Assembly: GCA_015493215.1 (NCBI GenBank)
Contig: WGDP01000205.1
Span: 1-56,400 of the forward strand
Length of the DNA: 56,400 bases
From: Bacteroidales bacterium
Lineage (GTDB): Bacteria > Bacteroidota > Bacteroidia > Bacteroidales > F082
Reading direction: 5' to 3'
Shown: in pieces, positions 1 to 56,400 of the stretch
How positions within the stretch are numbered: position 1 is the first letter of the stretch
How the letters are laid out: every line of letters starts with the position of its first letter
Program-made: the position numbers and the translations under genes
The notes under the pieces: model-generated
The model's input: only the letters and a program-made list of their open reading frames with translations
What the model was told of the DNA's origin: nothing
Databases searched by the model: none

Positions 1-483
1 AAAAGCGAGAAGAAAGCGGAAAAACTACGTATTGACCACTTAAATAAAGAAAACGAGTTAAAATCGAATCAGCTGGCAATACATGCTTTAAACATGATGC
101 AGAAAAATAAAATGCTCAGGGAGTTGGGGAATGAGCTAAATGTACTTGAAAAACAACTAAATAAAGATGAGAAAACGCAACTAAAGAAAATAAGACGAAC
201 CATTACGAAAAACCTGAACTCCGAAAGAGAGTGGAACATTTTTCATCACTATTTCAGTTATATCCATCCTTCCTTTTTTGAAACATTAAAAGAGAAACAC
301 AAAGCCCTTACAACCTACGACATACGGCTGGCAGCGCTTATCAGGTTTAACCTTAGCACCCACGAAATTGCTGCTGCGCTAAACATTTCTCCCGGCAGTG
401 TAAAAACCGCCCGCCACCGTTTAAAAAAGAAACTAAACCTGCAACCAGATGACAATTTAGACCGGTTTTTGGGAAACATTTAA
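1..483 (+). CDS. C-terminal part of a LuxR/GerE-type HTH transcriptional regulator (5' end lies outside the window)
   Basis: Frame 1 is open from base 1 (KSEKKAEKLRIDHLNKENEL...) with no stop before the track's Met at 94, so the gene starts upstream. The C-terminus YDIRLAALIRFNLSTHEIAAALNISPGSVKTARHRLKKKL is a LuxR-type helix-turn-helix. Confidence 0.6.
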   Translation, partial: KSEKKAEKLRIDHLNKENELKSNQLAIHALNMMQKNKMLRELGNELNVLEKQLNKDEKTQLKKIRRTITKNLNSEREWNIFHHYFSYIHPSFFETLKEKHKALTTYDIRLAALIRFNLSTHEIAAALNISPGSVKTARHRLKKKLNLQPDDNLDRFLGNI

Positions 484-652
484 CCTTTGGCTATTTCCTG
501 TTTTGATGCGCAGGGGATTTCCACAAGCTCATCCGGATTCACCTGTCTGTCCTGTGGATTGAGTACATTACCCGGGCACCTTCCAATCTCCTAAATAATG
601 TTAAACCCAAACCTCTTTTTTATACACCTCTTTTACAGTTCAAATTTTCAGT

Positions 653-660
653 TAGTTTTG
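653..660 (+). promoter_or_regulatory. Candidate Bacteroidota -7 promoter box (TAGTTTTG) for nadK
   Basis: Matches the TAnnTTTG consensus of Bacteroidota sigma-A promoters, 22 nt upstream of the ATG at 682. Confidence 0.3.
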
Positions 661-681
661 CAATACCTAAAAATAGTATCT

Positions 682-1560
682 ATGCGTATAGCAATTTTTG
701 GAAAAGCTTTTGATGAAAGTCAACTCGATTATTTAAAGTTGTTTATAGAAGAACTTACAGCCCGTAAGGCCGAACTGTGCTTTTACGAACCCTACTTCGA
801 AGCGCTTAAAAAGAGTTTGGAACTCCCCAAAGGAGTCTGTTTTTACCGTACCCACCAGCAGTTGCGCAATCATGCCGATATGATGTTTTCCATTGGAGGC
901 GATGGTACCATGCTCGACACATTGCCCTATGTGCGCGATTCGGGGATTCCTATTTTGGGCATTAACCTCGGGCGCCTCGGGTTTTTATCAAGTATTCCCA
1001 AAGATGAAATTAAAGAGGCCATTGACAACGTGTGGAATAACAACTATTTTCTGGAACAGCGAACACTCATTCAACTTGTTAAGCCCGAAAATCTTTTCGG
1101 TGAACTCGATTTTGCATTAAATGACTTAACCATCTATCGTACCAACAGCGATTCGTTATTAACAGTACATGTTTATTTAGACAATAAGTTTTTAAATACC
1201 TATTGGGGTGACGGGTTAATTGTTTCCACGCCAACCGGTTCCACAGCTTACTCGTTGAGTGTTGGCGGGCCTATTGTTACGCCCGGTTCACAAAATTTTG
1301 TAATTGCGCCCATTGCTTCACACAATTTAACGGTACGTCCCATCGTTATTCAGGACAGTAATGAAATCAGAATCCGGGTAGAAGGACGTGAAACAAAGTA
1401 TCAGCTTACCATGGATTCGCGACAGAACACACTTGATATGAACGATGAGATTATTATTAAAAAGTGTGATTTTAAAGTGAATCTGGTACAAATGTATGAT
1501 AAAGACTTTTATACAACAATTCGTGAGAAGTTGCTTTGGGGTAAGGACGTCCGAAATTAG
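682..1560 (+). CDS. nadK: NAD+ kinase
   Basis: Carries the GGDGTML and NLGRLGFL motifs and a TPTGSTAYSLS(V)GGPI segment typical of NadK/PpnK. I prefer the internal Met (MRIAIFGK...) over the track start at 598. Confidence 0.9.
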   Translation: MRIAIFGKAFDESQLDYLKLFIEELTARKAELCFYEPYFEALKKSLELPKGVCFYRTHQQLRNHADMMFSIGGDGTMLDTLPYVRDSGIPILGINLGRLGFLSSIPKDEIKEAIDNVWNNNYFLEQRTLIQLVKPENLFGELDFALNDLTIYRTNSDSLLTVHVYLDNKFLNTYWGDGLIVSTPTGSTAYSLSVGGPIVTPGSQNFVIAPIASHNLTVRPIVIQDSNEIRIRVEGRETKYQLTMDSRQNTLDMNDEIIIKKCDFKVNLVQMYDKDFYTTIREKLLWGKDVRN

Positions 1561-1626
1561 ATGTCGGGTTTAAATAAAAAAAAGCTATTTTTGGCGCTCA
1601 AAATCAGGATGAAAGAAAACAAAAAC

Positions 1627-2421
1627 ATGAAAAAGGGTAACAACCTGAAATACTTATTTGTAGTACTCTTATTGGCAGTTGCCGGCTCTTCGGCAAAAGC
1701 ACAAAAAACATTGGAAGTGGGGCTTTTTGGTGGAACCTCTTATTATATTGGCGACCTCAACCCTGCCATCCCGTATAACATGGCTCAATTGGGCTATGGA
1801 GGCGTGGTAAGGCTAAACACTTCGCCACGGTGGACCTTTAAACTCTCTTACTCGCGCGGAAAAGTAAAAGGTGACGACTTAGTAACAAAGGCCGTAGCCA
1901 ACCGGAACTTAAACTTTGTTTCAACCATTAACGATTTTTCGCTGGTAAGTGAATTTAATTTTTGGGATTACTTTACAGGAAGCAAGAAAAGCTTTTTTAC
2001 TCCCTACCTGTTTGGCGGTGTTGGCTTTTTTCTGTTTAACACCAAGGCACTGGATGGTACACCCTTGCAACCACTGGGTACCGAAGGCCAAAATGCAGGG
2101 TTCGACGGACGTAAACCCTATGCAAAATATGGCGTTGCCTTTCCGTTTGGCTTTGGATTTAAATACAGCATAAACGACAAACTGGGTCTTGCTTTCGAAT
2201 GGGGCATGCGCAAAACATTTACCGACTATATAGATGATGTAAGCACTACCTATTACGACAACTCGGTTAACGACCCCTACTCCGACCCCACAGCATCGCA
2301 CGATGCATACGAACAACGTGGCAACAGCAAAACAAACGACTGGTACAACTTTACCGGCATTACGCTTACCTATAAATTTGATTTGTATAACAAACGTAAT
2401 TGCCACGTTGGTAAATGGTAA
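1627..2421 (+). CDS. Outer-membrane beta-barrel protein (DUF6089/OmpA-barrel-like)
   Basis: Has a signal peptide (MKKGNNLKYLFVVLLLAVAGSSAKAQ), alternating aromatic/glycine beta-strand pattern and a C-terminal aromatic strand (LTYKF). It occupies the conserved position between nadK and uppS. Confidence 0.6.
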   Translation: MKKGNNLKYLFVVLLLAVAGSSAKAQKTLEVGLFGGTSYYIGDLNPAIPYNMAQLGYGGVVRLNTSPRWTFKLSYSRGKVKGDDLVTKAVANRNLNFVSTINDFSLVSEFNFWDYFTGSKKSFFTPYLFGGVGFFLFNTKALDGTPLQPLGTEGQNAGFDGRKPYAKYGVAFPFGFGFKYSINDKLGLAFEWGMRKTFTDYIDDVSTTYYDNSVNDPYSDPTASHDAYEQRGNSKTNDWYNFTGITLTYKFDLYNKRNCHVGKW

Positions 2422-2434
2422 CCTTAGAAAAAGC

Positions 2435-3178
2435 ATGAGTTTAAAAGAAAAAATAGTTGATGAAAGGCTGCCGCAGCACATTGCAATCATTATGGATGGC
2501 AATGGCAGATGGGCAAAAAAGCACGGCAAGGAGCGTTACGAAGGACACTACGAAGGTGTTGAAACCGTACGTAAAATTGTTGAGGCTTCTGCCGAATTGG
2601 GTATTAAATTTCTGACACTGTATGCTTTTTCAACCGAAAACTGGCGCCGGCCTAAAGAAGAGGTGGATGCACTGATGCACCTTTTTGTGGAAACCATCCA
2701 ACAGGAGTTGCCCACGCTTAACAAAAACGGTATTCGTTTACGAGCCATTGGCGATATTGCCAGTATGCCTCAACAAAATATTGATAAGCTAAACGAAACC
2801 ATGGCCAAAACCGAAAACAACAGCAAAATGGATCTTATTCTGGCACTAAGTTATAGTGGCAGGTGGGAAATTTTAGATGCTGTTAAAAAAATTGTGGCCG
2901 ACCAGAAAAAAAACCTTATCTCAGCCGAAGATATTGACGAAAAACTGTTTTCAACTTACTTAAACACAGCTGGTATTCCCGACCCTGAACTATTGATAAG
3001 AACCAGCGGCGAACTTAGAATCAGTAACTATTTACTATGGCAAATAGCCTACACCGAGTTGTACATTACACCAAAATTATGGCCCGAGTTCGATAAAGAA
3101 GATTTGTATGAAGCCATCCTTGATTTCCAAAGCAGAGAACGGAGATTTGGAATGACAAGTGATCAGATTAAAAGGTAG
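2435..3178 (+). CDS. uppS: Isoprenyl transferase (undecaprenyl-diphosphate synthase)
   Basis: Shows IIMDGNGRWA, FSTENWRRP and RTSGELRISNYLLWQIAYTELY, which are diagnostic cis-prenyltransferase motifs. The start was moved to MSLKEK at 2435. Confidence 0.9.
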   Translation: MSLKEKIVDERLPQHIAIIMDGNGRWAKKHGKERYEGHYEGVETVRKIVEASAELGIKFLTLYAFSTENWRRPKEEVDALMHLFVETIQQELPTLNKNGIRLRAIGDIASMPQQNIDKLNETMAKTENNSKMDLILALSYSGRWEILDAVKKIVADQKKNLISAEDIDEKLFSTYLNTAGIPDPELLIRTSGELRISNYLLWQIAYTELYITPKLWPEFDKEDLYEAILDFQSRERRFGMTSDQIKR

Positions 3179-3181
3179 AAA

Positions 3182-5833
3182 GTGGAAATGAAAAAAGAGA
3201 TTATACTTCCGAGTATTAAAAAAATGGTGTTAGTGGCATTGCTTGTGCTTCCCTTTTTGGGGAACGCCCAAATAAGCATCGGCAACGACCTGTCAAAAAT
3301 AAATTACGCCTCGCCAACTCCTTACACAATTGGAGGAATTACGGTTTCGGGTATCGAATACCTCGATAAAAATGTAATCATAATGCTTTCCGACCTGGAG
3401 GTCGGGAAAAAAATCAGGGTACCGGGCGACGAAATTTCGAGTGCCATCAGAAAACTGTGGGATCAGGGGCTGTTTGAAGACATTAAAATTATCGCCACCG
3501 ATATTAAAGGCGATAAAATTTTTCTTGATATCTATTTAAAAGAGCGGCCAAGGCTCAATAAATTTTCGTTTTCAGGTGTTAAAAAAACGGCTGCCGACGA
3601 TATTCGTGAAAAAATTAACCTTACCCGTGGCGATGTGGTTACCGAACACCTTAAAATAAGAACCGCCAACATTATTAAAGACTATTTTCGTGACAAAGGA
3701 TATCTGAACACCGAGGTCAAGATTAACGAAACTCCCGATAAAAAAAGTAAAAACTTTGTAAACCTTGCCATTCAAATTAAAAAGAATAAAAAGGTTAAAA
3801 TCGAGCACATTAACATTTATGGAAACCATGCCCTTTCGGCTGATGCGGTTAGGAGCGCCATGAAAGAAACCAAAGAGCGCGGGCACCTTAATCCGTTGGA
3901 CAGCCTCGGGCCAACCATTATAACCATGGTACAACATGCGGTAAGGTTTCAGTTTAAACAAATACCCGAAGACCTGGCACACTTTTTTGTTACAAACTAT
4001 AAGGTTAAAATTTTTAAAGGCTCAAAATTTATAGAAAGCGATTATAAGGATGACCTTAAAAAGATTGTAGAAAAATACAATAAAAAAGGATATCGTGATG
4101 CCCATATTGTGAGCGATTCGGTTTATAAAATCGACAACGAAAACATAGCCATCGACATCCATATCGACGAGGGAAACCGATATTATTTCAGAAACATAAA
4201 ATGGATTGGAAACACCATTTACAATTCACGGTTTCTTACCCAAATACTGGGAATACGCAAAGGGGATGTTTACAACCGCGATTTGCTTGAAACCAACCTG
4301 CAATACAATCCCGAAGGGTTTGACATTAGCTCACTTTATATGGATAACGGCTACCTGTTTTTTAATGCCACCCCTGTTGAAACTTATGTAAACAACGATT
4401 CCATTGATTTGGAAATCAGAATTCACGAAGGGAAGCAGGCACGTATTAACAAGGTTACCATTAAAGGAAATACCAAAACCAACGACCACGTTGTAATTCG
4501 CGAGCTGCGTACCATTCCCGGGCATCTGTTTAGCCGTTCCGATGTTATTCGTTCAACCCGCGAGCTGGCACAGTTAAAATATTTTAATGCCGAAAATTTA
4601 AAACCAAACATTAATCCTAACCCTGCTGACGGTTCTGTTGATATTGAATATCAGGTAGAAGAGGCATCAGCCGACCAAATTGAGCTTTCAGGAGGATGGG
4701 GCTACGGCAGGATTATCGGAACCCTGGGGTTGAGTTTTAATAACTTTTCCATTCGTAACTTTTTTAACAAAGGCGCCTGGAAACCTATCCCTTCGGGCGA
4801 TGGCCAAAAACTATCGTTAAAATTTCAAACTTACGGTGTGGGATACATGAGTTGGAGTGCTTCGTTTACCGAACCCTGGCTTGGGGGACGCAAGCCCAAT
4901 GCACTTACCCTGTCGTATTATCACTCGCGTTACGGCAACGGATTGCCATCGTGGAACGAAAAAAGTTCTTCGTTTGTTATTAACGGATATACCGTTGGTT
5001 TGGGAAAAAGGCTTACCTGGCCCGATGACTTCTTTACGCTGTATCAGGCAGTTAACCTCCAGTTTTATAAGCTTAAAAACTATTCAACAATCTTTCCTGT
5101 TGGAACCGGAACCGGCAACTTTAATAACCTGAGCTACGAAATTATTTTGGGTCGTAACTCCACCAACGCTCCCATTTATCCTCGTAACGGCTCTGATTTG
5201 TCGTTATCTCTCGAATTGACACCCCCTTATTCGCTTTTCTCATCGCAGGATTATACAAACCTCGATGATAATTCAAAGTACAAATGGATTGAGTATCACA
5301 AATGGAAAATTAAAGCCTACTGGTATTTTGAGCTGATGGATAAACTTGTGTTGGCCACCAAATTCAGATACGGATTTTTGGGACACTACAATGCTGACTT
5401 GGGCAACACCCCTTTCGAGCGGTTTTACCTTGGTGGCGACGGAATGTCGGGGTACAACAACTTTGACGGGCGCGAAATTATTGCCATGCGCGGATACACC
5501 AACGAGTCGGTTACACCGTTGTATTATAAAGATAAAAATATTGGCGGAACCATCTATTCGAGATATACTCTGGAGTTAAGGTATCCGCTTTCGCTCAATC
5601 CCAATTCCACCATTTATGCCCTGGCCTTTTTTGAAGCCGGAAACTCATGGTTGAATTTTAACAACTTCGACCCCTTTAATGTTAAAAGGGCAGCCGGTGT
5701 GGGATTCAGAGTATTTTTACCCATGTTTGGTATGCTGGGACTCGACTGGGCTTACGGTTTCGATCCCATTCCGGGATTGCCAAGCGCCAGCGGAAGCCAC
5801 TTCCACTTCTCACTTAACCAGTCGCTGGATTAA
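3182..5833 (+). CDS. bamA: Outer membrane protein assembly factor BamA
   Basis: About 880 aa with a signal peptide, repeated POTRA-like segments and an Omp85 C-terminal barrel (GVGFRVFLPMFGMLGLDWAYGF). It lies directly downstream of uppS and upstream of the ompH genes. The track start is GTG; an ATG follows at 3188. Confidence 0.9.
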   Translation: MEMKKEIILPSIKKMVLVALLVLPFLGNAQISIGNDLSKINYASPTPYTIGGITVSGIEYLDKNVIIMLSDLEVGKKIRVPGDEISSAIRKLWDQGLFEDIKIIATDIKGDKIFLDIYLKERPRLNKFSFSGVKKTAADDIREKINLTRGDVVTEHLKIRTANIIKDYFRDKGYLNTEVKINETPDKKSKNFVNLAIQIKKNKKVKIEHINIYGNHALSADAVRSAMKETKERGHLNPLDSLGPTIITMVQHAVRFQFKQIPEDLAHFFVTNYKVKIFKGSKFIESDYKDDLKKIVEKYNKKGYRDAHIVSDSVYKIDNENIAIDIHIDEGNRYYFRNIKWIGNTIYNSRFLTQILGIRKGDVYNRDLLETNLQYNPEGFDISSLYMDNGYLFFNATPVETYVNNDSIDLEIRIHEGKQARINKVTIKGNTKTNDHVVIRELRTIPGHLFSRSDVIRSTRELAQLKYFNAENLKPNINPNPADGSVDIEYQVEEASADQIELSGGWGYGRIIGTLGLSFNNFSIRNFFNKGAWKPIPSGDGQKLSLKFQTYGVGYMSWSASFTEPWLGGRKPNALTLSYYHSRYGNGLPSWNEKSSSFVINGYTVGLGKRLTWPDDFFTLYQAVNLQFYKLKNYSTIFPVGTGTGNFNNLSYEIILGRNSTNAPIYPRNGSDLSLSLELTPPYSLFSSQDYTNLDDNSKYKWIEYHKWKIKAYWYFELMDKLVLATKFRYGFLGHYNADLGNTPFERFYLGGDGMSGYNNFDGREIIAMRGYTNESVTPLYYKDKNIGGTIYSRYTLELRYPLSLNPNSTIYALAFFEAGNSWLNFNNFDPFNVKRAAGVGFRVFLPMFGMLGLDWAYGFDPIPGLPSASGSHFHFSLNQSLD

Positions 5834-5883
5834 TTTTGGCAAAGTTTTTGAACATTATATAGAAATCCTTAAAACTTATAACC

Positions 5884-6453
5884 ATGAAAAAACAAGTAAT
5901 AACTGCTGCATTGGCAACCCTTTTATTAACAATAGGTTTTTCTATTCAGGCCAATGCACAATCGCAAAAATATGCTTATGTTGACAGCGAATATGTTCTT
6001 GATAACATACCTGAATATCACGATGCTCAGGACGAGTTAAACAGCTGGTCGGAAAAATGGCAGAAAGAAATTGATACCCTTTATTCGCAAATCGACCATC
6101 TTTACAAAAAATATCAGGCCGAAAAAGTATTGTTGCCGGATGATGTTAAAAAGAAAAGAGAAGACGAGATTGTTAAAAAAGAGGGCGAAATGAAAGCTCT
6201 TCAGCAAAAATATTTTGGCCCTCAGGGGGAGTTGTACAAAAAAAGAAAAGAGTTGGTTCAACCCATTCAGGAAAAAGTATATAACGCCATCGAATCGTTG
6301 GCCAAAACCAATAATTACGCTTTTGTGTTTGATAAATCGGGAGGCGTTACCATTCTTTATGCCGCCCCCAAATACGACATTAGCGATGATGTATTGGATG
6401 AAGTGGGCACGGTAATGCAAACAGTAAGACGCGATAGCAGAAAGAAAAAGTAA
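5884..6453 (+). CDS. OmpH/Skp-family periplasmic chaperone
   Basis: Signal peptide followed by a Q/K/E-rich coiled-coil body. The start (QKYAYVDSEYVL) and end (NNYAFVFDKSG) are typical of OmpH, and the gene follows bamA. Confidence 0.8.
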   Translation: MKKQVITAALATLLLTIGFSIQANAQSQKYAYVDSEYVLDNIPEYHDAQDELNSWSEKWQKEIDTLYSQIDHLYKKYQAEKVLLPDDVKKKREDEIVKKEGEMKALQQKYFGPQGELYKKRKELVQPIQEKVYNAIESLAKTNNYAFVFDKSGGVTILYAAPKYDISDDVLDEVGTVMQTVRRDSRKKK

Positions 6454-6598
6454 AAATTTTTTAGTTGTTGAATATTGAAATTGCTGTTTTTTTGGCGATT
6501 TAACATGTTTTAAATTAACACCTATTCTTTTTTTTCTAAATTTGCTGCCTAAAAATCACACAAATAAATTAATTTACAGTAAAATAAGTTTTTTAAAG

Positions 6599-7105
6599 AT
6601 GAAAAAACCATTAGCAATTTTAATCGTAGCCCTTTTAATTTCAGGGATGAGTTTTGGTCAAACAAATGCAAAATTTGGATACATTGATTCCAATAAAATT
6701 TTGACTGAAATGCCTCAAACCGATTCTTTACAAAAAGAATTAAAAAATTATGCCGATTATTTAGATCAGCAAATGCAGACCATGGGGCAGGAATATCAGA
6801 AAAAAGTTCAGGATTATCAGCAAAATGTTGCCGGCATGTCCGACCTCATTCGCCAAACCAAAGAAAAAGAGATAACCGACCTGCAACAACGTATTCAGGC
6901 TTTTCAGGCTTCAGCCGATCAGGATCTTCAGAAAAAACAGCAAGAACTATTTAACCCTGTTATTCAGCAGATTAAAGATGCCATTACAGCAGTTGGTAAA
7001 GAAAACAATTACAATTACATTTTAGATGTAGGTACCGGTGCTGTTGTATTTTATCAGGGTGATGATGTTTTAGGCCTTGTAAAGAAAAAATTGGGCATCA
7101 AGTAA
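6599..7105 (+). CDS. OmpH/Skp-family periplasmic chaperone (second paralog)
   Basis: Signal peptide MKKPLAILIVALLISGMSFGQ, then KFGYIDSNKIL ... NNYNYILDVG with the same architecture as the preceding gene. The start was moved to 6599. Confidence 0.8.
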   Translation: MKKPLAILIVALLISGMSFGQTNAKFGYIDSNKILTEMPQTDSLQKELKNYADYLDQQMQTMGQEYQKKVQDYQQNVAGMSDLIRQTKEKEITDLQQRIQAFQASADQDLQKKQQELFNPVIQQIKDAITAVGKENNYNYILDVGTGAVVFYQGDDVLGLVKKKLGIK

Positions 7106-7125
7106 AATTGCCTTTAAAATCAATT

Positions 7126-7160
7126 AAAAGCCTCACTGTTAAAACAATGAGGCTTTTTTG
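7126..7160 (+). terminator. Rho-independent terminator after the bamA-ompH-ompH unit
   Basis: Stem aaaagcctca / tgaggctttt with a 12-nt loop, followed by a T-run (7154-7159), 21 nt after the ompH stop. Confidence 0.6.
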
Positions 7161-7198
7161 GTTACAAGGGTTTATAACCTCCCTTATAGTTCTACACT

Positions 7199-7328
7199 AA
7201 AGCTTATTCAAATTTCAGATGGTAAAGTTTGTTATCTGTAACTAACCCCGCTCTTTCAGGTTTGTAACCTGAAAGACTAAAAGACTACCAAAGCTTATTC
7301 AAATTTCAGATGGTAAAGTTTGTTATCT
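7199..7328. repeat. Perfect 39-bp direct repeat pair flanking a 10-bp-stem hairpin
   Basis: aaagcttattcaaatttcagatggtaaagtttgttatct occurs at 7199-7237 and again at 7290-7328. The hairpin ctttcaggtt-tgt-aacctgaaag sits between them at 7253-7275. Confidence 0.85.
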
Positions 7329-7401
7329 TTGTATAATAATATTTTATAAAAACAAGGTTATAATGAAAATTGAAAAGGTTTTTTTAATGGTCGTTTTTTG
7401 G

Positions 7402-8421
7402 TCAGCTAAACCTTAGCAACTCCCTTGCAGTTTCGTCCGGATTATCTTTTTTGCGTTCTACCTTAATAATACTTTCAGGGTTGCGTTTTGAAATGCCAAA
7501 TTCGTAGGCTTTGTCGTAATAGCGCAAAGTTAAACCGGCTACTTTTGCAAGCTCATTGTTGTTTAATGCCTCAAGTGCTTCGTTGGCAAACTGTCCGCCA
7601 AGCCTTTCACGAATTTTTTCAATCTGTTCGGCCAGCAGTTGTTTTTCAAAGTTACCATACTCTTTTACAAGCCGCTTTACCCGTTCAGCCTTTGGAATAA
7701 CTACTTTAATAACTGTGGCGTTTCGCATTTGAACAAACAGAGGGTCAGGAATGCCGCAGGTGCCCAGTTGCCGGCTTTCGTCTTCAATCCATATCGGTTT
7801 TGAAAAATCAAATTTCAACCAGGCGTTAGCAAGATTGTTTTCAAACTGCTCGTTGGAGGGTTGTGGGTGCTGTCCCAACGGGCCAAATACCGAACCCTTA
7901 TGGTGCGCAATCCCTTCAATATCCAAAAACTGTTGACCAAGTTTTTCCAGCTCCTTTAAAATAGCCGTTTTACCGCTTCCGGTATAACCGCCGAGCACAA
8001 TAATTTTTGCAGGCCTTGAAAATTGTTCTCTGATGTATCGGCGATAGGCTTTGTATCCGCCATCCAGCACCATGGGTTTAAGCCCTGCAGTTTCAAAAAG
8101 CCAGGCTATGCTGCCTGAGCGCATGCCTCCCCGCCAGCAATGAACCATGATTTTTTTGTCCTTTTTTACCAGTTTTTTTGCCTGTTTCACAAATCCGGCC
8201 ATTTTTGGACCCACATACTCTAATCCAAGTAAAACGGCATTTTCTTTGCCGCCCTGTTTATACCTGATGCCCACCTGTTTTCGCTCTTCGTTATCGAAAA
8301 GAGGAATGTTAACGGCACCGGGAATATGAGCTTTGGCATATTCGGCAGGCGACCGAACATCCACCAACGGCAGGGTGTGGGTCAGGGGCAAAAAATCTTT
8401 AATGGGTAATTTAACAGGCAT
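7402..8421 (-). CDS. selU: tRNA 2-selenouridine(34) synthase
   Basis: N-terminal rhodanese domain with active-site loop HCWRGGMRS, followed by the P-loop GGYTGSGKT. Length (~340 aa) and layout match SelU/MnmH (YbbB). Confidence 0.85.
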   Translation of the reverse strand: MPVKLPIKDFLPLTHTLPLVDVRSPAEYAKAHIPGAVNIPLFDNEERKQVGIRYKQGGKENAVLLGLEYVGPKMAGFVKQAKKLVKKDKKIMVHCWRGGMRSGSIAWLFETAGLKPMVLDGGYKAYRRYIREQFSRPAKIIVLGGYTGSGKTAILKELEKLGQQFLDIEGIAHHKGSVFGPLGQHPQPSNEQFENNLANAWLKFDFSKPIWIEDESRQLGTCGIPDPLFVQMRNATVIKVVIPKAERVKRLVKEYGNFEKQLLAEQIEKIRERLGGQFANEALEALNNNELAKVAGLTLRYYDKAYEFGISKRNPESIIKVERKKDNPDETARELLRFS

Positions 8422-8571
8422 AATATTATTTGTTGCAAGGGTTTAAATATGGTGCACGCCGCATTTTAAAATTATAACTTTTCAAACTATCAATATGTTT
8501 ATTTCGTGTATTAACTTTCATATTTACATATAATTGCGGTATGCACTATATTTATTGACAGAGCCTGTGTA

Positions 8572-9666
8572 TCAATTATTTAATTCATAATTTGTACTTC
8601 TTCCGCCTGATTTCTCTTGTCTTAATATACCTTTTTCTATTAAGTCTTTAATATCCCTTAAAGCTGTGTCCTGCGAACATTTTGTGATTTTTGCCCATTT
8701 CGATGTTTTCAGTTTTCCTTCAAATCCATCCAAAAGTTTATTTAGCATTAAGCGTTGCCGACTGTTTAATTCCGTGTTTTTATGTTTGTCCCAGAAATCA
8801 GCTTTGTATAAAACTTTTTCAATGGTTTTTTCTGAATTTTTTAATACACGAAATAAACAATTTAAAAACCAAACTATCCATTCTGTTATATCAGCATCAT
8901 TGTGTTGAACTTTTTGTAAAGTATCGTAATATATTTTTCGTTCCAATAACATTTGGTTTGATAAACTGTAAAATCGCAAGGAACTATTATCAGAACGGGC
9001 TAATAATAAATCGGATATCGCCCTGGCTATACGTCCGTTACCATCATCAAAAGGATGTATTATTATAAACCATAAATGAGCAATGGCTGACTTAATAACC
9101 ATATCAATATCCGTATAGTTATTAAACCAGTCCAAAAATCTGTCCATTTCAAATTTAACCTGTTTCACGGGCACAGCCTGATAATGTACTTTTTCTTTTC
9201 CCATTGCGCCTGAAACAATTTGCATTTCATCTTTTCTATAACAAGCCACATCAATTTCATACAAACCACTTCTTCCTATCGGGAAAAGAGCTCCGTGCCA
9301 AGCAAATAACCTTTCTTCATCAAGAGGTTTTTCATAGTTTTGAGTAGCATCAAGCAACATTTCAACAACACCTTCAACATTTCTGTCAGGATAGACCATT
9401 CCCGCATACTCAATTCCTAATCTTCTTGCAATGGAAGAACGAACTTGCTCGTAATTTAAAAATTCGCCTTCTATTTCAGATGATTTAACTACATCAAGTG
9501 TCAAAGTTGACAATATTGTTTCTTCTTTAATAGAAAAACCGAGGGCATTTATTTGGCCAAATATTTTACCTTGTAAATATCTAAGTTTGCCCAGTAAAAC
9601 ATGGATTTCCCTTTCATTCCAAGTGAAATCAGGCCAACTCTTATATTGATATATGTATTTTGCCAT
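8572..9666 (-). CDS. Fic-family protein (AMPylase-type, class II autoinhibited) with C-terminal winged-helix
   Basis: Catalytic motif HPFDDGNGRIAR (HxFx[D/E]GNGRxxR). An upstream SSEIEG fits the S/TxxxE[G/N] inhibitory helix. The N-terminal YKSWPDFTW region is DUF4172-like. Confidence 0.85.
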   Translation of the reverse strand: MAKYIYQYKSWPDFTWNEREIHVLLGKLRYLQGKIFGQINALGFSIKEETILSTLTLDVVKSSEIEGEFLNYEQVRSSIARRLGIEYAGMVYPDRNVEGVVEMLLDATQNYEKPLDEERLFAWHGALFPIGRSGLYEIDVACYRKDEMQIVSGAMGKEKVHYQAVPVKQVKFEMDRFLDWFNNYTDIDMVIKSAIAHLWFIIIHPFDDGNGRIARAISDLLLARSDNSSLRFYSLSNQMLLERKIYYDTLQKVQHNDADITEWIVWFLNCLFRVLKNSEKTIEKVLYKADFWDKHKNTELNSRQRLMLNKLLDGFEGKLKTSKWAKITKCSQDTALRDIKDLIEKGILRQEKSGGRSTNYELNN

Positions 9667-9717
9667 ACTATTTCTTTATGTTATTGCAAATATACATATT
9701 ATTCTCCGCATAAATAA

Positions 9718-9749
9718 GGAAAATACGGTTTTTATTCTCCGTATTTTTC
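9718..9749 (-). terminator. Possible terminator hairpin downstream of the PHP phosphatase gene
   Basis: Stem gaaaatacgg / ccgtattttc with a 10-nt loop, 34 nt past the minus-strand stop at 9783. The following T-rich tract is weak. Confidence 0.35.
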
Positions 9750-9782
9750 ATTTCACACATTGGCTCTAACAAAAATATAAAA

Positions 9783-10625
9783 TTACAATCCTTTCTCTAT
9801 CCACCTGCCCTCTTTAAAAAACATGATTCTTTTACACCCATATTGCCGTAGTTTTGAAACGGCATAATCAAAAAACAGGTTAATCTCTTCGGGTTGATGA
9901 GCATCCGATGAAACAATAACCGGAATATTTAAATTGATAACCTGTTGCAGGGTTTCTGAATCGGGAAACAGCTTGTTGCTGCGCTTTTTATAAAGTCCGC
10001 GGGTGTTTATTTCAATTATTAAATCTTTTTCCTTTATAAGATGTAAAGTTTCGGAAACAAGCGCCCGGTACCACTTTTCATCTTCGGTAAAATAGCGGTT
10101 TTGATTGTGCATGGTAATTTTGTCAACATGAGCAACCACATCAAACCGCTGGCTCTCCACCATGCCATTTATTTGATGATAGTAGGTGGTTACCGCTTTT
10201 TTAATGTTATTATCAAAGTATTTCTCAACGCCATTATCGTAAATGGTACGGTCGGGGCCATCGGTAAACCAAAGTTCGTCGGTATGGGGCGGCTTTACCA
10301 AATGTACCCCACCAATGGCATAGTCAACTTTGCATGCTTGTTTCCACTGCTCGAACTTTTCCGAAAAACCAGGTATAAAATCCAGTTCCAACGAGCGGTA
10401 AATTGACAATTTGTTGCTGTATTTTTCCTTCAGGCTTTCGATGGTTGCAACATACCGCTCAATATTTTTTTGCTTAAGCGAAAAAGGTGTGTCAAAGGGC
10501 AGAGGCGAATGCTCTGAAAATCCAATAGCCTCAAACCCAAGTTTAACGGCCTGCTGTACATAAGCTTCGGGTTCGGCTTTTCCATCGGAAAAAACGGAAT
10601 GTTGATGAAAATTGAAATTAATCAT
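9783..10625 (-). CDS. PHP-family histidinol-phosphatase (HisJ-like)
   Basis: Metal-ligand pattern of HisJ/PHP phosphoesterases: HQHSVFSDGK at the N-terminus, GFSEHSP, GGVHL and SSDAH near the C-terminus. Confidence 0.75.
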   Translation of the reverse strand: MINFNFHQHSVFSDGKAEPEAYVQQAVKLGFEAIGFSEHSPLPFDTPFSLKQKNIERYVATIESLKEKYSNKLSIYRSLELDFIPGFSEKFEQWKQACKVDYAIGGVHLVKPPHTDELWFTDGPDRTIYDNGVEKYFDNNIKKAVTTYYHQINGMVESQRFDVVAHVDKITMHNQNRYFTEDEKWYRALVSETLHLIKEKDLIIEINTRGLYKKRSNKLFPDSETLQQVINLNIPVIVSSDAHQPEEINLFFDYAVSKLRQYGCKRIMFFKEGRWIEKGL

Positions 10626-10628
10626 TTT

Positions 10629-11354
10629 TTATGCTTTGTATTTAACCGCTGCCATAAATGCAGGTTTACCATCACTTTTTTTAATACCCCGAATGGTGGT
10701 ACCCTCCTCATCTGCTTGTAGAATAACTGTTTCATCCAGATAAGTCTCGTTGAAAAAAGTAATTTGTATCAAATCAATTTCTTTTTCGCCATGAATTTGA
10801 TAAAGGGCATCTTCCATCCAGTTAAAATAACGTCGTGCCGTTGCATGTCCGTTAAGATCCATATCGGAGTGGCGGATAGTAACTGAAAAAAGGTCGCTAA
10901 AATTCCCTTTTCTGTTGGCAACAGGCGGAGTGGCTGTAAAGGCCTTTTCCTGTTGCTCAAATTTTAAAATATGTTCAAACTGATTTAATCTTTTGGGGCG
11001 GCGCGATTGCAGGTCGATAATCAACCATTCGGAGTTGGCAACACACAGGGTGTTTTCCTCTTCATCAAGCATCACAAACTCACGCAACCCTGCCAGTCCG
11101 CTAATACCTGCAGGCCAGGTGGTAAGGGTAATGGATTCATCCCAAACAGGGCGCCGGTTTATTTGGATGTTCATGCGGAAAAGTACCCAGTTGAGGTTGT
11201 TATTTTTCAGCTCTTTATAGCCAAACCCCAGGTTTTCGGCATGCTGAGTGGCTGTATTTATTAATAGCTGCCCCAAACCCGAGAGGCTTAATTTGCCTGA
11301 TACATCGGTGTTTTCCCAATGAACCGACAGGGCTTGTTTCCATGTTGTTTTCAT
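10629..11354 (-). CDS. Acyl-ACP thioesterase
   Basis: About 240 aa double hot-dog layout with two halves, each carrying D.D..GH-like segments (RHSDMDLNGHATARRY). The N-terminal half resembles the FatA/B-type bacterial thioesterase family. Confidence 0.7.
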   Translation of the reverse strand: MKTTWKQALSVHWENTDVSGKLSLSGLGQLLINTATQHAENLGFGYKELKNNNLNWVLFRMNIQINRRPVWDESITLTTWPAGISGLAGLREFVMLDEEENTLCVANSEWLIIDLQSRRPKRLNQFEHILKFEQQEKAFTATPPVANRKGNFSDLFSVTIRHSDMDLNGHATARRYFNWMEDALYQIHGEKEIDLIQITFFNETYLDETVILQADEEGTTIRGIKKSDGKPAFMAAVKYKA

Positions 11355-11554
11355 GGGCTAAAAGTAGGAAAAAGAGTGAGTAATTCAGATAGAAGTATTG
11401 AACTTGTTTTAAGTCTTTTATTTGAACTACCGCTAACACATTGCATTTCAAATAAAAATTAGCCACATATTCAATAAAAAAAGGGTAAATTTCGCATCCT
11501 TATCAGTGGCAAACGAGTTTTTTATATTTTTGACAAAACATTAAACAAACCGTC

Positions 11555-12169
11555 ATGCTCATCATTGGAATTGCAGGGGGTAGCGGCTCCGGAAAAACAA
11601 CTGTTGTTAAAAAAATTGTAGAAGAGCTTCCCTCTCATGCAGTTGCCGTAGTTTCGCAGGATTCGTATTATTACGACAACGGACACCTTTCGCAGGAAGA
11701 AAAAGAAAAGATAAACTTCGACCATCCCAACTCCATTGAGTTTGATTTACTTATAAACCATGTTAACAAACTGCAAAAGGGCGAAACCATTCCAATGCCC
11801 ATCTATTCGTATGTAACCTGTGCGCGAGCTAAGGAGAGCATTCCCGTTGACCCTCATCCGGTAATTATTGTGGAAGGCATCTTAATTTTTACCAACGAAG
11901 AGCTTAGAAACATGCTTGATATTAAGCTGTTTGTGGATACTGACGGCGATGACAGGCTTATGCGTATTATCCGTCGTGATATTCAGGAAAGAGGCCGTAA
12001 TTATAACGATGCACTCAACCATTACGACCGGTTTGTTAAGCCCATGCACCAACAATTTATTGAGCCGACCAAACGTTATGCCGATGTAATTATCCCGCAG
12101 GGAGGTAAAAACAGAGTAGCCATCGATATGGTGGTTTCACGAATTAAAATGAACTTAAACATCACCTGA
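11555..12169 (+). CDS. udk: Uridine kinase
   Basis: P-loop IGIAGGSGSGKTT, FDHPNSIEFDLL, and LFVDTDGDDRLMRIIRRDIQERGR. Confidence 0.9.
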   Translation: MLIIGIAGGSGSGKTTVVKKIVEELPSHAVAVVSQDSYYYDNGHLSQEEKEKINFDHPNSIEFDLLINHVNKLQKGETIPMPIYSYVTCARAKESIPVDPHPVIIVEGILIFTNEELRNMLDIKLFVDTDGDDRLMRIIRRDIQERGRNYNDALNHYDRFVKPMHQQFIEPTKRYADVIIPQGGKNRVAIDMVVSRIKMNLNIT

Positions 12170-12171
12170 TT

Positions 12172-13143
12172 TTGTTGCGTTCAATAACTATATTGTTTCC
12201 AATATTGTTGTTTGCAATGCTGTTTACCAGATGTAATAAAACAACCATCCCTCCGGCAAAGGAGCACTTTATCAGGTTTACCGATAAAGACGGTTTGATA
12301 AGTAATGAAGTAACCGCGCTTAAAATTGACAGTGATGGAAATATTTGGGTAGGAACCAGCTATGGTGTTTCTAAATATGATGGGTCAACATTTACAAATT
12401 ATACGAAAAACAATGGGTTGATATATCATCAAATAAATAATATTGCCATTGCCAATAACGGGCAGGTTTGGTTTGCCACCAATTACGGTGCCTCCGTATT
12501 TGACGGTGTTTTATGGACTAGTTATACAATGGAAAGCGGGCTTGGATACAACCTGATTTACGACATTGCCTTTGAAAGCCCGGGCAATATTTGGTTTGCC
12601 ACAGGAAATGGAGTTACTGAATTTAACTACGAAGGCAACTGGCATTACTTTAAAAAAGAGCAGGATTCGGCACTAATTCACAACATTGTTAAAAGTGTAA
12701 TTGTTGACGGAAATAATAACAAGTGGTTTGGAACCGAATACGGGTTATCGCGTTACGCGCAGGGAAAATGGAAAAGCTACCTGTCGAACAATGCTTTAAA
12801 CGATTATATTTTTACCCTTTTTGCCGACAATAATAATGCATTGTGGATGGGAACATTGGGAGGTGCATTGCATTTAGAAAACGATTCAATTGTTGCACTT
12901 ACCACCAATGACGGGTTGATAAATAACCGGGTTGAGCATATTGCTCAGGATTTAAACGGGAATTACTGGTTTGGTACTAAAAGTGGTGTTTCGATGTATG
13001 ATGGCACTAATTGGAAGACCTATAATGTTGATAATGGGTTACCTGAAAACTGGATTACCGGAATAGCCATTGACAATCACAACAATGTTTGGCTGGGAAC
13101 CAGAAATCATGGTATTGTTAAAATAGAAAAAGCCATCCCTTAG
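12172..13143 (+). CDS. Stand-alone two-component-regulator propeller (Reg_prop) repeat lipoprotein
   Basis: At least six repeats of the G.(I/V)W(F/V)GT..G(V/L)S.Y(D).. type. A TTG start gives a hydrophobic signal ending at Cys (MLFTRC). There is no kinase or HTH domain. Confidence 0.65.
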   Translation: MLRSITILFPILLFAMLFTRCNKTTIPPAKEHFIRFTDKDGLISNEVTALKIDSDGNIWVGTSYGVSKYDGSTFTNYTKNNGLIYHQINNIAIANNGQVWFATNYGASVFDGVLWTSYTMESGLGYNLIYDIAFESPGNIWFATGNGVTEFNYEGNWHYFKKEQDSALIHNIVKSVIVDGNNNKWFGTEYGLSRYAQGKWKSYLSNNALNDYIFTLFADNNNALWMGTLGGALHLENDSIVALTTNDGLINNRVEHIAQDLNGNYWFGTKSGVSMYDGTNWKTYNVDNGLPENWITGIAIDNHNNVWLGTRNHGIVKIEKAIP

Positions 13144-13269
13144 TTTATAAATTGTTACCCTACCCCAACCACCGAAATAAAAGTTTTTATTCCAACGATT
13201 GCCTGTTTTACTTACTTTTCACTACTTTTGGCATCAGATAAAACAAACATTAATTCCGATTACCATCGG

Positions 13270-13300
13270 AGAAATATTGCTGAAAACAATATTTCTTTTA
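13270..13300 (+). promoter_or_regulatory. Terminator-like hairpin in the corA 5' leader (possible attenuator)
   Basis: agaaatattg-ctgaaaa-caatatttct forms a 10-bp stem followed by tttt, 18 nt before the corA ATG. It is preceded by a second hairpin, tccgat-tacc-atcgga (13255-13270), and by a TACTTTTG -7 box at 13223-13230. Confidence 0.35.
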
Positions 13301-13317
13301 ACATAGGAGATTAACCT

Positions 13318-14229
13318 ATGATAGAAACTGTAAAATTAGGGGGAAGGCTAAAATGGCATCACGTCAGTAATCCAACAGAAGATGATTTTAATCATTTAAT
13401 CAATACTTTTCATTTTCACCCGCTTGATATCGAAGACTGTAAGCAAACCAATCAGCGGCCTAAAATTGACGTTTACGACGAGTACTATTTTCTTATCCTT
13501 CATTTTCCCAAATTTGACAGTCAAAACCGTTTTATTAAACCCAAAGAGGTAAAAATATTTTGGGGCGAGGACTATATTATTTCCATAGGAAAATCACATT
13601 GGGTAATTGATAAATTATACAAAGAAGCGCAGGAACAGGAAAAAAACGATGAAGATTTTGAAGTTGCCACTTCCGATGCCTTGCTATATGCCATTCTTGA
13701 AAGGTTAATGACCGAATCGGTTTTTATTATGAGAAAGATGGGTCTTGAATTGGAACTTTTAAACCGCGAATTGTTCAACATCCATCCGGAACGCATTATC
13801 GAACGCATGTCGATAACACGGAAAAATATTATTGTACTTAACACTATGTTTAAGCCGCAACTTCGGGTGTTTAACAAGTTTGAGTCGGGGGGTATTAAAG
13901 GATACGCCGACAACATGGAGGACTACTGGGGTAATATACTTGACTACTACAACAAAATTTGGGACATGACTGAAGACTATGCCGAACTTATTGAAGGACT
14001 CTCGGTAACATTCGACTCCATGCAGACCAACAAAACCAATGAAATCATGAAAATACTTACTTTGATTTCATCTATTATTCTTCCTTTAACCTTTGTAACC
14101 AGCTTGTATGGTATGAACGTTTTCCTTCCGTTACAGGAAAATGTTTATGCATTTTGGATATTAATGGGACTTATGGTTCTCGCAGCAGCCTCTCTGGTTT
14201 ATTATTTCCGTAAAAAAAACTGGATGTAA
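13318..14229 (+). CDS. corA: CorA-family magnesium/cobalt transporter
   Basis: Two C-terminal TM helices with the signature YGMN (SLYGMNVFLP). Soluble N-terminal domain of ~240 aa. Confidence 0.85.
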   Translation: MIETVKLGGRLKWHHVSNPTEDDFNHLINTFHFHPLDIEDCKQTNQRPKIDVYDEYYFLILHFPKFDSQNRFIKPKEVKIFWGEDYIISIGKSHWVIDKLYKEAQEQEKNDEDFEVATSDALLYAILERLMTESVFIMRKMGLELELLNRELFNIHPERIIERMSITRKNIIVLNTMFKPQLRVFNKFESGGIKGYADNMEDYWGNILDYYNKIWDMTEDYAELIEGLSVTFDSMQTNKTNEIMKILTLISSIILPLTFVTSLYGMNVFLPLQENVYAFWILMGLMVLAAASLVYYFRKKNWM

Positions 14230-14363
14230 CATTTTCTGCATTTCATAAAAATAGCCTATATTTACAGTCGCAACAAAACCAGAATTACAGAAGCTAAATT
14301 TCCCAAAGTTTAAACCGATGACAATCGATTCGTGTCGATTGCCGCAATATACTCACATCCGGC

Positions 14364-16937
14364 ATGAAACGTTTAATTAATTATTCGATAGTTTTTTTAC
14401 TTTTTACTTTTTTAAATGTTAACAATACAGTTGGAGCAGTTACTACCATCGATAGTCTCCGAAACGCTTTATTATCTCATTCCGAAGCAGATACAAACCG
14501 GGTAATATTATCGTTAAAACTCAGTAAAGAATTTTTTGCAATAAACATCGACAGTACTTTAAAATACGCAGAAATTGCAAACAATCTTTCAAATGAATTA
14601 AATTATGTGGAAGGGGCGGCCAAAGCACAAAACATTTTAGGTGCCTGTTACTATATGAAATCGAATTTTACCAAAGCCATTGAATACTTCAAAAAATCAT
14701 TGCGTAAAAATGAAATATTAGGAAACAAACGGGGCTTGTCCGACACCTACAACAATATAGGAGCTATTTATAAAATTGAGAGTAACTACCCTAAAGCACT
14801 TGAGTATTTTCAAAAATCGCTGACCATTGAAAAGAAACTAAATAACACAGAAGGTATTGCCGGCTCGTATGGAAACATTGGCATTGTTTACGACATATTG
14901 GAGGAGTATCCCACAGCATTAAAGTATTATTTGAACGCACTGAAAAGCTATCAGAAAGCCCACGATTCAACTGGTATTTCTGATATCTATCATAATATGG
15001 GCATTGACTACTTTTCTCAAAAAATGTATTCAAAGGCATTGGAATATTTTAAAAAGTCAAATGAGATATATAAAAAGTTAAAAAACAACAGAGGTATTGC
15101 CTGGTCGTATCTTAACATGGGTAAAGTTTACAGGGTTCAAAAAAAATATAACAAAGCAAAAAAATATTTTACACATTCGTTAGCATTAAGTGTTAAAACG
15201 GGAAATAAAAGTCTGGAGGCTAAAAACTATGTAGAGTTAAGCTTGCTTTATCTCGACCTAAACAAACCCCAAACGGCCAATAACTATGCGGATAAAGCAT
15301 ACCGGATTGCCAAAACCACCGGAGATACGGAGTTGTTGAGAGACGTATTGGGTATTTTATCGTCAAGTTATGCCAAATTGGGTTTATACAAAAAAGCCTA
15401 CACCTACCATGTAAAGTATAAAAATCTGAACGACAGTGTTTTTAATAATGACAACATTAGAAAATTTACAAAACTTGAGTATCAGTATAAATACGAAAAG
15501 GAAAAGGAAGCTGAAAAACTAAATCAAAAGAAAAAAGATGAAATATTGGCCAAAGAGATAAAGTTTCAAACAACCATTAAATATATACTGATAACAAGCC
15601 TGATTATTGCTTTTATTATTATTCTTTTGTTTATTTGGCTGTATCGGGACAAAATAAAGGCCAACGATTTATTGATACAAAAAAACAAAGAGATATTACA
15701 ACAGCAGGACTTAATTTCAAAGCAAAATATGGAGATTAAAAAGCACTCGGAAGAGCTGCTTGAGCACAAAAGAAATCTTGAAGAAACTGTTCAAAAACGT
15801 ACTGCTGAGCTGCAAAAAGCCAAAGAAAAAGCCGAAGAGAGTGACAAGCTTAAGTCTGCCTTTTTAAACAATGTATCACACGAGTTCCGAACCCCTATGA
15901 ATGGTATTATTGGGTTTTCAGCTTTTCTTACCGAGCCGAACCTGTCGCCGGATATTCAGGAAGAGTATGCAAGTCTTGTTAACCAAAGTTGTAAGCAACT
16001 GCTGCATGTTGTAAACGACACTGTTGAAATATCAAAGGTACACAGCCATCAAACCGAAGTAACCAAATCAGTTGTAAATATTGTTGATGTAATAAACAAT
16101 ACCATTGATAATTTTAGTGATTTTGTAGGGCAAAAAAGTTTGACTATCAGGTTTCAAAACAGCATTGGAAAATCCAATTCCGAAATAGTTACAGATGGTT
16201 ATAAAATAGAACGTATTATTTGGCATTTGATTGACAATGCCATAAAATTTTCCTATTCGGGACAAATTACAGTTTCGTTAACAACAACCGACAAGAACCA
16301 ATTAAAGTTTACGGTTGAAGATACAGGAATAGGCATTCCTGATGAGCTTCAGGAAATTGTGTTCGACCCTTACCGGCAGGTTGAAACGGGCAATGCAAAA
16401 CGTTTTGGCGGAGTCGGAGTCGGTCTGTCACTCACCAAAGCATATGTAACTATGTTGGGAGGCAGTATAAATCTTAAATCGGCCTCTGGTAAAGGAACCG
16501 CGATTTCCGTTTTGCTTCCCATCGAAAAACCCGATTTCGATAAAGCAACTTCAGGCAGGAAACCTACCGGCAATATAAATCAGAAAACAATACTAATTGC
16601 CGAAGACAACGAACTCAACTATTTGTTACTGGAAACCATTCTTTCTAAATTTGAAACCAGGTTGTACCATGCCTGGAACGGCAAACAGGCACTTGAAATA
16701 CTTGAAGAAAACCCTGAAATTGATGTGATTTTAATGGATTTAAAGATGCCTGTTATGGATGGTTATGAAGCTGTATCGGAAATAAAACGCAGGCATCCCG
16801 GAATTCCGGTTATTGCACAAACAGCCTATACCGTTCACGCTGATTTAAAAGAGCTAAATAAAATAAATTTTGACGGTTATGTTACCAAGCCCATTAAAAT
16901 GTCAAACCTTATAAATGTTTTAAAACGGGTGCTGTAA
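14364..16937 (+). CDS. Hybrid sensor histidine kinase/response regulator with N-terminal TPR array
   Basis: Signal peptide, about 7 TPR units (Y.N(I/M)G..Y......A(L)(E/K)Y), one TM helix and a coiled coil. These are followed by HisKA (SHEFRTPMNGI), HATPase (DTGIGIP ... GGVGVGLSL) and a receiver domain (ILMDLKMPVMDG). Confidence 0.85.
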   Translation: MKRLINYSIVFLLFTFLNVNNTVGAVTTIDSLRNALLSHSEADTNRVILSLKLSKEFFAINIDSTLKYAEIANNLSNELNYVEGAAKAQNILGACYYMKSNFTKAIEYFKKSLRKNEILGNKRGLSDTYNNIGAIYKIESNYPKALEYFQKSLTIEKKLNNTEGIAGSYGNIGIVYDILEEYPTALKYYLNALKSYQKAHDSTGISDIYHNMGIDYFSQKMYSKALEYFKKSNEIYKKLKNNRGIAWSYLNMGKVYRVQKKYNKAKKYFTHSLALSVKTGNKSLEAKNYVELSLLYLDLNKPQTANNYADKAYRIAKTTGDTELLRDVLGILSSSYAKLGLYKKAYTYHVKYKNLNDSVFNNDNIRKFTKLEYQYKYEKEKEAEKLNQKKKDEILAKEIKFQTTIKYILITSLIIAFIIILLFIWLYRDKIKANDLLIQKNKEILQQQDLISKQNMEIKKHSEELLEHKRNLEETVQKRTAELQKAKEKAEESDKLKSAFLNNVSHEFRTPMNGIIGFSAFLTEPNLSPDIQEEYASLVNQSCKQLLHVVNDTVEISKVHSHQTEVTKSVVNIVDVINNTIDNFSDFVGQKSLTIRFQNSIGKSNSEIVTDGYKIERIIWHLIDNAIKFSYSGQITVSLTTTDKNQLKFTVEDTGIGIPDELQEIVFDPYRQVETGNAKRFGGVGVGLSLTKAYVTMLGGSINLKSASGKGTAISVLLPIEKPDFDKATSGRKPTGNINQKTILIAEDNELNYLLLETILSKFETRLYHAWNGKQALEILEENPEIDVILMDLKMPVMDGYEAVSEIKRRHPGIPVIAQTAYTVHADLKELNKINFDGYVTKPIKMSNLINVLKRVL

Positions 16938-16988
16938 TCAAACCCGAACATATTTTTTTTAAATACCTTTTTGTCTGCCATTTCTGAC

Positions 16989-16996
16989 TAATTTTG
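16989..16996 (+). promoter_or_regulatory. Candidate -7 promoter box (TAATTTTG) for glnS
   Basis: TAnnTTTG match 25 nt upstream of the glnS ATG. Confidence 0.35.
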
Positions 16997-17020
16997 CAGC
17001 TTTAAAAAACTGAACACAAA

Positions 17021-18703
17021 ATGGAAACTCCCGACAAGGAAAAAAAATCACTGAATTTTATCGAATCCATCATCGAAGAGGATATTCGGAATAAAAAACA
17101 TGAAACAGGCATACATCTTCGTTTTCCACCCGAACCCAATGGTTATCTGCACATTGGCCATGCCAAATCCATCTGTTTAAACTTTGGACTGGCACAAGAG
17201 TACAATGGTAAATGTAATCTTCGTTTCGACGATACCAATCCTGCCAAAGAAGATGTGGAATATGTAGATTCCATTAAAGAAGATATTAAGTGGCTTGGGT
17301 TTACCTGGGATGAAGGCCCTTACTATGCTTCCGATTACTTTGATAAACTTTACGAATGGGCTGTTAAACTGATTAAAGAGGGGAAAGCCTATGTGGACGA
17401 GCAGTCGCAGGAGGTAATCAGTGAACAAAAGGGTGTTCCTACCCGCCCGGGTATTGAAAGCCCGTATCGTAATCGGCCTGTAGAGGAGAGTCTTGCCCTT
17501 TTTGAACAAATGAAAAACGGTGATTTTGAAGATGGTACCAAGGTTTTAAGGGCGAAAGTTGATATGACTTCCCCCAATATGCACATGCGCGACCCCATCA
17601 TGTACCGTATTTTGCACAGCGAACATCATCGCACCGGTAACAAATGGAATATTTATCCCATGTACGACTGGGCACACGGGCAATCGGATTTTATTGAAGG
17701 AATAACACATTCGTTGTGTACACTTGAGTTTGAAATCCACCGACCGTTGTACGACTGGTTTTTAGACCAAATTACTGAGAACAATTACCGTCCCCGTCAG
17801 ATTGAGTTTGCACGACTTAACCTGAGTTACACCGTTATGAGCAAGCGAAAGCTGCTTCAATTGGTTGAAGAGGGAATTGTTAACGGCTGGGACGACCCGC
17901 GAATGCCTACCATCTCAGGCCTGCGCCGAAGAGGATATACACCTGAATCCATTCGTAACTTTGCCGACCGCATCGGAGTAGCCAAACGCGACAACGTAAT
18001 TGATGTCGGTTTACTGGAGTTTTCGGTTCGCGAACATCTTAATAAAATCACCGACCGTGTGATGGCAGTACTTGACCCCGTTAAGGTAATCATTACCAAC
18101 TATCCCGAAGGACAATCGGAAGATGTTGAGTTGATTAATAATCCCGAAGACGAGAACTCAGGAAGCAGAATGGTTCCGTTTGGACGTGAAATTTATATTG
18201 AACGCAACGACTTTATGGAAGACCCTCCCAAAAAGTTTTTCCGTATGGGTCCCGGTCGTGAAGTTCGCCTCAAAGGTGCTTATATCATCAAATGCGAAGA
18301 TTATAAAAAAGATGAAGCCGGTAACATTACCGAAATATACTGTACTTACGATTCGGAAACAAAAAGCGGCAGTGGTGCCACCCGAAAAGTAAAAGGAACC
18401 CTTCACTGGGTTTCGGCTGAAAAAGCCATTGATGCCGAAGTAAGAGTGTACGACCGACTGTTTTTGGATGAAGACCCCGATGGCCACAAAGAGAAAAGCT
18501 TTAAGGATTTTCTGAATCCCGAATCGTTGACCGAACTTAAAAATTGTAAACTGGAACCTTCGCTAAAAAATGCCAAACCGGGTGATAAGTTTCAGTTTCA
18601 ACGACTGGGGTATTTTTGTGTTGACCCCGACAGCACCAACGACAGACTAATATTTAACCGTACGGTTCCGCTGCGTGACAGTTGGGCAAAAAAGAACAGA
18701 TAA
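17021..18703 (+). CDS. glnS: Glutamine--tRNA ligase
   Basis: Class I signatures [14 protein letters not shown] (HIGH) and VMSKRKL (KMSKS). Length is ~560 aa with a GlnRS-type C-terminal anticodon-binding barrel. Confidence 0.95.
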
Positions 18704-18731
18704 AACAGGCTGACACAATGGGCAGGTAACC

Positions 18732-19466
18732 TTAAAAACTGTTACTTACCAGCCAAAATACACCTACAATTACAGCAGCCAACCCACCGTAAAAACGGAG
18801 GTTGGTGAGTAATTTTTTGCTTTTGGCAAAACGCTCCATCTTGTTGAGTTTGCCTATAATAACGGTATAAATAACCATGGCGGTAATAATACCGATGCCA
18901 AAGCCCACAATATATTGTACCGATTCAAATTTTGATTCGTAGCCCAAAACCGGCAGCATCAGTAAAAAATGAGATATTCCGGCAAAGCCGTGGATAATGC
19001 CCACCAACAGTGCCATGCTGTTGTTCTGCCTTGCTGTTTTATGATGTTCATGGGTGTGAGCCGAATCGTTATAGGCTTCGTCTTCATGTGCATGGCCGTG
19101 AATATGAAGATACTCACCGGTTTCGTCCTGATGTTTGTGAGGGTGGACATGATTTTTTTTATCGTGCTTAATACGATAAAAAGACCATATACCAATGCCA
19201 ATCAGGATTACGCCTACCATTTGCTCGCCATACTGCGATATCTTTTCAACTGGGATATACTCTTTGAACCAGTAAAACAAAACCCCGATAAGCAACATGC
19301 CGATTACATGGCCTGTTCCCCAAAAAAAACCAATTTGCCAGTGCTTTTTTTCGGTATCAAAAACGATGGGGGTTACTGCCGCAAGATGATCGGGGCCGCT
19401 TAGCACATGCACAATGGCTGCGGTTAAACCCATTAACCAGGGAAAAAGATGGATGAATGATTCCAT
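18732..19466 (-). CDS. HupE/UreJ- or NicO-like nickel/cobalt transporter with His-rich loop
   Basis: About six TM helices, HVLSGPDHLAAV and GTGHVIGM motifs, and a central loop HDKKNHVHPHKHQDETGEYLHIHGHAHEDEAYNDSAHTHEHHK. Confidence 0.55.
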   Translation of the reverse strand: MESFIHLFPWLMGLTAAIVHVLSGPDHLAAVTPIVFDTEKKHWQIGFFWGTGHVIGMLLIGVLFYWFKEYIPVEKISQYGEQMVGVILIGIGIWSFYRIKHDKKNHVHPHKHQDETGEYLHIHGHAHEDEAYNDSAHTHEHHKTARQNNSMALLVGIIHGFAGISHFLLMLPVLGYESKFESVQYIVGFGIGIITAMVIYTVIIGKLNKMERFAKSKKLLTNLRFYGGLAAVIVGVFWLVSNSF

Positions 19467-19625
19467 TGTTTTTTTATGTTGAAGGTTGTAAAAATTTTAA
19501 CCTTTATGGCCGGAATTGCAAACCCAAACCGGGGCTTTCTCAGTTTGTCATTCTGAGCGCCCGCCTCAATGACTTAGTCGGGCAGGAAATCGAAGAATGA
19601 CAAAATAGTCATCCAAAACCAAAAA

Positions 19626-21098
19626 TCAATAAGAACGTGCAAACACAACCCGTTGTTCCGAAGGGTTACCGGAGTAAATACATTTTCCGGACTCTTTTTC
19701 CCGGTCAATGGGAATAAGACGAATGGTAGCTTTGGTTTCTTCTTTAATTTTCTGCTCGGTTTCAGGGGTTCCGTCCCAGTGCGCCCAAATAAACCCACCC
19801 TTTTCAATCTTTTCTTTAAATTCGTCCCAGTTGTCGGCACTTGAGGTCATTTCTTCACGGAACGAAAGTGCTTTTTGGTAGATATTATCCTGAATTTTAT
19901 TCAACAGGTGCTCAACCTTTTCGGCAATGCCGGTCATTTGCAAGGTTTCCTTTTCAAGGGTATCTCTGCGGGCAACCTCAATGGTTCCGTTTTCCAAATC
20001 GCGCGGACCCATTGCCAAACGTATAGGAACCCCTTTCATTTCCCATTCGGCAAATTTATAGCCCGGTTTGTAGGTATCTCTGTCATCAAATTTAACAGTA
20101 ATACCTTTGGCCTTTAACACCTTTATAATTTCATCGGCTTTTTCGCTTACGGCAGCGAGCTGTTCCGGTTTTCTGTAGATTGGAACAATAACAACCTGAA
20201 TAGGTGCAAGTTTTGGCGGAAGTACCAGTCCCTGATCATCGCTGTGCGACATGATTAACGCACCAATTAACCTTGTTGAAACACCCCAGGAGGTAGCCCA
20301 AACATACTCCAGCTTGTTTTGTTTGTTTAAAAACTGAACATCGAATGCTTTGGCAAAGTTCTGTCCTAAAAAGTGTGAAGTTCCGGCTTGTAAGGCTTTT
20401 CCATCCTGCATCATGGCTTCAATACAATAGGTTTCAACAGCACCGGCAAAACGTTCGTTGGGCGATTTCACACCTTTCATTACCGGAACGGCCAACCATT
20501 TCTCGGCAAAGTCGGCATAAACGTTCATCATCTTTTCGGCCTCTTCAACGGCTTCCTGTTCAGTGGCGTGTGCGGTGTGCCCTTCCTGCCATAAAAACTC
20601 GGCGGTTCTTAAAAACAGTCGCGTTCTCATTTCCCAGCGCACCACATTGGCCCACTGATTAATCAAAAGCGGCAGGTCGCGGTACGATTGCACCCAACGG
20701 CTGTAAGTATCCCAAATAATGGTCTCGGAAGTCGGCCTTACAATAAGCTCTTCCTCCAGTTTTGCATCGGGGTCAACAATCACTTTGCCGGTTTTTTCAT
20801 CGTTTTTTAAACGATAGTGGGTAACCACCGCACACTCTTTGGCAAAGCCTTCCACATGAGAAGCTTCCTTGCTGAAAAAAGATTTTGGAATAAATAACGG
20901 AAAATAGGCATTTTGATGTCCGGTCTCTTTAAACATACCATCAAGTACCGACTGCATTTTCTCCCAAATAGCATATCCATAGGGTTTTATCACCATCGAT
21001 CCGCGTACAGCAGAGTTCTCGGCAAGGTCGGCTTTTACCACCAATTCGTTGTACCATTGCGAATAATTTTCGCTTCTTTTTGTAAGTTCTTTGGCCAT
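19626..21098 (-). CDS. proS: Proline--tRNA ligase (archaeal/eukaryote-like class II form)
   Basis: About 490 aa starting [20 protein letters not shown], with class II motifs and a C-terminal zinc-binding-type domain ending RVVFARSY. The track's 5' extension to 21254 was rejected. Confidence 0.9.
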
Positions 21099-21183
21099 TT
21101 TATAATTTTGGTATAATATTTGCAAATTTTTAAGTGAACGGCAAAAATAAGCAATGTTTATTAATGCACAATACCTTAAAGTT

Positions 21184-22683
21184 ATGAGAACACTAAAAAT
21201 AAATATAGCAGGGCTGGCTTTTTTGGCGGCCATTTTTTTAAGCTCGTGTGCCACTACGGGTTATACGCCTCAGGATGATGTCTATTATTCGCCGGATGAT
21301 CAGGTAGTACCTGCCCGAACTACTGTGGTGGCAAAGCAAACCAAACCCACGGCAGGAACCGTTTATGAAGGAGATGTGCAGGAAGCTCAGGCCAACGGCT
21401 CATACGAAAACACCACTGCCGAACCTTCAAATGATACTGTTTATTTGGATGATGATGCCTATTATAACATTGATTACGCTTCACGGTTACGTAAATTTAG
21501 CGATGATAACAACGATGATAACTATTTTGACGATGGTGGTTGTACTTCATACGCTTCAAGTCCCAATGTTTCGTTAAGTTTTGGATTTGGTACCGGCTTT
21601 GGTTGGGGATACCCCTATTATGGCTGGGGCTATCCTTCGTATGGCTGGGGTTATCCTTATTATGGTTGGGGATATCCATCATACGGATGGGGCGGAAGTT
21701 ATTGGAGCGGTTACAACAACGGTTACTGGAATGGTTATTGGGACGGATACTATGGAGGTGGCTACTACCCGGGATATCCCGGATACACACCCGGATACCC
21801 TTATTATCCTGATTACGGTTACCGTAATACGGTTCAATACGGGCCAAGAGGCGGAGGCCGTGGTTATGGCGGAGGCCGAACAGGCGGGTCGGACGTTCCG
21901 GGTGCAGGCAGAGGCATGAGCAGTAGTAATTATAGCGCTTCACGAGGAAGAAGCTCGGTTTCTTCGGGCAGAACCAAAGCCGCTGTTGCAGCAGGCAGTA
22001 GCCCTTCAGCAAGTACTCGCCGGCGTCCTAAAGAATCGGTTAGGGTTAACAATCAAAATAAGCCTCAGAACAGGGTTTCTGCGCAAAAAAAGCAAACGAT
22101 TAACAACAAACAGGCCAGGCCGAAAAAGGCAACGGTCAGATATACCAAACCTGTTGACTCGCGGCAGCATGCAAGTGCAAGGCCTGTGAAAAGAACCAAT
22201 GTAAAACCTGCTGCAAACCGTACCACCAGGCCTTCATCTACTACTTATGTAAGACGACAAAGCCACGCTCCAAAACGATATAGCAAGCCAAAGGCTTACC
22301 GGAGTTTACCTTCGCAACAGCCCCGCTCAAGTAAAGAGTATGTGCGTCCCTCTTCCAGAACTTCAAATAATAGAACCTACAAACCACGACCTTCGGGGTC
22401 AAATGCCAGAAAGGCAACAATAAATAACGGTTCAAGGGTTTCGCCCGGAGCAACTACCCATCGCAGGACAACCACACGCAGTTCGGCCACAAGAACCAAG
22501 AGTTATAGCAGCCCGTCGCGAAGCAGAAGTTCTTCAAGATCGTACTCTTCTCCAACAAGGAGCAGTAGTTCGCGCAGTAGCAGTTCAAGCCACAGTTATT
22601 CCGGTAGTAGTAGTTCAGGATCGTCAGGAAGCAGCTCACGCAGCAGCGGTGGTGGCGGATACCGTGGTGGTGGCCGTCGTTAA
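21184..22683 (+). CDS. Low-complexity lipoprotein: YGWGYP repeats, Gly/Tyr-rich core and a long Arg/Ser/Pro/Lys-rich tail
   Basis: Lipoprotein signal [22 protein letters not shown] and four tandem (Y)GWGYP(Y/S)Y units encoded at 21601-21692. The C-terminal ~270 aa are almost entirely R/S/K/P/T. The frame stays open for 1.5 kb. Confidence 0.6.
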
Positions 22684-22737
22684 TGTAAATATCTGCTATT
22701 CAGTTAATTTAATTGTTTAATTTCATTCAAAAAAAGC

Positions 22738-24201
22738 ATGAAACGAGTTATCATTATATCCATAATTCTTTTGGCAGGCGTAACTACTTATGCGCAGTAT
22801 GCCAGCGATGCACTGCGGTTTTCACAACAGTATTATCAGGGTACAGCCCGAAACATGGCGGTGGGAAGTGCCTTTGGCGCGTTGGGTTCCGACCTTTCAG
22901 CATCAGCTATTAATCCGGCAGGGCTTGGCCTGTTCCGAAACAATGAATATACCATCACCCCCGAAATATTTACAAAAAATATTTCATCAATTTATCAGGG
23001 AAAAATGATTGATGACTCCCGAACCGTTTTTGACATTAGCAACTTTGGCCTCCTCAGCAGTATAAAAACGGGTAATAACAGCAGCGGATTTAAGTTTGTC
23101 CAGTTTAGTTTTTCCTTAAACCGGCTGAATAATTTTAACTCAAACCGAACTATTGTTGGCGATAATATTAACAGTTCCAAGCTGGACGTTTATCTGGAAC
23201 AAGCGGATGGTATCAACTATACTGATATCGAAGATAATTATAGCGGCTATTACTCTTATGATTTGACACCTGCCTGGAATGCCTTTTTAATTGATACTGT
23301 TCCTGGTTATACCGATTGGTATTATTCGCCGGTGCCCTTCGCCGGAGTTCAGCAAAAGGAGGTAACGCATAGCAGAGGGTCAACCAACGAATGGGATTTT
23401 TCAATGGCCGGAAACTTTAATGATAAACTCTATTTGGGTATCACTTTGGGCTTACCCTATACACGTTTTTTCAGAAATACCTATTACGGTGAATCGGATG
23501 TTGCCGATACCATTCCCTATTTTGATTCATGGACGGTTAACGAATACCTGACTACCACCGGATTTGGTTTTAACATAAAATTGGGAATGATATATCGTCC
23601 GGTTAACTGGTTGCGAATCGGTGGAGCTTTTCATTCGCCCACCTGGTACTCCTTAACTGATAACTGGAATACCAATTATGATTCAAACCTCGAATGGGGT
23701 TCTTTTTCAAGCTCGTCACCACAGGGTGTTTTTAATTATAAATTATATACGCCCATGCGTGCCATAGGCGATGTGGCGCTGATAATAAAAAAATACGGAT
23801 TTCTTACCTTTGAATATGAGTACGTTGACTATGGTACGGCAAGGTTTAAAGCTTCGGGTGTTGACTATGCTTCGGGCACCAATGCCGACATAAAGAATTA
23901 CTATAAAGGGGTTAGTAACTTTAGGGGTGGCCTTGAAGTCAGGGCAGGCATGTTTAGTTTTAGAGGAGGTTACGCCCTTTACGGAAGTCCCTATAAAAAT
24001 AACTTAAACGACGGTAAAAAACAATATTTTACCGGAGGCCTTGGATACAACAACGGACGGTTTAGTGCCGACTTTGCTTTTGTTTACGGAAATAAAAAAA
24101 GCAATTATTACCTTTATACATCCGATAATTTTGCCACCGAACCGGCTGCCCTGACTGAAAAAGATTATCAGGCGGTGTTAACATTTAGTTATAGGTATTA
24201 A
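22738..24201 (+). CDS. Outer membrane transport protein, FadL/OMPP1/TodX-like
   Basis: Signal peptide plus an N-terminal hatch-like motif (GTARNMAVGSAFGALGSDLSASAINPAGLG), a long beta-barrel pattern and a terminal TFSYRY. Confidence 0.65.
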   Translation: MKRVIIISIILLAGVTTYAQYASDALRFSQQYYQGTARNMAVGSAFGALGSDLSASAINPAGLGLFRNNEYTITPEIFTKNISSIYQGKMIDDSRTVFDISNFGLLSSIKTGNNSSGFKFVQFSFSLNRLNNFNSNRTIVGDNINSSKLDVYLEQADGINYTDIEDNYSGYYSYDLTPAWNAFLIDTVPGYTDWYYSPVPFAGVQQKEVTHSRGSTNEWDFSMAGNFNDKLYLGITLGLPYTRFFRNTYYGESDVADTIPYFDSWTVNEYLTTTGFGFNIKLGMIYRPVNWLRIGGAFHSPTWYSLTDNWNTNYDSNLEWGSFSSSSPQGVFNYKLYTPMRAIGDVALIIKKYGFLTFEYEYVDYGTARFKASGVDYASGTNADIKNYYKGVSNFRGGLEVRAGMFSFRGGYALYGSPYKNNLNDGKKQYFTGGLGYNNGRFSADFAFVYGNKKSNYYLYTSDNFATEPAALTEKDYQAVLTFSYRY

Positions 24202-24259
24202 AAGCTTAAGGCTTACCGTTTGTACGCCAAGCTTGTTTAGGTTTACAATTTATTAGCTT

Positions 24260-24316
24260 CTTTCAGGTTGCAAACCTGAAAGAGCGTATAGTTAGGTTGC
24301 AAACCTGAAAGAGCGT
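24260..24316. repeat. Palindromic intergenic repeat, same family as 7253-7275
   Basis: Hairpin ctttcaggtt-gca-aacctgaaag at 24260-24282. The 23-mer aggttgcaaacctgaaagagcgt is present at 24265-24287 and 24294-24316, separated by 6 bp. Confidence 0.8.
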
Positions 24317-24439
24317 CAGGGGGTGCTTATTGCTAGAGCGTCCGGCTATTTTTTACACAACAAACAAAAATATACGTAATAACAATGCATGAAATGTGCG
24401 AATAGTTTTATAAAAATGGCAGTTTTAACCTGTTATTTT

Positions 24440-24447
24440 TACTTTTG
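24440..24447 (+). promoter_or_regulatory. Candidate -7 promoter box (TACTTTTG) for the nucleoside permease gene
   Basis: TAnnTTTG match 39 nt upstream of the ATG at 24486. Confidence 0.3.
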
Positions 24448-24485
24448 TCAGTTCTATTTTGAATTTGCGCATTAAAAACATTGTT

Positions 24486-25736
24486 ATGAATTTAAAGTTA
24501 CGTCTTATTATCATGAACTTCCTGCAGTTTTTCGTGTGGGGAGCATGGCTTCTTTCGTTTGGAAAATATATGGGGGTTACGCTCCACTTTAGCGGAGGCC
24601 AAATCGGGTCAATATTTATGACCTTGGGGATTGCCTCTCTTTTTATGCCCGGCCTGATGGGAGTTATTGCTGACCGGTGGCTAAGTCCCAATAAGTTGTA
24701 TGCATTAGTTCATATTTTAGGGGCATTTTTACTATTTCTTGCTGCCCGGCAAACCGAGTATAATTCATTGTATTGGGTTATGCTGTTTTACTTGTTGCTT
24801 TATATGCCTACTATTGCCCTCGACAATACTATTTCATACTGTCTTTTGGAAAGAAACAAATACGATATTGTAAAAGTGTTTCCACCCATTCGTGTGTGGG
24901 GAACTGTGGGCTTTATTCTCGCTGTATGGGTTATCGACCTGTTAGGATGGGGGTTAAGTAATAAACAGCTTTACTTCTCAGCAGCATTTTCATTAATATT
25001 GGGTGTTTACTCGCTATCGTTACCCAACTGTGGCATTGTTAAAACCGCAACTAAAAAAACATTAAGTCAGGCATTGGGTGTTGATGCTTTGGTGCTTTTT
25101 AAGAATAAAAAAATGGCGATCTTTTTTATTTTTTCCATGTTGCTGGGAGCTGCGCTTCAAATAACTAATATGTGGGGTGAGGCTTTCCTGCATGATTTTG
25201 GTAAGATTGCTCAATTTAAAGAGGCTTTTGCTGTAACGCATAATGGAATATTAATGTCGATTTCCCAGATTTCAGAAACGCTGTTTATTCTCACTATTCC
25301 GTTCTTTTTGAAAAAATATGGTATTAAAAAAGTAATGCTGATGAGTATGTTTGCCTGGGTATTACGTTTTGGACTTTTCGGAATAGGTTCGCCTGTGGGA
25401 TTGGGCTTGTTTTTCTTAATCCTTTCGATGATTATTTATGGTATGGCTTTCGACTTTTTTAATATCTCAGGTTCGTTGTTTGTTGAAATGGAAGCAGAGC
25501 CAAAAATACGTGCCAGTGCTCAGGGGTTATTTATGATTATGACCAATGGATTTGGTGCTATGATAGGAGCTTATGGAAGTGGTGTAATTATTGATTCATA
25601 TACCACTAATGGAATAAGCAATTGGCAGAATATTTGGTTTATTTTTGCTGCATATGCACTTGTGGTTGCCGTGGCATTTGCCCTTTTGTTTAAATACAAG
25701 CACAATCCGGAATCGTTAAAGGAGTTTAATCATTAA
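24486..25736 (+). CDS. Nucleoside:H+ symporter-type MFS permease (NupG/XapB-like)
   Basis: Twelve predicted TM helices. The N-terminus MNLKLRLIIMNFLQFFVWGAWL is characteristic of the Nuc_H_symport family. The start was moved from TTG 24459 to ATG 24486. Confidence 0.7.
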   Translation: MNLKLRLIIMNFLQFFVWGAWLLSFGKYMGVTLHFSGGQIGSIFMTLGIASLFMPGLMGVIADRWLSPNKLYALVHILGAFLLFLAARQTEYNSLYWVMLFYLLLYMPTIALDNTISYCLLERNKYDIVKVFPPIRVWGTVGFILAVWVIDLLGWGLSNKQLYFSAAFSLILGVYSLSLPNCGIVKTATKKTLSQALGVDALVLFKNKKMAIFFIFSMLLGAALQITNMWGEAFLHDFGKIAQFKEAFAVTHNGILMSISQISETLFILTIPFFLKKYGIKKVMLMSMFAWVLRFGLFGIGSPVGLGLFFLILSMIIYGMAFDFFNISGSLFVEMEAEPKIRASAQGLFMIMTNGFGAMIGAYGSGVIIDSYTTNGISNWQNIWFIFAAYALVVAVAFALLFKYKHNPESLKEFNH

Positions 25737-25840
25737 TTTGGCAAAGCGTTAGATATTTATTTTCGGTTATGTAAATTATGCCATTGGATTGGTTAATTCT
25801 ATCCAATAGAATTAACATCAGGAAAATATATTGGCAGGTT

Positions 25841-27892
25841 TTACTTTACCTCGCTACCGTTGCTAACTTGCTGATTGGGGGCAACAAATACAAGTTTTCC
25901 GTCTTTGTCTTCGGCCATTAAAATCATGCCCTGCGATTCAATGCCACGTAACTTTCGGGGTTTAAGGTTTACCAATATAGAAACTTGTTTACCAACAATT
26001 TTTTCAGGGTCGTAATATTCGGCTATGCCCGAAACAACGGTTCTTTGGTCGATACCGGTATCAATTTTTAATTTGAGCAGTTTTTTTGTTTTGGCAACCT
26101 TTTCTGCTTCCAAAATGGTTCCTGTACGGATATCCATTTTCATAAAGTCGTCAAATTCAATTTCCGGTTTGGCGGGGGCGGCTTTTACTTCAGCCAGCTC
26201 GTTTTGTTTTTTAGTGTCGAGGAGTTTTTGAACCTGGGCTTCCACCTCGCTGTCTTCAATTTTTTCAAATAAAAATTCGGGCTTATTAAGCTTATGTTCA
26301 GCCGCTAAAAAGTCAGCATTACCTGCATCCGCCCACTTTTTATTTTCCAAATTAAGCATTTGATATAGCTTTTTCGAAGTAAAAGGTAAAAAGGGTTCCG
26401 ACAAAACAGCAAGGTTTGCTGCAATTTGCAACGAAATGTTCATTACGGTTTTAACCCGGTCGGGATTGGTTTTAAACACTTTCCAAGGTTCGTTTTCGGT
26501 AAGATACCTGTTTCCGAGGCGGGCAAGATTCATCAATTCACCAAGGGCTTCGCGGAACCGGTAGAGTTCGATGCTGCGGGCAATTTTATCAGGAAACGCA
26601 CGCATGGCTTGTAAGGTAACCTCGTCCTCTTGGGTAAGGTTGTTACGTTGGGGCACTACGCTGTCGAAATATTTTTTGGTTAGCACCAGCGTTCTGTTAA
26701 CAAAATTTCCAAACACAGCGAGCAATTCATTGTTATTGCGTGCCTGAAAATCTTTCCAGGTAAAATCGTTGTCTTTTGTTTCGGGTGCGTTGGCAGTAAG
26801 CACATAACGCAACACATCCTGCTTTCCGGGAAACTCTTCGAGATACTCGTGCAGCCATACAGCCCAGTTGCGGGAGGTGGAAATTTTGTCGTTTTCCAAA
26901 TTCATAAACTCATTGGCAGGCACATTGTCGGGCATGATATAAGAACCTTCGGCTTTTAACATCACCGGAAAAATAATACAATGAAATACAATGTTATCTT
27001 TCCCGATAAAATGAACCAGTTTACTGTCATCCGATTTCCAGTAAGGCTCCCAGTCTTTACCGCTCTTTTCGCTCCATTCCCTTGAAGCCGAGATATAACC
27101 AATGGGTGCATCAAACCAAACGTACAGCACTTTTCCGGGGGCATCTTCCAAAGGAACCTTTACGCCCCAGTTCAGGTCGCGGGTAACGGCACGAGGTTGT
27201 AAACCCTGATCAATCCACGATTTAACCTGTCCGTAAACATTCGATTTCCAATCCTCTTTATGGCCTTCTAAAATCCATTTTGTAAGCCATCCTTCATATT
27301 CGTTTAACGGCAAGTACCAGTGTTTTGTCTCTTTTAAAACGGGAACATTCCCGCTTAAAGCTGACTTGGGATTGATTAACTCAAGCGGGCTGAGTGAGGT
27401 CCCACAGCTTTCGCACTGGTCGCCATAGGCTTTTTCGTATCCGCAGTGCGGACAGGTACCGGTAATATATCTGTCAGCTAAAAACTGATGATTTTCCTCA
27501 TCATAATATTGTTCGCTGCTTTTTTCAATAAATTTCCCATCGTTGTATAGTTTCTTAAAAAAGGCCGAAGCTGTTTCGTGGTGGATGGGTGCCGAGGTGC
27601 GCGAGTAAACATCGAAGGAGATACCAAAATCTTCAAACGATTTTTTTATGATGCCATGATAACGATCAACAATATCCTGTGGCGAAACCCCCTCCTTGCG
27701 CGCTTTAATGGTAATGGGAACTCCGTGTTCGTCGGAGCCGCCGATAAATAGTACATCTTCGCCTTTTAGCCGAAGGTAACGTGCGTAAATATCAGCAGGA
27801 ACATAAACCCCTGCAAGGTGCCCGATGTGGATAGGGCCGTTGGCGTAAGGTAAAGCGGATGTAATGGTATATCGTGCCGGTTTTTTATTCAT
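25841..27892 (-). CDS. metG: Methionine--tRNA ligase with C-terminal tRNA-binding (EMAP/Trbp111-like) domain
   Basis: [12 protein letters not shown] (HIGH), zinc knuckle CPHCGY...CESCG, KISTSRN (KMSKS-like), and a C-terminal OB domain ([14 protein letters not shown]...). Confidence 0.95.
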
Positions 27893-28006
27893 GATTGTAT
27901 TTTTAAAAGCTGCAAAGTTAAATAATTGCAGCGAAAGAAAGGAGCGGTATTTTTGCCATTTAATTTTTGTGGTACTGCAACGCCTGCTTCAATTGGAAAA
28001 ATATGG

Positions 28007-28014
28007 TATTTTTG
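28007..28014 (+). promoter_or_regulatory. Candidate -7 promoter box (TATTTTTG) for the tolC-hlyD-ABC2 operon
   Basis: TAnnTTTG match 27 nt upstream of the ATG at 28041. A second copy of ggtatttttgcc lies at 27946-27957. Confidence 0.3.
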
Positions 28015-28040
28015 CCGTAAAACTAAACATTACAGTTCTT

Positions 28041-29498
28041 ATGACAAAAAAAACAGCCGGTAGTTTATTTTTAATGATTTTATTGCTTCTAACCTTCTTC
28101 ACCGGAAAAGCTGTTGCACAGGATACTGTTTATATGTCGTTATCCACGGCAGTTGACAGTGCACTTATCAACAACAATAAAATACGCAGGTTTAAACAGG
28201 TAGTTGCCGAAAAGGAGTATATGCAAAAAGCCTCCGTAGGAAATTTTTTGCCTTCGGTTGATGTTGTTGGCGGATACACCTATTTTAGTGCCAACCCCGA
28301 AATTAACATGAGCCAGGTGAAAGAGTCGGTGGACGATATGTTTGGAAAATATGGTGTGGTGATTGCCAAAGAGCTGAACCTTTCGGACGAATCGCAGGAG
28401 GTAATTTATAATAAAATTGTTGGCGGACTGGGTGAGCTGCCTGCTTATAATGTGGTTATCGACCAGCAAAATTACCCAAACCTTAATGTAGTTGCCACGC
28501 AACCCCTGTTTACGGGAGGCAAAATAATTGCCGGAAAGCGATTTGCCGATGCCGAGCTTCAGTATGCTCATGATGAGCTGAATAAAGTATCAAACGAAAT
28601 TGTTAAGGAGACCGTTGAACGTTATTTTGGGGTGGTGTTGTTACAACAGGTTGTAAAGGTTCGCAAGCAGGTTGTGCAAGGCATGAAACGGCATGAGAAG
28701 CAAGCCGAGCGAGCCATTGAAATCGGGGTAATTCCAAAACACGAGCTGCTTAGGGCTAAGGTGGCTGTTGCCAATGCCGAACGCGATTTTACCGACGATC
28801 AAAACAAACTGGAGCTGGCCAGGCTGGCGCTAAAATCGAGTCTCGGGCTGCCCGATACCGTGGTAGTTTTTGTAACCGACAGTCTTAAATTTAAACTGCT
28901 TTCCACCAATCTTGAAGATGTAAAACAGATGGCCCGAATAAAGCAGCCTGTTTTTAAAATGATTGGCCAGAAAAAAATTATGGTCGAACAAAAGCATGCG
29001 GTCGAGCTGTCGGAGTTTATGCCGCAAATTGCTGCCTGGGGACAATACAGTGCTTTCAGAAACGAATATCCGGTTATTATGCCTCCTTTTATGATAGGGA
29101 TACAGGCGCATCTCAATATTTTTCACGGGATGCAGAAATATAACAAACTCAAATCGACAAAGTTTTTGGCTGAACAGGTTGATTTGGCCGATAAGTATGC
29201 CCACGAGCAGATTAACTTGTGGGTTAACAAATCGTGGCGCGATGCCAACTATAAAAAAGAGCGTTATTTAAAAATGAAACCTTCGGTTGAACTTGCCCGT
29301 AAGAACATGGTAATCAATGAAAAAAGATTTGAAGAAGGCCTCGGAAAGTCCATTGATGTAATCGACTCGAAATTACTTTACGAAGCCGCCGAGTTGGAGC
29401 GATTAAAGTCGTTGTACGATTACTACCTAGCTCTTACCGATCTTTATCTTGCCACCGGAGTTCCTCAAAAAGCCGTTGAATTGTTAAGTACAAAATAA
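28041..29498 (+). CDS. TolC-family outer membrane efflux protein
   Basis: Signal peptide (LTFFTGKAVAQ) and a two-fold repeat of coiled helices and beta strands, ~485 aa. It is followed by an HlyD-type adaptor. The track start at 27864 was rejected. Confidence 0.8.
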   Translation: MTKKTAGSLFLMILLLLTFFTGKAVAQDTVYMSLSTAVDSALINNNKIRRFKQVVAEKEYMQKASVGNFLPSVDVVGGYTYFSANPEINMSQVKESVDDMFGKYGVVIAKELNLSDESQEVIYNKIVGGLGELPAYNVVIDQQNYPNLNVVATQPLFTGGKIIAGKRFADAELQYAHDELNKVSNEIVKETVERYFGVVLLQQVVKVRKQVVQGMKRHEKQAERAIEIGVIPKHELLRAKVAVANAERDFTDDQNKLELARLALKSSLGLPDTVVVFVTDSLKFKLLSTNLEDVKQMARIKQPVFKMIGQKKIMVEQKHAVELSEFMPQIAAWGQYSAFRNEYPVIMPPFMIGIQAHLNIFHGMQKYNKLKSTKFLAEQVDLADKYAHEQINLWVNKSWRDANYKKERYLKMKPSVELARKNMVINEKRFEEGLGKSIDVIDSKLLYEAAELERLKSLYDYYLALTDLYLATGVPQKAVELLSTK

Positions 29499-29506
29499 TT
29501 TTAAAT

Positions 29507-30487
29507 ATGAAGTTTACTAAAAGTACCCTCGCACTTATTATTCCCGTTGTTGTAATTATTGTAGCTGTCGTGTTACTTATATTGAATAGTGATGACGACT
29601 CTGACAACATTATGTTGGGCATGTTTGAAACCCCTACGGTTAACGTATCGTCGATGATTCCGGGAAGGGTAAAAACTATTTTGGTTGACGAAGGCGACAG
29701 CGTTGAAAAAGGACAGCTGGTATTTACCTTGGAAACAAAGGTTATGGATGCTAAGGTAGGACAAGCCAAAGGATTGGTTAAGGCTGCCGAGTCGATGGTT
29801 GAGCGTGCTAAAAGCGGCGCCCGCAAAGAAGAAAAAGCAGCACTTAAAAACCAGTTTAAAATGGCCAAAAGCCAATTTGATTTTGCCGAAAAAACTTACA
29901 AACGGTTTCAGCTTTTATATGCTGACAGCATCATTTCAAAGCAGGAGATGGATGAGATGGAATATAAATACAATGCGGCTAAAGATGCCATGAATGCTGC
30001 CAAAGCACTTTACGATATGGCTGAAAACGGCGCGCGTAAAGAGGATATTGATGCCGCTTATGCATCATACATGCAGGCAAAAAATGTTTACGAGGAGGCC
30101 ATGGCCTTTTACGAACAGCTTGATATTAAAGCACCTGTTTCGGGTATTGTAAGCAGTAAAATTGCCGAAGAGGGCGAGGTGATGGCTCCCGGTTTTCCGG
30201 TTATAACTTTAATGATTCCCGATAAAATTTATGCCGTTTTAAATGTTAGAGAAGACAGACTGCCGCACTTTAAAAAAGGCACTAAGTTAAAGGGTGTTGT
30301 TCCCGGGTTGGGCAACAAGGAAATTGAAGTGGAAGTTAGCTATATTGCCGTTATGCCCGATTTTGCCACCTGGGCGCCCACCAAACAAAATGGGGAGTTC
30401 GATTTAAAAACCTTTGAGGTTCGTTTAAAACCAACCGGACATTATGCCGACCTTCGTCCCGGAATGACCATACGGATAAAATTATAA
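29507..30487 (+). CDS. HlyD-family membrane fusion (periplasmic adaptor) protein
   Basis: N-terminal TM anchor, lipoyl-like hairpin (GRVKTILVDEGDSVEKGQLVF ... IKAPVSGIV), a long alpha-helical hairpin and a beta-barrel C-terminus. Confidence 0.8.
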   Translation: MKFTKSTLALIIPVVVIIVAVVLLILNSDDDSDNIMLGMFETPTVNVSSMIPGRVKTILVDEGDSVEKGQLVFTLETKVMDAKVGQAKGLVKAAESMVERAKSGARKEEKAALKNQFKMAKSQFDFAEKTYKRFQLLYADSIISKQEMDEMEYKYNAAKDAMNAAKALYDMAENGARKEDIDAAYASYMQAKNVYEEAMAFYEQLDIKAPVSGIVSSKIAEEGEVMAPGFPVITLMIPDKIYAVLNVREDRLPHFKKGTKLKGVVPGLGNKEIEVEVSYIAVMPDFATWAPTKQNGEFDLKTFEVRLKPTGHYADLRPGMTIRIKL

Positions 30488-30528
30488 CGGATTAGCAGGC
30501 TGTTAATTAGTAACGTTACCCCAAACGG

Positions 30529-31722
30529 ATGAAATACTTTGCTTTTATAAAAATTGCACAACGCGAAATTGAGCTGATTTCTCAAAATAAATCGGCTCGT
30601 ACGCTGTTGGTATTTCTGCCACTGGTACTCTATTTCTTTTTGGCTTTTATTTATCAAAAGGGCGCCTTAAGGGAAATTCCGGTTGCAGTTTACGATGGCG
30701 ACCATTCGGAAATATCCCGAAAGGTGGTGTCGTTTATCGAAAGCTCGGCAGCCATGAAGGTTACCTGTTACTTATCATCGGAAGAGGATATAAAACATTT
30801 CTTTTTACAACATGACGAACGTGCCGTTTTTTATATACCCGAAGGGTTTTCAAACGATATCTACAAAAACAAACCTACCCGGTTAGTGGTTTACACCAAT
30901 TCATCCAATATTGTTTTCGGTAACATACTGTATCGTGAGGGAGCTGTAATTTCAGCCACCGTTTCCAGCGGAATAATTTTAACCCGTCTTGAGCATGTTG
31001 GAATCAATCATAACGAAGCTATGGGATTGGTAATGCCGGTGATTACCCATGCGAAAACCCTGTTCAACCCATGGTTTAACTATTTGTACTACCTGTTGCC
31101 GGGATTGATGACGGTGCTTTTGCAAATGTTTGTCTTTTTTGTGGCTACACGGGCGTTTAACCACGAAATAGCAACCGGAACTTTTAACGAGCTGGTGAGC
31201 CTGTCGGGAAACAGCCCGTTGCAAATGCTTTTGGGTAAAGGGTTGGCTCATACGGCAATGGGTCTTGGTATTGTAATGCTAATCGGATTAGTATTTCTGG
31301 CGTTTGGTATTCCATTTAGGCATCTTGAAGCTGAGTTGATTTTGTTGTTTGTAATTTTAGTGGTGGTGAATGTTTTTCTGGGTTTTATGCTTTCAACCAC
31401 ATTGGACGAGGAGATTTTCGCACTGGATATTGCCTTTTTTTACAACTCTCCGGCTTTTGTTTTTAGCGGGTTTACCTTTCCCATGTTCGGGATGCCGTTT
31501 TTTAATTCTACCTATGCGCAGTTTATTCCATATACCCATTTTTTACACGCCTTTTTTAAGCTTTATCAAATGGGAACCCCTTTAAGATACATTTTTCCAA
31601 ACCTTGAAATTCTCGGGCTGTTTTTACTGGTGGGATTTGTAACAAGCTGGACAGCCCTTAAACTCCGGCTATCGGGATGGAAACGGAAACAACAAAAAAT
31701 GGTTATGGAGGCAGTGTTATGA
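30529..31722 (+). CDS. ABC-2 type transporter permease (YbhS/YhhJ-like)
   Basis: One N-terminal TM helix, a large extracytoplasmic loop and five C-terminal TM helices. This is the typical ABC-2 membrane domain layout. Confidence 0.75.
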   Translation: MKYFAFIKIAQREIELISQNKSARTLLVFLPLVLYFFLAFIYQKGALREIPVAVYDGDHSEISRKVVSFIESSAAMKVTCYLSSEEDIKHFFLQHDERAVFYIPEGFSNDIYKNKPTRLVVYTNSSNIVFGNILYREGAVISATVSSGIILTRLEHVGINHNEAMGLVMPVITHAKTLFNPWFNYLYYLLPGLMTVLLQMFVFFVATRAFNHEIATGTFNELVSLSGNSPLQMLLGKGLAHTAMGLGIVMLIGLVFLAFGIPFRHLEAELILLFVILVVVNVFLGFMLSTTLDEEIFALDIAFFYNSPAFVFSGFTFPMFGMPFFNSTYAQFIPYTHFLHAFFKLYQMGTPLRYIFPNLEILGLFLLVGFVTSWTALKLRLSGWKRKQQKMVMEAVL

Positions 31723-32897
31723 AGAGTAAAAAAGGAGTCCTTCATATTATCAAAGCCGAATTAAACCTGGTAATTGCCGATCACAGCATCTTGTTAACGG
31801 TACTTATTGCCCCTCTTTTGTATGCCCTGTTTTTGGGAACCATTTATATTAATAAAGATATTAACAGAATTTCGTTTGCGGTGGTTGATATGGATAACAG
31901 CGCTACCACCATGAAACTAACCCGGTTGCTGTCGGCAAGCTCAAAAGTAGATGTAAAAGCAAAGTTGCACAGTTATTTAAAAGCGCAAGATTTGATGTTT
32001 AAACAAAAAATTACGGGTTTTTTGTATTTCCCTGCCGGATTTGAGAAAGCGCTTTTGAGGCTCGAAGGAGCCGATGCCACTGTTTATTTGAATACTACCC
32101 GGTTTTTACCATCCAACGACTTAAACAAAGCCATTAATATGGTTATGCTAACTGCGGGTTCGGGTGTACGTCTTCGCTTTTTCGAATCAAACGGCATTAA
32201 TCCCAAACACGGCATGGAGCTTATCAATCCCATATTGCCAGAGGTGAGGCCTATTTACAACCCGACCAACAATTACGGCGATTTTTTGCTGCCGGGGTTA
32301 CTGTTTTTAATTCTGCAACAAACGCTGCTGATTGGTATGGGCGAAAGTGTTTCAAAGGACAACGAGTTGGATAAGCTTCAGGAGTATATTAGTAAAAAAA
32401 ATGGTGTTTTACAGTATATGGTGGGCAAACCGGCCTACTACCTGTTTCTCTATTTTGCCTATTTTATGATTTTCTTTTTTGGTGTTTATCCCTTTTTCGG
32501 ATTGCATATTACTGGTAGTGTTCCGGCGTTATTTTTAACGGGAATGGTGTTTGTGATGGTGGTTAGTGTGTTGGCTATTCTTTTGGGAACCTTTGTTAAA
32601 AGCCAAATCCGTTATATGGAAATTATGGCTTTTACAACCTATCCGTTTTTTCTTACATCAGGTTATTCGTGGCCGGTAACAGCCATGCCGCAACCTTTGC
32701 AATGGCTTGCCCAAGTAATACCAACCACCCATTTTTTACATGCCGGAACGCGGCTTGCGGTGATGGGTGGAACGTGGAATGATGTTGCTACCGATGTTTA
32801 CAAATTACTGATACTGTTTGGGTTGTTTTCGGTTTTAACCGTGTGGCGGTTATGGGTGATGAAAAACAGATATCAAAAACAGGTAAAAGCTACTTAA
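31719..32897 (+). CDS. ABC-2 type transporter permease (paralog)
   Basis: Same topology as the preceding gene. Its ATG overlaps the upstream TGA (ATGA at 31719-31722), which suggests translational coupling. Confidence 0.75.
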   Translation: MKSKKGVLHIIKAELNLVIADHSILLTVLIAPLLYALFLGTIYINKDINRISFAVVDMDNSATTMKLTRLLSASSKVDVKAKLHSYLKAQDLMFKQKITGFLYFPAGFEKALLRLEGADATVYLNTTRFLPSNDLNKAINMVMLTAGSGVRLRFFESNGINPKHGMELINPILPEVRPIYNPTNNYGDFLLPGLLFLILQQTLLIGMGESVSKDNELDKLQEYISKKNGVLQYMVGKPAYYLFLYFAYFMIFFFGVYPFFGLHITGSVPALFLTGMVFVMVVSVLAILLGTFVKSQIRYMEIMAFTTYPFFLTSGYSWPVTAMPQPLQWLAQVIPTTHFLHAGTRLAVMGGTWNDVATDVYKLLILFGLFSVLTVWRLWVMKNRYQKQVKAT

Positions 32898-32920
32898 TTT
32901 CTTAGCCGGTTGTGTAGCAT

Positions 32921-32950
32921 AAAAAAAGCCGCTAAAAAGCGGCCTTTTTC
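32921..32950. terminator. Bidirectional rho-independent terminator
   Basis: aaaaaaa-gccgct-aaaa-agcggc-cttttt: a GC stem flanked by an A-run and a T-run, between the converging ABC-2 (+) and P460-like (-) genes. Confidence 0.6.
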
Positions 32951-32969
32951 AACAAAACCAAAACCAACT

Positions 32970-33476
32970 TTACTTCGAAAAAACGTAATCGGTTTCTGCT
33001 CCGGCATGACAGCTGACACATGCACCATTTAATAGTGCTGTCCCTCTCATGTCGTTTCCCTGCTCATCCTTGGCAATGGTGCCGTCGGATGTTAAAACAA
33101 ACCACTCCCAGTCACCACCTTGCGTGTTAAAGCTATTGCCCCGTTTTGCCATGGCGACAATCATGTTTACAGTGCCCTCATCATTTTTCGATTCTTTTAC
33201 AATTACAGCTCCCACCGGGTATGATCCTCCCGAAGCTGCAACATTGTCTTTAAAATAAATGTATCGTGTTACTGTGCTGTCGTTTCCAAAATGAGCTGCT
33301 CCCAACGAAGGGTCGGGGCCAATGTTCTCGGCAACTTTTGTAAACGATTTAAACCCCGTAAATGTTTGATTGTTGGCAATAAACTCCTGTGGAGCTTCCT
33401 CTTCTTTTTTACACGAAGTACTCAATAAAAGCCCCGACAAAAGGAGTGTGAAGGCAAAAAATAATTTCTTATTCAT
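32970..33476 (-). CDS. Cytochrome P460 / cytochrome c'-beta family lipoprotein
   Basis: Lipoprotein signal (LLLSTSC) and a single CXXCH near the C-terminus in the context GGDWEWFVL...NGACVSCHAGAETDYVFSK. This parallels the P460 pattern G.W.F...C..CH....D.VF. VIVKE aligns with the VTVKE segment that carries the Lys cross-link in Nitrosomonas P460. Confidence 0.6.
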   Translation of the reverse strand: MNKKLFFAFTLLLSGLLLSTSCKKEEEAPQEFIANNQTFTGFKSFTKVAENIGPDPSLGAAHFGNDSTVTRYIYFKDNVAASGGSYPVGAVIVKESKNDEGTVNMIVAMAKRGNSFNTQGGDWEWFVLTSDGTIAKDEQGNDMRGTALLNGACVSCHAGAETDYVFSK

Positions 33477-33802
33477 AATAGTTTGGTTAATTATTAATGC
33501 TGATTAGTCGTCGGGTTTTTAAAATCCTTACTTTATAAATCACTTTTTTTATCATTGTTTTAGCCCTCTATAAATCTTGACTTGATAAAAATGATAAATA
33601 ATAATTTCTTGTGACCATAGTCACTGATTGCTATTAGTTACCCTACTATTTTTGCCGGGTTTTTAATTTATTTATTCAATCAGTATTGTTTGAGTTTTAA
33701 AATATAATCCATTTAAAATAAGGGGAATATATAAAAATATATGCATACATATAATAATCTATATTTACCTTCGTTTTCAATTGTAAATGTAAATATGAAA
33801 TT

Positions 33803-35152
33803 ATGAACAACAAAAATCTGCAATTTAACAAGCAAAATGCTATTTTATTAGGACTGGCAGCAATCTTTTTTGCCCTGTTTTTAACCACTGTTTCGGGTTG
33901 TAAACACGACCCCTACATAAACCCCGACACGCCACCCAGCATAAGCAATAACTGTGATGCTGACACTGTTTATTTTCAAAATGTTATTTTACCACTTTTG
34001 GTAACCAATTGTGCCACATCGGGTTGTCACGACAAAAATACGCACAAAGAGGGTGTAATTCTTACTGATTACAGTTCCATAATTAACACCGGAGGCATTA
34101 ACATCACCAACCCTTCCGACAGTAAAATATACCGGCAGTTAAACAAAACTGACGACGACAGGATGCCTCCGCCGCCGGCAAACGCTTTTACCGAATCTCA
34201 AAAAAACAGCCTCCTTACATGGATTGAACAAGGAGCAAAGAACAACGAATGCGTTGAAAATACCGAATGCGACACCTCTAACGTTACCTTTAACGGCAGT
34301 GTTGTTCCCATTTTTGAAAACAACTGCTACGGATGCCACAGCCAACCTACCCCTGCCGGTAACATTGATTTAAAAAATACCGACGATTTGGCTCGCATTG
34401 TCAATAATGGTGCACTGGCCGGTTCGGTATTACATCAGGCAGGTTATTCTCCCATGCCAAAAGGATATAACATGACCCAATGTGAGGTCAGAACCATTGT
34501 TATATGGGCAAACGATACTGTCTTCCCCGGTGGTGGTGGCGGTGGTGGTGGAAACCCCGACCCCTGCGATCCGGATACCACTTATTTTCAAAATACCGTT
34601 TTGCCGTTGTTGGTTTCCAATTGTGCCACTTCGGGATGCCACAATCAGCAATCGCACGAACACGGAGTTATTTTAACCGACTATGCTTCAATTATTCAAA
34701 CAGCGGAGGTAAAACCCGGCGACCCGTCAGGAAGTAAACTGTATAAAGTTCTTTTTGGCGGCGACAAAAGAGACGATGATATAATGCCTCCCCCGCCTGC
34801 CAGCCCGTTTAGTGCTGAACAAAAGCAAATAATTTACGACTGGATAAGCCAGGGAGCATTAAACAACAGTTGCAACAGCGGTTGCGATACATCCACCGTT
34901 ACTTTTTCGGGAACAATTTGGCCGCTTATGCAAACATGGTGTACAGGATGCCACAGCGGAAGCAATGCCGGCGGAAACATTCACATCGAAAATTATAATG
35001 ATGTGGTTGCCATTGCCAACAATGGTAAGCTAATGGGTACGGTTTCCCACGCTCCCGGCTATGTGCCCATGCCTAAAAACGGCGACAAATTTTCGGATTG
35101 TCAAATAGCTGAAATCCGAATCTGGATCGAAAACGGAACACCTAATAATTAA
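33803..35152 (+). CDS. Secreted lipoprotein with four cytochrome-c-like modules (2 x CX4CH, 2 x CXXCH), internally duplicated
   Basis: Lipobox TVSGC and an A-B-(Gly8)-A-B module order. The A module is YFQN.(I/V)LPLLV.NCATSGCH...GVILTDY.SII...MPPPP. The B module is CDTS.VTF.G...P......C.GCHS......GNI....Y.D...I.NNG.L.G.V.H..GY.PMPK. It resembles the planctomycete cytochrome C (PSCyt1-like) domain. Confidence 0.65.
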   Translation: MNNKNLQFNKQNAILLGLAAIFFALFLTTVSGCKHDPYINPDTPPSISNNCDADTVYFQNVILPLLVTNCATSGCHDKNTHKEGVILTDYSSIINTGGINITNPSDSKIYRQLNKTDDDRMPPPPANAFTESQKNSLLTWIEQGAKNNECVENTECDTSNVTFNGSVVPIFENNCYGCHSQPTPAGNIDLKNTDDLARIVNNGALAGSVLHQAGYSPMPKGYNMTQCEVRTIVIWANDTVFPGGGGGGGGNPDPCDPDTTYFQNTVLPLLVSNCATSGCHNQQSHEHGVILTDYASIIQTAEVKPGDPSGSKLYKVLFGGDKRDDDIMPPPPASPFSAEQKQIIYDWISQGALNNSCNSGCDTSTVTFSGTIWPLMQTWCTGCHSGSNAGGNIHIENYNDVVAIANNGKLMGTVSHAPGYVPMPKNGDKFSDCQIAEIRIWIENGTPNN

Positions 35153-35163
35153 AGCTTCATACA

Positions 35164-35535
35164 ATGAATAAATTGATAATGATTGCAGGCTTGTTTGGAG
35201 TACTGCTGTTAAGTTCGTGCTACTACGACAATATGGAAGACCTTTATCCTGATACGGGAGGGGTATGCGACACAACCAACGTTACCTTTTCGCAAACCGT
35301 TTTACCTGTTCTACAATCACATTGTACAGGTTGCCATAGTGGAAGTGCCCCTTCGGGAAATATCTCTATTGTAAATTATAACGATGTTGTTCTGTTGGTT
35401 CATAGTGGCAGGCTTTTGGGAACTATCCGGCACGAACAGGGTTACTCACCCATGCCAAAAGGTGGCAACAAACTCTCCAATTGCGATATTGCAAAGCTGG
35501 AGAAATGGATTTCAGATGGCATGCCTGACAATTAA
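35164..35535 (+). CDS. Small lipoprotein with one CXXCH cytochrome-c-like module (paralog of the B module)
   Basis: Lipobox LLLSSC, then CDTTNVTFSQTVLPVLQSHCTGCHSGSAPSGNISIVNYNDV...GYSPMPKGGNKLSNCDIAKLEKWISDG, which is collinear with the B modules of the upstream gene. Confidence 0.65.
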   Translation: MNKLIMIAGLFGVLLLSSCYYDNMEDLYPDTGGVCDTTNVTFSQTVLPVLQSHCTGCHSGSAPSGNISIVNYNDVVLLVHSGRLLGTIRHEQGYSPMPKGGNKLSNCDIAKLEKWISDGMPDN

Positions 35536-35570
35536 CGCTTTTGCATTACGCAACTAAAAAAAATATAACG

Positions 35571-35990
35571 ATGATAAAAAAAATAATTCTGGCAATATTA
35601 ATACTTGGTATACTTGGTGCCCTGTATGGTTGGTTTTTTGTTTACAACAAACCCCATACCAATTTTGAAAAAAGCAAACCCGATTTTGAGGTAACCGCCA
35701 CCGGCTTATATAACGATTACGTTTCGGGAAAAGGAAACCGTTACAACGGGAAAGTGTTAAAATTAACAGGAACCGTTAAAAAAACAGATGATGGCGATAC
35801 GCTGGTAACGCTGGTTTTTGTTTTTAACGAAGGAATGTTTGGCGACGAAGGAATAAGATGCACACTGTTACCAAAATATAACCCGCAGATTCGTAAATTA
35901 ACCCTGCCCGCTACAATAACACTAAAAGGATTTTGTGCCGGATACAACGGAACCGATGTTGTTTTAGAACAGTGCAGTTTATTAAAGTAG
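35571..35990 (+). CDS. Membrane-anchored OB-fold protein (tRNA_anti-like family)
   Basis: N-terminal anchor MIKKIILAILILGILGALYGWFFVYNKPH, then ...YNGKVLKLTGTVKK...TLVTLVF, the usual layout of the Bacteroidota tRNA_anti-like OB-fold family. Confidence 0.5.
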   Translation: MIKKIILAILILGILGALYGWFFVYNKPHTNFEKSKPDFEVTATGLYNDYVSGKGNRYNGKVLKLTGTVKKTDDGDTLVTLVFVFNEGMFGDEGIRCTLLPKYNPQIRKLTLPATITLKGFCAGYNGTDVVLEQCSLLK

Positions 35991-36008
35991 TTTATTAATT
36001 ATAATTAT

Positions 36009-36569
36009 ATGAATATGAAAAGAATATTGGTTGTTTTAGCGGTGTTATTATCATTTACCGTTAGCACACAAGCACAACGATACATCACTAAATCGGGTAA
36101 TATTACCTTTTTTTCTGACGGGCCGCTTGAAAAAATAGAAGCTGTTAACAACAAAGTAAATGCTGCACTCGATTCACAAAGCGGCATGTTTGTTTTTAAA
36201 GTTTTAATGAAGTCGTTTGTTTTTGAAAAGGCGTTGATGCAAGAGCATTTTAACGAAAATTATGTTGAAAGCGACAAGTATCCCGTGGCCACATTCAAAG
36301 GAAAAGTGACTAATATAAGTGATGTTAATTTTAATAAACCGGGCGATTATCAGGCTAAAGTTACCGGACAGCTTACCATTCACGGGCAAACCCACCCGGT
36401 AAAAACAACAGGTACTTTTACAGTTTATGACAAAGGAGTAAAAGGAAAGTCGCAGTTTACCATAAAACTGATAGATTACAACATCGAAATTCCATCCATA
36501 GTTTCGGGTAAAATTGCCAAAGAAATATTAATTACCGTAAATATCGACCTTAAACCGTTAAAACAATGA
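36009..36569 (+). CDS. YceI-family (polyisoprenoid-binding) periplasmic protein
   Basis: Signal peptide followed by a YceI-like eight-strand lipocalin pattern: GNITFFSDGPLEKIEAVNNKVNAALD ... ATFKGKVTNI ... LTIHGQTHPV ... FTIKLIDYNI. Confidence 0.8.
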   Translation: MNMKRILVVLAVLLSFTVSTQAQRYITKSGNITFFSDGPLEKIEAVNNKVNAALDSQSGMFVFKVLMKSFVFEKALMQEHFNENYVESDKYPVATFKGKVTNISDVNFNKPGDYQAKVTGQLTIHGQTHPVKTTGTFTVYDKGVKGKSQFTIKLIDYNIEIPSIVSGKIAKEILITVNIDLKPLKQ

Positions 36570-37462
36570 TAAAAGGATTAATTACAATTGCAGCCCTGTT
36601 TATGCTTTCCCTTCAGGCAACAATGGCACAGGATGATATGATGAATCTTTTCGACAGCCAACCCGTTACCGAATATACATCAGCTACATTTAAAAGCACC
36701 AATGTGGTTATCGGCCAATCGGTTAAAGTTCCGGCAAAAGGAACCATGCTGTTAAATATTCAGCACCATTTTGGCCCTGTAAATTCGGGATTTTATAACT
36801 TTTTCGGATTTGACCAGGCTGTAACACGCCTCGGGCTAAGATATGGCGTTACCGACTGGTTGGCCATTGGCATTGGACGCACAACCCAAAACAAAACATG
36901 GGACGGGTCGTTAAAAGTAAAGCTCCTGCGCCAAAGCAGCGGGGCAAGGGTTATGCCTGTAACTGTTACCTATTTTGGCCTCATGGGGGTTATATCCCTT
37001 AAAAACCCTGAAAATAACCGCTACGCCTATTTCGCAAACAGACTTTCTTATGTAAATCAATTAATTATCGCTCGAAAATTCAGTTCTGCTTTGTCGCTAC
37101 AGCTTATCCCAAGTTATGTACATTGGAACCTTACAGAAACCAAAGCAGACCCCAACGACATCCTTTCACTTGGTGCTGCAGGACGGATTAAATTATCGAA
37201 TCGAATTAGTTTTAATTTTGAGTATCATTACGTACTAACCCAAAAAATTGCCGACGCTTATCACAACTCGCTTTCGTTGGGCATTGATATTGAAACAGGC
37301 GGCCATGTCTTTCAGCTGTTTTTAACCAATTCGGCAGCCATTACCGAGCAATATTTTATTCCCTACACCGATGGCGACTGGCTTAAAGGAGACATTCATA
37401 TAGGGTTCAACATCATCAGAACCTTTACCATTGTAAAGCCAAAAGAGTTTGCTAAATACTAG
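36566..37462 (+). CDS. Outer-membrane beta-barrel protein (DUF5777-like)
   Basis: Signal peptide (SLQATMAQ), alternating beta-strand pattern and the segment NIQHHFGPVNSGFYNFFGFDQAVTRLGLRYG. Its start overlaps the yceI stop (ATGA). Confidence 0.5.
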   Translation: MIKGLITIAALFMLSLQATMAQDDMMNLFDSQPVTEYTSATFKSTNVVIGQSVKVPAKGTMLLNIQHHFGPVNSGFYNFFGFDQAVTRLGLRYGVTDWLAIGIGRTTQNKTWDGSLKVKLLRQSSGARVMPVTVTYFGLMGVISLKNPENNRYAYFANRLSYVNQLIIARKFSSALSLQLIPSYVHWNLTETKADPNDILSLGAAGRIKLSNRISFNFEYHYVLTQKIADAYHNSLSLGIDIETGGHVFQLFLTNSAAITEQYFIPYTDGDWLKGDIHIGFNIIRTFTIVKPKEFAKY

Positions 37463-37483
37463 TGTGAAAGCAGATGCTACAAA

Positions 37484-38119
37484 TTAGCAGCCTCCCGATG
37501 CGGCTTTCTCTTTTTTCTTGCGGCGAACCTTTACTTTTTTTGTGGTTTTAGTACTGGTTTCATTGGCAACAGTTCCCGATTTTTTGGCCACTTCGGCAAA
37601 ATCGTATTTGGCAATGCCTTTTAAACAGGTTTTTTCTGTTTTCTGTAAATTATCTTTGTGTGATGCGTAATAGTTATACCCACCCAGCAGCACAAAAGTA
37701 TTTTCGTATCCTATCTGCCGGAATAACATCCAGGCACCATTGGCCTGCAGTTGGTCGTCGTGATAAAAAACCACTTTAACGCCGCTTTTTTTCCATTGAT
37801 CCATCTGTTTAATGTTATCTTTTTCCAGCAACTTAACGGCTGTAATGTTGATGGATCCGGGAATATGGCCTCTGGCAAAATCAAAATTATTTCTAATGTC
37901 AATTAATACCACTTCTCCCGATTTATCGTTGAGCACCTTTGCCAACTCATAAGGATGAAAACAACCCTTATGGCCTATTACCATATCCACTGTTTGCTGT
38001 GGTGTTAAAGCATATTTAAATCGTGGTTTTTTCATGGTTATCCATCCAAAAACAATAACCAATGCAAAAAGCAAAATGGTAATTAATGTTCGTTTTGGGT
38101 TTCTTTCGTGTACATGCAT
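37484..38119 (-). CDS. Membrane-anchored rhodanese-like protein without canonical active-site Cys; basic C-terminal tail ending SGGC
   Basis: N-terminal TM helix and rhodanese fold markers (VVLIDIRNNFDFARGHIPGSINI ... VVFYHDDQLQANGAW). The catalytic-loop Cys position holds His. The C-terminus is KVRRKKKEKAASGGC*. Confidence 0.7.
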   Translation of the reverse strand: MHVHERNPKRTLITILLFALVIVFGWITMKKPRFKYALTPQQTVDMVIGHKGCFHPYELAKVLNDKSGEVVLIDIRNNFDFARGHIPGSINITAVKLLEKDNIKQMDQWKKSGVKVVFYHDDQLQANGAWMLFRQIGYENTFVLLGGYNYYASHKDNLQKTEKTCLKGIAKYDFAEVAKKSGTVANETSTKTTKKVKVRRKKKEKAASGGC

Positions 38120-38140
38120 AACTAATGTTTTAAAATATGA

Positions 38141-38761
38141 TTAACAACCTCCTGAAGCGGCTTTTTCTTTTTTCTTTCTTCTTACCTTTATCTTGGCTTT
38201 TTTAACACCGGTATCGGTTTTAATGCTGTTTCCTCCGGTAAAGTACATTCCGGCGGCTTTGCGAAACTGATAAGTTTCAAAAGCCGTTTTTGGTGCCGTT
38301 TCAGGAGGTTCAACCGGGTTAATGATGGTTTCTATCCAACAATTAAGGCCACCCTTCATCACATAAATGTTTTTGTAACCAAGCCTGGTTGAAATTACCC
38401 ACGCCTGATCGGACATAATATCATCGTTACTAAAAAATACGGCATTCATATCCTCAATGCCAAGGTTATCCTGGCCTTCCGGTGTAAGGATGTCTTTTAA
38501 CGGAACATTAACGGCATCGGGAAGCGAAAATTTATCGTATTCATCGGCAGGCCGTACATCAATCAACTCAAGGGTAGGGTCGTGTTCGATAATCATTTTT
38601 GCCACCTGATCGGTAGTTACGTACCTAGATGGCTGTGTAATATCAAGCAACAATTTTTCTGGCTTAACTTCATGACTAACCAACTGCTTTTTAGGAACAA
38701 AAAAGGTTCCCAGAGCCAAAAGCAGCATCAAAACGGTAAGAAATATATAATTTTTATTCAT
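38141..38761 (-). CDS. Membrane-anchored/secreted rhodanese-like protein without canonical active-site Cys; identical C-terminal tail ending SGGC
   Basis: N-terminal hydrophobic segment and rhodanese markers (LELIDVRPADEYDKFSLPDAVNVPL ... AVFFSNDDIMSDQAW). The catalytic-loop Cys position holds Ser. The C-terminus is KVRRKKKEKAASGGC*. Confidence 0.7.
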   Translation of the reverse strand: MNKNYIFLTVLMLLLALGTFFVPKKQLVSHEVKPEKLLLDITQPSRYVTTDQVAKMIIEHDPTLELIDVRPADEYDKFSLPDAVNVPLKDILTPEGQDNLGIEDMNAVFFSNDDIMSDQAWVISTRLGYKNIYVMKGGLNCWIETIINPVEPPETAPKTAFETYQFRKAAGMYFTGGNSIKTDTGVKKAKIKVRRKKKEKAASGGC

Positions 38762-38765
38762 AATA

Positions 38766-39368
38766 TTAGAATTTATATTCTTTGGTATTTTTTCTTACTT
38801 TCTTTTCTATTTCGGCACTAACCCAAAAAGCGGCAAGAGCAATTACCGTAAACCCAAAGGCAAACCATGGAGCTGCAATGCCGGTTACATCGGTAAGTGT
38901 AACATTGCCCATGCTGCCACTGTAATAGTAATCTTTAAACAGCGGAAAGCTCTCTCCGAAAATAAAGATTCCTATAAATAGACCGATGGCAAAGAAAAGG
39001 GCATCCATTTTACCAATGGCAATGGCGGTAAAACTGGTGCCGGGGCAAAAACCGCCCATGACAAAGCCAATGCCCATGATTACCGATCCCAGTATCATTG
39101 GCGACAGATAGGTTGGCAAAATAAATATTTTAGACAGGTCGAGCCATCCAAAATAATCGAAATAGAGTAATCCGACCATTGCAACAATGACAGCGGTAAA
39201 AAAGACGCGAAGCACCACAAAGTTGTAGCCATAAAAAACACCGGCTAAATTTCGGGATGACGAAAATCCGGAAGCTTCGAGCAAAAAACCGAAAGCGATA
39301 CCAATTAATATGGCAATTACAAAGTTCCAGTCTCCGGTAATTATTTCATTTGGTATTAAAGGTCCCAT
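38766..39368 (-). CDS. YeeE/YedE-family sulfur-compound transporter, half-size subunit
   Basis: Polytopic, Gly-rich membrane protein with the conserved Cys motif MGGFCPGTS typical of the YeeE/YedE (sulphur transport) family. Confidence 0.8.
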   Translation of the reverse strand: MGPLIPNEIITGDWNFVIAILIGIAFGFLLEASGFSSSRNLAGVFYGYNFVVLRVFFTAVIVAMVGLLYFDYFGWLDLSKIFILPTYLSPMILGSVIMGIGFVMGGFCPGTSFTAIAIGKMDALFFAIGLFIGIFIFGESFPLFKDYYYSGSMGNVTLTDVTGIAAPWFAFGFTVIALAAFWVSAEIEKKVRKNTKEYKF

Positions 39369-39388
39369 TGTACTATATTTTTATAAGA

Positions 39389-39922
39389 TTATATCCACAG
39401 TTTTCTAAAAAAGTAAGCCACGGCATAACCGGTTCCGAATATTCCGAGCATAACAATTACACCGCCAAACGAGAAGGATGCAGAACCCACCAAAGCAGCA
39501 CCGCTGGTACAACCTCGTCCAAACTGGCTGCCAAAACCAAACAGTGCGCCGCCAAGGACGGCAAAAATCAGACGTTTTGAACTTGTAGTGTGTTTACCAT
39601 GTTCAATTCTGAATTTTTTAATCCTTCCGTAAATAACACCCGATAACAATCCTCCTATTAATATTCCAAACGATTCATAAACCAGCCAGTTGTTCATGGG
39701 TGATTTATCTTTGGGAATATATTTACTAAAGTAGGGATTGTTTTCGGCATGTTGCGGAGCAATTGCGTTTACAGTAGTTACAACAGTACTTTTAACCGAG
39801 CCACTGGCACCAAGGCCGCGTCCGGTAATATAAAAAGTAACAACAACCAACAGCCCCAGTAAAACGCCCCCGAAATAGGGGTTCAGATAGTGAGGCTTTT
39901 CATTAATTTTATGTTTATTCAT
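39389..39922 (-). CDS. YeeE/YedE-family sulfur-compound transporter, half-size subunit
   Basis: Polytopic membrane protein with GRGLGASG and the FGRGCTSGAALVG Cys motif of the YeeE/YedE family. It pairs with the adjacent half. Confidence 0.8.
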   Translation of the reverse strand: MNKHKINEKPHYLNPYFGGVLLGLLVVVTFYITGRGLGASGSVKSTVVTTVNAIAPQHAENNPYFSKYIPKDKSPMNNWLVYESFGILIGGLLSGVIYGRIKKFRIEHGKHTTSSKRLIFAVLGGALFGFGSQFGRGCTSGAALVGSASFSFGGVIVMLGIFGTGYAVAYFFRKLWI

Positions 39923-39939
39923 CGTTCAATGTATTTAAA

Positions 39940-40881
39940 TCAATATAAATATCTTGTAATCTGGCCTGCTTCAAGAATTACGAACCGGAAAATAAGGCCG
40001 CCCAATAGAATCAGAAATGAAGGTATCCAGACCGGTACATGGTATCCGCGCAGTTCAAAAATTTCGAGGGTAGCCGGAAAAGCCAGCCCCAGCAACACTA
40101 CGAAAACCCAGAAAGTAACGGTAAACTCACCACCCAAAAACAGTTTGGCAGCTTCGTGAGCAGCTTCCGATCCGGCCTGAAATCCCATAATCATGTGGAT
40201 GATAAAAAACAGCTCCACAAAAATAAATATCAGATCGATGCGGGTAAGCACCTTACGTTCGTATTTGCTTTTCGACATCCATATAATGGCTGCCAGTCCG
40301 GTTGAAAACCCGGAAACTAAAAACAGCGGGCCTAAAATGGAAGTATTCCACAATGGGCGGGCGTTAAAGGCCGACAATAAAATACCGGTATAAACACCAA
40401 GTATTACCGACAATATCATCATAATCCAGGCCATAGCCTTACGGTATTTTATCACAAAAGCTTCAAAGGTATCGAGCCAGGCAAAGGGCCATTTCCATTT
40501 CGGGAACACCTCTTTCAAGTAGGAGGCAGCCCAAACAATTGATAACGGAGTAATGGCCATCAACACCCAGGCACCCCACGACATGGGCGACTGAAAACGG
40601 ATAATGGTATAAAGCCTCCAAAAATAAAGTTTATGGTGAAGGTCCAAAAACAGGGCTCCTAAACCAATAACCAGGATAAACGGAACTAACATGGGCGCCC
40701 ATTTAATGGTTGCTTTCATGTCGCGTTCCTTGTGCATTACATAAAAATAGCCGGCAAAAAACAAGATACCTGCTGCGAGGCCACCCAAAAACAGGTAGAG
40801 TGGAATTTCCCACGTCCATAAGTGGAGGTAGGGGTCGATATGTGGAATATTACGTCCGCTGACAAATAATTCTTCTTTCAT
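39940..40881 (-). CDS. psrC: NrfD/PsrC-type polytopic membrane quinol-interacting subunit
   Basis: 313 aa with ~8 TM helices and an N-terminus (W.WEIPLYLFLGGLAAG) characteristic of NrfD-family anchors. It lies directly downstream of the FeS and molybdopterin subunits. Confidence 0.8.
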   Translation of the reverse strand: MKEELFVSGRNIPHIDPYLHLWTWEIPLYLFLGGLAAGILFFAGYFYVMHKERDMKATIKWAPMLVPFILVIGLGALFLDLHHKLYFWRLYTIIRFQSPMSWGAWVLMAITPLSIVWAASYLKEVFPKWKWPFAWLDTFEAFVIKYRKAMAWIMMILSVILGVYTGILLSAFNARPLWNTSILGPLFLVSGFSTGLAAIIWMSKSKYERKVLTRIDLIFIFVELFFIIHMIMGFQAGSEAAHEAAKLFLGGEFTVTFWVFVVLLGLAFPATLEIFELRGYHVPVWIPSFLILLGGLIFRFVILEAGQITRYLY

Positions 40882-40897
40882 TTTCCTGATATTTTAA

Positions 40898-41431
40898 TTA
40901 GGTAAGAAAATATAATTGTGGTTTGGTACCTGCTTCGGGAGCCAATACTTTCCATTTTCTGTTTTTCAATATCTTCGACACATCGCTGTTGGGGTCATCC
41001 AAATCACCAAAATGGAGGCAATGTGTAGGACAAACATCCACACAGGCCGGATTTTCGCCATCGGTAACACGGTGTACACAAAAGGTACATTTATCAACAT
41101 AACCTTCCGGGTGGGGATAACGGGCATCGTAAGGGCACGACTCAATACAGGCACCACAGCCAATACACTCGTCATGGGTTACCAATACGATACCGCCATC
41201 AACAATATGACTGGCGCCCGTGGGGCAGCACCTTACACAGGGAGCGTTTTCGCAATGATTGCATCGCTCCGAACGTAATTCAATTTCCAATTTAGGATAG
41301 GTACCTGCCACGTTTTCCACAATCCAGTCGCGGCAATAGCCGTGGGGTACATTATTTTCGGTTTGACAGGCAACTACACAGTCGCCACATCCGACACATT
41401 TTTTGGTGTCAACCGCCATTGCGTATCTCAT
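40898..41431 (-). CDS. psrB: 4Fe-4S ferredoxin-type electron-transfer subunit (PsrB/PhsB-like)
   Basis: Four Cys clusters (CVGCGDCVVAC, CNHCENAPCVRCCP, CIGCGACIESCP, CTFCVHR...CVDVCP). Its start overlaps the psrA stop by 4 nt. Confidence 0.85.
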   Translation of the reverse strand: MRYAMAVDTKKCVGCGDCVVACQTENNVPHGYCRDWIVENVAGTYPKLEIELRSERCNHCENAPCVRCCPTGASHIVDGGIVLVTHDECIGCGACIESCPYDARYPHPEGYVDKCTFCVHRVTDGENPACVDVCPTHCLHFGDLDDPNSDVSKILKNRKWKVLAPEAGTKPQLYFLT

Positions 41432-43686
41432 GCGTTAACCTCCTTTCCTGGTTTTTCTTTAAGAAATGTAACAAAATTTCCGCGCATTCCGGTGCCGCCC
41501 ATTATTGGATCCATGTGTATTTTACTAACAAGTTTAGAATCGCTGGCACCATGGCCGTAAGCCCGGGTAAGTTTTTTATCGGTATGGCCAAATCCATGCA
41601 CGAGATATACCGAATCCCATCGTATTCGCTCGGTGACTCTGGCTTTTACAGGAAAGTCGGTAACAATTCCATCCTGATTTTTTAACCAAATATATTGGCC
41701 GTTTTCAATATCCCAAAGTTTGGCAACTTTCGGGTTAATCCACACGCTGTTTTCTTTCATCAAATCCCAAAGGTTATGGTTATTTGATGTTCTGGAAAAG
41801 GTGTGCATGGGTGCTCTGCCGTAATTCAGCCTGTAGTAACCGTCAGCAGGCTCTTCATGATGGGTATATTTAGGCATCGGGTCGTATCCCTCCATTTCCA
41901 GCTCGGTAGAATAAAGCTCAATTTTTCCTGTGTTGGTATTAAACTCAAAATCTTCAAGGTTTTGAAGGAAATAGAGGTCATCAAATTCGCGGTTGAATTT
42001 TTTAACCCCGATACGTTTCATCTCCTCCAATGAGGAACCAACTTTTTTCAACTGCCAATCAAGGACATCTTCGTAGTTTTCGTAATTGAAATAATCTCCC
42101 AAACCTAATCTTTTGGCCAATTCTTTTGCAATCCACCAGCCCGGTTTGGTTTCGTGTTTTGGTTCGGCAGCAGGCATTCGCAATGCGATGTATGGTTCCC
42201 GGTGGGGTGACGTACGAATGGGGTCGTAGCGTTCGAGGTAGGTGCATTCGGGAAGCACCACATCAGCCAGTTGAACAATGTCCATGGGCATGGTGTCGAT
42301 AACTACTAAGAAATCGAGATGACTGATGGCTTCCAGTGTTTTTTTCTGATCGGGCAACGAAGCCATCAGGTTGGTGCCATAAACTATCCATCCGCGCAGG
42401 TGGCAATCCAAATCTGCGTTAGGAATGGATGCGTCGCAAATTCCGGTTGACAACACCTCTGTTACAAGTTTATATTTACCGGGAGGATAAGCATCTCTCC
42501 ACGATCTTTTTGGTTTAGGATAAGGTGGTGCCGGGTATTTGGGCAGATGTACCTTTTCAGGGTTATAAAATCCGCCACGACGGCCCCAGGAGCCTAACAG
42601 GGCATTTACAATGGCAATGGCTCTTGACCTTTGGGTATCATCGCCGTACCAGGTAACATGTCTTCCGGGATGCACAAGCACTGCAGGTGATGCAGCGGCC
42701 ATTTCACGAGCTGTTTTGCGGATAACATTGGGGTCGATGGTGGTAATACCGTAGGCCCACTCAGGCGTCATGTTTTTAACATGTTCTTTTAACTCTTTAA
42801 AGCCAAAAGTATATTTTTCAACATAAGCTTTATCATATAAATCTTCGTAAATAATAACATGCATCCAAGCTAACAAGAGAGCAATGTCAGTGGCGGGTTT
42901 AATGGGTAACCAGTATTTTGACTTGCTGGCGGCAGTGCTAAATCGTGGGTCAACGGTAATAATAGTTGCCCCCTGGTCTATGGCCTCCGACATTTCCTGT
43001 ATTTGGCCATTGTGCATATTTTCGCCAATGTGCGAACCAATTAAAACCAGACATTTGGTATCGCGGATATCGGTTCTTTCGGGCGACATAACATCTTCGC
43101 CATAAGTAGCTGTAAAAGCAACCTCGCGAGGTCCGCGGCATTGAGCAAACGAAGGTGCAGTAATGTTGGGTGAACCGTAAGCTTTTACCAGATGGCTAAA
43201 ATGTTTTCCGCCCGTTCCGTGCGAAAACAGTGCTAAACACTCAGGGCCATGTTCTAACCGAAGTTTATTCATTTTTTCAGCAACAAGGTTAAGTGCTTCA
43301 TCCCAGCTTGCTTTCCTGAAATACTGAGTGCCGTCGGCTTTTGTTTCTCTAATCAGAGGCGTTTGCAACCGGTCCTCGTCCCAATACATGCCTACTCCGC
43401 CGGTTCCACGCGGACAGAAGCGGCCGTTGCTGTGTGGGTCATCCTTATTACCAATTATTTTACGAATATTGCCCTTTTTATCTACATAAGTAAAACCTGC
43501 GCACTTCCAAAAGCAAACTTCGCAGAAAGTGGGATAATTGGTAAGCTCCTCATCACTCACAGGTGATGTGTCACCATCGGCAACAAACTGGGCAGTTACA
43601 CTGTCCCAGCTCAGAGCATGTAGGCCAATAGCGGCTGCTCCTACCCCTGCTGCACTAATTTTTATAAAATCCCTTCTTGTTTTCAT
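41428..43686 (-). CDS. psrA: Molybdopterin oxidoreductase catalytic subunit, polysulfide/thiosulfate reductase-like (PsrA/PhsA family), Tat-exported
   Basis: Twin-arginine signal MKTRRDFIKISAAGVGAAA, N-terminal FeS motif CEVCFWKC...C(PRG), and a candidate Mo-ligand Cys in SFAQCRGPR. Size is ~750 aa with a psrABC gene order. Confidence 0.85.
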   Translation of the reverse strand: MKTRRDFIKISAAGVGAAAIGLHALSWDSVTAQFVADGDTSPVSDEELTNYPTFCEVCFWKCAGFTYVDKKGNIRKIIGNKDDPHSNGRFCPRGTGGVGMYWDEDRLQTPLIRETKADGTQYFRKASWDEALNLVAEKMNKLRLEHGPECLALFSHGTGGKHFSHLVKAYGSPNITAPSFAQCRGPREVAFTATYGEDVMSPERTDIRDTKCLVLIGSHIGENMHNGQIQEMSEAIDQGATIITVDPRFSTAASKSKYWLPIKPATDIALLLAWMHVIIYEDLYDKAYVEKYTFGFKELKEHVKNMTPEWAYGITTIDPNVIRKTAREMAAASPAVLVHPGRHVTWYGDDTQRSRAIAIVNALLGSWGRRGGFYNPEKVHLPKYPAPPYPKPKRSWRDAYPPGKYKLVTEVLSTGICDASIPNADLDCHLRGWIVYGTNLMASLPDQKKTLEAISHLDFLVVIDTMPMDIVQLADVVLPECTYLERYDPIRTSPHREPYIALRMPAAEPKHETKPGWWIAKELAKRLGLGDYFNYENYEDVLDWQLKKVGSSLEEMKRIGVKKFNREFDDLYFLQNLEDFEFNTNTGKIELYSTELEMEGYDPMPKYTHHEEPADGYYRLNYGRAPMHTFSRTSNNHNLWDLMKENSVWINPKVAKLWDIENGQYIWLKNQDGIVTDFPVKARVTERIRWDSVYLVHGFGHTDKKLTRAYGHGASDSKLVSKIHMDPIMGGTGMRGNFVTFLKEKPGKEVNA

Positions 43687-43777
43687 CCTTAATATATTTA
43701 ATGAACTATCACTTTGTCAATATGATATAAACAGTAATGGTTGTATATATGTATAGGTGTTTATATGATATTTGTCA

Positions 43778-43785
43778 CAAAATTA
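43778..43785 (-). promoter_or_regulatory. Candidate -7 promoter box (TAATTTTG on minus strand) for the psr operon
   Basis: The plus strand reads CAAAATTA, ~92 nt upstream of the psrA ATG. It is embedded in an imperfect inverted repeat (43773-43802). Confidence 0.3.
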
Positions 43786-44033
43786 TGTAATAATTTGTGA
43801 TAGTACATTGTTTGAACCGAATCTATATTAGGTTTCAAACACCTGATTATAGGTGAGTTATGAATTATGCCTCATATAAAGGGTGAGCTTTAACCCGTTG
43901 GTATTATGCAGATTACATTATTTATTTGAAAAGAAAATAAATTAGATATATTTTTATTGAAGTAATTTGGTTCTAAATTACTAAATGTTATGCTTTAAAC
44001 AAAAGAAGCTACAACTTGTTGGACACTCAAATA

Positions 44034-44061
44034 AAAAGGGCTACCAATCTGGCAGCCCTTT
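44034..44061 (-). terminator. Rho-independent terminator after the cytochrome b-PAS gene
   Basis: On the minus strand, aaagggctgcc-agat-tggtagccc is followed by tttttatttg, about 25 nt downstream of the stop at 44086. It separates the octaheme/cyt b unit from the psr operon. Confidence 0.55.
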
Positions 44062-44085
44062 CCTTCTTATTACCCAATTATTAAC

Positions 44086-45615
44086 CTAAACTTGCGCTTT
44101 TTTAAGCTCTTCTTCAGCTAGTTTGCGGTCTGTTTTATCAACAATATACCCTTCAACACCAACTATTTTACCATTTTCCACAACAGGAGTCATGGTAATA
44201 GAATGATATCCAATAGAGCCATCTTTACAGTAGCGACGGGTTATTCCCAAAGGAATGGTTTCGCCTTTCATTACTTTTTCAAACGATTTTTTTAGTTTAA
44301 CAAAGTCTTCTTTGGTACGGCTTAATGAATAATGCTTGCCAATAATTTCATCTTTGGAGTCATATTTATAAAGTCGGAGCCAGGTATCGTTAACTTCCTG
44401 ATAAAAACCCTGACTGTCAATACGGAAATAACCCACATCTTTAGATTTGACAATTTGCTCATAAAACACATTGGATTTGTGCTCTGTTGCAATTTTCTTT
44501 TCAAGGGCTTTTTCGGCTTCTACCTGAGGGGTGATGTCAATAATAAACCCTTCTAATCCTATAATATTTCCATCTTTATCTTTAATAGGTGCAGCTGAAA
44601 CGGTATGATAGCCAATGGTTCCGTCTTTACAAACGCGCTCAACCCTTTCGCCGGTAATTATTTCACCTGAAAGAATCTTATCAACTAATGCGGTTATCTG
44701 TTTTTTGCCTTCGGGGGTTCTGTCAAGCGTTACATCTGTTCCAATAACACTTTTTTTATCGGTACATTTGTAAAGCTTCAGCCAAACTTCGTTAACCTCC
44801 TGATACTTGTGATCTTTACCAATCCGGAAGTATCCCACATTGGAGCTAAGCAGTTTTTCGCGAAGTCGTGTTGATTCGGTGTTGATACCCAGCTTTTCAA
44901 CCACATCATCGAAAGCAGTTTCAAACACGCCCTCTTTTTCTATTGTTCCCCGGCCACTGATACCTTTTCTACTGGTAATTAGGGCAACTTTCAGGTTCTC
45001 TTCCAAAGCAAGTTCCGCATCTTCATCCGACATCTCTTCCCAACCGGTAAGCATTGCTTTGATAGCAGAAAGTGGCCTGTGTCCGGTAGTTGTTAAATAA
45101 ACATGGCCAATAACAAAACCTAACAAAAGAAAGGCTCCAAAAGTATGAAGGTAAGCAACAGGTTGGAGGCTTCCCACAACACTTTGGTCAACCAGCGAAA
45201 CATAATACATGTACACCAAACCGCTAAGCACGACGATTGGAATAATCAATATGCGAAGGCCTAAATAGGTCATGCGCTGTAACGGATTAAACTTATTGTA
45301 AACCGTTTTACGGGTGGGGTGGGGTGCATTACTAAAAATGCCGGTGATATAATACCTGATTTGTGCTTTTAGTAACTTGGTTGACGGAACGTACTGACGC
45401 CACTCGCCGGTTGTCATATTCCAAAACTGTGTAAAAATAATCAGAATGATAAATGACCAGGCCAGATTGCGGTGAATGAAAACTGCTTTTTCATATCCCA
45501 GCAATGTGTAAGTACCATGAACTTCAAAACCGGTAACAGCCAGCAATAAAATCAGCAAGGCCTGTGTCCAGTGCCAGAAACGTTCGTATCCTTTATATAT
45601 TAATACTTTTTTCAT
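44086..45615 (-). CDS. Fusion protein: PhsC/Ni-Fe-hydrogenase-type di-heme cytochrome b (4 TM) plus two tandem PAS domains
   Basis: The N-terminal ~200 aa carry ERFWHWTQALLILLLAVTG, IHRNLAW, NPLQRMTYLG and LHTFGAFLLLGFVIGHVYL (PF01292-like). Two ~120-aa repeats follow, starting VGYFRIGKDHKYQEVNEVWLKLYK and VGYFRIDSQGFYQEVNDTWLRLYK, each ending in a PAS-type ...DG(T/S)IGYH...G.(I/V)(I/V)G(L/V)EG(F/Y)I(I/V)D(I/K)T. Confidence 0.75.
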   Translation of the reverse strand: MKKVLIYKGYERFWHWTQALLILLLAVTGFEVHGTYTLLGYEKAVFIHRNLAWSFIILIIFTQFWNMTTGEWRQYVPSTKLLKAQIRYYITGIFSNAPHPTRKTVYNKFNPLQRMTYLGLRILIIPIVVLSGLVYMYYVSLVDQSVVGSLQPVAYLHTFGAFLLLGFVIGHVYLTTTGHRPLSAIKAMLTGWEEMSDEDAELALEENLKVALITSRKGISGRGTIEKEGVFETAFDDVVEKLGINTESTRLREKLLSSNVGYFRIGKDHKYQEVNEVWLKLYKCTDKKSVIGTDVTLDRTPEGKKQITALVDKILSGEIITGERVERVCKDGTIGYHTVSAAPIKDKDGNIIGLEGFIIDITPQVEAEKALEKKIATEHKSNVFYEQIVKSKDVGYFRIDSQGFYQEVNDTWLRLYKYDSKDEIIGKHYSLSRTKEDFVKLKKSFEKVMKGETIPLGITRRYCKDGSIGYHSITMTPVVENGKIVGVEGYIVDKTDRKLAEEELKKAQV

Positions 45616-45635
45616 TTTTTCAAGATTTAATAATA

Positions 45636-47297
45636 TTAATGCTTCTTTTTACTGCTTGTAACTCTTAAGAATCCATGAATGCTTACTCCTAATAAAACAA
45701 GAATAAGAAAGATTAAGCCTGCGTTATCGAGCAGTGAACTTTTGTCTCTGCCGGGAAGGTAAAAACCGGTCAGGTTTTTTAACCTGCTGTCGGTGGCGTT
45801 ATGACAGTCGGCACATTCCAAGGCTTTATCTGAAGGCGAAACTTCATGACTCAGAGGCCAGATGGATTCCGTTTTCAGGAAAGAGTATTGTCCGCTAAAA
45901 GGTAAGCCGATATAGTCCATCCCTTTGGTACAGGCAACTTTCCAATTATAATCGGCCCAAAGGGCACCGCTTCCTTTTTCATGGCTGGCGAGCTTAGGTT
46001 GAATCAGGAGCATATTTACCGGGTCATAAGGTTGGGTTCCTCTCATGATTTTCACGGGCCATATTTTAGAGGGATGGTTGGGATCTGCCGGGTTAACATT
46101 ATCCTGATAAGAACCAAACAAAGGATTTAATATCAGCGGGTGAATAGTATCTTTAATTTTATCGTGAAGCAAGTGGTGATCAGCTGTTCCGTTGAACCAC
46201 ACATATTCAGGTTTTACATTTTTTTTAAAAACTGCACCACCATGACGGGAGTCATACTCGATGTCAACATCTTTATAGGTCTTTCCATCGTATGTGTAAG
46301 TGTGTCCGGGTATCTCTTCATCAAATATCGGTTTTCCGTTTTTATCCATTTTGGCAGCCGTGTTCCATGTCCAAATAATTTTGGTATGAAACATTTTCGC
46401 GTAAGTAGGAATATGACACGTTTGGCAAGCGATAGTTTTAAAGTGGTTGTTGAGCAATTCACTTTTATGCGGTTTAGCCGTGTGGCATTCCACACAGGTT
46501 GCTCGGTTGTTCGCGGAAGAAGCAACGGAATAGGCATGTCCCGTGATGTTATGATTTTCTGTTTTGTGACAATCCTGACAACGCATGTTTTTGGCATCTT
46601 TTCCTTTGGAAGCCATGTGGACATCAACATCGCGGGTGCAATTCAACAAGCCCATTTCCAAATCACCGTGTTTTACATTATTACCACCGCCACCAACAAA
46701 ATGGCAACCGCCACAATTATTTTTACGCGGTTGACCCACATGTTGGGCAATATTGTTTAAATCGGTACCCACGGCAGGCAAACCGGCTTTGGGATTGTTG
46801 GAACTTGTACATGGATTTGATTTGTGATAAGTTCCGGTATTATCGTGACAAACCACACAATCGATGTTGTTCTGGTTATGGAAATCAAAATTCTTATCAC
46901 CGTATCCATAGCCCGCGTGACACATGGAGCAGAGATTTTCATTCGAGTTGACTCCAATACAAAAATCATTCAGTAAATTCTTTTTTCCCAGGTTAAACAC
47001 GCCTCTTCCCGGAATAGTATCGCTTTGTTCCCATTTCCAGTGGGGTGTTTTCATAAACTCTTTTCCGCGGCCGTTGTGGCAACTCAGGCATGCTTTGGTC
47101 ATATCCTGAGGTGTTTCAAATTTTTGTTGTAAAACGGCAAATTTAGAGTGATCCACCGGAATGGAATCGTGTTTTAAGCTAATTTCCTTTGACGGGAAAT
47201 AATCCCTGTCCTTATCACCATTGTAGTTAAATACAATCCAAAGAATAATAATCCAGGGAATGATGATGATAAAAATAATTTCAAGTATCTTTTTCAT
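45636..47297 (-). CDS. Octaheme c-type cytochrome (tetrathionate-reductase Otr / multiheme nitrite-hydroxylamine reductase superfamily) with N- and C-terminal TM segments
   Basis: Eight CXXCH motifs (CLSCH, CSMCH, CVVCH, CGGCH, CQDCH, CVECH, CQTCH, CADCH). Seven lie in the first ~300 aa and the eighth lies ~190 aa further on. There are hydrophobic helices at both termini. Confidence 0.8.
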   Translation of the reverse strand: MKKILEIIFIIIIPWIIILWIVFNYNGDKDRDYFPSKEISLKHDSIPVDHSKFAVLQQKFETPQDMTKACLSCHNGRGKEFMKTPHWKWEQSDTIPGRGVFNLGKKNLLNDFCIGVNSNENLCSMCHAGYGYGDKNFDFHNQNNIDCVVCHDNTGTYHKSNPCTSSNNPKAGLPAVGTDLNNIAQHVGQPRKNNCGGCHFVGGGGNNVKHGDLEMGLLNCTRDVDVHMASKGKDAKNMRCQDCHKTENHNITGHAYSVASSANNRATCVECHTAKPHKSELLNNHFKTIACQTCHIPTYAKMFHTKIIWTWNTAAKMDKNGKPIFDEEIPGHTYTYDGKTYKDVDIEYDSRHGGAVFKKNVKPEYVWFNGTADHHLLHDKIKDTIHPLILNPLFGSYQDNVNPADPNHPSKIWPVKIMRGTQPYDPVNMLLIQPKLASHEKGSGALWADYNWKVACTKGMDYIGLPFSGQYSFLKTESIWPLSHEVSPSDKALECADCHNATDSRLKNLTGFYLPGRDKSSLLDNAGLIFLILVLLGVSIHGFLRVTSSKKKH

Positions 47298-47323
47298 AGG
47301 ATTTTAATATTTCGTTGAGGGTA

Positions 47324-47331
47324 CAAAATTA
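47324..47331 (-). promoter_or_regulatory. Candidate -7 promoter box (TAATTTTG on minus strand) for the octaheme/cyt b unit
   Basis: The plus strand reads CAAAATTA, 27 nt upstream of the ATG at 47297. Confidence 0.35.
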
Positions 47332-47499
47332 TACTTGATAAGGTATAAACCCTAATCTTCCAGTTATTTAGATTCCATTTAAATATATTAGATATTTGCA
47401 GATAGTATGCATGCACAATATATTACAGGTGTGCTTATTACACTGTTATTTAAATTGGTTATGAAATAAAAAAATCAAAAAAGTAATTTAGAAATCGCT

Positions 47500-48213
47500 C
47501 TAAATATGCTTGTCAAGATAGTATTTAAACTCAGGAAGCCTGTTTTCATCGCAATGTTTTGAATAAACTGCGATAAAGTTCATCATCTCATCGCGGCGCG
47601 CCAACATGGCATAGGCAGCATTAAACATATTAAACCCGCAATTGTTTTTAATTTGTTCAATAACACTTTCAAATTCGTCAAATTCGAGGTTTACGGGCAA
47701 TTTAATAAAATGACGATTTTTGTCGTTTACATCGGCATAAACTCCTTCCGAAATTAAAGTCATTTCAGCATGTTTTTTAAAATGCACAATGCTATTATAG
47801 GGCTGAATATGTTTTGTGTGTTTAACAAATTCAACATCCAATTGTTTTAAATCATCTAAAAACGGCTTAATGCTGCTTACTTCCTGGGTTCTTATGCGTA
47901 TGCAATTATGCTGTTTATTTAGAAAGCTCAACTGTCCGGGCGAAATATGAAGGTTAATATTTAATTTATTCCGCACCTTAAACGAATGTTGGATAACCCA
48001 ATCCTGAAAACAAGTAATGGGATGTTTTGTAATAATGTAGAGGTGATGGTCGCTGGCGTGTTCAAGGTTTTCGGGAAACCCGTTTTTTGAAAAGTAGCCG
48101 GGTTCGGGATCGGATTCAATAATTAAAACTTCATTTTTTGTTGAAAAAGGAGACAGTGCCAAGTCCAACCGCTCGGCAAAACATACATACCCTTCTATAT
48201 TATTGTTTTTCAT
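47500..48213 (-). CDS. Hypothetical protein (no recognisable motif)
   Basis: 237-aa ORF with no competing frame and no signal peptide. I could not match it to any family by eye. Confidence 0.45.
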   Translation of the reverse strand: MKNNNIEGYVCFAERLDLALSPFSTKNEVLIIESDPEPGYFSKNGFPENLEHASDHHLYIITKHPITCFQDWVIQHSFKVRNKLNINLHISPGQLSFLNKQHNCIRIRTQEVSSIKPFLDDLKQLDVEFVKHTKHIQPYNSIVHFKKHAEMTLISEGVYADVNDKNRHFIKLPVNLEFDEFESVIEQIKNNCGFNMFNAAYAMLARRDEMMNFIAVYSKHCDENRLPEFKYYLDKHI

Positions 48214-48406
48214 GGCTATAACTTTTAAAGTTGCTTAACACATACAAAAGTACTCTATATTTAACTCAAAACGAATATAAATTAGGAAAGGAAGCTTTTT
48301 TAGAAACTGTTTGCTTTACAACATTAATATTTTGGAGATTGTTGTTTGTGTTGTGAAATTTAACTTTTGTAAAAAATTATAAACCAGACATAAAAGCTAT
48401 TGTAAG

Positions 48407-49168
48407 TTATTTCTTTAATGAAACAACGGTTCCACTTGTTGTAATTTTTAATTTTTTATCGGGATAGAACAGGGTTATTCCGGCATTGTTTAAAGCAACG
48501 GCTTTTGTGCTGTTAAATAGGAGCAATGACTTGGCCTTTAAACCAACAAATACAACGCCTTGTTTTTCAGCGGTATTTTGGATAAACGATTTATTGTTGT
48601 TTAGCAGAGAGAGTTTATCCGGCATCAGGTTTTTATGCAGCTGAAGTGCCGGTTTTATTTTTTTGTTTTGGAAATAATATTTTCCAATCAAAGCAGAACT
48701 TTGGCCAATACCCGATATTAAAGCACCCTTTTTAGCTGCTTGCTGTAAGGCTTTTTTTAAAACCTCATTTGTTACAAAGAGAGGAAAAGAGGATTTTTTC
48801 ATGTCGGGTAAAACAATAATTTCAGCATTTTCGATGGTAAGCACATCTGTATTTTTCAGTATTTGGTTATTCTTAAAATTAAGAATATGCACCGCCATTA
48901 TTTCGTGTTTGTAAAACCGCTTTTTAATATTGGTTTCCTGTTTGGCGGCAGCAGGCACACCCAATATCACCACATATCCTTCAAGGCGGATGTTGGAATT
49001 GTTTATGGAAGCAGTAACTATTTCATCCAAAGGGTTTTTTGCTCCCGATACAAGAAACAAACCATTGCCGTTGTTGCTTAACAGCGGTTTGTGATTGTTT
49101 GATGTACACGATAACAACAGTAAAGTGAAAACTATTCCGAGCAAAAAGGTAGTCTTTTTTAAGGTCAT
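48407..49168 (-). CDS. Lipoprotein, possibly cyanophycinase/peptidase S51-like (class I glutamine amidotransferase fold)
   Basis: Lipobox LLLSC. The pattern VVILGVP ... AEIIVLPD ... GALISGIGQSSALIG loosely resembles the S51 layout, but the catalytic Ser context is degenerate. Confidence 0.35.
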   Translation of the reverse strand: MTLKKTTFLLGIVFTLLLLSCTSNNHKPLLSNNGNGLFLVSGAKNPLDEIVTASINNSNIRLEGYVVILGVPAAAKQETNIKKRFYKHEIMAVHILNFKNNQILKNTDVLTIENAEIIVLPDMKKSSFPLFVTNEVLKKALQQAAKKGALISGIGQSSALIGKYYFQNKKIKPALQLHKNLMPDKLSLLNNNKSFIQNTAEKQGVVFVGLKAKSLLLFNSTKAVALNNAGITLFYPDKKLKITTSGTVVSLKK

Positions 49169-49172
49169 GGTG

Positions 49173-50078
49173 TTATTTATTTAAAATTACATTTATTATT
49201 TCTTTTGCCTCTTTGTAATTTCCACGGGCCAATCTGCCCGCCCATTTTTTAATTAAAAAAAAGTAAGCCGCCGGCAGATACCTTTTATAATGCAGCTTGT
49301 AAAATTTTAACAAGTTCTTGTAAAAGTATCGTTTATTCTTCAAAGCCTTCTCATCTTCAATATATTTTACGCCGGTGCTCGTTCCCTGTTTGTGGTAAAC
49401 AACTGCCGAAGTACAAACTTTATTTACAAATCCTGCCCGTTGGGCTTTAACGCACCAGTCGGTATCCTCAAAGTAGAGAAAATAGTCCTCAGGCATTAAA
49501 CCGACTGATTTGAGTAATGAGCGGTGAAAAAACATGGAAGAACCTTGAATATGGTCAACTCTTATATCAACATCATCGTATTGGCCGGTATCTTTTTCGC
49601 CACTGCCCACCCAATCGGGGAATTTTGTCCACTTATTAAACATGCCTCCAACAGTTTGTATCATATCCCGTTGTTGATAGTCCAATGTTTTAGAGCCGAT
49701 AAATCCGATTTTTTCTTTTTTTGATGCTGTATTATAAAAACCTACCTGATTGGTGATGCTTTTTTTGTCGATAACGGTGTCATTGTTCAATATCCAAATA
49801 AAATCTGACTCTTTTTGATTAAGCACATATTTTATGCCGAGGTTGTTGGCATACGAAAAGCCTTTGTTTTCCCATGCTTCTATAAGATGAAACTTTGAAC
49901 TGTCTTGATTGGAAATCCATTGCCGGATTATGGCAACCGAGTTTTTTTTGTTTAGCACATCCACTATAACCACCTGAAAATTTGGATATTCATTTTCAAC
50001 AATGGATTGAAGACACTCAATCGTATCGTCCGGCGTACCAAAATTGATAATAATAATATGAACCTTTGGCGTATTCAT
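49173..50078 (-). CDS. Family 2 glycosyltransferase
   Basis: N-terminal IIIINFGTPDDTIECLQSI ... VVIVDV, an FSYANNLG segment and a YFEDTDWC (ED) motif typical of GT2/rhamnosyltransferase-like enzymes. Confidence 0.8.
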   Translation of the reverse strand: MNTPKVHIIIINFGTPDDTIECLQSIVENEYPNFQVVIVDVLNKKNSVAIIRQWISNQDSSKFHLIEAWENKGFSYANNLGIKYVLNQKESDFIWILNNDTVIDKKSITNQVGFYNTASKKEKIGFIGSKTLDYQQRDMIQTVGGMFNKWTKFPDWVGSGEKDTGQYDDVDIRVDHIQGSSMFFHRSLLKSVGLMPEDYFLYFEDTDWCVKAQRAGFVNKVCTSAVVYHKQGTSTGVKYIEDEKALKNKRYFYKNLLKFYKLHYKRYLPAAYFFLIKKWAGRLARGNYKEAKEIINVILNK

Positions 50079-51458
50079 TTAATAAGCTGCCTTATCTCCT
50101 TTTAAAATATTGCGGATGGTGATGTAAATAATTTTTAAATCAAGGCTAAATGACCAGTTTTCGATATAAAACAAATCGTCTTTAATACGGTTTTTTATGT
50201 CACTTGTACGTTTTATTTCCCCTCTTCGTCCCCGCACCTGGGCATATCCGGTGATGCCGGGTTTAATGGCGTGTCTTATCATAAACATTTTTACCATCTC
50301 TTTGTACTCTTTGGTGTGGTTGAGCATGTGTGGGCGGGGGCCAACTATGGACATTTTCCCCATCAAAACGTTAATAAATTGGGGCAGCTCGTCAAGACTT
50401 GTTTTTCGAAGCAATTTCCCGAAACCGGTAATCCGGTTGTCATCTTTGGATGCCTGTTTGGTGTTGGCTTCATCGTTTTTTTTCATGGTTCTGAACTTAA
50501 CCATTTTAAAAGGCCTGTTGTCCAAACCGGTTCTGTATTGAAGAAAAAATATTGGCCCCCTGTTACCTGAAAATAAATTTATTAAACCAACCAGCGGAAC
50601 AAACCACGAGAGTACGCCAATAACAATAACCAACGAAAAAATTGTATCGAAAAATCTTTTTAAAAATCTGTTATACCAGTAGCTGAGAGGGCCGCGCTGA
50701 ACACGTAAAACCGGAATGGAATCGTAATTCACAAGCTTTACATTCATAAAGGTGAAGTTGGAAATGGCCGGTACCACTCGTATTTTTACAGCATGTTTAC
50801 TTACAATGGAATTGATGACTTTGTAAATGCTTTCGTGAATGTTGTCGGAAATAAGATAGAGTTCATCAATACTGTTTTCCACAACAAATTGCTCCAAATC
50901 GCTGTAAGTACCCACCACCTCTTTTTTGTTCGACTTTTCGTAAGTAATAAACCCTTTAAATTTATATCCCGATATTGGTGATTGTAAAAAGTAATCCCGT
51001 AAATCGTTGGCGGTTTCGTTGTTGCCTATAATGACCACATTCCGGTAGTTATAACCTGCTTTACGATAAATTGCCAACACAAAATAAAGAGAGAATCGCC
51101 ACAACAATAAAACAGCAAGAAAAACCGGGAAAAGATATTTTATTTGTTCACGGGAATAATAGTTAAACGGAAAAACCTGAAAAAAGAGTAAAAAGAGCGG
51201 CAATAAAAAAATAACGCTCTTCAGGTAGGTAAACAAAATATATTTTTTTCCGAGTACCCTGTCGAGTTTGTAGGGTTGGAAAACAGACACCGTAATAATC
51301 CATGCAAAATTGATGTAGATATAAAAAATGATGGCATTGGTTTGTTGGCAGGCAGGCCCAAACTTGTTTAAATAGCAGTAGGCAAAATTAAACAACAGGT
51401 TCAGAATTAAAAAATCGCCTATGGCTGCAATAACAGATATGTATTTTGAGTATCTCAC
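50079..51458 (-). CDS. Undecaprenyl-phosphate sugar phosphotransferase (WcaJ/WbaP-type initiating transferase)
   Basis: Four N-terminal TM helices, a central Rossmann-like region and a C-terminal bacterial sugar transferase domain (KRFFDTIFSLVI ... FKMVKFRTM ... DELPQFINVLMGKMSIVGPRP). Confidence 0.85.
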   Translation of the reverse strand: MRYSKYISVIAAIGDFLILNLLFNFAYCYLNKFGPACQQTNAIIFYIYINFAWIITVSVFQPYKLDRVLGKKYILFTYLKSVIFLLPLFLLFFQVFPFNYYSREQIKYLFPVFLAVLLLWRFSLYFVLAIYRKAGYNYRNVVIIGNNETANDLRDYFLQSPISGYKFKGFITYEKSNKKEVVGTYSDLEQFVVENSIDELYLISDNIHESIYKVINSIVSKHAVKIRVVPAISNFTFMNVKLVNYDSIPVLRVQRGPLSYWYNRFLKRFFDTIFSLVIVIGVLSWFVPLVGLINLFSGNRGPIFFLQYRTGLDNRPFKMVKFRTMKKNDEANTKQASKDDNRITGFGKLLRKTSLDELPQFINVLMGKMSIVGPRPHMLNHTKEYKEMVKMFMIRHAIKPGITGYAQVRGRRGEIKRTSDIKNRIKDDLFYIENWSFSLDLKIIYITIRNILKGDKAAY

Positions 51459-51460
51459 AA

Positions 51461-52549
51461 TTATTTTGTATGTTCAATTAGGCGAATATAGCTACCAACA
51501 ATTTTATCAAGGGTGTAATTTTCACGCAATTTATTCAAATTATTGGAAATCCATTGTTTATTTAAAAAATTATTTGTTTTGCCGTTTAAAATTTCCGTTA
51601 TATCTTTTTCATTATTAAAGTAATAGGCATCTTCTCCCAAAACCGCATTATTGAATTCATTGTTGTGGGCGCAAATAACAGACGAAGCCGCCATGGCTTC
51701 CAGCAGCGAAGGGTTGGTGCCGCCGGCACTGTGGCCGTGAAAATAGAGGGAGGAAAAATAACGCAGATTATCCAATACCGTTTTATCATAAATTTTTCCG
51801 GCAAAAATAACCTGCTTGTGGTTATATTTTTTTCTTAAAAACCTGCCATACCGGTTGTTGTAGTCACCCACAATAATCAGCGGTTTATCATATTTTGAAT
51901 TTATAACCCCTTTAATGGTAGCTTCGAGGTTGTTGTCGGGTTGAAAACGAGCTATTAACAGATAATATCCATTGGGCTTTATGTTAAACGGTTTTAACAC
52001 AGTTTCATCAGGTTTGTCAAATACATCAGCCGGATAAGGTATATAGGCAGCCTGTTTATTATATTTTTTATCGAGGTAGTTTTTTATTGGAAGCGAGTCG
52101 GCAATTAATTGGTTACTGTGTTTCACCGCCAGTTTTTCGGCATGTTTTAAAAACTTTGACAGCACTCCTTTATATTTTTTCCGTTTCCATTCCATGCCAT
52201 CCATATTGTAGATTATCTGCGAGCTTTTTGGAAGAAATTTTGCCCAAACGGAGCTGGTAGTATAGCCAAGCTGGAAGATGGTGTCGAAATTTTGCTTTCG
52301 GGCATCCGCCACACAAAGCAGGTCGTAAATAAACTGGCTGGCCAGGCCGATGCTTTTGGGATCCCATTTACGGATAATCTTTACCCCCTTGTATTCCGGT
52401 TCTTGATAAGGATGAAAATGAGAGCTGTAAACCGACACATCGTAACCTCTTTCCACCAGCGCCACCGACAGTTGGGTTGCCCACTGCTCAAACCCCCCAT
52501 ATTGGTTGGGGATGCCGCGTGTACCGAGTATGCCGATTTTTTTGGTCAT
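51461..52549 (-). CDS. Family 1 glycosyltransferase with DUF1972-type N-terminal domain
   Basis: KIGILGTRGIPNQYGGFEQ at the N-terminus (DUF1972 signature) and a C-terminal GT1 motif region (HGHSAGGTNPSLLEAMA). Confidence 0.8.
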   Translation of the reverse strand: MTKKIGILGTRGIPNQYGGFEQWATQLSVALVERGYDVSVYSSHFHPYQEPEYKGVKIIRKWDPKSIGLASQFIYDLLCVADARKQNFDTIFQLGYTTSSVWAKFLPKSSQIIYNMDGMEWKRKKYKGVLSKFLKHAEKLAVKHSNQLIADSLPIKNYLDKKYNKQAAYIPYPADVFDKPDETVLKPFNIKPNGYYLLIARFQPDNNLEATIKGVINSKYDKPLIIVGDYNNRYGRFLRKKYNHKQVIFAGKIYDKTVLDNLRYFSSLYFHGHSAGGTNPSLLEAMAASSVICAHNNEFNNAVLGEDAYYFNNEKDITEILNGKTNNFLNKQWISNNLNKLRENYTLDKIVGSYIRLIEHTK

Positions 52550-52720
52550 TTAGTATTGATTACAATATTTACAAGGTGCATCCAAAAGCACACTTATTAA
52601 ATGGTTTAAAATTTAGCTAAAAATAAGTATTTATGGGAAACCAGCATGTTAATACAAAATTAAAAACCAGGTTTACAGTTATTTTTCTATTTTAGCAAAT
52701 GTTATACTCATCGAAATATT

Positions 52721-54211
52721 ATGGACAATTCGCTTAAAGAAATCTTTAACTCAAATCGAAAAAATATTACTTATAAACAGGAAAACTATTTTGAAGTCTG
52801 TGATGCTCATTTTAAAAGGTTTGTGGGTGCCGAATGTGCCGTTTTAGAAATTGGGGTTTCCAAGGGGGGCAGCCTGCAAATGTGGAAAGCTTATTTTGGC
52901 GATAAGGCTAAAATATATGGAATTGATGTCAATCCTAAGTGCAAGCAATTTGAAGCAGAAAATATCAACATATTTATAGGCTCGCAATCCGACAGGAAGT
53001 TTTTACGGCGGATAATTAAAGAGCTTCCTGAAATTGATGTTTTGATTGACGATGGGGGGCATACAATGGAACAGCAGATAATTTCTTTTGAGGAATTGTT
53101 CCCTTATGTTAAAGACAACGGAATTTATTTGTGCGAAAATGTAAATACATCCTATTGGGAAGAATATGGAGGTGGTATTAATAATCCAACTACATTTATT
53201 GAGTTTTCAAAAACTTTGATTGATATACTTAATGCCCGTCATTTCAAAGATGACAAAATAAAAGAGACCCCTTTAACCCGTAATTTACACTCTTTACACT
53301 TTTATGATTCAAGATTGGTTATTGAGAAGAAAAAGAGAAAAAGCCCTTGGGAGGAAAAAGCAGAGGTTGCAGACAATGTAGTTGAAAAGAGGGAGTCGGT
53401 TTTTAAAGAACTATTTTCCTTAAAACTGCAATTGTTAGGTGAAGAGATTGATAAATTACCGGATGTTTCAAATCTTTATAATGATATAAAAAAAATCAAG
53501 CTCCTTTTACAGGAAAGGTATGACGGAAGCAATTGGCCTGATAACGGTGAAACAATGATAGGTTATAAACGGCTTACAAATCTGGAAAGGTGCATGATAG
53601 ATACCATAGAAAATTATATTGAGGGAGACGTTATCGAAACGGGTGTTTGGCGAGGAGGGGCTTGTATATTTATGCGTTCTGTCTTAAAAAAATATGGTAT
53701 AACTGATAAAAAAGTTTGGGTTGCCGATTCTTTTGAGGGATTACCCAAGCCAAACCCTGAGCTTTACCCTCAAGATAAAAACGATAAGCTTTACACGGTT
53801 GATAAATTACGCATTACGTTAGATGATGTTAAAAACAATTTTAAAAAATATGATTTGCTGGATGATAAGGTTGTTTTCCTGAAAGGTTGGTTTAAAGATA
53901 CCATACCAAAAGCACAAATCAATAAATTATCCGTTTTACGGCTGGACGGCGATATGTATGAATCAACCATAGATGTGCTTTTTTATTTATATCCGAAATT
54001 ATCGGTTGGAGGATATTGCATTGTAGATGACTGGGGAGCAGTGCCTGCATGTAAAAAGGCCGTTATGGATTATTTTAATGTTTTTAATATGGATGAAGAG
54101 ATAATTGTGATTGACTGGGCAGGTGTTTACTGGAAAAAGAGCCGGGAGATAGAAACTATTACTCGTTCGCGTTTTAATGAAGCAATCTCTAAACTTTATA
54201 AAAAAAATTAA
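52721..54211 (+). CDS. Two-domain SAM-dependent methyltransferase (CmcI-like N-domain + TylF/macrocin-O-methyltransferase-like C-domain)
   Basis: The N-domain has LEIGVSKGGSLQMW...IYGIDVNP...LIDDGGHTMEQQI. The C-domain has GDVIETGVWRGGACIFM...WVADSFEGLPKP...LRLDGDMYESTIDVL..L..GGYCIVDDW. Confidence 0.75.
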   Translation: MDNSLKEIFNSNRKNITYKQENYFEVCDAHFKRFVGAECAVLEIGVSKGGSLQMWKAYFGDKAKIYGIDVNPKCKQFEAENINIFIGSQSDRKFLRRIIKELPEIDVLIDDGGHTMEQQIISFEELFPYVKDNGIYLCENVNTSYWEEYGGGINNPTTFIEFSKTLIDILNARHFKDDKIKETPLTRNLHSLHFYDSRLVIEKKKRKSPWEEKAEVADNVVEKRESVFKELFSLKLQLLGEEIDKLPDVSNLYNDIKKIKLLLQERYDGSNWPDNGETMIGYKRLTNLERCMIDTIENYIEGDVIETGVWRGGACIFMRSVLKKYGITDKKVWVADSFEGLPKPNPELYPQDKNDKLYTVDKLRITLDDVKNNFKKYDLLDDKVVFLKGWFKDTIPKAQINKLSVLRLDGDMYESTIDVLFYLYPKLSVGGYCIVDDWGAVPACKKAVMDYFNVFNMDEEIIVIDWAGVYWKKSREIETITRSRFNEAISKLYKKN

Positions 54212-54213
54212 CT

Positions 54214-56400
54214 ATGAAACTCAATAATATTATTTTTTCCGATCCGGTTTTTAATGAAAAACAATCGGCTTGGATTGAACATATACCTTTTGCGTTTTTT
54301 TTAGCTGACGTGTTGAAACCCAAGATATTTATTGAGCTGGGAACACACTATGGTAATTCTTATTTCGCCTTTTGTCAGGCAATTAAAAAACTGGATATTG
54401 AAACGAAGGCATACGCTGTTGATACATGGGAGGGTGATGAACATGCGGGGTTTTATGGTAATGAAGTTTTTAATTATGTTAACAAAATAAATAACGATAA
54501 TTTCTCTCATTTTTCCAATCTGCTTAAACTGACATTTGACGATGCGCTAAATTATTTTAGTGACAATAGTGTTGATTTGTTGCACATTGACGGATTGCAT
54601 ACTTATGAAGCTGTTAAACATGATTTCGAAAACTGGCTACCCAAGATGAGTGACAAAGGGGTAATTATTTTGCACGATACAAATGTTCACAGCCGGGGTT
54701 TCGGAGTGTGGAAACTTATGGAAGAGATAAAAAAAGAATTTTCCTCAACAGAGTTTATTCATGGCCATGGCTTGGGAGTGGTTTGTGTGGGGAAAAGAGT
54801 GGATAAAGAGTTTCATGAATTTGTCAGCACCTTAAACAATGAAACTTTTGTTAAAAATATATTTGCTCATCTTGGCAGGAAGGTGTCGTTATTTCAACAG
54901 GTTAACAGTTTGAAAACTGAAGTTAATAATCAACGTCAAACATTAAAAGCCAAGGATAAATTAATACGGGAAAAGCTGAATAAAATAGATAAATTAAACA
55001 ATGCCGTTACAGCCACTGAATCCCTGAGCGAAACGTATAATCTGTTGAAAAATAAATTCGAAGTTATTAGAGTTAGATTGGAAGATAAAAAGATAGACAG
55101 CGAATACTTAAAAACACATTTAGAGGAGGCTTTGTTTAATTATAAAGCTATAAACGAAGAATTAAAAAGCATTAATAAAAAATTTAATAAAGTACTTGAA
55201 GTTAAGAACAGGCAAATAGAAAAGTTAATTAAGAGCAACACTGAACTTATTCAACTATCAAACGAAAAAGATAAGTTGATAAGTAATTTACATTTAAAAA
55301 TAAACGAATTAAATAACAGAGTGACTGATTCTGAAAAAAAACAACATAATTCGATTTTTAACAAACAGCTTAATAAGCTTCAAAACGCCAAACATATAAG
55401 CAAGATAAAAGCAGAGATACATTATTTTAACAATAAAAAATTAATTGCTTCAAGCGGCCTGTTTGATGAAGATTATTATCTGACCCAAAATCCCGATGTA
55501 AAAAGCAGCAAAATAAATCCTTTAAGACATTATATTCTGCATGGAGCTTATGAAGGACGGATTCCATCAACTAAATTTAACGGTAATTTTTATCTGTTAA
55601 AATATCCTGATGTTCGCAAAGCGGGGATAAATCCTTTGATCCATTATTTACTGCATGGAAAAAAAGAAGGCCGTATGGCAATACCACCGGTGTCAAAAAA
55701 AACAATGCAATCACCGATAACAAAGAACTCTCAACCGGAAAACGACCATTTATATGAACCAAATGTTTATGAAGTTGCCCAAAGGGTCATAGATTATTGG
55801 AACAAAAAGGGAAAAAACAATAAAATTGTTGTTTATACTGCTTTGGTGGGCGATTACGATGAACTTAAAATACCCGAATGCTTAAACCCTGAAATTGATT
55901 ACGTATGCTTTAGTAATTATTTTTATGGAGGTCCGAATCCATGGAAAATAAAGTATATAGATTACTTTGATGAAGACCAAACTAAAATAGCTAGATATTA
56001 TAAATTAAACCCTCATAAACTATTTCCTGATTATGATATTGCAATTTGGATTGATGCAACATTACTAATAAAGAGAGGTAATGATTTTAAAGAATTAATA
56101 GAAAAACATACTTTGAGTAATAAAATAGTGTCGGTTGCAAAACATCCAAATAGACCTGATGTATATTCTGAAGCTGAAGCTTGTATGCACCTGAAAAAAG
56201 ATACTTCAGGTATAATTGAGAAACAAATCAATTATTACAAAAAAGAAGGGTTACCAAGAGATCATATCTTAGCAGAAACAATGCTTTTGATTAGCAATCT
56301 TAACAATCAAAAAACTATAAAGTTTTTTAATGATTGGTGGAATCAAATATTGACATATTCAAAAAGAGACCAGATAAGTTTGTCTTATGTATTATTCAAT
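54214..56400 (+). CDS. Multidomain polysaccharide-modifying protein: class I methyltransferase, ~190-aa coiled coil, tandem NP(D)V...NPL.HY..HG..EGR repeats, DUF616-type glycosyltransferase (3' end outside window)
   Basis: This ORF is not in the supplied track. ATG at 54214 opens a frame with no stop through base 56400 (729 codons, read codon by codon). Motifs are IELGTHYGNSYFAFCQ...DTWEGDEHAG...LLHIDGLHTYEAVKHDF...VIILHDT, a K/N/E/L heptad-rich middle, and VVYTALVGDYDELK...AIWIDA...KRDQISLSYV. Confidence 0.75.
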   Translation, partial: MKLNNIIFSDPVFNEKQSAWIEHIPFAFFLADVLKPKIFIELGTHYGNSYFAFCQAIKKLDIETKAYAVDTWEGDEHAGFYGNEVFNYVNKINNDNFSHFSNLLKLTFDDALNYFSDNSVDLLHIDGLHTYEAVKHDFENWLPKMSDKGVIILHDTNVHSRGFGVWKLMEEIKKEFSSTEFIHGHGLGVVCVGKRVDKEFHEFVSTLNNETFVKNIFAHLGRKVSLFQQVNSLKTEVNNQRQTLKAKDKLIREKLNKIDKLNNAVTATESLSETYNLLKNKFEVIRVRLEDKKIDSEYLKTHLEEALFNYKAINEELKSINKKFNKVLEVKNRQIEKLIKSNTELIQLSNEKDKLISNLHLKINELNNRVTDSEKKQHNSIFNKQLNKLQNAKHISKIKAEIHYFNNKKLIASSGLFDEDYYLTQNPDVKSSKINPLRHYILHGAYEGRIPSTKFNGNFYLLKYPDVRKAGINPLIHYLLHGKKEGRMAIPPVSKKTMQSPITKNSQPENDHLYEPNVYEVAQRVIDYWNKKGKNNKIVVYTALVGDYDELKIPECLNPEIDYVCFSNYFYGGPNPWKIKYIDYFDEDQTKIARYYKLNPHKLFPDYDIAIWIDATLLIKRGNDFKELIEKHTLSNKIVSVAKHPNRPDVYSEAEACMHLKKDTSGIIEKQINYYKKEGLPRDHILAETMLLISNLNNQKTIKFFNDWWNQILTYSKRDQISLSYVLFN

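Follow-up and report, generated by a model that had tools for sequence, protein, structure and literature searches.

A widely conserved Bacteroidota gene cassette of cytochrome-c-like lipoproteins, a YceI-family lipocalin, an OB-fold protein and a DUF5777 outer-membrane barrel

Gene organization of the locus

The locus was analysed within a window of 56,400 nucleotides from a Bacteroidales bacterium (GCA_015493215.1, WGDP01000205.1:1-56400), which is the whole stretch of DNA under study. Five co-directional genes, g1 to g5, occupy positions 33803-37462, and together with the adjoining features they are as follows.

33477..33802, no strand assigned: intergenic region upstream of g1, 326 bp, AT-rich, common to g1 and a divergent P460-like gene
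33803-35152, + strand: g1, 449 aa, tandem cytochrome-c-like lipoprotein
35164-35535, + strand: g2, 123 aa, one-module cytochrome c lipoprotein
35571-35990 (from ATG), + strand: g3, 139 aa, membrane-anchored OB-fold protein (PF12869)
36009-36569, + strand: g4, 186 aa, secreted YceI-family lipocalin
36566-37462, + strand: g5, 298 aa, DUF5777 outer-membrane beta-barrel
37484-38119, convergent to g5: rhodanese gene, separated from g5 by a 21-nt gap
44086-45615, strand opposite to the cassette: cytochrome b561-PAS gene, inside the psr island, 6.6 kb from the cassette

All five ORFs proposed in the initial annotation were confirmed, with intergenic distances of 11 nt (g1-g2), 35 nt (g2 to the ATG of g3) and 18 nt (g3-g4), and with the stop codon of g4 and the start codon of g5 sharing an ATGA overlap at 36566-36569. 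An alternative TTG start codon at 35541 would extend g3 to 149 aa. Reading of the translated sequences likewise confirmed a signal peptide, lipobox or membrane anchor in each of the products. The genes are probably co-transcribed, and the region upstream of g1 presumably contains the cassette promoter; a promoter search of this region returned consensus-level matches only, and not more than were obtained in shuffled sequence. Elsewhere around the cassette, the window contains psrABC, a split YeeE gene, two rhodanese genes including the convergent one, the cytochrome b561-PAS gene and a Cytochrome_cB gene.

Cytochrome-like lipoproteins

The g1 product is built of four tandem monohaem cytochrome-c-like modules in the arrangement (A-B)x2, with a Gly8 linker between the halves, which are 52% identical (A1/A2 58%, B1/B2 46%). 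Module A is of the PSCyt1 type, with CX4CH (CATSGCH) instead of CXXCH and an MPPPP motif, and module B resembles class I cytochromes and contains CXXCH and SPMPK motifs. The haem motifs follow each other in the order CATSGCH, CYGCH, CATSGCH, CTGCH. In Pfam searches, PSCyt1 (PF07635, 60.5 bits against a cut-off of 22, matched in two stretches) and Cytochrome_CBB3 (45.8 bits) both exceeded their thresholds in g1, and the PccH model gave sub-threshold matches to g1 and stronger ones to multi-module relatives. The g2 product, 56% identical to module B2 of g1, has a single haem motif (CTGCH) and matched Cytochrome_CBB3 weakly and no other domain. The lipoboxes are VSGC in g1 and LSSC in g2.

In the g2 family (38 homologues), the lipobox Cys19, the haem motif C54xxC57H58, M97-P98 and the pair C35/C107 are invariant. 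A profile of this family against PDB listed only cytochrome c6 (3dr0, E-value 2.4e-4, full length, chain residues 9-91), the monohaem cytochrome PccH of Geobacter sulfurreducens (4rlr, E-value 0.002) and similar chains. The likeness to these two proteins is distant and at profile level, and in contrast to them g1 and g2 are lipoproteins of repeated modules, in which module A uses CX4CH. Both g2 and the B modules of g1 have the class I features, i.e. CXXCH, a distal Met in the C-terminal half and profile similarity to solved members. The AlphaFold2 model of g2, computed without haem (pLDDT 77.7), places helices before CXXCH, in mid-chain and at the C-terminus, as in class I cytochromes; a Foldseek search with the model returned nothing significant, the best match being a Shewanella monohaem cytochrome (E-value 4.4).

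A haem motif (CXXCH, CX4CH or CX3CH) is kept in 129 of 130 homologous cytochrome ORFs, and orthologous small cytochromes switch between CXXCH and CX4CH at one position. With the invariant CXXCH and Met-Pro and the cytochrome c6 profile match, this is consistent with the earlier suggestion that the CX(n)CH proteins bind haem, and on sequence grounds the g1 and g2 families look like real c-type cytochromes.

The module family is large, with 15,195 representatives containing 1-8 modules per protein, among them a seven-module protein sorted by T9SS and giant proteins that contain fn3 domains; a function at the cell surface is thereby suggested. Directly after the lipidated Cys, the small cytochromes have a conserved acidic motif, C-Y-Y-D-(N/K)-E-E-(D/E)-L-Y-P, resembling the experimentally defined surface-export signal of Bacteroidetes lipoproteins, but shifted relative to it (PMC5080379). 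The fn3 domains of the giant relatives are shared with Cbp2D and Cbp2E of Cellvibrio japonicus (PMC8981238). Those, however, are single multidomain secreted proteins with CBM2, tied to polysaccharide and LPMO metabolism, whereas the cassette consists of separate genes with lipid-anchored products and an outer-membrane barrel, without a carbohydrate-binding module, and the PDB chains listed for the g2 profile are confined to those named above.

Conservation of the cassette in Bacteroidota

Neighbourhood profiling was anchored on the DUF5777 barrel in 65 Bacteroidota loci, in which same-strand neighbours were counted. A g2-like small cytochrome was found beside the barrel in 61 loci (94%), YceI in 52 (80%), a g1-like larger cytochrome in 45 (69%) and the OB protein, the least conserved member, in 43 (66%); the limited sensitivity of phmmer may explain some of the absences of YceI (20%) and the OB protein (34%). 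These loci derive from Bacteroidales, Chitinophagales, Cytophagales, Saprospiraceae and Flavobacteriales, and show about 23 arrangements of gene order. The clustering exceeds chance, as the barrel is repeatedly accompanied by this gene set in members from across the phylum. The five genes make up a genuine Bacteroidota cassette, as had been proposed, which is widely conserved and uncharacterised and has the g2-type small cytochrome and the barrel as its constant core. In the literature searched, neither a published description of the cassette nor a characterised system of its composition was found, in agreement with the initial annotation.

The hosts range from strict aerobes (Hymenobacter, Chitinophaga) to anaerobic sediment Bacteroidales, and consequently no single electron acceptor is obvious. 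In 24 loci, the cassette lies beside an extra YceI gene, a Reg_prop/Y_Y_Y sensor kinase of LytS type and a LytTR regulator. No conserved inner-membrane transporter was found next to the cassette among the neighbourhoods examined, no PF01292 gene is present in the cassette of the window or in the window-type loci, and a quinol dehydrogenase of the inner membrane is not among the products of the window-type cassette.

The convergent layout with the 21-nt gap could indicate that the cassette is an accessory of the polysulfide/thiosulfate respiration island, e.g. an electron or sulfur-species shuttle to or from Psr, and a relative at 94% identity (L093) shares this layout. This is, however, the only locus in which the psr/rhodanese/YeeE neighbourhood persists: a screen of 87 loci, extending about 10 kb from the barrel, found no homologues of psrA, psrC, rhodanese, YeeE, the P460-like gene or Cytochrome_cB, and cassettes that agree in the order of all five genes and whose barrels are 73-74% identical have flanks unrelated to those of the window. 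The cassette is moreover common in aerobic soil Bacteroidota. On account of the 87 loci, including those at 73-74% barrel identity, the psr adjacency is incidental, and the cassette appears to be without functional tie to its sulfur-respiration neighbours. A role as psr accessory is largely refuted and very improbable, and the earlier proposals of links to the psr-YeeE-rhodanese operon and to the cytochrome b of the island, which disappears from the neighbourhood in the same comparisons, are not upheld.

Paralogous cytochrome and barrel operon

A paralogous DUF5777 subfamily, 29% identical to the cassette barrel, was identified, in which a small cytochrome lipoprotein precedes the barrel in all seven loci examined. 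The barrel is followed by a monohaem cytochrome c, a membrane-anchored 7-haem cytochrome and cytochrome b561, after which two variants occur, one with 4Fe-4S and NrfD proteins and the other with a multihaem lipoprotein, in which six haem motifs were counted where its sequence was read. Four of the loci additionally encode NapC/NrfH-type cytochromes further downstream. Upstream lies a Crp/Fnr regulator in divergent orientation, and YceI is absent from this cassette. In two loci (L042 and L044), the window-type and paralogous cassettes are located 3 kb apart. Since the paralogous pair resides in operons with cytochrome b561, multihaem, NrfD and NapC components, the core pair is tied to quinone-linked electron transfer.

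YceI lipocalin, OB-fold protein and DUF5777 barrel

The g4 product matched YceI (PF04264) with E-value 5.8e-18 (66.1 bits against a cut-off of 23.7) and has a signal of the signal-peptidase-I type (TQA|Q). Its family profile matched 5ixg, deposited as YceI (E-value 3.9e-6), as well as E. coli YceI 1y0g and 3hpe in PDB. The YceI family binds polyisoprenoids and quinones, including ubiquinone-8 (PMC8981238, PMC9113575).

The g3 product matched PF12869 (tRNA_anti-like) over nearly the whole model (E-value 9.3e-12, 45.2 bits against a cut-off of 23.5), and its N-terminus reads as an uncleaved hydrophobic membrane anchor. The family is poorly conserved in sequence, and no relative of g3 with a solved structure was found. 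A role as CcmE-like haem chaperone was considered and is not supported, the family having no conserved His.

The g5 product, with more than 7,700 homologues, matched DUF5777 (PF19089) over model positions 1-247 of 247 (E-value 4.2e-95, 318 bits) and has a signal-peptidase-I type signal (TMA|Q). No sequence relative with a solved structure was detectable. The AlphaFold2 model, of moderate confidence (pLDDT 71), has 12 strands, and all Foldseek matches to it were outer-membrane barrels, with only generic likeness to the 12-14-stranded FapF, OmpG, NanC and COG4313. The best structural matches were small substrate channels of the NanC/KdgM type (TM-score normalised to target 0.62-0.66), COG4313 and the FadL-family TbuX, and strand parity suggests that conserved basic (Arg/Lys), acidic and polar residues face the lumen.

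These matches and the predicted charged lumen, together with the ligands of the YceI family, are in accordance with uptake or export of a hydrophobic or anionic small molecule, e.g. an isoprenoid quinone, pigment or lipid, for which DUF5777 would serve as channel and YceI as periplasmic carrier, the cytochromes either redox-modifying the cargo or being accessory. Such transport would not account for the haem lipoprotein beside the barrel in 94% of loci when YceI can be dispensed with, nor for the position of the paralogous barrel among quinol-oxidising and multihaem cytochromes; as no conserved inner-membrane transporter adjoins the cassette either, we consider it quite improbable.

Ubiquinone-8-binding YceI lipocalins are tied to cytochromes in BcnA-LcoA (PMC9113575) and Cbp2D/E (PMC8981238). 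The former, an envelope system that detoxifies lipid peroxyl radicals, combines a YceI-type lipocalin (BcnA) and a cytochrome b561 (LcoA) that are genetically linked or fused and guard against lipid peroxidation (PMC9113575); E. coli yceI-yceJ is of the same kind. The cassette resembles it in the genetic linkage of a secreted YceI-family lipocalin to a cytochrome, but its partners are c-type lipoproteins instead of a membrane cytochrome b561, it adds the outer-membrane barrel and the OB-fold anchor, and YceI is not its constant member. It was not assigned to the BcnA-LcoA/yceI-yceJ group, as no PF01292 gene is adjacent or fused and the cytochrome b561-PAS gene of the window is distant and on the other strand.

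The cassette could nevertheless be a Bacteroidota counterpart of that antioxidant system, in which YceI would serve as a quinol carrier or as a trap for lipid peroxyl radicals or oxidised lipids, c-type lipoproteins would replace cytochrome b561, and the barrel would reach outer-membrane lipids, serving envelope protection and not respiration. Apart from the precedent itself, the frequency of YceI and its profile match to 5ixg, the presence of the cassette in both aerobes and anaerobes, and the 24 loci with an extra YceI gene, LytS-type kinase and LytTR, which fit a stress-responsive regulon, speak for this reading. The constant core, however, is the cytochrome and the barrel, not YceI, and the paralogous cassette without YceI belongs to a full respiratory-type operon (NapC/NrfH, NrfD, multihaem cytochromes). 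His/Met class-I cytochromes, furthermore, usually have potentials above those of quinones and are therefore expected to be poor quinone reductants. Altogether, envelope protection appears unlikely as the function of the cassette.

Relation to porin-cytochrome systems and proposed function

An outer-membrane barrel likewise adjoins c-type cytochrome lipoproteins in MtrCAB of Shewanella, OmbB-OmaB-OmcB (Pcc) of Geobacter and the fused cytochrome-porin Cyc2. The paralogous pair adds to the likeness by its operon with a quinol-oxidising cytochrome b, NrfD, NapC and multihaem cytochromes, and in general build g2 and g5 (123 + 298 aa) look like a split monohaem cytochrome-porin. MtrB has 26 strands and Cyc2 a predicted number of about 16, whereas the cassette barrel has about 12 and no detectable sequence relative of solved structure; according to the model its bore is judged insufficient to house a cytochrome in the way that MtrB surrounds MtrA. 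The cassette cytochromes are tandem monohaem modules of class-I/PSCyt1-like type and not tightly packed multihaem proteins as in Mtr and Pcc, and neither these systems nor Cyc2 have counterparts of the YceI and OB-fold proteins. Porin-cytochromes of the Mtr/Pcc type were delimited by a barrel of at least 20 strands and an outer multihaem lipoprotein, and with a 298-aa barrel of about 12 strands and chains of monohaem modules the cassette falls outside that family, although its mode of action may be similar.

The gene set and its conservation, the conserved haem motifs, the family assignments and the core pair in quinone-linked respiratory operons lead us to propose, with moderate confidence, that the cassette is an operon-like c-type-cytochrome electron-transfer module at the outer membrane or outer envelope. 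The g1 and g2 products would be exported, lipidated and loaded with covalent haem (four modules and one, respectively), and the barrel of about 12 strands would be the constant partner of the small cytochrome. By analogy to BcnA/LcoA and Cbp2D/E, YceI would act as a soluble periplasmic carrier of isoprenoid quinone, in Bacteroidota presumably menaquinol, and the OB-fold protein, anchored in the inner membrane, may dock or load the lipocalin. Electrons would leave the quinone pool with YceI-bound quinol, be handed to the haems lined up in g1 and g2, and finally reach an acceptor located at the outer membrane or outside it. The barrel may either let in a small substrate or mediator, which is probably anionic or redox-active, or hold the small cytochrome at the membrane. 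In its general form, the idea of an electron or lipid-cofactor conduit in the envelope, as suggested in the initial annotation, gains support, from the paralogous pair in respiratory operons and from the YceI-cytochrome precedents (PMC9113575, PMC8981238).

As a more far-reaching version of the proposed electron-transfer module, which is possible although rather doubtful, the DUF5777 barrel and the small acidic-tailed monohaem lipoprotein may constitute the outer-membrane terminal of a previously unrecognised, widespread class of Bacteroidota trans-envelope electron conduits, with parts unrelated to Mtr, Pcc and Cyc2, and fed either by YceI ferrying menaquinol (window type) or by a cytochrome b561/multihaem chain (paralogous type). 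If this were true, electron exchange with extracellular donors or acceptors could be open to many Bacteroidota of soil, sediment and aquatic habitats.

Gene layout and surroundings of the cassette

The cassette is composed of five co-directional genes, with ORF coordinates exactly matching those of the initial annotation:

33803-35152 (+): g1, cytochrome lipoprotein, ORF of 449 aa
35164-35535 (+): g2, cytochrome lipoprotein, ORF of 123 aa
35571-35990 (+): g3, OB-fold protein, 139 aa from ATG (alternative start TTG at 35541)
36009-36569 (+): g4, YceI lipocalin, ORF of 186 aa
36566-37462 (+): g5, DUF5777 barrel, ORF of 298 aa

Reading the DNA reproduced the previously described spacing, with 11, 35 and 18 nt between the successive genes from g1 to g4, an ATGA overlap of g4 with g5, and 21 nt separating g5 from the convergent rhodanese gene. 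Promoter and terminator scans returned no more sites than were found in shuffled sequence. Downstream of the cassette, the opposite strand carries the psr island, i.e. two rhodanese genes, a split YeeE, psrCBA, a cytochrome b561-PAS fusion and a Cytochrome_cB multihaem protein. Upstream are a divergent P460-like lipoprotein gene, an OEP/HlyD/ABC-2 exporter and MetRS, and elsewhere the window has ordinary chromosomal content (BamA, Skp, UppS, tRNA synthetases, glycosyltransferases). The following additional features were recorded:

12172-13143 and 14364-16937: stand-alone 323-aa Reg_prop beta-propeller protein and TPR-HisKA-HATPase-receiver hybrid kinase
18732-19466 (-): TauE-like gene
21154-22683, 22738-24201, 47500-48213 (-) and 48407-49168 (-): four sizeable ORFs (237-509 aa) with no Pfam match
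32970-33476 (-): P460-like lipoprotein gene, diverging from the cassette
37484-38119 (-) and 38141-38761 (-): rhodanese-like proteins, both membrane-anchored, with a shared basic C-terminal tail (...VRRKKKEKAASGGC) and a terminal Cys
38766-39368 (-) and 39389-39922 (-): YeeE/YedE-type sulfur transporter as two half-size ORFs
44086-45615 (-): cytochrome b561 (PF01292) fused to two or three PAS domains
45636-47297 (-): Cytochrome_cB multihaem protein, adjoining the cytochrome b561-PAS gene

The Cys-ended tail of the rhodanese-like proteins may act as a flexible sulfur-carrying arm; both genes are also found in two of the compared Bacteroidota loci, L093 and L094. The YeeE half-ORFs match the N- and C-terminal parts of PF04143, respectively, and since the same split occurs in L093, a 94%-identical relative, it is not a sequencing frameshift specific to the window. 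For a membrane cytochrome b, the sensor-like build of the b561-PAS fusion is unusual. Its cytochrome b portion has a homologue (E 1e-18) in the cytochrome b561 of the paralogous DUF5777 operons described below.

Among the compared loci, TPR kinases like that of the window flank the cassette in L001 and L084, and GlnRS and MetRS genes lie near it in L084 and L086 as well, which suggests that the window lineage was rearranged around an ancestral position. Three loci that otherwise differ from one another (L001 1014-2867, L002 4413-6287, L003 1203-3095) encode an AIRS-domain protein (ca. 350 aa) and a TauE-family permease, located a few kb upstream of their cassettes, which may be only synteny.

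Relation to the psr island

The initial annotation had tied the cassette to the psr-yeeE-rhodanese operon. The psr island does adjoin the cassette in L093, where the P460-like gene is missing at the corresponding position. However, homologues of psrA, psrC, the rhodaneses, YeeE, the P460-like protein and Cytochrome_cB were found in 0/87 screened loci, and the two psrB and cytochrome b561 matches in the screen belonged to the paralogous operon of loci L042 and L044. The P460-like gene is thus a lineage-specific insertion, and a functional link of the cassette to psr or sulfur metabolism was rejected. The adjacency is incidental, and an accessory role in the psr system, ranked last among the readings weighed, is highly improbable despite the shared neighbourhood in L093.

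Conservation of the cassette in Bacteroidota

More than 7,700 homologues of the DUF5777 barrel were present in the protein collection, nearly all from Bacteroidota according to the sources naming them. A scan of genomes gave 80 loci, representing Bacteroidales, Marinilabiliales, Lentimicrobium, Chitinophagaceae, Hymenobacter, Adhaeribacter, Cyclobacteriaceae, Saprospiraceae, Lewinellaceae and Flavobacteriales. Where the barrel was 73-74% identical, relatives retained all five genes, with a four-module g1 of 443-448 aa, within unrelated flanks. In three loci with barrels 56-58% identical to that of the window, cytochrome(s), PF12869, YceI and DUF5777 followed in the same order, again with differing flanks.

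Neighbours were counted by searching six-frame ORFs with the five window proteins in the 65 loci having enough flanking sequence.

Table. Cassette genes on the same strand as the barrel gene in 65 Bacteroidota loci.
g2-like small cytochrome: 61/65 loci (94%)
YceI: 52/65 loci (80%)
g1-like cytochrome: 45/65 loci (69%)
OB protein: 43/65 loci (66%)

These frequencies bear out the proposal of a co-conserved five-gene cassette, with the small cytochrome and the barrel as its constant core. About 23 gene orders occurred among the 65 loci: g1-g2-g3-g4-g5 in 15, g3-g1-g2-g4-g5 in 10, g1-g2-g5 in 5, and others such as g2-g5-g4 and g5-g4-g3. Linkage that persists despite shuffled gene order is good evidence for a functional unit.

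Genes for rhomboid, S41 peptidase, an LptB-like ATPase (named from our own reading of the sequence), sigma-54 activators and ECF sigma were rejected as cassette members, as each occurred in at most 16 loci in what looks like lineage synteny. Crp-family regulators adjoin some of the window-type cassettes. In 24 loci, mostly of aerobic Chitinophagales and Cytophagales, three further genes are co-directional with and adjoin the cassette, encoding an extra YceI, a sensor of ca. 950 aa with Reg_prop/Y_Y_Y and LytS-type kinase domains, and a LytTR response regulator. The sensor kinase gene begins within the extra YceI gene and is followed by the LytTR gene (L025 3647-7891); the same set was seen in L027, L028, L029, L034, L039-L041, L060, L065, L067, L068, L076 and others. 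The extra YceI may be a ligand-presenting partner of the LytS-type sensor.

Cytochrome lipoproteins g1 and g2

In Pfam, g1 matched PSCyt1 (60.5 bits) and Cytochrome_CBB3 (45.8 bits), and g2 weakly matched Cytochrome_CBB3. NCBIfam added nothing except below-threshold matches of both to the 'LIC11213 family lipoprotein' model; in the literature searched, LIC11213 turned up in a single paper, a Leptospira reverse-vaccinology screen. Lipoboxes were read as VSGC in g1 and LSSC in g2. The g1 protein is an internal duplication, (A-B)x2, with halves 52% identical across an eight-glycine joint; module A is of PSCyt1 type (CX4CH and MPPPP) and module B is class-I-like (CXXCH and SPMPK). The single B module of g2 is 56% identical to the second B module of g1.

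The initial annotation regarded the CX(n)CH proteins as haem-binding. CXXCH, CX4CH or CX3CH was retained in 129/130 cytochrome-like ORFs of the loci, with motif number tracking module number, and the lipobox Cys, C54xxC57H58, M97-P98 and the Cys pair C35/C107 were invariant in 38 g2 homologues. The g2 family profile matched the whole chain of cytochrome c6 in PDB (3dr0, E 2.4e-4) as well as PccH (4rlr, E 0.002), and g1 had no match against PDB sequences. The AlphaFold2 model of g2, built without haem (pLDDT 77.7), places helices at class I cytochrome positions, but Foldseek gave no significant match for it. Taken from these motifs and profiles, the g1/g2 family is predicted to bind haem as c-type cytochromes, and C35 and C107 may form a disulfide.

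When 1.84 billion representative proteins were searched with the profile, 15,195 proteins with the g2-type module were retrieved, carrying 1-8 modules each. One with seven modules has a T9SS sorting domain, and two of 1,600-1,800 aa have fn3 domains, which suggests use of the cytochrome module at the cell surface. Immediately behind their lipidated Cys, the small cytochromes share a conserved acidic motif, C-Y-Y-D-(N/K)-E-E-(D/E)-L-Y-P. The lipoprotein export signal of Bacteroidetes has two or three acidic residues after a polar or basic one, the optimum being C-X-K-(D/E)2 (PMC5080379). The motif resembles this signal but is shifted by two positions from the optimum, and therefore surface exposure of g2 is possible but unproven.

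OB-fold protein, YceI and the DUF5777 barrel

The g3 protein matched the tRNA_anti-like family PF12869 (E 9e-12) and has an uncleaved hydrophobic anchor at its N-terminus; no solved relative was found. It shares membrane anchor and OB-fold topology with the haem chaperone CcmE, but a CcmE-like role is not supported, given low conservation and the lack of a conserved His. Both g4 and g5 begin with ordinary signal peptides. For g4, Pfam returned YceI (E 6e-18), and its family profile matched PDB 5ixg (deposited as YceI) and E. coli YceI. A YceI gene is merely listed in a Riemerella iron-limitation study.

Full-length g5 matched DUF5777 (E 4e-95). Its AlphaFold2 model (50-sequence alignment, pLDDT 71) has 12 strands, preceded by a conserved, poorly modelled N-terminal segment (residues 22-56). 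No specific structural relative was obtained: Foldseek returned generic 12-14-stranded barrels alone (FapF, OmpG, NanC, COG4313, FadL-type) at query-normalised TM-scores of about 0.5 or lower, and the profile search against PDB sequences found no solved relative. With orientation assigned by strand parity, the conserved lumen-facing residues are R88, K117, K119, K171, R207, K209, E219, D241, E243, Q250, H278 and N282. An interior of this kind, polar and rather basic, would suit either a channel for small solutes or a core that is tightly packed; in our judgement it would not suit the sheathing of a cytochrome. The DUF5777 homologues and cytochrome-module proteins were all annotated as hypothetical or DUF, and no cytochrome-barrel fusions were seen among the top-scoring matches listed.

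A paralogous cytochrome-barrel operon

In L042 and L044, a second small-cytochrome and DUF5777 pair is located 3 kb from the window-type cassette, its barrel being 29% identical to that of the window. This pair heads an operon that continues with a small ORF or monohaem cytochrome c, an anchored seven-CXXCH cytochrome, cytochrome b561 (PF01292), and either 4Fe-4S and NrfD proteins or a multihaem lipoprotein. Where the sequence of this lipoprotein was read, it showed six haem motifs and a collagen-like linker. In four loci a NapC/NrfH-type cytochrome is encoded as well, and a divergent Crp/Fnr-family regulator lies upstream. Five more subfamily members (56-63% identity) on long contigs have the same operon, making 7/7 examined.

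L042 1-5570 (-); L044; L088-L092 about 8500-17400 (+): paralogous operon, next to the Crp/Fnr regulator

This recurrence implies that the cytochrome and barrel pair is repeatedly wired to quinone-linked respiratory electron-transfer proteins, and the operon, which we did not find described, is a candidate cluster for respiratory or extracellular electron transfer. YceI and the OB protein are absent from the paralogous type, whereas cytochrome b561 and the multihaem chain are absent from the window type. Such complementary gene content suggests that one and the same outer-membrane terminal may be fed in either of two ways.

Comparison with known systems and possible role

In line with the initial annotation, no characterised system with this composition was found: the literature searched describes neither this gene set nor such an outer-membrane conduit in Bacteroidota, and does not mention DUF5777 or PF19089. 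The 'giant porin-cytochrome cluster' of Lentimicrobium (PMC13013709), which encodes 61- and 20-haem proteins, is distinct from this cassette.

The BcnA-LcoA system, to which E. coli yceI-yceJ belongs, protects the envelope from lipid peroxyl radicals by means of a YceI-type lipocalin and cytochrome b561, and a Neisseria homologue of the lipocalin binds ubiquinone-8 (PMC9113575). YceI lipocalins coupled to cytochromes, Cellvibrio Cbp2D/E, have been proposed as extracellular electron carriers (PMC8981238). The cassette falls outside BcnA-LcoA, as no cytochrome b561 gene adjoins it. It also falls outside the Mtr/Pcc-type conduits, since it has too small a barrel and its cytochromes are strung together from monohaem modules. 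Even so, it may work like one or the other. An envelope antioxidant role modelled on BcnA-LcoA is the main rival reading and has a modest chance of being correct. A transport role for the cassette is ranked after the antioxidant one and appears unlikely.

The best-supported reading is an envelope redox role, which we put at roughly even chances. The first interpretation is partly supported, in that the cassette and the cytochrome nature of its lipoproteins were upheld and the psr link was not. The cassette is uncharacterised, widespread and kin to outer-envelope cytochrome modules, and there is a fair chance that it is a new class of conduit. Its presence in the cultivable genera Chitinophaga, Hymenobacter, Adhaeribacter and Taibaiella makes it directly testable. 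Bacteroidota abound in soils, sediments, waters and bioreactors. If electrons do reach the outer membrane via the cassette, this would give DUF5777 a function and YceI lipocalins a new role as periplasmic quinone shuttles to c-type cytochromes, and throughout a major phylum the cassette would be a genomic marker of redox activity outside the cell or of redox defence in the envelope.

Follow-up and report, generated by a model that had tools for sequence, protein, structure and literature searches.

A candidate Cys-tipped sulfur-carrier arm on degenerate rhodanese-like proteins encoded beside psrABC and split yeeE genes

Sud of Wolinella succinogenes is a periplasmic rhodanese-fold polysulfide-sulfur transferase whose Cys binds polysulfide sulfur and supplies it to polysulfide reductase. 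Other rhodanese domains, such as the N-terminal domain of bovine rhodanese and Alr3790, keep the fold with the active-site Cys replaced, and the known inactive domains are regulatory or docking modules. In the arm of DsrC/TusE and the tail of APS/PAPS reductase, a flexible C terminus bears a reactive Cys that carries a persulfide, trisulfide, or S-sulfonate and enters the active site of the partner. SoxY has a Gly-flanked Cys in a C-terminal GGCGG carrier arm, which is presented to several partner proteins (PMC6067878, PMC5336275). SoxYZ has been proposed to carry sulfur on a Cys arm in the periplasm and pass it on to SoxT, a YeeE-like channel; in the channels TsuA and PmpAB, the channel Cys is essential (PMC11582611).

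Here we analyzed a window, that is, the whole stretch of 56,400 nucleotides from a Bacteroidales bacterium, in which two genes (rhdA and rhdB) encode rhodanese-like proteins that lack the catalytic Cys and end in the same Cys-tipped tail (Table 1). By analogy, the best reading is that a SoxY-like (GGCGG) carrier arm may have been grafted onto a dead rhodanese scaffold, most likely acting as a swinging carrier of sulfur, of a type so far undescribed for the rhodanese fold. In literature outside subscription-only papers, searches for an inactive rhodanese with a compensating C-terminal Cys arm yielded no description, and searches for psr–yeeE–rhodanese clusters in Bacteroidota and for TsoB did not yield this arrangement. 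The preliminary description had called the arrangement new; this stands for rhodaneses, whereas the principle has precedents, not considered there, in the GGCGG arm of SoxY and the arms of DsrC/TusE, both of which the tail closely resembles.

Table 1 Features of the psr–yeeE–rhd cluster in the window.
Feature	Position	Strand	Description and basis
rhdA	37484..38119	(-)	211 aa; predicted membrane-anchored Cys-less rhodanese-like protein with C-terminal GGC tail; ORF
RhdA N-terminal motif MHVHE-NP--T	38087..38119	(-)	Alignment conservation
RhdA N-terminal transmembrane helix	38030..38098	(-)	Residues 8-30; AF2 helix (predicted)
RhdA degenerate active-site loop	37736..37774	(-)	VVFYHDDQLQANG; His120 (37760-37762) in place of the catalytic Cys
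RhdA tail, last 16 codons	37487..37534	(-)	V-K-V-R-R-K-K-K-E-K-A-A-S-G-G-C; Cys211 codon 37487-37489
rhdB	38141..38761	(-)	206 aa; predicted membrane-anchored Cys-less rhodanese-like paralogue, tail as in RhdA; ORF
RhdB N-terminal hydrophobic helix	38702..38755	(-)	Residues 3-20; AF2; putative signal anchor or signal peptide
RhdB degenerate active-site loop	38405..38443	(-)	AVFFSNDDIMSDQ; Ser111 (38429-38431) in place of the catalytic Cys
RhdB tail, last 16 codons	38144..38191	(-)	I-K-V-R-R-K-K-K-E-K-A-A-S-G-G-C; Cys206 codon 38144-38146
YeeE/PmpAB-type half-transporter	38766..39368	(-)	200 aa; Pfam Sulf_transp, profile positions 4-160 of 310
YeeE/PmpAB-type half-transporter	39389..39922	(-)	177 aa; Pfam Sulf_transp, profile positions 176-308 of 310
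psrC	39940..40881	(-)	NrfD-type membrane quinol-interacting subunit; Pfam NrfD E 3.5e-44
psrB	40898..41431	(-)	Four-cluster ferredoxin subunit; Pfam Fer4_11, NCBIfam NrfC/ArrB/DsrO-like
psrA	41428..43686	(-)	Tat-exported (predicted) molybdopterin catalytic subunit; sequence matches

The gene cluster of rhdA and rhdB

The seven-gene order psrA–psrB–psrC–yeeE1–yeeE2–rhdB–rhdA was fixed in all of the approximately 80 genomes with enough sequence. The linkage to yeeE and psr noted from the window alone thus extends to strict synteny with both YeeE halves and PsrABC wherever the locus was long enough. PsrA matched Psr of Thermus thermophilus (2VPW) over its full length (E = 1e-199), its best NCBIfam match, PhsA, was below the cut-off, and Pfam TAT_signal at residues 3–21 scored 19.8 bits, under the gathering cut-off of 22.7. 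With its predicted Mo-bisPGD subunit, four-cluster ferredoxin, and NrfD anchor, the complex is of the PsrABC type, and its substrate may be polysulfide, thiosulfate, or a selenium species. The Rfam scan of the window gave no match, and scans for sigma-70 promoters and terminators gave background levels only.

The two genes between psrC and rhdB encode Sulf_transp halves, each with one conserved channel Cys, as in a YeeE/PmpAB channel. The sole Cys of the 200-aa half, Cys108 (GGFCPGT, codon 39045–39047), and that of the 177-aa half, Cys138 (GRGCTSG, codon 39509–39511), were each found in 84 of 84 loci, which agrees with TsuA and PmpAB, where the channel Cys is essential. The halves had no detectable sequence match in the PDB. 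The locus resembles TsuA/YeeE with TsuB/YeeD and PmpA/PmpB in its Sulf_transp channel, in having one Cys per half where those channels have an essential Cys, and in encoding a small Cys-bearing partner beside the channel, as TsuA/TsuB does (PMC11582611). However, PmpA/PmpB are ~130 aa long, compared with 177 and 200 aa for the halves here, and this cluster is joined to a respiratory reductase operon. Unlike TsuB/YeeD, the Rhd partner is neither TusA-like nor YeeD-like and probably lies on the opposite side of the membrane; no TusA or YeeD match (N-terminal CPxP Cys) was found among the cluster genes using Pfam and NCBIfam.

The same mechanism could instead serve selenium (selenite/selenide), with selenotrisulfide-type adducts on the arm Cys. 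The YeeE halves weakly matched the NCBIfam models of the YedE selenium transporter, and in srr, the sole respiratory selenite reductase operon known to date, genes for rhodanese-domain proteins accompany those for a Psr-like enzyme (PMC12481199). However, we regard selenium as quite improbable, since the YedE matches were far under the cut-off (27.6 vs 200 bits), PsrA matched Thermus Psr throughout, no selenium-utilization gene was identified in the cluster or the scanned flanking ORFs, and the bacteria that carry the cluster inhabit sulfidic and sediment environments.

Degenerate rhodanese domains and the conserved Cys tail

RhdA and RhdB matched Pfam Rhodanese with E values of 3e-17 and 3.1e-14, respectively, and their domains share 30% identity over 158 residues. 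In a Foldseek search, the AF2 model of RhdB matched the solved single-domain rhodaneses 3o3w, 3gk5, and YgaP (5hbo) with a probability of 1.00. Both proteins thus fall in the Rhodanese-like domain superfamily (PF00581; alpha/beta fold), RhdA and RhdB by Pfam and RhdB also by its model. The position of the catalytic Cys is taken by His120 in RhdA, where the family consensus has Gly, and by Ser111 in RhdB, which aligned with the catalytic Cys of yeast YOR285W (FYCASGKRG) in the profile alignment. No Cys occurred in the catalytic-Cys column of the two family alignments (A1 and A2), in contrast to the active rhodaneses GlpE, PspE, Sud, and TST (CX4–5[RT]). The ORFs, Pfam, Foldseek, and the profile alignment therefore agree with the preliminary description of two rhodanese-fold proteins in which the catalytic-loop Cys is replaced. 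Despite having no Cys, the loops are conserved: Q123, L124, A126, N127, and G128 of RhdA and N112, D113, D114, I115, D118, and Q119 of RhdB were nearly invariant. Whereas Sud has a canonical active-site-loop Cys, is a soluble homodimer, and has no tail, the Rhd loops have His120 and Ser111, and the sole conserved Cys is C-terminal. Alr3790 was among the best sequence matches. At the top of the profile search were very long multi-rhodanese proteins (P0225 and others), which lack the tail and were set aside as unrelated repeat proteins.

RhdA and RhdB both terminate in KVRRKKKEKAASGGC followed by a stop codon, and the shared 15 residues lie at 37487–37531 and 38144–38188, just as first described. 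The homologous block is 16 residues long with V/I at position −16; the sequence upstream is unrelated. The window contains 257 stop-to-stop frames with a length of 60 aa or more, of which only RhdA and RhdB end in GC. We obtained 104 RhdA homologues and 849 RhdB homologues; among the matches listed, GGC ended 103 of 104 and [SAE]GGC ended 120 of 120, respectively, and 223 of the 224 listed homologues of both paralogues end in G-C. G209, G210, and C211 of RhdA and G204, G205, and C206 of RhdB were invariant in the family alignments. The terminal Cys was present in 76/76 RhdA loci and 83/83 RhdB loci, whereas Cys53 and Cys165 of RhdA and Cys141 of RhdB all varied; it is the sole invariant Cys of both families, and many members have no other Cys. 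All 76 tail pairs analyzed end with Cys and then a stop codon, selenocysteine variants (GGU) having been considered. The tail is thus kept in orthologues from other genomes as well as in distant relatives, and no alternative Cys is conserved; the preliminary description had made its proposal depend on both points.

Among about 130 distant representatives with a single domain, the sequence terminates in GGC in 91 and in EGC in 16; further ends are GGCS, GGCG, GGCD, and GGCE. These ends bear on whether the Cys could be cleaved off and the exposed Gly-Gly thiocarboxylated as in QbsE, ThiS, or MoaD, an alternative raised in the preliminary description. Most tails do have Gly-Gly directly before the last residue. 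However, the EGC, GGCG, and GGCS ends leave Cys, not Gly-Gly, as the constant element, and the fold is that of rhodanese rather than beta-grasp. Furthermore, neither the cluster nor its immediate surroundings have a conserved E1-like adenylyltransferase or JAMM protease, and ATP-dependent activation would be impossible at the predicted extracytoplasmic site. Such processing is therefore highly improbable.

In the AF2 models, the cores were confident and the final 26–30 residues of both proteins were predicted to be disordered. The RhdA model had a mean pLDDT of 79.8, with residues 182–194 and 209–211 below 50 and block means of 40–53 from residue 181; in RhdB, residues 181–206 were below 50. 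Neither tail was folded back on the acidic loop or docked in the monomer models, and these predictions suit the flexible arm suggested earlier.

The predicted N-terminal helix of RhdA had a mean Kyte–Doolittle hydropathy of 2.73 across the family. In its N-terminal motif, H2, H4, N7, P8, and T11 were invariant in 49 sequences, and M1, V3, and E5 were conserved in at least 90%; at the N terminus of RhdB, M1, N2, Y5, L8, L15, and G18 were invariant. Positive-inside counts of K+R in the N-terminal and C-terminal flanks were ambiguous (2.0 vs 2.7 in the RhdA family and 1.0 vs 2.7 in the RhdB family). More informative on topology are the tail-bearing relatives in loci L088 and L089, whose signal peptides are of the lipoprotein type (LSSC|D and ILSC|A). 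In addition, the transmembrane-plus-rhodanese part weakly matched the N terminus of the rhodanese/DsbD-like selenoprotein TsoB in NCBIfam. Based on these relatives, the TsoB match, and the twin-arginine-type match of PsrA, RhdA and RhdB most likely face the periplasm. The occurrence of the tail on lipoprotein rhodaneses of other clusters points to a portable, extracytoplasmic module.

On the other hand, the net charge over the 20 C-terminal residues is approximately +7, compared with an average of −8.4 for the RhdB core; such a charge is unusual for an exported segment and counts against a periplasmic location. It would also suit a tail that acts as a docking or membrane-association signal, with the Cys modified (e.g., by acylation) or serving as a structural ligand without carrying a substrate. 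A polybasic stretch with a C-terminal Cys recalls the lipidated tails of eukaryotes, and portability between scaffolds would be in keeping with a signal. However, some pairs have ...EEEEEEGC in place of the polybasic block. The polybasic character ascribed to the tail therefore applies to the proteins of the window and is not universal, and since poly-Glu can replace the basic block while G-C stays constant, lipid binding cannot be the conserved function. With an N-terminal anchor already in both proteins and no tail-modifying enzyme conserved beside the cluster, a docking signal is distinctly unlikely.

Selection and co-variation of the paired tails

Over 15 codons, the tails of RhdA and RhdB differ at 8 codons and 10 nucleotides, and every difference is synonymous, exactly as itemized in the preliminary description. 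When 10 substitutions were placed randomly in the 45-mer, the peptide was kept in none of 200,000 placements, and only 23% of single changes were synonymous. At positions with identical residues, 59% of codons differed within a genome and 62% between genomes (76 genomes), indicating that the synonymous sites of the tail are saturated. Purifying selection acts on the tail peptide.

The two tails of a genome also resembled each other more than tails of different genomes. Their identity was 0.71 within a genome and 0.465 between genomes, a difference matched in none of 10,000 permutations, and at position −4 it was 0.89 and 0.36, respectively. The same rule held in L087, where both partners have an acidic EEEEEEGC tail, and in L088, where a different two-domain rhodanese bears the tail. 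This co-variation, including L087 and L088, implies a shared recognition partner.

Gene conversion could partly account for such concerted evolution. In L050, the paralogues had only two differences over 13 tail codons, which suggests recent conversion there, and episodic events of this kind, rather than a shared partner, could underlie part of the pattern. In contrast, the paralogous tails of the window's clade differ at 12–13 of 16 codons, more than the orthologous divergence of 0.41–0.48, and each of the 76 genomes had at least two synonymous differences. For this clade, conversion was thus rejected as the only source of the tail identity; it was kept as a contributor elsewhere. The earlier claim of selection instead of recent conversion accordingly holds for the window and its clade, and does not extend to the whole family. 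That the two proteins share the tail merely through recent conversion or chance, and that it has no function of its own, is scarcely credible: the near-identical tract of L050 would fit, but the tail is kept across hundreds of cluster representatives, and for the window the all-synonymous differences and the divergence within the clade refute it.

A putative sulfur-carrier arm

Given the retention of the tail in orthologues, the variability of every other Cys, the predicted disorder of the tail, and the strict linkage to YeeE and PsrABC, the best reading of the sequences is that the tail Cys is a candidate relocated sulfur-carrier Cys. We give a probability of roughly 55% to a mechanism in which RhdA and RhdB are dead-rhodanese scaffolds whose Cys-tipped disordered arms carry sulfane sulfur between YeeE and PsrA. 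Each catalytically dead scaffold would be tethered to the cytoplasmic membrane by its N-terminal helix and bear an arm of ~30 disordered residues ending in the block [VI]x[VI]x-R-[KR]-K-K-x4-[SAE]-G-G-Cys-COOH. The terminal thiol would be the working group, forming a covalent persulfide or polysulfide with sulfane sulfur. The arm would swing this sulfur, in one direction or the other, between the split, PmpAB-like YeeE channel with its two invariant Cys and the funnel through which substrate enters PsrA, much as SoxY offers sulfur on its GGCGG arm to the Sox enzymes and Sud supplies Psr with polysulfide. Gly-Gly may provide a slim, flexible tip, the charged block may dock the arm or stabilize an anionic sulfur chain, and the rhodanese core with its conserved Cys-less loop may serve for docking or substrate binding. 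Psr funnels and YeeE vestibules are described as positively charged, and a polybasic arm would not obviously fit them.

The proposed arm resembles that of SoxY in having one invariant, Gly-flanked Cys at the C-terminal extreme of a flexible peptide, in its probable place in extracytoplasmic sulfur metabolism, and in its association with a YeeE-like channel, as proposed for SoxT (PMC11582611). The motifs are similar, not identical: GGC-COOH is invariant in the Rhd proteins, with GGCG, GGCS, and EGC in relatives. SoxY forms a beta-sandwich with SoxZ and works with SoxAX, SoxB, and SoxCD, whereas the Rhd proteins are predicted membrane-anchored rhodanese folds encoded with a Psr-type reductase; only Rhodanese, and no SoxY family, was found for RhdA and RhdB in Pfam, and the conserved cluster had no SoxZ-like gene. 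Rhd tails also have a long charged block before the tip, and there are two paralogous carriers with co-varying arms. The arms of DsrC/TusE and APS/PAPS reductase differ in being cytoplasmic, in belonging to other folds, and in having no Gly-Gly-Cys-COOH end; DsrC has two Cys in one arm, while the Rhd pair has two arms with one Cys each.

Two equal-length, one-Cys tails that co-vary within a genome could also point to a redox thiol, which would form an inter-arm disulfide or exchange with the YeeE Cys or PsrA as a DsbD/TsoB-like relay or gating switch. The weak match to the N-terminal part of TsoB and the one invariant Cys in each YeeE half agree with this. However, no thioredoxin-fold or DsbD-like partner was found in the cluster, the context is a sulfur-compound reductase with a sulfur channel, and a Gly-Gly-Cys end is the sulfur-carrier signature of SoxY (PMC6067878), so a redox role is unlikely. 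The redox-thiol and carrier readings are not fully exclusive, as a trisulfide bridge fits both. More tentatively, RhdA and RhdB may form a heterodimer whose arms hold Cys-S-Sn-S-Cys, such that protein-bound tri- or polysulfide, not free polysulfide, would be the true substrate of this widespread Psr-type enzyme of Bacteroidota. If this doubtful possibility were true, the system would correspond, in the periplasm, to the DsrC-trisulfide/DsrMKJOP principle, the sulfur bridge would be loaded or unloaded via the two-cysteine split YeeE channel, and the tail sequence of each lineage would co-evolve with the enzyme funnel that it enters.

Polysulfide or thiosulfate respiration in sediment Bacteroidota and Ignavibacteria-like bacteria has been deduced from psr genes alone. 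With the carrier mechanism, the cluster would represent a defined delivery module comprising a pair of Cys-tipped arms and a channel with two Cys, through which insoluble or labile sulfur could reach the enzyme outside Wolinella. A "dead" rhodanese may also recover a reactive Cys at another site, which calls for caution in annotation pipelines that judge sulfurtransferase activity solely by the loop Cys. The co-variation of the two tails within a genome, despite saturated synonymous sites, offers an unusually clean natural experiment for mapping the partner surface that recognizes the arm. Cultured carriers of the cluster include Maribellus (M. mangrovi and M. maritimus) and Draconibacterium, which makes genetics feasible.

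Two Cys-less rhodaneses with one C-terminal tail

The products of the adjoining genes rhdA and rhdB both match Pfam Rhodanese and share 30% identity over 158 residues, and the predicted model of RhdB superposes on experimentally solved single-domain rhodaneses. The catalytic Cys is replaced in both proteins, as the preliminary description stated: profile alignment to yeast YOR285W places Ser111 of RhdB at this position, and RhdA has His120 there, where its family consensus is Gly. Conservation extends to the degenerate loops (family A, the RhdA homologues, has DQLQANG and family B, the RhdB homologues, SNDDIxADQ; alignments of 49 and 43 diverse members, respectively), so the rhodanese domain is not decaying. 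AlphaFold2 with the family alignments gave confident rhodanese cores, N-terminal helices (RhdA 8–30 and RhdB 3–20), and no structure for about the last 26–30 residues of either protein (pLDDT <50 for RhdB 181–206; mean 40–53 from RhdA residue 181 on). Fully extended, this tail could reach roughly 100 Å.

The last residues before the stop codon are KVRRKKKEKAASGGC in both proteins. The true homologous block of the tails is 16 residues, and the sequences directly upstream are unrelated. Eight of the 15 shared codons differ, at 10 nucleotides, and all differences are synonymous, which agrees in every detail with the preliminary description. Random placement of 10 substitutions in the 45-mer, where 23% of single changes are synonymous, kept the peptide in 0 of 200,000 trials. 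Among 257 long reading frames of the window, only RhdA and RhdB have a Gly-Cys end.

Table. Coordinates of the rhodanese genes, their tails, and neighboring genes in the window and homologous loci (L).
Feature	Sequence	Position	Strand	Remark
rhdA	window	37484-38119	minus	ORF, 211 aa
RhdA residues 1-11	window	38087-38119	minus	N-terminal motif, 49-sequence alignment
rhdB	window	38141-38761	minus	ORF, 206 aa; adjoins rhdA
Membrane protein, cytochrome b561-type domain with two or three fused PAS domains	window	44086-45615	minus	directly upstream of psrA
Multihaem cytochrome c, 553 aa	window	45636-47297	minus	Cytochrome_cB and c7 matches; upstream of psrA
449-aa protein, several CxxCH haem motifs	window	33803-35152	plus	PSCyt1 and cbb3-type matches
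Cytochrome P460 gene	window	32970-33476
Rieske protein and cytochrome b/c fusion	L001	825-3915		divergent from psrA
Same pair	L084	1120-4282		divergent from psrA
Same pair	L085	1098-4208		divergent from psrA
Same pair	L086	960-4248		divergent from psrA
rhdA without tail	L006	8010-8594
rhdA and rhdB tails	L050	about 10570-10609 and 11230-11269
Poly-Glu tail pair	L087	370-1735
Two-domain rhodanese lipoprotein, 375 aa	L088	6794-7921		KKKVKKRKKKEVEGGCG tail
Lipoprotein, 209 aa	L088	6140-6769		no tail

Conservation and co-variation of the tails

The tail recurs in other genomes: among the matches listed, 103 of 104 RhdA homologues end in GGC, and all 120 listed out of 849 RhdB homologues end in [SAE]GGC. 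The 49- and 43-member alignments show no variation at G-G-C and very little in the R..K.. block before it. The terminal Cys is the sole Cys of many homologues, and no conserved substitute exists, since Cys 53 and 165 of RhdA and Cys 141 of RhdB vary across the families. A profile search over 1.84 billion cluster representatives gave 227 matches at E < 1e-30. The 130 single-domain representatives, about 200–230 aa and all with an N-terminal hydrophobic helix, end in GGC (91), EGC (16), or mostly GGCS/GGCG/GGCD/GGCE. All members combine an anchor with a Cys-less rhodanese domain and a Gly-Cys tip; the basic block is frequent but not universal, and a poly-Glu run precedes G-C in some members. These data bear on QbsE-type processing to a Gly-Gly end, which the preliminary description offered as an alternative: EGC endings occur, the fold is wrong, and E1 or JAMM partners are absent from the conserved cluster, making this reading very improbable. 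Tail-less members are rare exceptions, such as a protein ending in ...IFIDNRD (P0104) and an RhdA gene that ends in ...SSSVCF after a truncated match (L006), the latter probably reflecting a frameshift or assembly error.

The tails of RhdA and RhdB resemble each other more within a genome than between genomes. In 76 genomes, identity over the 13 residues before GGC was 71% within and 46.5% between genomes (0 of 10,000 permutations reached the former), and orthologous tails showed 46–48%. Co-variation peaked at the variable positions −4 (0.89 versus 0.36), −6 (0.83 versus 0.43), −7, and −8, counted from the C-terminus, and two loci (L007 and L011) carry parallel lineage-specific replacements in both tails. 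At same-residue positions, 59% of codons differed within and 62% between genomes, so the synonymous sites are saturated; no genome (0/76) had one or fewer synonymous differences between its paired tails. In the window's clade, the paralogous tails differ at 12–13 of 16 codons, exceeding the whole-gene orthologous synonymous divergence (0.41–0.48), so no conversion has occurred there since before these lineages split. The claim that selection on the peptide, and not recent conversion, maintains the identity thus held in the window, and a shared tail by chance or recent conversion is practically negligible as an explanation. The single clear conversion candidate among the 76 genomes is L050, where an unbroken stretch of 13 tail codons shows just two differences between the paralogues, both synonymous; this tract looks like recent gene conversion.

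At L087, both partners have a basic stretch, six glutamates, and Gly-Cys (EEEEEEGC). The net charge of the tip is thereby the reverse of that in the window, but the G-C end persists and the two tails still match. At L088, an RhdB-like protein shares KKKVKKRKKKEVEGGCG, with many synonymous differences, with a 375-aa lipoprotein whose two rhodanese domains each have a canonical Cys loop (CHSGQSAS in one, CFTGQNAA in the other). The within-genome match thus extends to very different tails. The tail is a portable module, maintained in the same form on every carrier within a cluster, and this likeness is best explained by a common recognition partner, aided now and then by conversion. A tail that acts as a docking or modification signal and carries no substrate is unlikely; acidic blocks can stand in for basic ones next to an unchanging G-C, which weakens this reading. 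In the L088 psr-yeeE cluster, the RhdA position is filled by the 375-aa and a 209-aa lipoprotein.

The seven-gene cluster and its compartment

psrA, psrB, psrC, two Sulf_transp half-transporter genes (the YeeE halves), rhdB, and rhdA lie on one strand with gaps of a few bases. PsrA has a Tat-type N-terminus and matches Thermus Psr (2VPW) over its full length (E 1e-199). With one genome scanned per species, 80 loci were recovered, from Lentimicrobiaceae and Prolixibacteraceae in Bacteroidales (the latter including Draconibacterium and the cultured Maribellus mangrovi and M. maritimus), 'Chlorobiota' MAGs, and one Neomarinimicrobiota MAG. Every sufficiently long locus has the same seven genes in the same order, bearing out the suspected psr and yeeE linkage, and distant members (MKEL... 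and GGCG types) are located in the same cluster. Each YeeE half has exactly one Cys, invariant in 84 of 84 loci; with one Cys per channel half and one per arm, the accessory module therefore contains four invariant cysteines. In this respect the halves match PmpA and PmpB, half-transporters proposed to pair as a heterodimeric channel to which each contributes one essential Cys (PMC11582611).

Charge counts flanking the anchor helix were ambiguous. The rhodanese domains are probably periplasmic, judging from the twin-arginine-type match of PsrA (below the Pfam cut-off), the signal-anchor-like N-termini of RhdA and RhdB, lipoprotein signal peptides in place of the anchor helix at L088 and L089, and a weak resemblance of the TM-plus-rhodanese part to the N-terminus of the DsbD-like protein TsoB. 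Family A proteins begin with a nearly invariant motif, MHVHE-NP--T (H2, H4, N7, P8, and T11 fully so in 49 diverse sequences). This motif is absent from the MKEL... subfamily and lies on the membrane side opposite the rhodanese domain; its His-x-His could bind a metal or a partner.

Proposed carrier function and neighboring genes

The carrier-arm principle of SoxY is also used by DsrC/TusE and by the Cys-bearing C-terminal peptide of APS/PAPS reductases. Sud, which serves Wolinella Psr, has its reactive Cys in a loop, whereas RhdA and RhdB would have it in the tail. RhdA and RhdB are proposed to be dead-rhodanese scaffolds with SoxY-like arms that fill Sud's role for Psr, shuttling sulfane sulfur on the relocated terminal Cys between the split YeeE channel and PsrA. 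We give this reading a probability of about 55%; the data establish anatomy, conservation, selection, disorder, synteny, and co-variation, and from these we infer a sulfur adduct, pairing of RhdA with RhdB, a direction of flow, and a role for the charged block. A thiol-disulfide relay or redox gate appears unlikely, and the same arm mechanism with selenium as the element quite unlikely.

The closest known device is the SoxY arm, in which the Cys of a C-terminal GGCGG motif binds sulfur intermediates covalently and takes them from one enzyme to another (PMC5336275, PMC6067878). For SoxYZ and SoxT, it has been proposed that a periplasmic carrier with a Cys arm passes sulfur on to a YeeE-like channel (PMC11582611). 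Precedents thus exist for a carrier arm, for a rhodanese that serves Psr, and for a Cys partner of YeeE; what appears to be new is that all three are combined, that the arms are paired and co-vary, and that the Cys is relocated. Full-text searches yielded no account of a rhodanese that lacks the catalytic Cys and bears a Cys arm at its C-terminus, nor of the seven-gene cluster. Pfam and NCBIfam assign RhdA and RhdB a generic rhodanese domain only, and homologues are named 'rhodanese-like domain-containing protein' or 'hypothetical protein'.

In several genomes, psrA has as divergent neighbors the genes for a Rieske protein and for a fusion of cytochrome b with multihaem cytochrome c (~900 aa). 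This arrangement suggests a connection of the Psr-type complex to a specific quinol-oxidising chain. The pair is absent from the window. The b561-PAS protein and the multihaem cytochrome c encoded upstream may form an operon-linked redox-sensing or electron-transfer pair. The 449-aa haem protein consists of two similar halves, formed by internal duplication and linked by eight glycines, and its gene is followed by genes for a 123-aa single-haem paralogue, a YceI-like protein, and a DUF5777 beta-barrel.

Follow-up and report, generated by a model that had tools for sequence, protein, structure and literature searches.

The seven-gene cassette and its upstream region

The window, a 56,400-nt stretch of DNA from a Bacteroidales bacterium, has seven open reading frames on the minus strand at positions 37484–43686 (all features described below are on this strand). 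The gaps between them are -4, 16, 17, 20, 4 and 21 nt in the direction psrA to rhd2. These coordinates agree with the run of seven minus-strand genes with gaps of -4 to 21 nt described in an earlier note, and the labels given there to all seven genes agree with the domain calls. The order PsrA-PsrB-PsrC-YeeEa-YeeEb-Rhd1-Rhd2 on one strand is found at 66 of 80 reference-genome loci. The other 14 loci are fragmented or truncated at a contig end and there are no counter-examples, i.e., the order is kept in 66/66 loci with sufficient flank. This conservation of order and strand places the arrangement far above chance. The same order is also found in Cytophagales and in divergent clades with different arm sequences. 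The seven genes represent a single conserved cassette of three parts: PsrABC, YeeEab and Rhd1/Rhd2. On one short contig the order is partly visible. The hosts of the cassette are mainly fermentative heterotrophs of sulfidic sediments.

The spacer upstream of psrA is 399 bp and has 27.6% GC, compared with 43.0% for the operon, in keeping with the 400-bp AT-rich region claimed in the earlier note. The promoter and leader region (positions 43687–44032) has blocks that are conserved in loci L002, L003 and L005. The region includes a conserved box, CTAATTTATTTTCTTTTCAAATAA (43922–43945), a Bacteroidota-type -7 element, TAATTTTG (43778–43785), and a conserved leader block (43742–43773). An Rfam search of the leader region gave zero families above the gathering score. 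Generic sigma-70 and terminator scans were at chance level (34 vs 28.4 and 11 vs 10.2, respectively), and the putative cassette promoter is therefore proposed only from the conserved blocks and the Bacteroidota-type -7 box.

The claimed terminator of the upstream unit is present as a hairpin followed by a U-tract (positions 44033–44063). The hairpin has an energy of -25.4 kcal/mol (z -4.5), none of 200 shuffled sequences folds equally well, and the stem has compensatory changes in three relatives. It represents the intrinsic terminator of an Otr/cytochrome b unit. The gene nearest psrA (44086–45615) encodes a 509 aa cytochrome b of the PhsC/Ni_hydr_CYTB type fused to two PAS domains (PF01292 + PAS), which scores 92.6 bits, under the cut-off, with the NCBIfam thiosulfate reductase cytochrome b model. 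In other genomes a cytochrome b of approximately 213 aa without PAS is at the same position. The other gene (45636–47297) encodes a 553 aa Otr-family octahaem c-type cytochrome (TIGR04315, 507 bits, above the 375 cut-off). The cytochrome b-PAS protein is probably the quinol-oxidising partner of Otr. This pair, just upstream of psrA, shares the functional theme of the cassette.

The PsrABC reductase and the split YeeE channel

The psrA gene (positions 41428–43686) encodes a 752 aa Tat-exported Mo/W-bisPGD catalytic subunit of the PsrA/PhsA/SrrA family (PF00384, PF01568, PF04879). It has the Tat motif RRDFIK at residues 4–9, an N-terminal FeS motif (C55–C91), a putative Mo-ligand Cys183 in a context that aligns with the Mo-ligand Cys of Thermus PsrA, and Arg342, the equivalent of Thermus R332. 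The Tat motif is found in 63/66 orthologues and a GRH..WYG motif in 66/66. psrB (40898–41431) overlaps psrA by 4 nt and encodes a 177 aa four-cluster [4Fe-4S] electron-transfer subunit (PF13247) without a signal peptide of its own. It has four complete cluster motifs and 19 Cys in all, and identities among loci are 80–97%. psrC (39940–40881) encodes a 313 aa integral-membrane quinol-oxidising anchor of the NrfD/PsrC type, which matches PF03916 over its full length (152 bits). These features bear out the earlier description of a Tat-exported, Cys-ligated molybdopterin subunit with a four-cluster FeS subunit and an NrfD-type anchor. As a whole, PsrABC belongs to the PsrA/PhsA/SrrA family of molybdoenzymes; it is Tat-exported, faces the periplasm and is linked to quinol.

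Comparison of PsrA with T. thermophilus PsrA (2VPW-2VPZ) gives 668 bits (E 1e-199) over the full length, but other solved MopB enzymes give at most 178 bits (ArrA, 133 bits). The placement check proposed in the earlier note thus points to a sulfur-type enzyme and not to a non-sulfur MopB clade. The NCBIfam PhsA model is matched with 475 bits, under its cut-off of 694. The caution of the note on the substrate holds but can be sharpened: an Arr- or Ttr-type enzyme is unlikely, and polysulfide, thiosulfate, tetrathionate and selenite are inseparable within the PsrA/PhsA/SrrA family.

The two-piece sulfur transporter that had been proposed consists of the C-terminal and N-terminal halves of PF04143. 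yeeE-a (39389–39922) encodes a PmpA-like half-transporter of 177 aa that represents the C-terminal half of YeeE (PF04143 positions 176–308 of 310) and matches positions 238–315 of the TsuA model; the PmpA mapping used is from PMC11582611. Its single invariant Cys138 is in the motif GRGCTSG (Cys in 99% of the column, 75 orthologues), and loop charges in these orthologues predict an N-in/C-in topology. yeeE-b (38766–39368) encodes a PmpB-like half-transporter of 200 aa, the N-terminal half plus central helix (PF04143 positions 4–160). Its one invariant Cys, Cys108, is in the motif GGFCPGTS (Cys in 100% of the column). It is predicted to be N-out/C-in: the outside loops have charges of -0.6, -1.2 and -2.7 and the C-tail has +3.9. 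An AF2 model of a fusion homologue supports the helix layout. YeeEa and YeeEb are the halves of a split YeeE channel of the PmpAB/YedE1E2 type, with opposite predicted topologies and one invariant mid-membrane Cys each. PmpAB is without the first YeeE Cys (PMC11582611). Split YedE1E2 is an importer of zero-valent sulfur that requires both Cys and is functional in E. coli without a Rhd partner.

Pseudo-rhodaneses with cysteine-tipped arms

The last two genes, rhd1 (positions 38141–38761, 206 aa) and rhd2 (37484–38119, 211 aa), encode signal-anchored pseudo-rhodaneses (PF00581) that end in Cys206 and Cys211, respectively. Alignment with GlpE shows Ser at the canonical catalytic-Cys position in Rhd1 (loop FFSNDD, 38420–38437) and Tyr at the same position, GlpE Cys65, in Rhd2 (loop FYHDDQ, 37751–37768). 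Rhd1 orthologues have Ser in 57 cases and Ala in four. The absence of the canonical Cys from both proteins fits their earlier designation as non-canonical sulfur-carrier candidates. The AF2 model of Rhd2 displays a TM helix (residues 8–30), a rhodanese core (40–160) and 32 disordered residues at the end, and Foldseek matches are single-domain rhodaneses. Both proteins cross the membrane once, by a signal anchor, and the rhodanese domain of each has lost the catalytic Cys.

The sole conserved Cys of Rhd1 and Rhd2 is the last residue. It follows Gly-Gly on an arm of approximately 30–45 residues, which is disordered in the AF2 models of both Rhd2 and the fusion homologue. The GGC end is found in 112/113 Rhd2 homologues, in 119/120 YeeEb::Rhd fusions, and in 107 of 128 single-domain-size representatives (≤50% identity), most others ending in ..EGC. 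The terminal Cys is the only Cys of the protein in 37/77 Rhd1 and 44/80 Rhd2.

The two tips in the window, KVRRKKKEKAASGGC, are identical over 15 residues (Rhd1, 38144–38188, with the Cys codon at 38144–38146; Rhd2, 37487–37531, with the Cys codon at 37487–37489). The last 16 residues differ at one position; of the 15 shared residues only 7 have the same codon, and there are 11 differences over the 48 nt. Arm identity is 0.715 within genomes vs 0.480 between genomes (76 genomes; 0/5000 permutations), yet Rhd1 and Rhd2 domain identity is only 0.23. Within and between genomes, the same-codon fraction is 0.40 and 0.39, respectively. Matching is also found in distant clades with radically different arms, RRKKKTVTEGGC and PKPVVEEEEEEEGC; arm composition is of low complexity and ranges from basic to poly-Glu depending on the clade. 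Judged from these sequences, the near-identity of arms within a genome is maintained by selection on the peptide. That the arms match without shared codons implies that both fit one partner. Local gene conversion may add to the matching in some genomes, as in the poly-Glu codon pattern at locus L089. Chondrinema has a single armed Rhd and a second Rhd without an arm, which shows that two arms are not essential. A trend of charge complementarity was found only with PsrB (Spearman -0.53, with kinship ignored).

A conserved tail tip need not carry sulfur. Gly-Gly-Cys could instead serve in processing, lipidation or sorting, or could sense redox state or metal and regulate the reductase or channel; the Rhd domains would then be scaffolds only. 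The catalytically dead domain and the clade-dependent, low-complexity arm are compatible with this, as is the conserved Rhd2 N-terminus (MHVHE.NP), where His-x-His-Glu might bind metal. However, no residue of the arm other than the Cys is invariant, and Gly flanks it as in SoxY; armed Rhd proteins occur strictly together with Cys-relay channels and sulfur-type reductases; and a sorting tag hardly accounts for two matched copies. To our knowledge, the Gly-Gly-Cys form matches no sorting or lipidation signal. Such a role is considered highly improbable.

Natural YeeEb::TM::Rhd-GGC fusions, where a Rhd1-type protein is joined to the YeeEb C-terminus, are present in at least 120 protein clusters and show that the armed Rhd proteins are partners of the YeeE channel. 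The YeeEab and armed-Rhd module is also joined to an unrelated periplasmic reductase, Otr with cytochrome b. The arrangement Otr-cyt b-YeeEa-YeeEb::Rhd is found in Draconibacterium, Zixiibacteriota and Flavobacteriaceae, with the Rhd fused directly behind YeeEb and no Rhd2 equivalent.

The fusions bear on the side of the membrane. Linker charge is +3.67 before the anchor helix vs +0.84 after it (108/118 proteins). Family-wide, the Rhd flanks have charges of +1.86 (N) and +0.05 (C); the N-flank is the more positive in 99 cases and the C-flank in 13. The YeeEb C-tail, at +3.9, agrees with this. From the positive-inside rule and fusion logic only, the arms are predicted to be periplasmic. In the MHVHE clade, which includes Rhd2 of the window, the Rhd2 flanks are ambiguous with a slight opposite lean (N +0.81, C +1.55); the C-flank is more positive in 52/99 and less positive in 16. 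This would suit a model where Rhd1 faces outside and Rhd2 inside, with identical arms that plug the outer and inner vestibules of an antiparallel YeeEa/YeeEb dimer. The inverted YeeE halves imply two channel mouths related by pseudo-symmetry, and a four-cysteine relay, arm-YeeEb-YeeEa-arm, would cross the membrane. Rhd2 would be an analogue of YeeD/TsuB, the YeeD Cys being an additional relay residue, the cytoplasmic 'fourth cysteine', and the model would neatly account for paralogues that keep the same arm. However, Rhd2-like proteins of the whole family have flanks of +1.90 (N) and +0.26 (C), the N-flank being the more positive in 69 and the C-flank in 12. This points to N-in/C-out as in Rhd1. 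Neither the Otr module, with its lack of Rhd2, nor the armless second Rhd of Chondrinema conforms to the model. Close paralogues that share an architecture seldom have inverted topologies. A low probability is given to opposite-facing arms.

A proposed role of the arms in sulfur transfer

Catalytically dead rhodaneses whose sole conserved Cys ends a flexible tail suggest that sulfur is passed on protein arms and not as a free ion. It is proposed, with about even confidence for and against, that the periplasmic arms act as covalent sulfur carriers between the PsrABC reductase and the YeeEab channel. The terminal thiolate would attack polysulfide, S0 or thiosulfate/tetrathionate to form Cys-S-Sn- or Cys-S-SO3-. 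With sulfur bound, the slim Ala/Ser-Gly-Gly-Cys tip would enter the PsrA funnel, where menaquinol electrons passed from PsrC through PsrB to Mo would release sulfide from the arm. The tip could also enter the outer mouth of YeeEab, in place of the outer cysteine that split channels lack (Cys22 of S. thermophila YeeE), and pass sulfane sulfur to the two-Cys relay for import. The arms would stay matched because both must fit the same docking sites. A strongly basic arm is not obviously suited to the anion-attracting PsrA funnel, which counts against the carrier model. Also against it are the function of YedE1E2 in E. coli with no Rhd partner and the Psr enzymes of Wolinella and Thermus, which function without YeeE.

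The same parts may also work in reverse. Cytoplasmic sulfane sulfur, from cysteine/organosulfur breakdown or persulfide stress, would be exported via YeeEab onto the periplasmic arms and reduced by PsrABC or Otr to sulfide. The cassette would then represent a quinol-linked electron sink or detoxification, and not respiration of external sulfur. Channel and arms are always encoded with a periplasmic reductase, a sulfur-binding outer-membrane or uptake component was not found in the cassette, and the mainly fermentative habit of the hosts is in accord with this reading. On the other hand, a cytoplasmic sulfur donor (TusA, DsrE or cytoplasmic rhodanese) was also not found in the cassette, characterised YeeE proteins are importers, and the sole tested split YedE pair imported and did not export zero-valent sulfur. 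Export is considered rather unlikely.

A further reading is that the element carried is selenium, with selenite/selenium respiration and handling like that of SrrABCDEF of Bacillus selenitireducens. Selenite would be reduced by the PsrA-like enzyme, Se would be bound to the arms as selenotrisulfide or perselenide, and selenium would move through the YedE-like channel. SrrA is phylogenetically indistinguishable from PsrA and PhsA, but the best solved relative of PsrA is the Thermus polysulfide/thiosulfate reductase. The srr operon also has two rhodanese-domain proteins; SrrE and SrrF are multi-domain proteins of 38–45 kDa, whereas the Rhd are 23-kDa armed proteins. Weak NCBIfam matches connect both YeeE halves with selenium-type YedE models and the two Rhd proteins with the N-terminal portion of the model for the selenoprotein TsoB, yet all are far under cut-off (E 1e-6 to 5e-5, 22–28 bits vs 200–805). 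selD, a selenoprotein and an SrrD-type chaperone were not found in or beside the cassette, and the sister module accompanies an octahaem cytochrome of the tetrathionate-reductase family. A selenium function is thus improbable.

The proposed carriage of sulfur on arms has parallels in known systems. Sulfur is carried by the GGCGG arm of SoxY, and the terminal Cys of Rhd1 and Rhd2 is likewise Gly-flanked, although there the arm ends in Gly-Gly-Cys. Wolinella Sud may be likened to the Rhd arms as a covalent sulfur carrier, and secreted rhodaneses are encoded in Psr operons.

Layout and distribution of the cassette

The cassette is located at positions 37484–43686 on the minus strand and consists of seven ORFs, psrA, psrB, psrC, yeeE-a, yeeE-b, rhd1 and rhd2, with intergenic distances of -4, 16, 17, 20, 4 and 21 nt. 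The earlier note had placed the ORFs at these positions, and its gene labels are borne out by Pfam and NCBIfam, which detect a Tat-type MopB protein, a four-cluster ferredoxin, an NrfD anchor, two PF04143 proteins and two rhodaneses. Two elements that it described upstream of the genes are also present. The AT-rich region 5' of psrA is a 399-bp spacer with a GC content of 27.6%, compared with 43.0% for the operon, and the terminator of the preceding gene is a strong hairpin with a U-tract at positions 44033–44063 (-25.4 kcal/mol, z -4.5). Compensatory changes are found in the stem of this terminator in three relatives.

Two blocks in the psrA leader (positions 43742–43785 and 43922–43945, minus strand) are strongly conserved among relatives and are candidate regulator sites. 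One conserved block is CTAATTTATTYTCTTTTCAAATAA; the other consists of a block containing a Bacteroidota-type -7 box, TAATTTTG (positions 43778–43785, minus strand), followed by AAATATCATATAAACAYCTATACATATATACA. No regulator gene is adjacent to the leader blocks, and an Rfam search of the leader gave nothing near a gathering score. A generic scan for sigma-70 promoters and terminators produced matches that are not above shuffled expectation, and because of this a putative cassette promoter is proposed only from the two conserved blocks and the -7 box. The best sigma-70 -35/-10 match upstream of psrA ends 5 nt before the ATG; the hosts are Bacteroidota, and this match was set aside.

The flanks in the window are unrelated: one side has glycosyltransferases, and the other has genes for YceI, DUF5777 and cytochromes c. 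A convergent downstream cluster (positions 33803–37462, plus strand) contains genes for small secreted proteins, a YceI-like protein, a DUF5777 membrane beta-barrel and a protein of 449 aa in which several cytochrome c domains (PSCyt1, cbb3-type) are recognised. The cluster might represent another periplasmic or outer-membrane redox unit. This cluster is not kept beside the cassette in other loci.

A locus scan with Rhd2-type sequences as queries and one genome per species yielded 80 loci. Most are from Marinilabiliales/Bacteroidales, i.e., Prolixibacteraceae, Lentimicrobiaceae and Ca. Sulfidibacterium, and include the cultured Draconibacterium, Maribellus and Mangrovibacterium; a few are from MAGs labelled Chlorobiota or Neomarinimicrobiota. 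When the window proteins were used in tblastn, the order PsrA-PsrB-PsrC-YeeEa-YeeEb-Rhd1-Rhd2 was found on one strand in all loci with enough flank (66/66), the remaining 14 of the 80 being fragmented or cut by contig ends. The seven genes thus form one conserved cassette. It is also present in clades where the second Rhd starts with MKELxKTRRL and not with MHVHE, and in this form the YeeE-Rhd-Rhd end was seen on a 2.6-kb contig. In a divergent carrier, GCA_054682395 (locus L087), the genes immediately 5' of the cassette (positions 1–2282 of the locus) are transcribed divergently from it and code for a Rieske protein and a cytochrome b/multihaem fusion of 914 aa.

A further cassette is found on a 310-kb plasmid of the cultured Chondrinema litorale (Cytophagales), where PGAP gives only generic names. 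It is at positions 6998–12935 of NZ_CP111047, approximately 4 kb downstream of an IS4 transposase, and the plasmid and IS4 context hints at horizontal transfer.

The reductase and the armed pseudo-rhodaneses

Judged by its match scores, PsrA does not fall in a non-sulfur MopB clade, an outcome that the earlier note had named as counting against a sulfur-compound respiration system. Its best match among all solved structures is Thermus thermophilus PsrA (2VPW–2VPZ; 668 bits, E 1e-199, residues 4–743), followed by acetylene hydratase (178 bits) and then formate dehydrogenases, with ArrA at 133 bits. The NCBIfam scores are highest for PhsA (475 bits), compared with 267 for Fdh, 228 for DmsA and 159 for ArrA. 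These scores appear to place the window protein in the PsrA/PhsA/SrrA family, closest to the Thermus type. It should not be named PhsA, because the 475 bits are below the cut-off of 694 for the PhsA equivalog NF012032 and the identity to enterobacterial PhsA is approximately 30%. According to the title of a 2026 paper, a Psr homologue reportedly participates in tetrathionate respiration in Shewanella sp. ANA-3. The caution that the substrate is undecidable from sequence stands: published phylogenies do not separate polysulfide, thiosulfate, selenite and archaeal sulfur reductases within the PsrA/PhsA/SrrA family.

The PsrA Tat motif TRRDFIK is at residues 3–9 and is present in 63 of 66 orthologues; PF10518 matches at 19.8 bits, slightly below cut-off, and PF04879, PF00384 and PF01568 are each above cut-off. 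The N-terminal [4Fe-4S] motif is C55-x2-C58-x3-C62...C91. A HMMER alignment places PSFAQC(183)RGPREVA opposite PSVSLCTAPREVA of Thermus, at the site of Thermus Cys173, which is reported to be the Mo ligand in the structure paper. The counterpart of the Arg-His pair that follows in Thermus PsrA, whose Arg is R332, is GRH in all 66 cassette orthologues. PsrB has four [4Fe-4S] Cys motifs (12/15/18/22, 57/60/65/69, 89/92/95/99 and 115/118/130(134)/138; PF13247, 78.5 bits), and PsrC is a full-length NrfD match in which residues 21–309 correspond to positions 10–311 of the 313 in the PF03916 profile (152 bits).

Rhd1 and Rhd2 are only 28% identical overall, yet their last 15 residues, KVRRKKKEKAASGGC, are identical. 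Both have the rhodanese fold (PF00581, 54 and 63 bits), and AF2 predicts a TM helix at the N-terminus, followed by a confidently modelled rhodanese core (pLDDT 80–94) and approximately 32 disordered C-terminal residues. Foldseek confirms the single-domain fold, with matches to single-domain rhodaneses at a TM-score of about 0.7 and 16–24% identity. That both proteins are non-canonical, as had been suggested, is confirmed by the loss of the rhodanese catalytic Cys. In an alignment with GlpE, 57 Rhd1 orthologues have Ser at this position and 4 have Ala; 61 Rhd2 orthologues have Tyr, with one Cys exception, and a form fused to YeeEb has Ser or Ala.

A cysteine is found instead at the end of the disordered tail, here termed the arm, as Cys206 in Rhd1 and Cys211 in Rhd2. 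The arm ends in Gly-Gly-Cys (GGC) in 112 of 113 Rhd2 homologues among the matches listed, and the terminal Cys is the sole Cys in 37 of 77 Rhd1 and 44 of 80 Rhd2 sequences. A family profile search, from which the best 150 matches were taken (clusters at ≤50% identity, E 1e-30 or better), contains 128 representatives of single-domain size; 107 of these end in GGC plus 0–2 residues and nearly all others in ..EGC. Judged by the profile, the armed rhodaneses make up a large family, which databases label only as 'rhodanese-like domain-containing protein'. A role of the tail other than that of a carrier is conceivable but improbable.

The two arms of a genome are matched. Over the 13 residues before GGC, Rhd1 and Rhd2 are 71.5% identical within a genome and 48.0% identical between genomes (76 genomes), and orthologous arms of different genomes also show 48% identity; the remainder of Rhd1 and Rhd2 is 23% identical. 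The observed value was reached in 0 of 5000 permutations, a test that ignores phylogeny, whereas the contrast between paralogous and orthologous arms does not depend on it. Matching is maintained in distant clades with arms of an entirely different appearance, PVRRKKKTVTEGGC occurring twice in the divergent locus L087 and VKL[I/L]PKPVVEEEEEEEGC twice in another, L089. Recent gene conversion was considered as the main cause of the identical tails and rejected: 11 of 48 nt differ between the window arms even though 15 of 16 residues are identical, and the same-codon fraction at identical arm residues is 0.40 within genomes and 0.39 between them. Some local conversion is possible in the poly-Glu run of L089, because poly-Glu codons are shared between its two arms. 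The simplest reading of the matching is selection for both arms to fit one partner surface.

A screen for partners with a charge complementary to that of the arm gave only a weak trend, with PsrB. In 65 complete cassettes (loci among L002–L079), arm net charge has a Spearman correlation of -0.53 with PsrB net charge and +0.75 with Rhd2-domain charge, both uncorrected for phylogeny. We regard this only as a lead to a possible contribution of PsrB to the surface on which the arm docks. The second rhodanese of Chondrinema is a 138-aa arm-less form and the first retains ..GKKKKKVQGGCS, which shows that a single arm can suffice.

The start of Rhd2 (residues 1–8, positions 38090–38119, minus strand) is MHVHE.NP, invariant in the Marinilabiliales clade; elsewhere it is MKELxKTRRL. 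Synonymous positions vary freely, so that the constraint is on the peptide and a DNA or RNA palindrome is ruled out. The MHVHE.NP segment is predicted to be cytoplasmic and could represent a metal-binding or protein-contact motif.

The split channel, its fusion to a rhodanese and Otr modules

YeeEa matches positions 176–308 of the PF04143 profile (the C-terminal half) and YeeEb matches positions 4–160 (the N-terminal half), and the two genes are 20 nt apart. Each half has one invariant Cys, conserved in 99% of 75 orthologues in YeeEa (GRGCtSGAAL) and in 100% in YeeEb (GGFCPGTS). From the model coordinates, these probably correspond approximately to Cys293 and Cys91 of YeeE. At 177 and 200 aa, the halves are longer than those of PmpAB/YedE1E2, which are about 130 aa with four TM helices each, and YeeEb has five hydrophobic segments plus a half-helix, i.e., a fifth helix relative to PmpAB/YedE1E2. 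The pair is a longer variant of these split transporters. It differs from the full-length thiosulfate transporter YeeE/TsuA, which has nine TM helices and, with the outer Cys22, three relay cysteines, in being encoded by two genes with one Cys each, and the NCBIfam TsuA models give 18–30 bits against cut-offs of 400–645. A phmmer comparison of each half with the PDB gave only noise, and in Foldseek with the model of the YeeEb::Rhd fusion described below, the rhodanese domain dominated and no YeeE match was returned.

The average charges in the 75 orthologues are +6.2 for the inner and -0.7 for the outer loop of YeeEa, and -0.6, -1.2 and -2.7 for the outer segments and +3.9 for the C-tail of YeeEb. 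These values predict YeeEa to be N-in/C-in and YeeEb to be N-out/C-in, an antiparallel orientation that would be expected of YeeE divided in two. Full-length YeeE has its C-terminus on the cytoplasmic side, since natural YeeE-YeeD fusions exist.

Split YedE1E2 has been reported to import zero-valent sulfur and to require both central cysteines. The gene content of the cassette also fits a flow in the reverse direction, in which cytoplasmic sulfane sulfur would be exported and then reduced outside, but the sole split YedE pair tested is import-only.

In a Draconibacterium genome the cassette is followed by a second module that consists of Otr (an octahaem c-type cytochrome), a cytochrome b, YeeEa and a 399-aa protein in which YeeEb is joined head-to-tail to a TM-anchored rhodanese ending in ..KKASGGCS. 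This YeeEb::Rhd architecture is common and was seen in at least 120 protein clusters, among them proteins from Draconibacterium orientale, Gaoshiqia, Mariniphaga, Flavobacteriaceae and Zixiibacteriota. All but one of the 120 clusters listed have GGC at the C-terminus, either as the last three residues or with a single residue after it. The AF2 model of the fusion has the expected helix series and a disordered tip. In 108 of 118 fusion proteins the 15 residues before the anchor helix (charge +3.67) are more positive than the 15 after it (+0.84), and because of this bias the anchor is predicted to run from inside to outside, with the rhodanese in the periplasm. For unfused Rhd2 of the MHVHE clade, to which the window belongs, flank charges alone are ambiguous on topology. 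This ambiguity was resolved by broader sampling: among 127 family representatives the N-flank averages +1.86 and the C-flank +0.05, N exceeding C in 99 and falling below it in 13, and the bias is present in both the Rhd1-like and the Rhd2-like subsets. The rhodanese domains and their arms are thus predicted to face the periplasm.

An arrangement with Rhd2 in the cytoplasm, in which four cysteines would form a relay across the membrane, gives an elegant account of the matched arms. It is disfavoured by the family-wide charge bias, by Otr modules without Rhd2 and by the arm-less second rhodanese of Chondrinema.

The genomes of D. orientale and of a member of Zixiibacteriota, as well as a Flavobacteriaceae MAG, have the fusion in every case as part of an Otr - cytochrome b - YeeEa - YeeEb::Rhd module. 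By virtue of these modules, a split channel with an armed rhodanese accompanies two unrelated periplasmic quinol-linked reductases, PsrABC and Otr. The window Otr (positions 45636–47297) passes the cut-off of TIGR04315 with 507 bits against 375 and covers the full model; this octahaem tetrathionate reductase family comprises periplasmic reductases of sulfur (and nitrogen) oxyanions. Together with the cytochrome b, the gene is directly upstream of the cassette, with the terminator between them, and the unit is without YeeE or Rhd genes of its own. The layout Otr-cytochrome b-cassette is common to the closest relatives, L002 and L003; L005 is cut before Otr, and the cytochrome b-PAS gene is present. 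No description of a link between Otr and split YeeE with YeeEb::Rhd-GGC was found in the literature searched.

The cytochrome b (positions 44086–45615, minus strand) is of the PhsC/Ni_hydr_CYTB type with two PAS domains and no recognisable output domain. It is 86–87% identical in L002, L003 and L005; the Otr-paired cytochrome b elsewhere is approximately 213 aa and without PAS. One possibility is that the window protein acts as a quinol oxidase subunit with a sensory function for redox state or a ligand. In Draconibacterium (L063, positions 11169–16512; L081 and L082, positions 5148–10845) a gene for a sigma-54-type response regulator (Response_reg and Sigma54_activat) comes after the Otr-cytochrome b-YeeEa-YeeEb::Rhd module and may regulate it. 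The window cassette has no such gene beside it.

Less probably, the cassette is a selenium system similar to SrrABCDEF, the respiratory selenite reductase of Bacillus selenitireducens MLS10, which likewise combines a PsrABC-like MopB enzyme with two rhodanese-domain proteins. The enzyme family and this pairing are shared, and the only support from the window itself is model matches far below threshold; the link to Otr argues against it. By its description, Srr also has a chaperone, SrrD, rhodaneses of 38–45 kDa and no YeeE-type genes, unlike the window cassette, where Pfam detects no SrrD-like chaperone gene. In the Geobacter MccSep paper no relevant link to the TsoB model was found.

A proposed sulfur relay and its relation to known systems

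The sequences show the parts and their conservation, the loss of the catalytic Cys, the Cys at the C-terminus, the matching of the arms and the fusion to the channel, and they predict the location of the arms. Together with the known systems, these features lead us to propose a carrier role for the arms. The periplasmic arms would bind sulfane sulfur (or thiosulfonate) covalently and hand it to the PsrA active site, where it would be reduced to sulfide with quinol electrons. They would also deliver sulfur to the outer mouth of YeeEab, the arm Cys taking the place of the missing outer relay cysteine; split YeeE channels lack the outer cysteine of full-length YeeE. We consider this shuttling to PsrA and YeeEab, with the chemistry, direction of transfer and substrate that it implies, to have about an even chance of being correct. 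A broader proposal appears unlikely to us. Here the split YeeE and GGC-armed pseudo-rhodaneses would be a portable, hitherto unrecognised protein-borne sulfur relay, and the true substrate of Psr and Otr would be arm-bound sulfur and not a free ion. The same arm would thread the channel for a Cys-to-Cys hand-over across the membrane, and the arm sequence would evolve together with its docking sites in each genome separately. In the strongest form of the proposal, the two arms would work on opposite sides of the membrane, where the antiparallel dimer has its two pseudo-symmetric mouths.

The question of how S0 and polysulfide, being poorly soluble or unstable, gain access to the Mo site buried in Psr-type enzymes has stood since the work on Wolinella Sud. 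The cassette offers a candidate answer within one operon, in that the single cysteine of an arm could serve both reductase and channel, and it bears on the unsettled role of split YeeE/PmpAB in energy metabolism. It would assign a sulfide-producing respiratory or electron-sink capacity to Prolixibacteraceae and Lentimicrobiaceae, abundant sediment heterotrophs that are usually counted only as fermenters. The matching of arms in each genome is an unusually clean natural co-evolution signal and could help locate the docking site. Direct testing is possible because the cassette is present in cultured, facultatively anaerobic Draconibacterium, Maribellus, Mangrovibacterium and Chondrinema.

Taken one by one, Psr enzymes, sulfur-donating rhodaneses, split YeeE channels and carriers with a Cys arm are already known. 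In the searchable literature we found no mention of these parts combined in one conserved cassette, of anchored pseudo-rhodaneses whose arm ends in Gly-Gly-Cys as a family or of the fusion of a pseudo-rhodanese to YeeEb, all of which have only generic annotation names, nor of the within-genome matching of two arms.

The three subunits of the reductase, and the order of their genes, are those of PsrABC of Thermus (2VPW–2VPZ) and Wolinella succinogenes. The Tat signal on PsrA, the four-cluster PsrB and the NrfD anchor PsrC are shared, and PsrA aligns over its full length with Thermus PsrA, with the presumed Mo-ligand Cys and the neighbouring Arg kept. Unlike these systems, the window has two carriers with matched arms and a split YeeE channel in the operon. 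Wolinella Sud is a rhodanese-fold periplasmic sulfur transferase proposed to feed sulfur to Psr. In contrast to Sud/Psr systems, the window carriers are membrane-anchored and without a Cys in the active-site loop, and their Cys is at the C-terminus of a disordered arm. The psr operon of Desulfurivibrio encodes a secreted rhodanese, which is proposed to pass sulfur to Psr.

The arm resembles that of SoxY (SoxYZ, thiosulfate oxidation), which carries sulfur intermediates covalently on a mobile C-terminal GGCGG arm and presents them to partner enzymes, in having its putatively reactive Cys in a Gly-rich motif at the very C-terminus. The resemblance is one of principle only: the window-type arm ends in GGC-COOH or GGCS, is disordered in AF2, and is part of a membrane-anchored rhodanese-fold protein coupled to reductases and not to oxidative Sox enzymes. 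Pfam and NCBIfam detect only the rhodanese domain in the Rhd proteins, and no SoxZ-like gene is present in the cassette.

The channel is similar to PmpA/PmpB, i.e., YedE1/YedE2 of Serratia, Cupriavidus and Sinorhizobium, in its adjacent half-size PF04143 genes with one Cys each, where a heterodimer is expected. YedE1E2 adjoins a persulfide dioxygenase, whereas the window pair is in respiratory reductase operons, with or fused to an armed rhodanese. YeeE-YeeD (TsuA-TsuB), a comparable system for thiosulfate uptake, has a Cys-relay channel that requires a small partner whose Cys extends the relay, and natural fusions of channel and partner exist. YeeD is a cytoplasmic TusA-fold protein that provides an extra relay cysteine (CPxP) on the cytoplasmic side and is fused at the cytoplasmic C-terminus of full-length YeeE; Pfam and NCBIfam give no TusA-family match among the seven cassette proteins. 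The partner of the split channel in the window has a rhodanese fold and lies past an extra TM helix, which predicts a position in the periplasm, across the membrane from YeeD.

Follow-up and report, generated by a model that had tools for sequence, protein, structure and literature searches.

A conserved fusion of an octaheme-cytochrome-linked cytochrome b to PAS domains in Bacteroidota suggests a respiratory branch that is itself switched by signal

Why would a membrane cytochrome b carry two PAS domains on its C-terminus and end without any output domain? The question is raised by a gene on a 56,400-nucleotide stretch of a Bacteroidales genome (contig WGDP01000205.1, positions 1 to 56,400; hereafter the window). 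An ATG-started open reading frame at 44086..45615 on the minus strand encodes a 509-amino acid protein, in which Pfam and NCBIfam models place, in order, a PF01292 cytochrome b, a linker, and two PAS domains. The cytochrome b model (PF01292, Ni_hydr_CYTB) matches amino acids 7-191 over nearly its full length (profile positions 2-179 of 179; E 1.7e-22; 80.5 bits against a cut-off of 30.1), and the C-terminal repeats pass the cut-offs of PAS_9, PAS_4, PAS, and PAS_3 (amino acids 257-365 and 385-495), so that every domain call of the initial annotation proved correct. Its remark that the protein lacks an output domain holds as well: across the HMM libraries of Pfam and NCBIfam, we found no kinase, GGDEF, HTH, MCP, or other module in the 509 amino acids. 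Likewise, no HisKA/HATPase, MCP signaling, GGDEF/EAL, or HTH domain occurs among the best 120 homologs listed, and in every fused homolog compared the chain terminates within about 20 amino acids of the last PAS domain. With the full 509 amino acids as query, a single-sequence search against the PDB returned no match.

The fusion is common to more than 500 protein clusters in our homology search and occurs in the genomes of 258 species, nearly all of them Bacteroidota among the 80 examined. Family members carry one, two, or three PAS copies. The reading frame is uninterrupted in 83 independent loci and more than 120 listed clusters; the sequences are 40-99% identical and stem from independent assemblies, among them genomes of 4-5 Mb. 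The initial annotation knew of no description of either respiratory role it suggested for such a protein, and our full-text literature search found none of a cytochrome b-PAS or OTR-PAS arrangement (OTR being the octaheme cytochrome family described below). The PAS-bearing, OTR-linked cytochrome b is thus apparently an undescribed, conserved design of the Bacteroidota.

The cytochrome b domain (amino acids 1-195; 45031..45615, minus strand) was delimited by the PF01292 match, the helices of an AF2 model, and invariant alignment columns. In the model it forms four transmembrane helices (approximately amino acids 9-33, 41-69, 111-136, and 151-174). Lysines and arginines are concentrated at the N-terminus, in the loop between TM2 and TM3, and after TM4, and both termini of the domain are predicted to face the cytoplasm. 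Four histidines, H15, H48, H157, and H171, show no variation across either 81 fused proteins or a mixed set of 18, and the TM4 pair (H157 and H171) is spaced by 14 residues. H33, H99, N110, P111, and Q113 are invariant too. The motifs picked out in the initial annotation (RFWHW, IHRN, NPLQR, and LHTF...GHVYL) hold the family-invariant H15, H48, N110/Q113, H157, and H171. A profile of the domain matches Escherichia coli HyaC (4gd3_A) at E 7e-6 with all four histidines aligned. H15 and H171 would ligate the heme on the cytoplasmic side and H48 and H157 the heme on the periplasmic side.

In the same comparison N110, P111, and Q113 align with the ‘NPiaQ’ of HyaC. This N-x-x-Q motif may be equivalent to the residues that form the HQNO/quinone site in the FdnI structure. 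The three residues are invariant in PAS-fused and stand-alone cytochromes b alike, and the residues conserved solely in the PAS-fused group cluster elsewhere, in the cytoplasmic loop between TM2 and TM3 (K83-F109). All fused proteins belong to a single clade, so these loop residues could be mere lineage differences. The assignment ‘PhsC/hydrogenase type’ in the initial annotation stands at the level of the PF01292 superfamily and fails at the level of equivalogs, as the domain scores below the cut-offs of both the PhsC model (NF011582; 92.6 bits against 204) and the HyaC-type hydrogenase model (TIGR02125; 47.3 against 121.5). The FdnI-type formate dehydrogenase model (TIGR01583) is also missed, with 32.6 bits against 115.85.

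What, then, does this cytochrome b serve? Twenty nucleotides upstream, on the same strand, lies a gene (45636..47297) for a 553-amino acid c-type cytochrome with an N-terminal hydrophobic segment. In line with the initial annotation, it is an octaheme cytochrome: it contains eight CXXCH motifs and belongs to the OTR family by TIGR04315 (506.8 bits against a cut-off of 375) and PF11783 (E 2.3e-49). The pairing is strict. In 83 of 83 loci an OTR homolog sits immediately upstream of the cytochrome b-PAS gene in the same orientation, mostly with a gap of 8-30 nucleotides. The OTR protein of the window ends in a transmembrane helix (45639..45740, minus strand; tail ...FYLPGRD...LIFLILVLLGVSIHGFLRV-KKKH), and this C-terminal motif is kept in all 83 OTR partners, with one histidine and one arginine near the cytoplasmic end conserved in every listed tail. 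The helix probably packs against the cytochrome b. Indeed, single-chain OTR::cytochrome b proteins exist (for example, P0125), whose two domains are linked by the same transmembrane segment, and cytochrome b::NapC/NirT fusions were also found.

As the initial annotation supposed, the cytochrome b subfamily normally forms a stand-alone anchor of about 200 amino acids. A metagenome scan that started from the cytochrome b-REC proteins discussed below provided a control set of 80 stand-alone relatives (193-223 amino acids) that end 0-26 amino acids past the domain and are likewise OTR-adjacent. Since OTR paired with a stand-alone cytochrome b is common and OTR::cytochrome b fusions exist, the PF01292 domain of the cytochrome b-PAS protein would be the quinol-oxidizing anchor of OTR; taken alone, this anchor role is very probable.

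OTR-family enzymes are widespread in sulfidic habitats and serve as marker genes for tetrathionate reduction. FdnH and HyaA, the periplasmic partner subunits of FdnI and HyaC, supply an extra C-terminal transmembrane helix comparable to the OTR tail. FdnI, HyaC, and PhsC themselves share with the domain in the window four transmembrane helices, four histidine ligands, the 14-residue spacing in TM4, and the N-x-x-Q motif; by contrast, their partner is an Fe-S subunit rather than a multiheme c-type cytochrome, and they lack the PAS extension. In CbcL of Geobacter, a PF01292-type cytochrome b is fused to a multiheme c-type domain. The window system would resemble it as a quinol oxidase in which a HydC/FdnI-type cytochrome b feeds periplasmic c hemes, and the OTR::cytochrome b and cytochrome b::NapC/NirT fusions are analogous to it. 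No cytoplasmic sensor domain is known in CbcL, and in the window the c hemes reside on their own polypeptide, from another family. CbcL is counted among the inner-membrane quinol oxidoreductases (PMC11492766). The Otr of Shewanella oneidensis is the characterized soluble enzyme (Mowat 2004, as cited in the literature). OTR enzymes are promiscuous in vitro, and the pair TDIS_1882/TDIS_1883 of Thermosulfurimonas dismutans has been put forward as an OTR with a cytochrome b anchor beside it (PMC4911364). Such pairs have the same order as the pair in the window, a PF11783/TIGR04315 octaheme cytochrome followed by PF01292. Stand-alone partners share its core residues (ERFWHW, H48, HP, NPLQ, H157, and H171), and their OTR proteins share the C-terminal transmembrane helix. 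What sets the window protein apart is a cytoplasmic-side extension of about 310 amino acids, comprising a conserved 58-amino acid linker and two PAS domains. OTR with a stand-alone cytochrome b has already been described; what is new is the PAS array in the cytoplasm.

The surroundings of the pair bear on its substrate. Directly 3′ of the cytochrome b-PAS stop codon lies an intrinsic terminator (44028..44063, minus strand) with a 14-bp GC-rich hairpin and a U run (ΔG -21.4 kcal/mol; z -3.5). This strong terminator sets the pair apart from the psrABC genes and makes otr/cytb-PAS its own transcription unit. In an Rfam scan of 43.5-48.6 kb the only match, to MicX, was sub-threshold and overlapped the terminator; we treat it as chance. 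A sigma-70 promoter scan was uninformative (25 sites against 16.2 ± 4.9 expected), and Bacteroidota promoters are outside the reach of such scans. Beyond the terminator, a separately transcribed sulfur cluster (37484..43686, minus strand) encodes a PsrA/PhsA-like molybdoenzyme, a 4Fe-4S subunit, an NrfD-type anchor, a split YeeE/YedE-like transporter, and two rhodanese-like proteins. About 13-15 of the 83 loci have this cluster no more than 7 kb from the pair, and in one locus (L001) rhodanese genes directly follow the pair. This context points to respiration of sulfur compounds. We considered whether the cytochrome b is the PhsC of the neighboring Psr/Phs-like enzyme and rejected the idea: that enzyme has its own NrfD-type anchor (PsrC), the PhsC score is below the cut-off, a terminator intervenes, and the conserved partner is OTR.

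We turned to the cytoplasmic part of the protein. The linker (amino acids 196-253; 44857..45030, minus strand) starts acidic and is partly helical in a low-confidence model; pLDDT falls below 50 at amino acids 214-257 and the model's pTM is 0.40, which makes the inter-domain geometry unreliable. The PAS domains follow at amino acids 254-372 (PAS1, the PAS_4 match; 44500..44856) and 387-505 (PAS2, matched by PAS_9, PAS, and PAS_3; 44101..44457), both on the minus strand. Their strands and helices are modeled with pLDDT of about 80-88. TIGR00229 also recognizes two stretches (91 bits against 22.9), and an HMM built from the family itself scores PAS1 at 218 bits. In agreement with the initial annotation's view of the repeats as clearly related, PAS1 and PAS2 are 43% identical over 117 amino acids (E 6e-33). 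Each PAS unit closes with a DIT-like motif followed by a helix; after PAS2 this C-terminal helix is short and runs into the stop codon. A DIT-like motif with a helix is the usual exit for signals from PAS domains.

A family-specific signature of tyrosine, asparagine, tryptophan, histidine, two arginines, cysteine, aspartate, and histidine recurs in 148 of 148 PAS units, with the consensus GY..VN..W..YK..G.H...R......R.C.DG..G.H...EGFI.D. PAS2 has it in full (Y396, N409, W412, Y416, K417, H428, R433, R461, C463, D465, H471, and E488-G-Y-I-x-D493), and PAS1 of the window protein has an aspartate, D294, where a pocket histidine is otherwise conserved. Copy number has shifted repeatedly between one, two, and three by tandem duplication, with the signature retained. 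Within the 509-amino acid class, mean pairwise identity is 0.74 for the linker and 74-75% for the PAS domains, while the cytochrome b domain reaches 81%. Proteins of the class with about 440 amino acids have a short linker or none, giving a range of about 15 to about 60 amino acids in the family. By these sequence measures, the linker and PAS domains are under purifying selection, and the level of conservation within the class, the polar residues kept across 148 units, and the retained signature mark the PAS domains as functional rather than decaying.

As to what the PAS domains might bind, Foldseek with the AF2 model retrieved tandem-PAS structures at E 1e-12 to 1e-14 (MmoS, NifL, FixL, and DosP), and a PAS profile searched against the PDB gave generic PAS matches alone (best E 1e-3), from which, being generic and weak, no cofactor can be inferred. 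A LOV-type flavin photoreceptor, recognized by a GXNCRFLQ motif with the adduct-forming cysteine and by flavin-binding Asn, Asn, and Gln, was considered and rejected: the YtvA motif GKNCRFLQ aligns to GKHYSLSR, which lacks it, and YtvA Asn94 is replaced by histidine. In the alignment of PAS2 with YtvA, H428 and H471 correspond to N61 and N94, both flavin-contacting LOV positions. Judged from this alignment and from the signature, the pocket residues are neither LOV-like nor like FixL, the type with a heme-ligating histidine on Fα.

We propose a menaquinol:octaheme-cytochrome reductase whose membrane subunit is this protein and which is gated or tuned by the PAS domains. As a whole this proposal is tentative, and we put its likelihood a little short of even. 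In it, amino acids 1-195 would form a HyaC/FdnI-type four-helix, two-heme cytochrome b that associates with the C-terminal transmembrane helix of OTR. Menaquinol would be oxidized near the cytoplasmic-side heme, at a putative site comprising H171, N110, and Q113, and electrons would cross the membrane via the two b hemes to the eight c hemes of periplasmic OTR. OTR in turn would reduce a periplasmic acceptor; the psr, rhodanese, and YeeE neighbors make tetrathionate or a related sulfur compound the most likely one, with nitrite or hydroxylamine possible. The roughly 300 C-terminal residues, that is the linker and both PAS domains, would lie in the cytoplasm, tethered beside the quinol site, where the PAS array may bind a ligand or cofactor in its conserved pocket. 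In this view the PAS domains would serve as an input module integral to the enzyme, one that tunes or gates its electron flow, with the cytochrome b/OTR complex taking the part of the ‘output domain’. A possible rationale is that quinol oxidation on the cytoplasmic side, combined with outward electron transfer, would dissipate membrane potential, which would make an unregulated branch costly.

A second fusion provides a comparison. REC and PAS are both typical input modules, and in Magnetococcales MAGs and one other lineage we found cytochrome b-REC proteins (P0171 and P0144, 44% identical to each other) that carry a C-terminal receiver without further output and lie directly downstream of OTR. 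Their cytochrome b belongs to the same subfamily as that of the window protein (41-45% identity). The arrangement is the same in that a cytoplasmic input domain without output follows the cytochrome b directly after OTR. It differs in that a receiver implies control by a kinase rather than ligand binding by PAS, in the phylum, and in the upstream gene, which encodes an ankyrin-repeat protein in place of the 237-amino acid protein described below. A hybrid kinase is encoded near the REC variant. The metagenome scan seeded with these proteins returned stand-alone cytochromes b alone and no further REC fusions. The REC fusion to an OTR-linked cytochrome b in Magnetococcales arose independently, and this parallel favors, without proving, signaling domains that gate electron flow. 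The initial annotation raised two mechanisms, gating of electron flow and a redox sensor working through protein contacts; taking in also the family-wide lack of an output domain and the purifying selection on PAS and linker, the comparative evidence leans toward gating. The broader notion, that this respiratory branch is switched at the protein level by fused inputs, PAS (ligand or redox input) in Bacteroidota and REC (phosphorylation input) in Magnetococcales, so that the respiratory complex would be the output of a one- or two-component system and a signal-gated electron valve would have been invented twice on the same OTR enzyme, is possible and is offered with somewhat more reserve than the proposal for the window protein.

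Membrane-placed cytoplasmic PAS domains that report on respiratory or redox state are found in Aer, ArcB, NifL, and MmoS, and the conserved PAS cysteine of our family recalls the quinone-sensitive cysteine of ArcB. Each of these is known to have a transmitter (HAMP-MCP, a kinase, or a partner such as NifA), whereas the window protein has none and its sole other module is an electron-transfer domain. As an alternative to gating, the window protein could be a redox sensor, in which the hemes, the quinone site, or a PAS cofactor read the quinone pool or OTR, and the PAS domains and C-terminal helix bind or release a partner (the 237-amino acid protein, a Crp/Fnr regulator, or an orphan kinase) that acts on gene expression. 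PAS-only signaling proteins exist, and the DIT-like motif and helix that close both PAS units fit such a role. A candidate partner is encoded by the facultative first gene of the unit (47500..48213, minus strand), a cytoplasmic protein of 237 amino acids without a Pfam or NCBIfam match. We found 21 sequence homologs; C11, C68, C192, C221, and H57 are invariant, and the confident AF2 model (pLDDT 85.5) has no significant fold match in the PDB. Homologs neighbor the pair at 25 loci (immediately upstream in the same orientation at 20, nearby at five) and at none of the 80 stand-alone cytochrome b loci, and they occur in all four PAS-number classes, which keeps partner signaling alive. At 23 loci the pair has Crp/Fnr-like genes beside it. 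These neighbors suit partner signaling as well as they suit gating. On the other hand, only about 25 of the 63 loci with enough upstream DNA have the 237-amino acid gene, the window contains no Crp/Fnr homolog, and a dedicated sensor would have no need to be tied so strictly, in one operon, to a catalytic octaheme enzyme. The REC-fused variant, too, fits a receiver that controls its attached effector better than it fits a sensor. We consider a sensor acting through protein contacts unlikely, if still a serious contender.

Dimerization is common among PAS domains, and the tandem-PAS structures that Foldseek retrieved are dimeric. The array might thus only dimerize or cluster OTR/cytochrome b complexes, or aid their assembly, without sensing any signal, and the tolerated variation in copy number would suit such a structural part. 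However, a pure scaffold would not be expected to hold a dozen polar residues almost constant through at least three duplications and 148 units, and the stand-alone relatives work without any such domain, so that we regard a purely structural function as improbable.

The histidines, cysteine, and aspartate conserved in the PAS domains are residue types that ligate heme or metal, lie at LOV flavin-contact positions, and are retained in every PAS copy. This raises the idea of an electron wire, in which PAS-bound heme b, flavin, or metal would pass electrons from a cytoplasmic donor, perhaps the 237-amino acid protein with its four invariant cysteines, to OTR and bypass the quinone pool. The invariance of the quinone-site residues regardless of fusion is at odds with such a bypass. 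A PAS array of one to three copies on a poorly ordered linker of varying length clashes with fixed electron-transfer distances, PAS1 of the window protein has lost the pocket histidine, and the sister REC fusion cannot carry electrons. We hold a wire to be decidedly improbable. Lastly, a cytochrome b gene joined to a PAS gene by a frameshift (at about 45.0 kb) or an assembly error, for which we found no point in favor, is virtually ruled out by the same continuous reading frame across the independent assemblies.

The PAS-tuned anchor would have consequences beyond this locus. In the prevailing view, anaerobic respiration in bacteria is regulated almost wholly at the level of transcription. A quinol dehydrogenase subunit with its own sensors and no transmitter would, if the proposal is true, be a clear case of direct post-translational control of electron flux, and the phospho-receiver found on the same subunit in an unrelated lineage strengthens the case. 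The system is tractable: the family is large, some members lie on 4-5 Mb contigs, and PAS-less natural controls exist. Some carrier MAGs are placed in genera with cultured representatives, such as Draconibacterium, Maribellus, and Paludibacter. The analysis also flags a candidate PAS ligand class and a conserved 237-amino acid protein whose fold is unseen in the PDB, and it makes clearer how enzymes of the OTR family connect to the quinone pool. The conserved design of the fusion suggests that in these Bacteroidota the respiratory branch itself is switched by a signal.

A 509-amino-acid protein is encoded, from an ATG start codon, by the open reading frame 44086..45615 (minus strand); Pfam recognizes in it a cytochrome b domain at amino acids 7–191 (PF01292, Ni_hydr_CYTB, prokaryotic cytochrome b561; E 1.7e-22, 80.5 bits, cut-off 30.1). 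Further along, amino acids 257–365 and 385–495 match several PAS models above their Pfam cut-offs, and the NCBIfam 'sensory box' model TIGR00229 matches twice (91 bits). The two PAS units are paralogs that share 43% identity over 117 amino acids (E 6e-33). Neither Pfam nor NCBIfam detects a kinase, GGDEF, HTH, MCP or any other module in the protein. The AlphaFold2 model, built with 81 homologs as input (mean pLDDT 73), contains four long helices (amino acids 9–33, 41–69, 111–136 and 151–174), an ill-defined linker (pLDDT below 50 at amino acids 214–257) and two canonical PAS folds in the C-terminal part. With Foldseek, the C-terminal half matched the tandem-PAS structures LOV-HK, MmoS, FixL, DosP and NifL (E 1e-12 to 1e-14). 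These analyses bear out the initial annotation, which had described a PF01292 cytochrome fused to two related PAS repeats without an output domain.

The same annotation had considered that a frameshift or assembly error might have created the fusion, an explanation ruled out by its recurrence among homologs. A search at E ≤ 1e-5 returned 532 protein clusters; all but three of the best 120 combine PF01292 with PAS, the exceptions being short, partial sequences, and none of these 120 has a domain beyond these two. The family comprises four length classes: ~380 amino acids (one PAS), ~440 (short linker, two PAS), ~510, to which the window protein belongs (long linker, two PAS), and ~636 (three PAS). 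A one-genome-per-species scan found relatives in 258 genomes, and nearly all of the best 80 are labelled Bacteroidota or member groups (Bacteroidales, Lentimicrobiaceae, Draconibacterium, Marinilabiliaceae, Flavobacteriaceae, Paludibacter, Lutibacter, Maribellus), with one labelled only Acetofilamentum sp. and one 'Chlorobiota' MAG. From their isolate labels, several carriers appear to derive from sulfidic sites (Guaymas, Zodletone, sulfidic caves). The window itself shares 99% identity with a Bacteroidales MAG (locus L004). The sources give the family proteins generic names: 'PAS domain S-box protein', 'cytochrome b/b6 domain-containing protein' and, in one case, 'thiosulfate reductase cytochrome b subunit'.

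The octaheme cytochrome reported 20 nt upstream is indeed present (45636..47297, minus strand; eight CXXCH motifs) and belongs to the tetrathionate reductase family (OTR; TIGR04315, 506.8 bits against a cut-off of 375; PF11783, E 2.3e-49). In all 83 cytochrome b-PAS loci, the same-strand gene immediately upstream codes for an OTR homolog, usually with 8–30 nt between the two genes. Every one of these 83 partners ends in FY(L/M)PGRD, a transmembrane helix (45639..45740, minus strand, in the window) and a Lys-rich tail. The cytoplasmic end of the helix keeps a His and an Arg (GV.IH..LR) in every listed tail, and this His may serve a heme or quinone site.

Searching 1.8 billion representative proteins with the cytochrome b domain alone yielded 887 relatives: stand-alone proteins of ~200 amino acids, proteins of 700–900 amino acids with a C-terminal cytochrome b, and a few other fusions. 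Two of three long relatives checked are OTR::cytochrome b single chains; inspection of one, P0125, showed the two parts joined by the OTR-type C-terminal transmembrane helix (amino acids ~520–575). Such chains are Rosetta-stone evidence that the window OTR and cytochrome b-PAS protein belong to one complex. The PAS-less cytochromes b of 80 metagenomic loci end 0–26 amino acids past the domain (193–223 in total) and, wherever upstream DNA exists, are directly preceded by or fused to OTR with one exception. A cytochrome b anchor encoded next to an OTR was noted earlier in Thermosulfurimonas dismutans (TDIS_1882/1883; PMC4911364). As for the long relatives at large, many seem to hold OTR and cytochrome b in one helix-joined polypeptide (three checked, two confirmed). 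In P0256 (734 amino acids), of the same cytochrome b subfamily, NapC/NirT-type and c3/c7-type multiheme domains come after an N-terminal cytochrome b. Each component, whether OTR/cytochrome b modules, PF01292 cytochromes or PAS domains, is already known; of their combination, as a cytochrome b-PAS or OTR-PAS arrangement, we found no description in the literature searched.

The cytochrome had also been called 'PhsC/hydrogenase type', a label that holds at the level of the PF01292 superfamily and fails at that of the equivalogs. Its profile finds E. coli HyaC (4gd3_A) at E 7e-6, with alignment of the family's invariant H15, H48, H157 and H171 to HyaC histidines and of NPLQ to NPiaQ, but the protein scores below the NCBIfam equivalog cut-offs for PhsC, HyaC and FdnI. 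We also rejected the idea that it is the PhsC of the Psr/Phs-like enzyme encoded downstream: besides the sub-cut-off score, that molybdoenzyme has its own NrfD-type anchor (Pfam), and the 400 nt between the two sets of genes include a strong intrinsic terminator (dG −21.4 kcal/mol, z −3.5). The adjacency in 83 of 83 loci, the single-chain fusions, the OTR-linked stand-alone relatives, the sub-cut-off scores and the separate psr unit with its own anchor therefore identify a dedicated OTR anchor, a PF01292 member at superfamily level only. It very probably serves the OTR-family octaheme reductase as a quinol-oxidising di-heme anchor. A MicX sRNA candidate at 43932..44073 (minus strand; Rfam, E 0.017, 25 bits where the gathering score is 75) lies partly over the terminator hairpin and an AT-rich spacer and was dismissed as chance.

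A psrABC-yeeE-rhodanese cluster lies within 7 kb of the otr/cytochrome b-PAS gene pair in ~13–15 of the 83 loci, and in one (L001) rhodaneses directly follow the pair. This neighbourhood points to sulfur-compound respiration. The two rhodanese-like proteins of the window's psr cluster (37484..38119 and 38141..38761, minus strand) have a common C-terminal tail, ...VRRKKKEKAASGGC. Homologs are present in L002, L005-L007, L031, L038, L040, L047, L058 and L072, and most of them keep a basic stretch and then a C-terminal (S/Q/E/A)GGC. This ending recurs in another rhodanese family, of ~350 amino acids, near the otr pair in other loci; the tail may be a C-terminal Cys arm for carrying sulfane sulfur. 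The YeeE/YedE-type (Sulf_transp) transporter (38766..39922, minus strand) is split into two half-size genes of 177 and 200 amino acids, as it is in L002. Genes for proteins of ~226 amino acids with an N-terminal Cys motif, Crp/Fnr-like as judged from sequence, flank the pair in 23 of the 83 loci (among them L009:8548-9228, L014, L015, L017-L020, L038, L048, L067, L069, L075-L079), standing close by on the downstream side in convergent orientation or on the upstream side in divergent orientation, at times as two to four copies; none flanks the pair in the window. Within the 7 kb that precede the otr pair, nine loci (L010:1085-4203 and eight others) encode an 865-amino-acid cytochrome b-like protein and a 130-amino-acid Rieske-like protein with a TAT signal (N-terminal sequence read by eye).

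The N-terminus, the TM2-TM3 loop and the stretch past TM4 of the cytochrome b-PAS protein are rich in positive charges. Under the positive-inside rule both termini would be cytoplasmic, as they are in FdnI and HyaC, and the PAS domains at the C-terminus would thus be cytoplasmic too. Their tether would adjoin the heme on the cytoplasmic side (H15/H171) and the N110/Q113 motif, as well as the loop with invariant H99-P100 and the His and Arg at the end of the OTR helix. The cytoplasmic loop is enriched in residues that are kept in fused proteins and differ in stand-alone ones (K83, Q85, I90, T101, K103, Y106, N107, F109), which may merely reflect common ancestry.

The PAS domains could signal to a partner, for which a 237-amino-acid protein whose gene precedes that of the OTR by 200 nt (47500..48213, minus strand; homologs at, for example, L002:5590-6300 and L003:10926-11642) is a candidate. 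Homologs accompany all four PAS classes, and none stands next to a stand-alone cytochrome b in 80 loci; they occur with the pair in 25 of 83 loci, in 20 directly upstream on the same strand, and mostly lead the gene unit. The protein has invariant C11, C68, C192, C221 and H57, no obvious signal peptide (N-terminus read by eye) and no family match in Pfam or NCBIfam; it finds no significant fold match in the PDB, though its AlphaFold2 model is confident (pLDDT 85.5, pTM 0.84). We regard signalling to such a partner as rather unlikely.

All 148 PAS units that we compared, drawn from 81 proteins, find their closest relatives among themselves and have a common signature: G-Y (strand A), V-N, W..Y-K, G-x-H, R, G-E, R-x-C-x-D-G, G-x-H, P and E-G-F-I-x-D. 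In the three-PAS class, units 2 and 3 share 70% identity with one another and 67–69% with unit 2 of the 510-amino-acid class; the two units of the 440-amino-acid class are 47% identical mutually and only ~38–41% to units of the 510 class. These identities reveal that the units were tandemly duplicated more than once. Within the 510 class, mean identity is 74–75% for PAS, 74% for the linker and 81% for cytochrome b, and only the 14-residue inter-PAS segment is free to vary (43%). Such purifying selection on PAS and linker, together with the ligand-type signature that the units keep, favours an intramolecular input; we consider a purely structural role improbable.

Aligned to the YtvA LOV domain, the family has His, Tyr and Arg at the LOV Asn, Cys and Gln positions, on which ground a LOV site was rejected, and a second invariant His at a flavin-binding Asn. 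By this alignment, the conserved residues map to pocket positions, and they are compatible with heme b ligated by His/His or His/Cys, with a metal site or with a thiol-based redox switch. A PAS profile search of the PDB returned no solved structure nearer to the family than E 1e-3. Bound cofactors could make the PAS domains an electron entry path; in PAS1 of the window protein, however, Asp294 replaces the first pocket His, which is present in most orthologs, and we consider this path improbable.

Two relatives found with the cytochrome b domain alone, P0171 and P0144 (44% identical mutually), carry a C-terminal response-regulator receiver domain (REC) in place of PAS. An OTR gene directly precedes each of these fusion genes, which abut it or overlap it by 4 nt (L164:4397-7044, L165, L166 and L167:1078-3759), in Magnetococcales MAGs, the source of P0171, and one other lineage. 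An ankyrin-repeat gene is directly upstream in both, and a GAF-HisKA-HATPase-REC hybrid kinase is close by in one (L164, L165). Ignavibacteriales are the source of the nearest stand-alone cytochrome b cluster. Counting the PAS fusions, at least two lineages have thus equipped the cytoplasmic end of the same OTR anchor with an input domain typical of signalling and with no other module.

We tentatively favour the reading that the PAS domains are an intramolecular regulatory input, by which they would tune electron flow through the attached OTR anchor. Beyond the purifying selection on PAS and linker, this is favoured by the lack of a transmitter in any family member among the matches listed, by a copy number that varies as in sensor arrays, and by the independent fusion of REC to the OTR anchor. 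If the FdnI/PhsC paradigm applies, quinol would be oxidised at the cytoplasmic face and electrons would move outward, dissipating membrane potential, so that a valve on the OTR branch would be useful. The protein may thus place a respiratory branch under direct signal control; its interest extends to the ligand of the PAS domains and to a conserved neighbour whose fold is unmatched.
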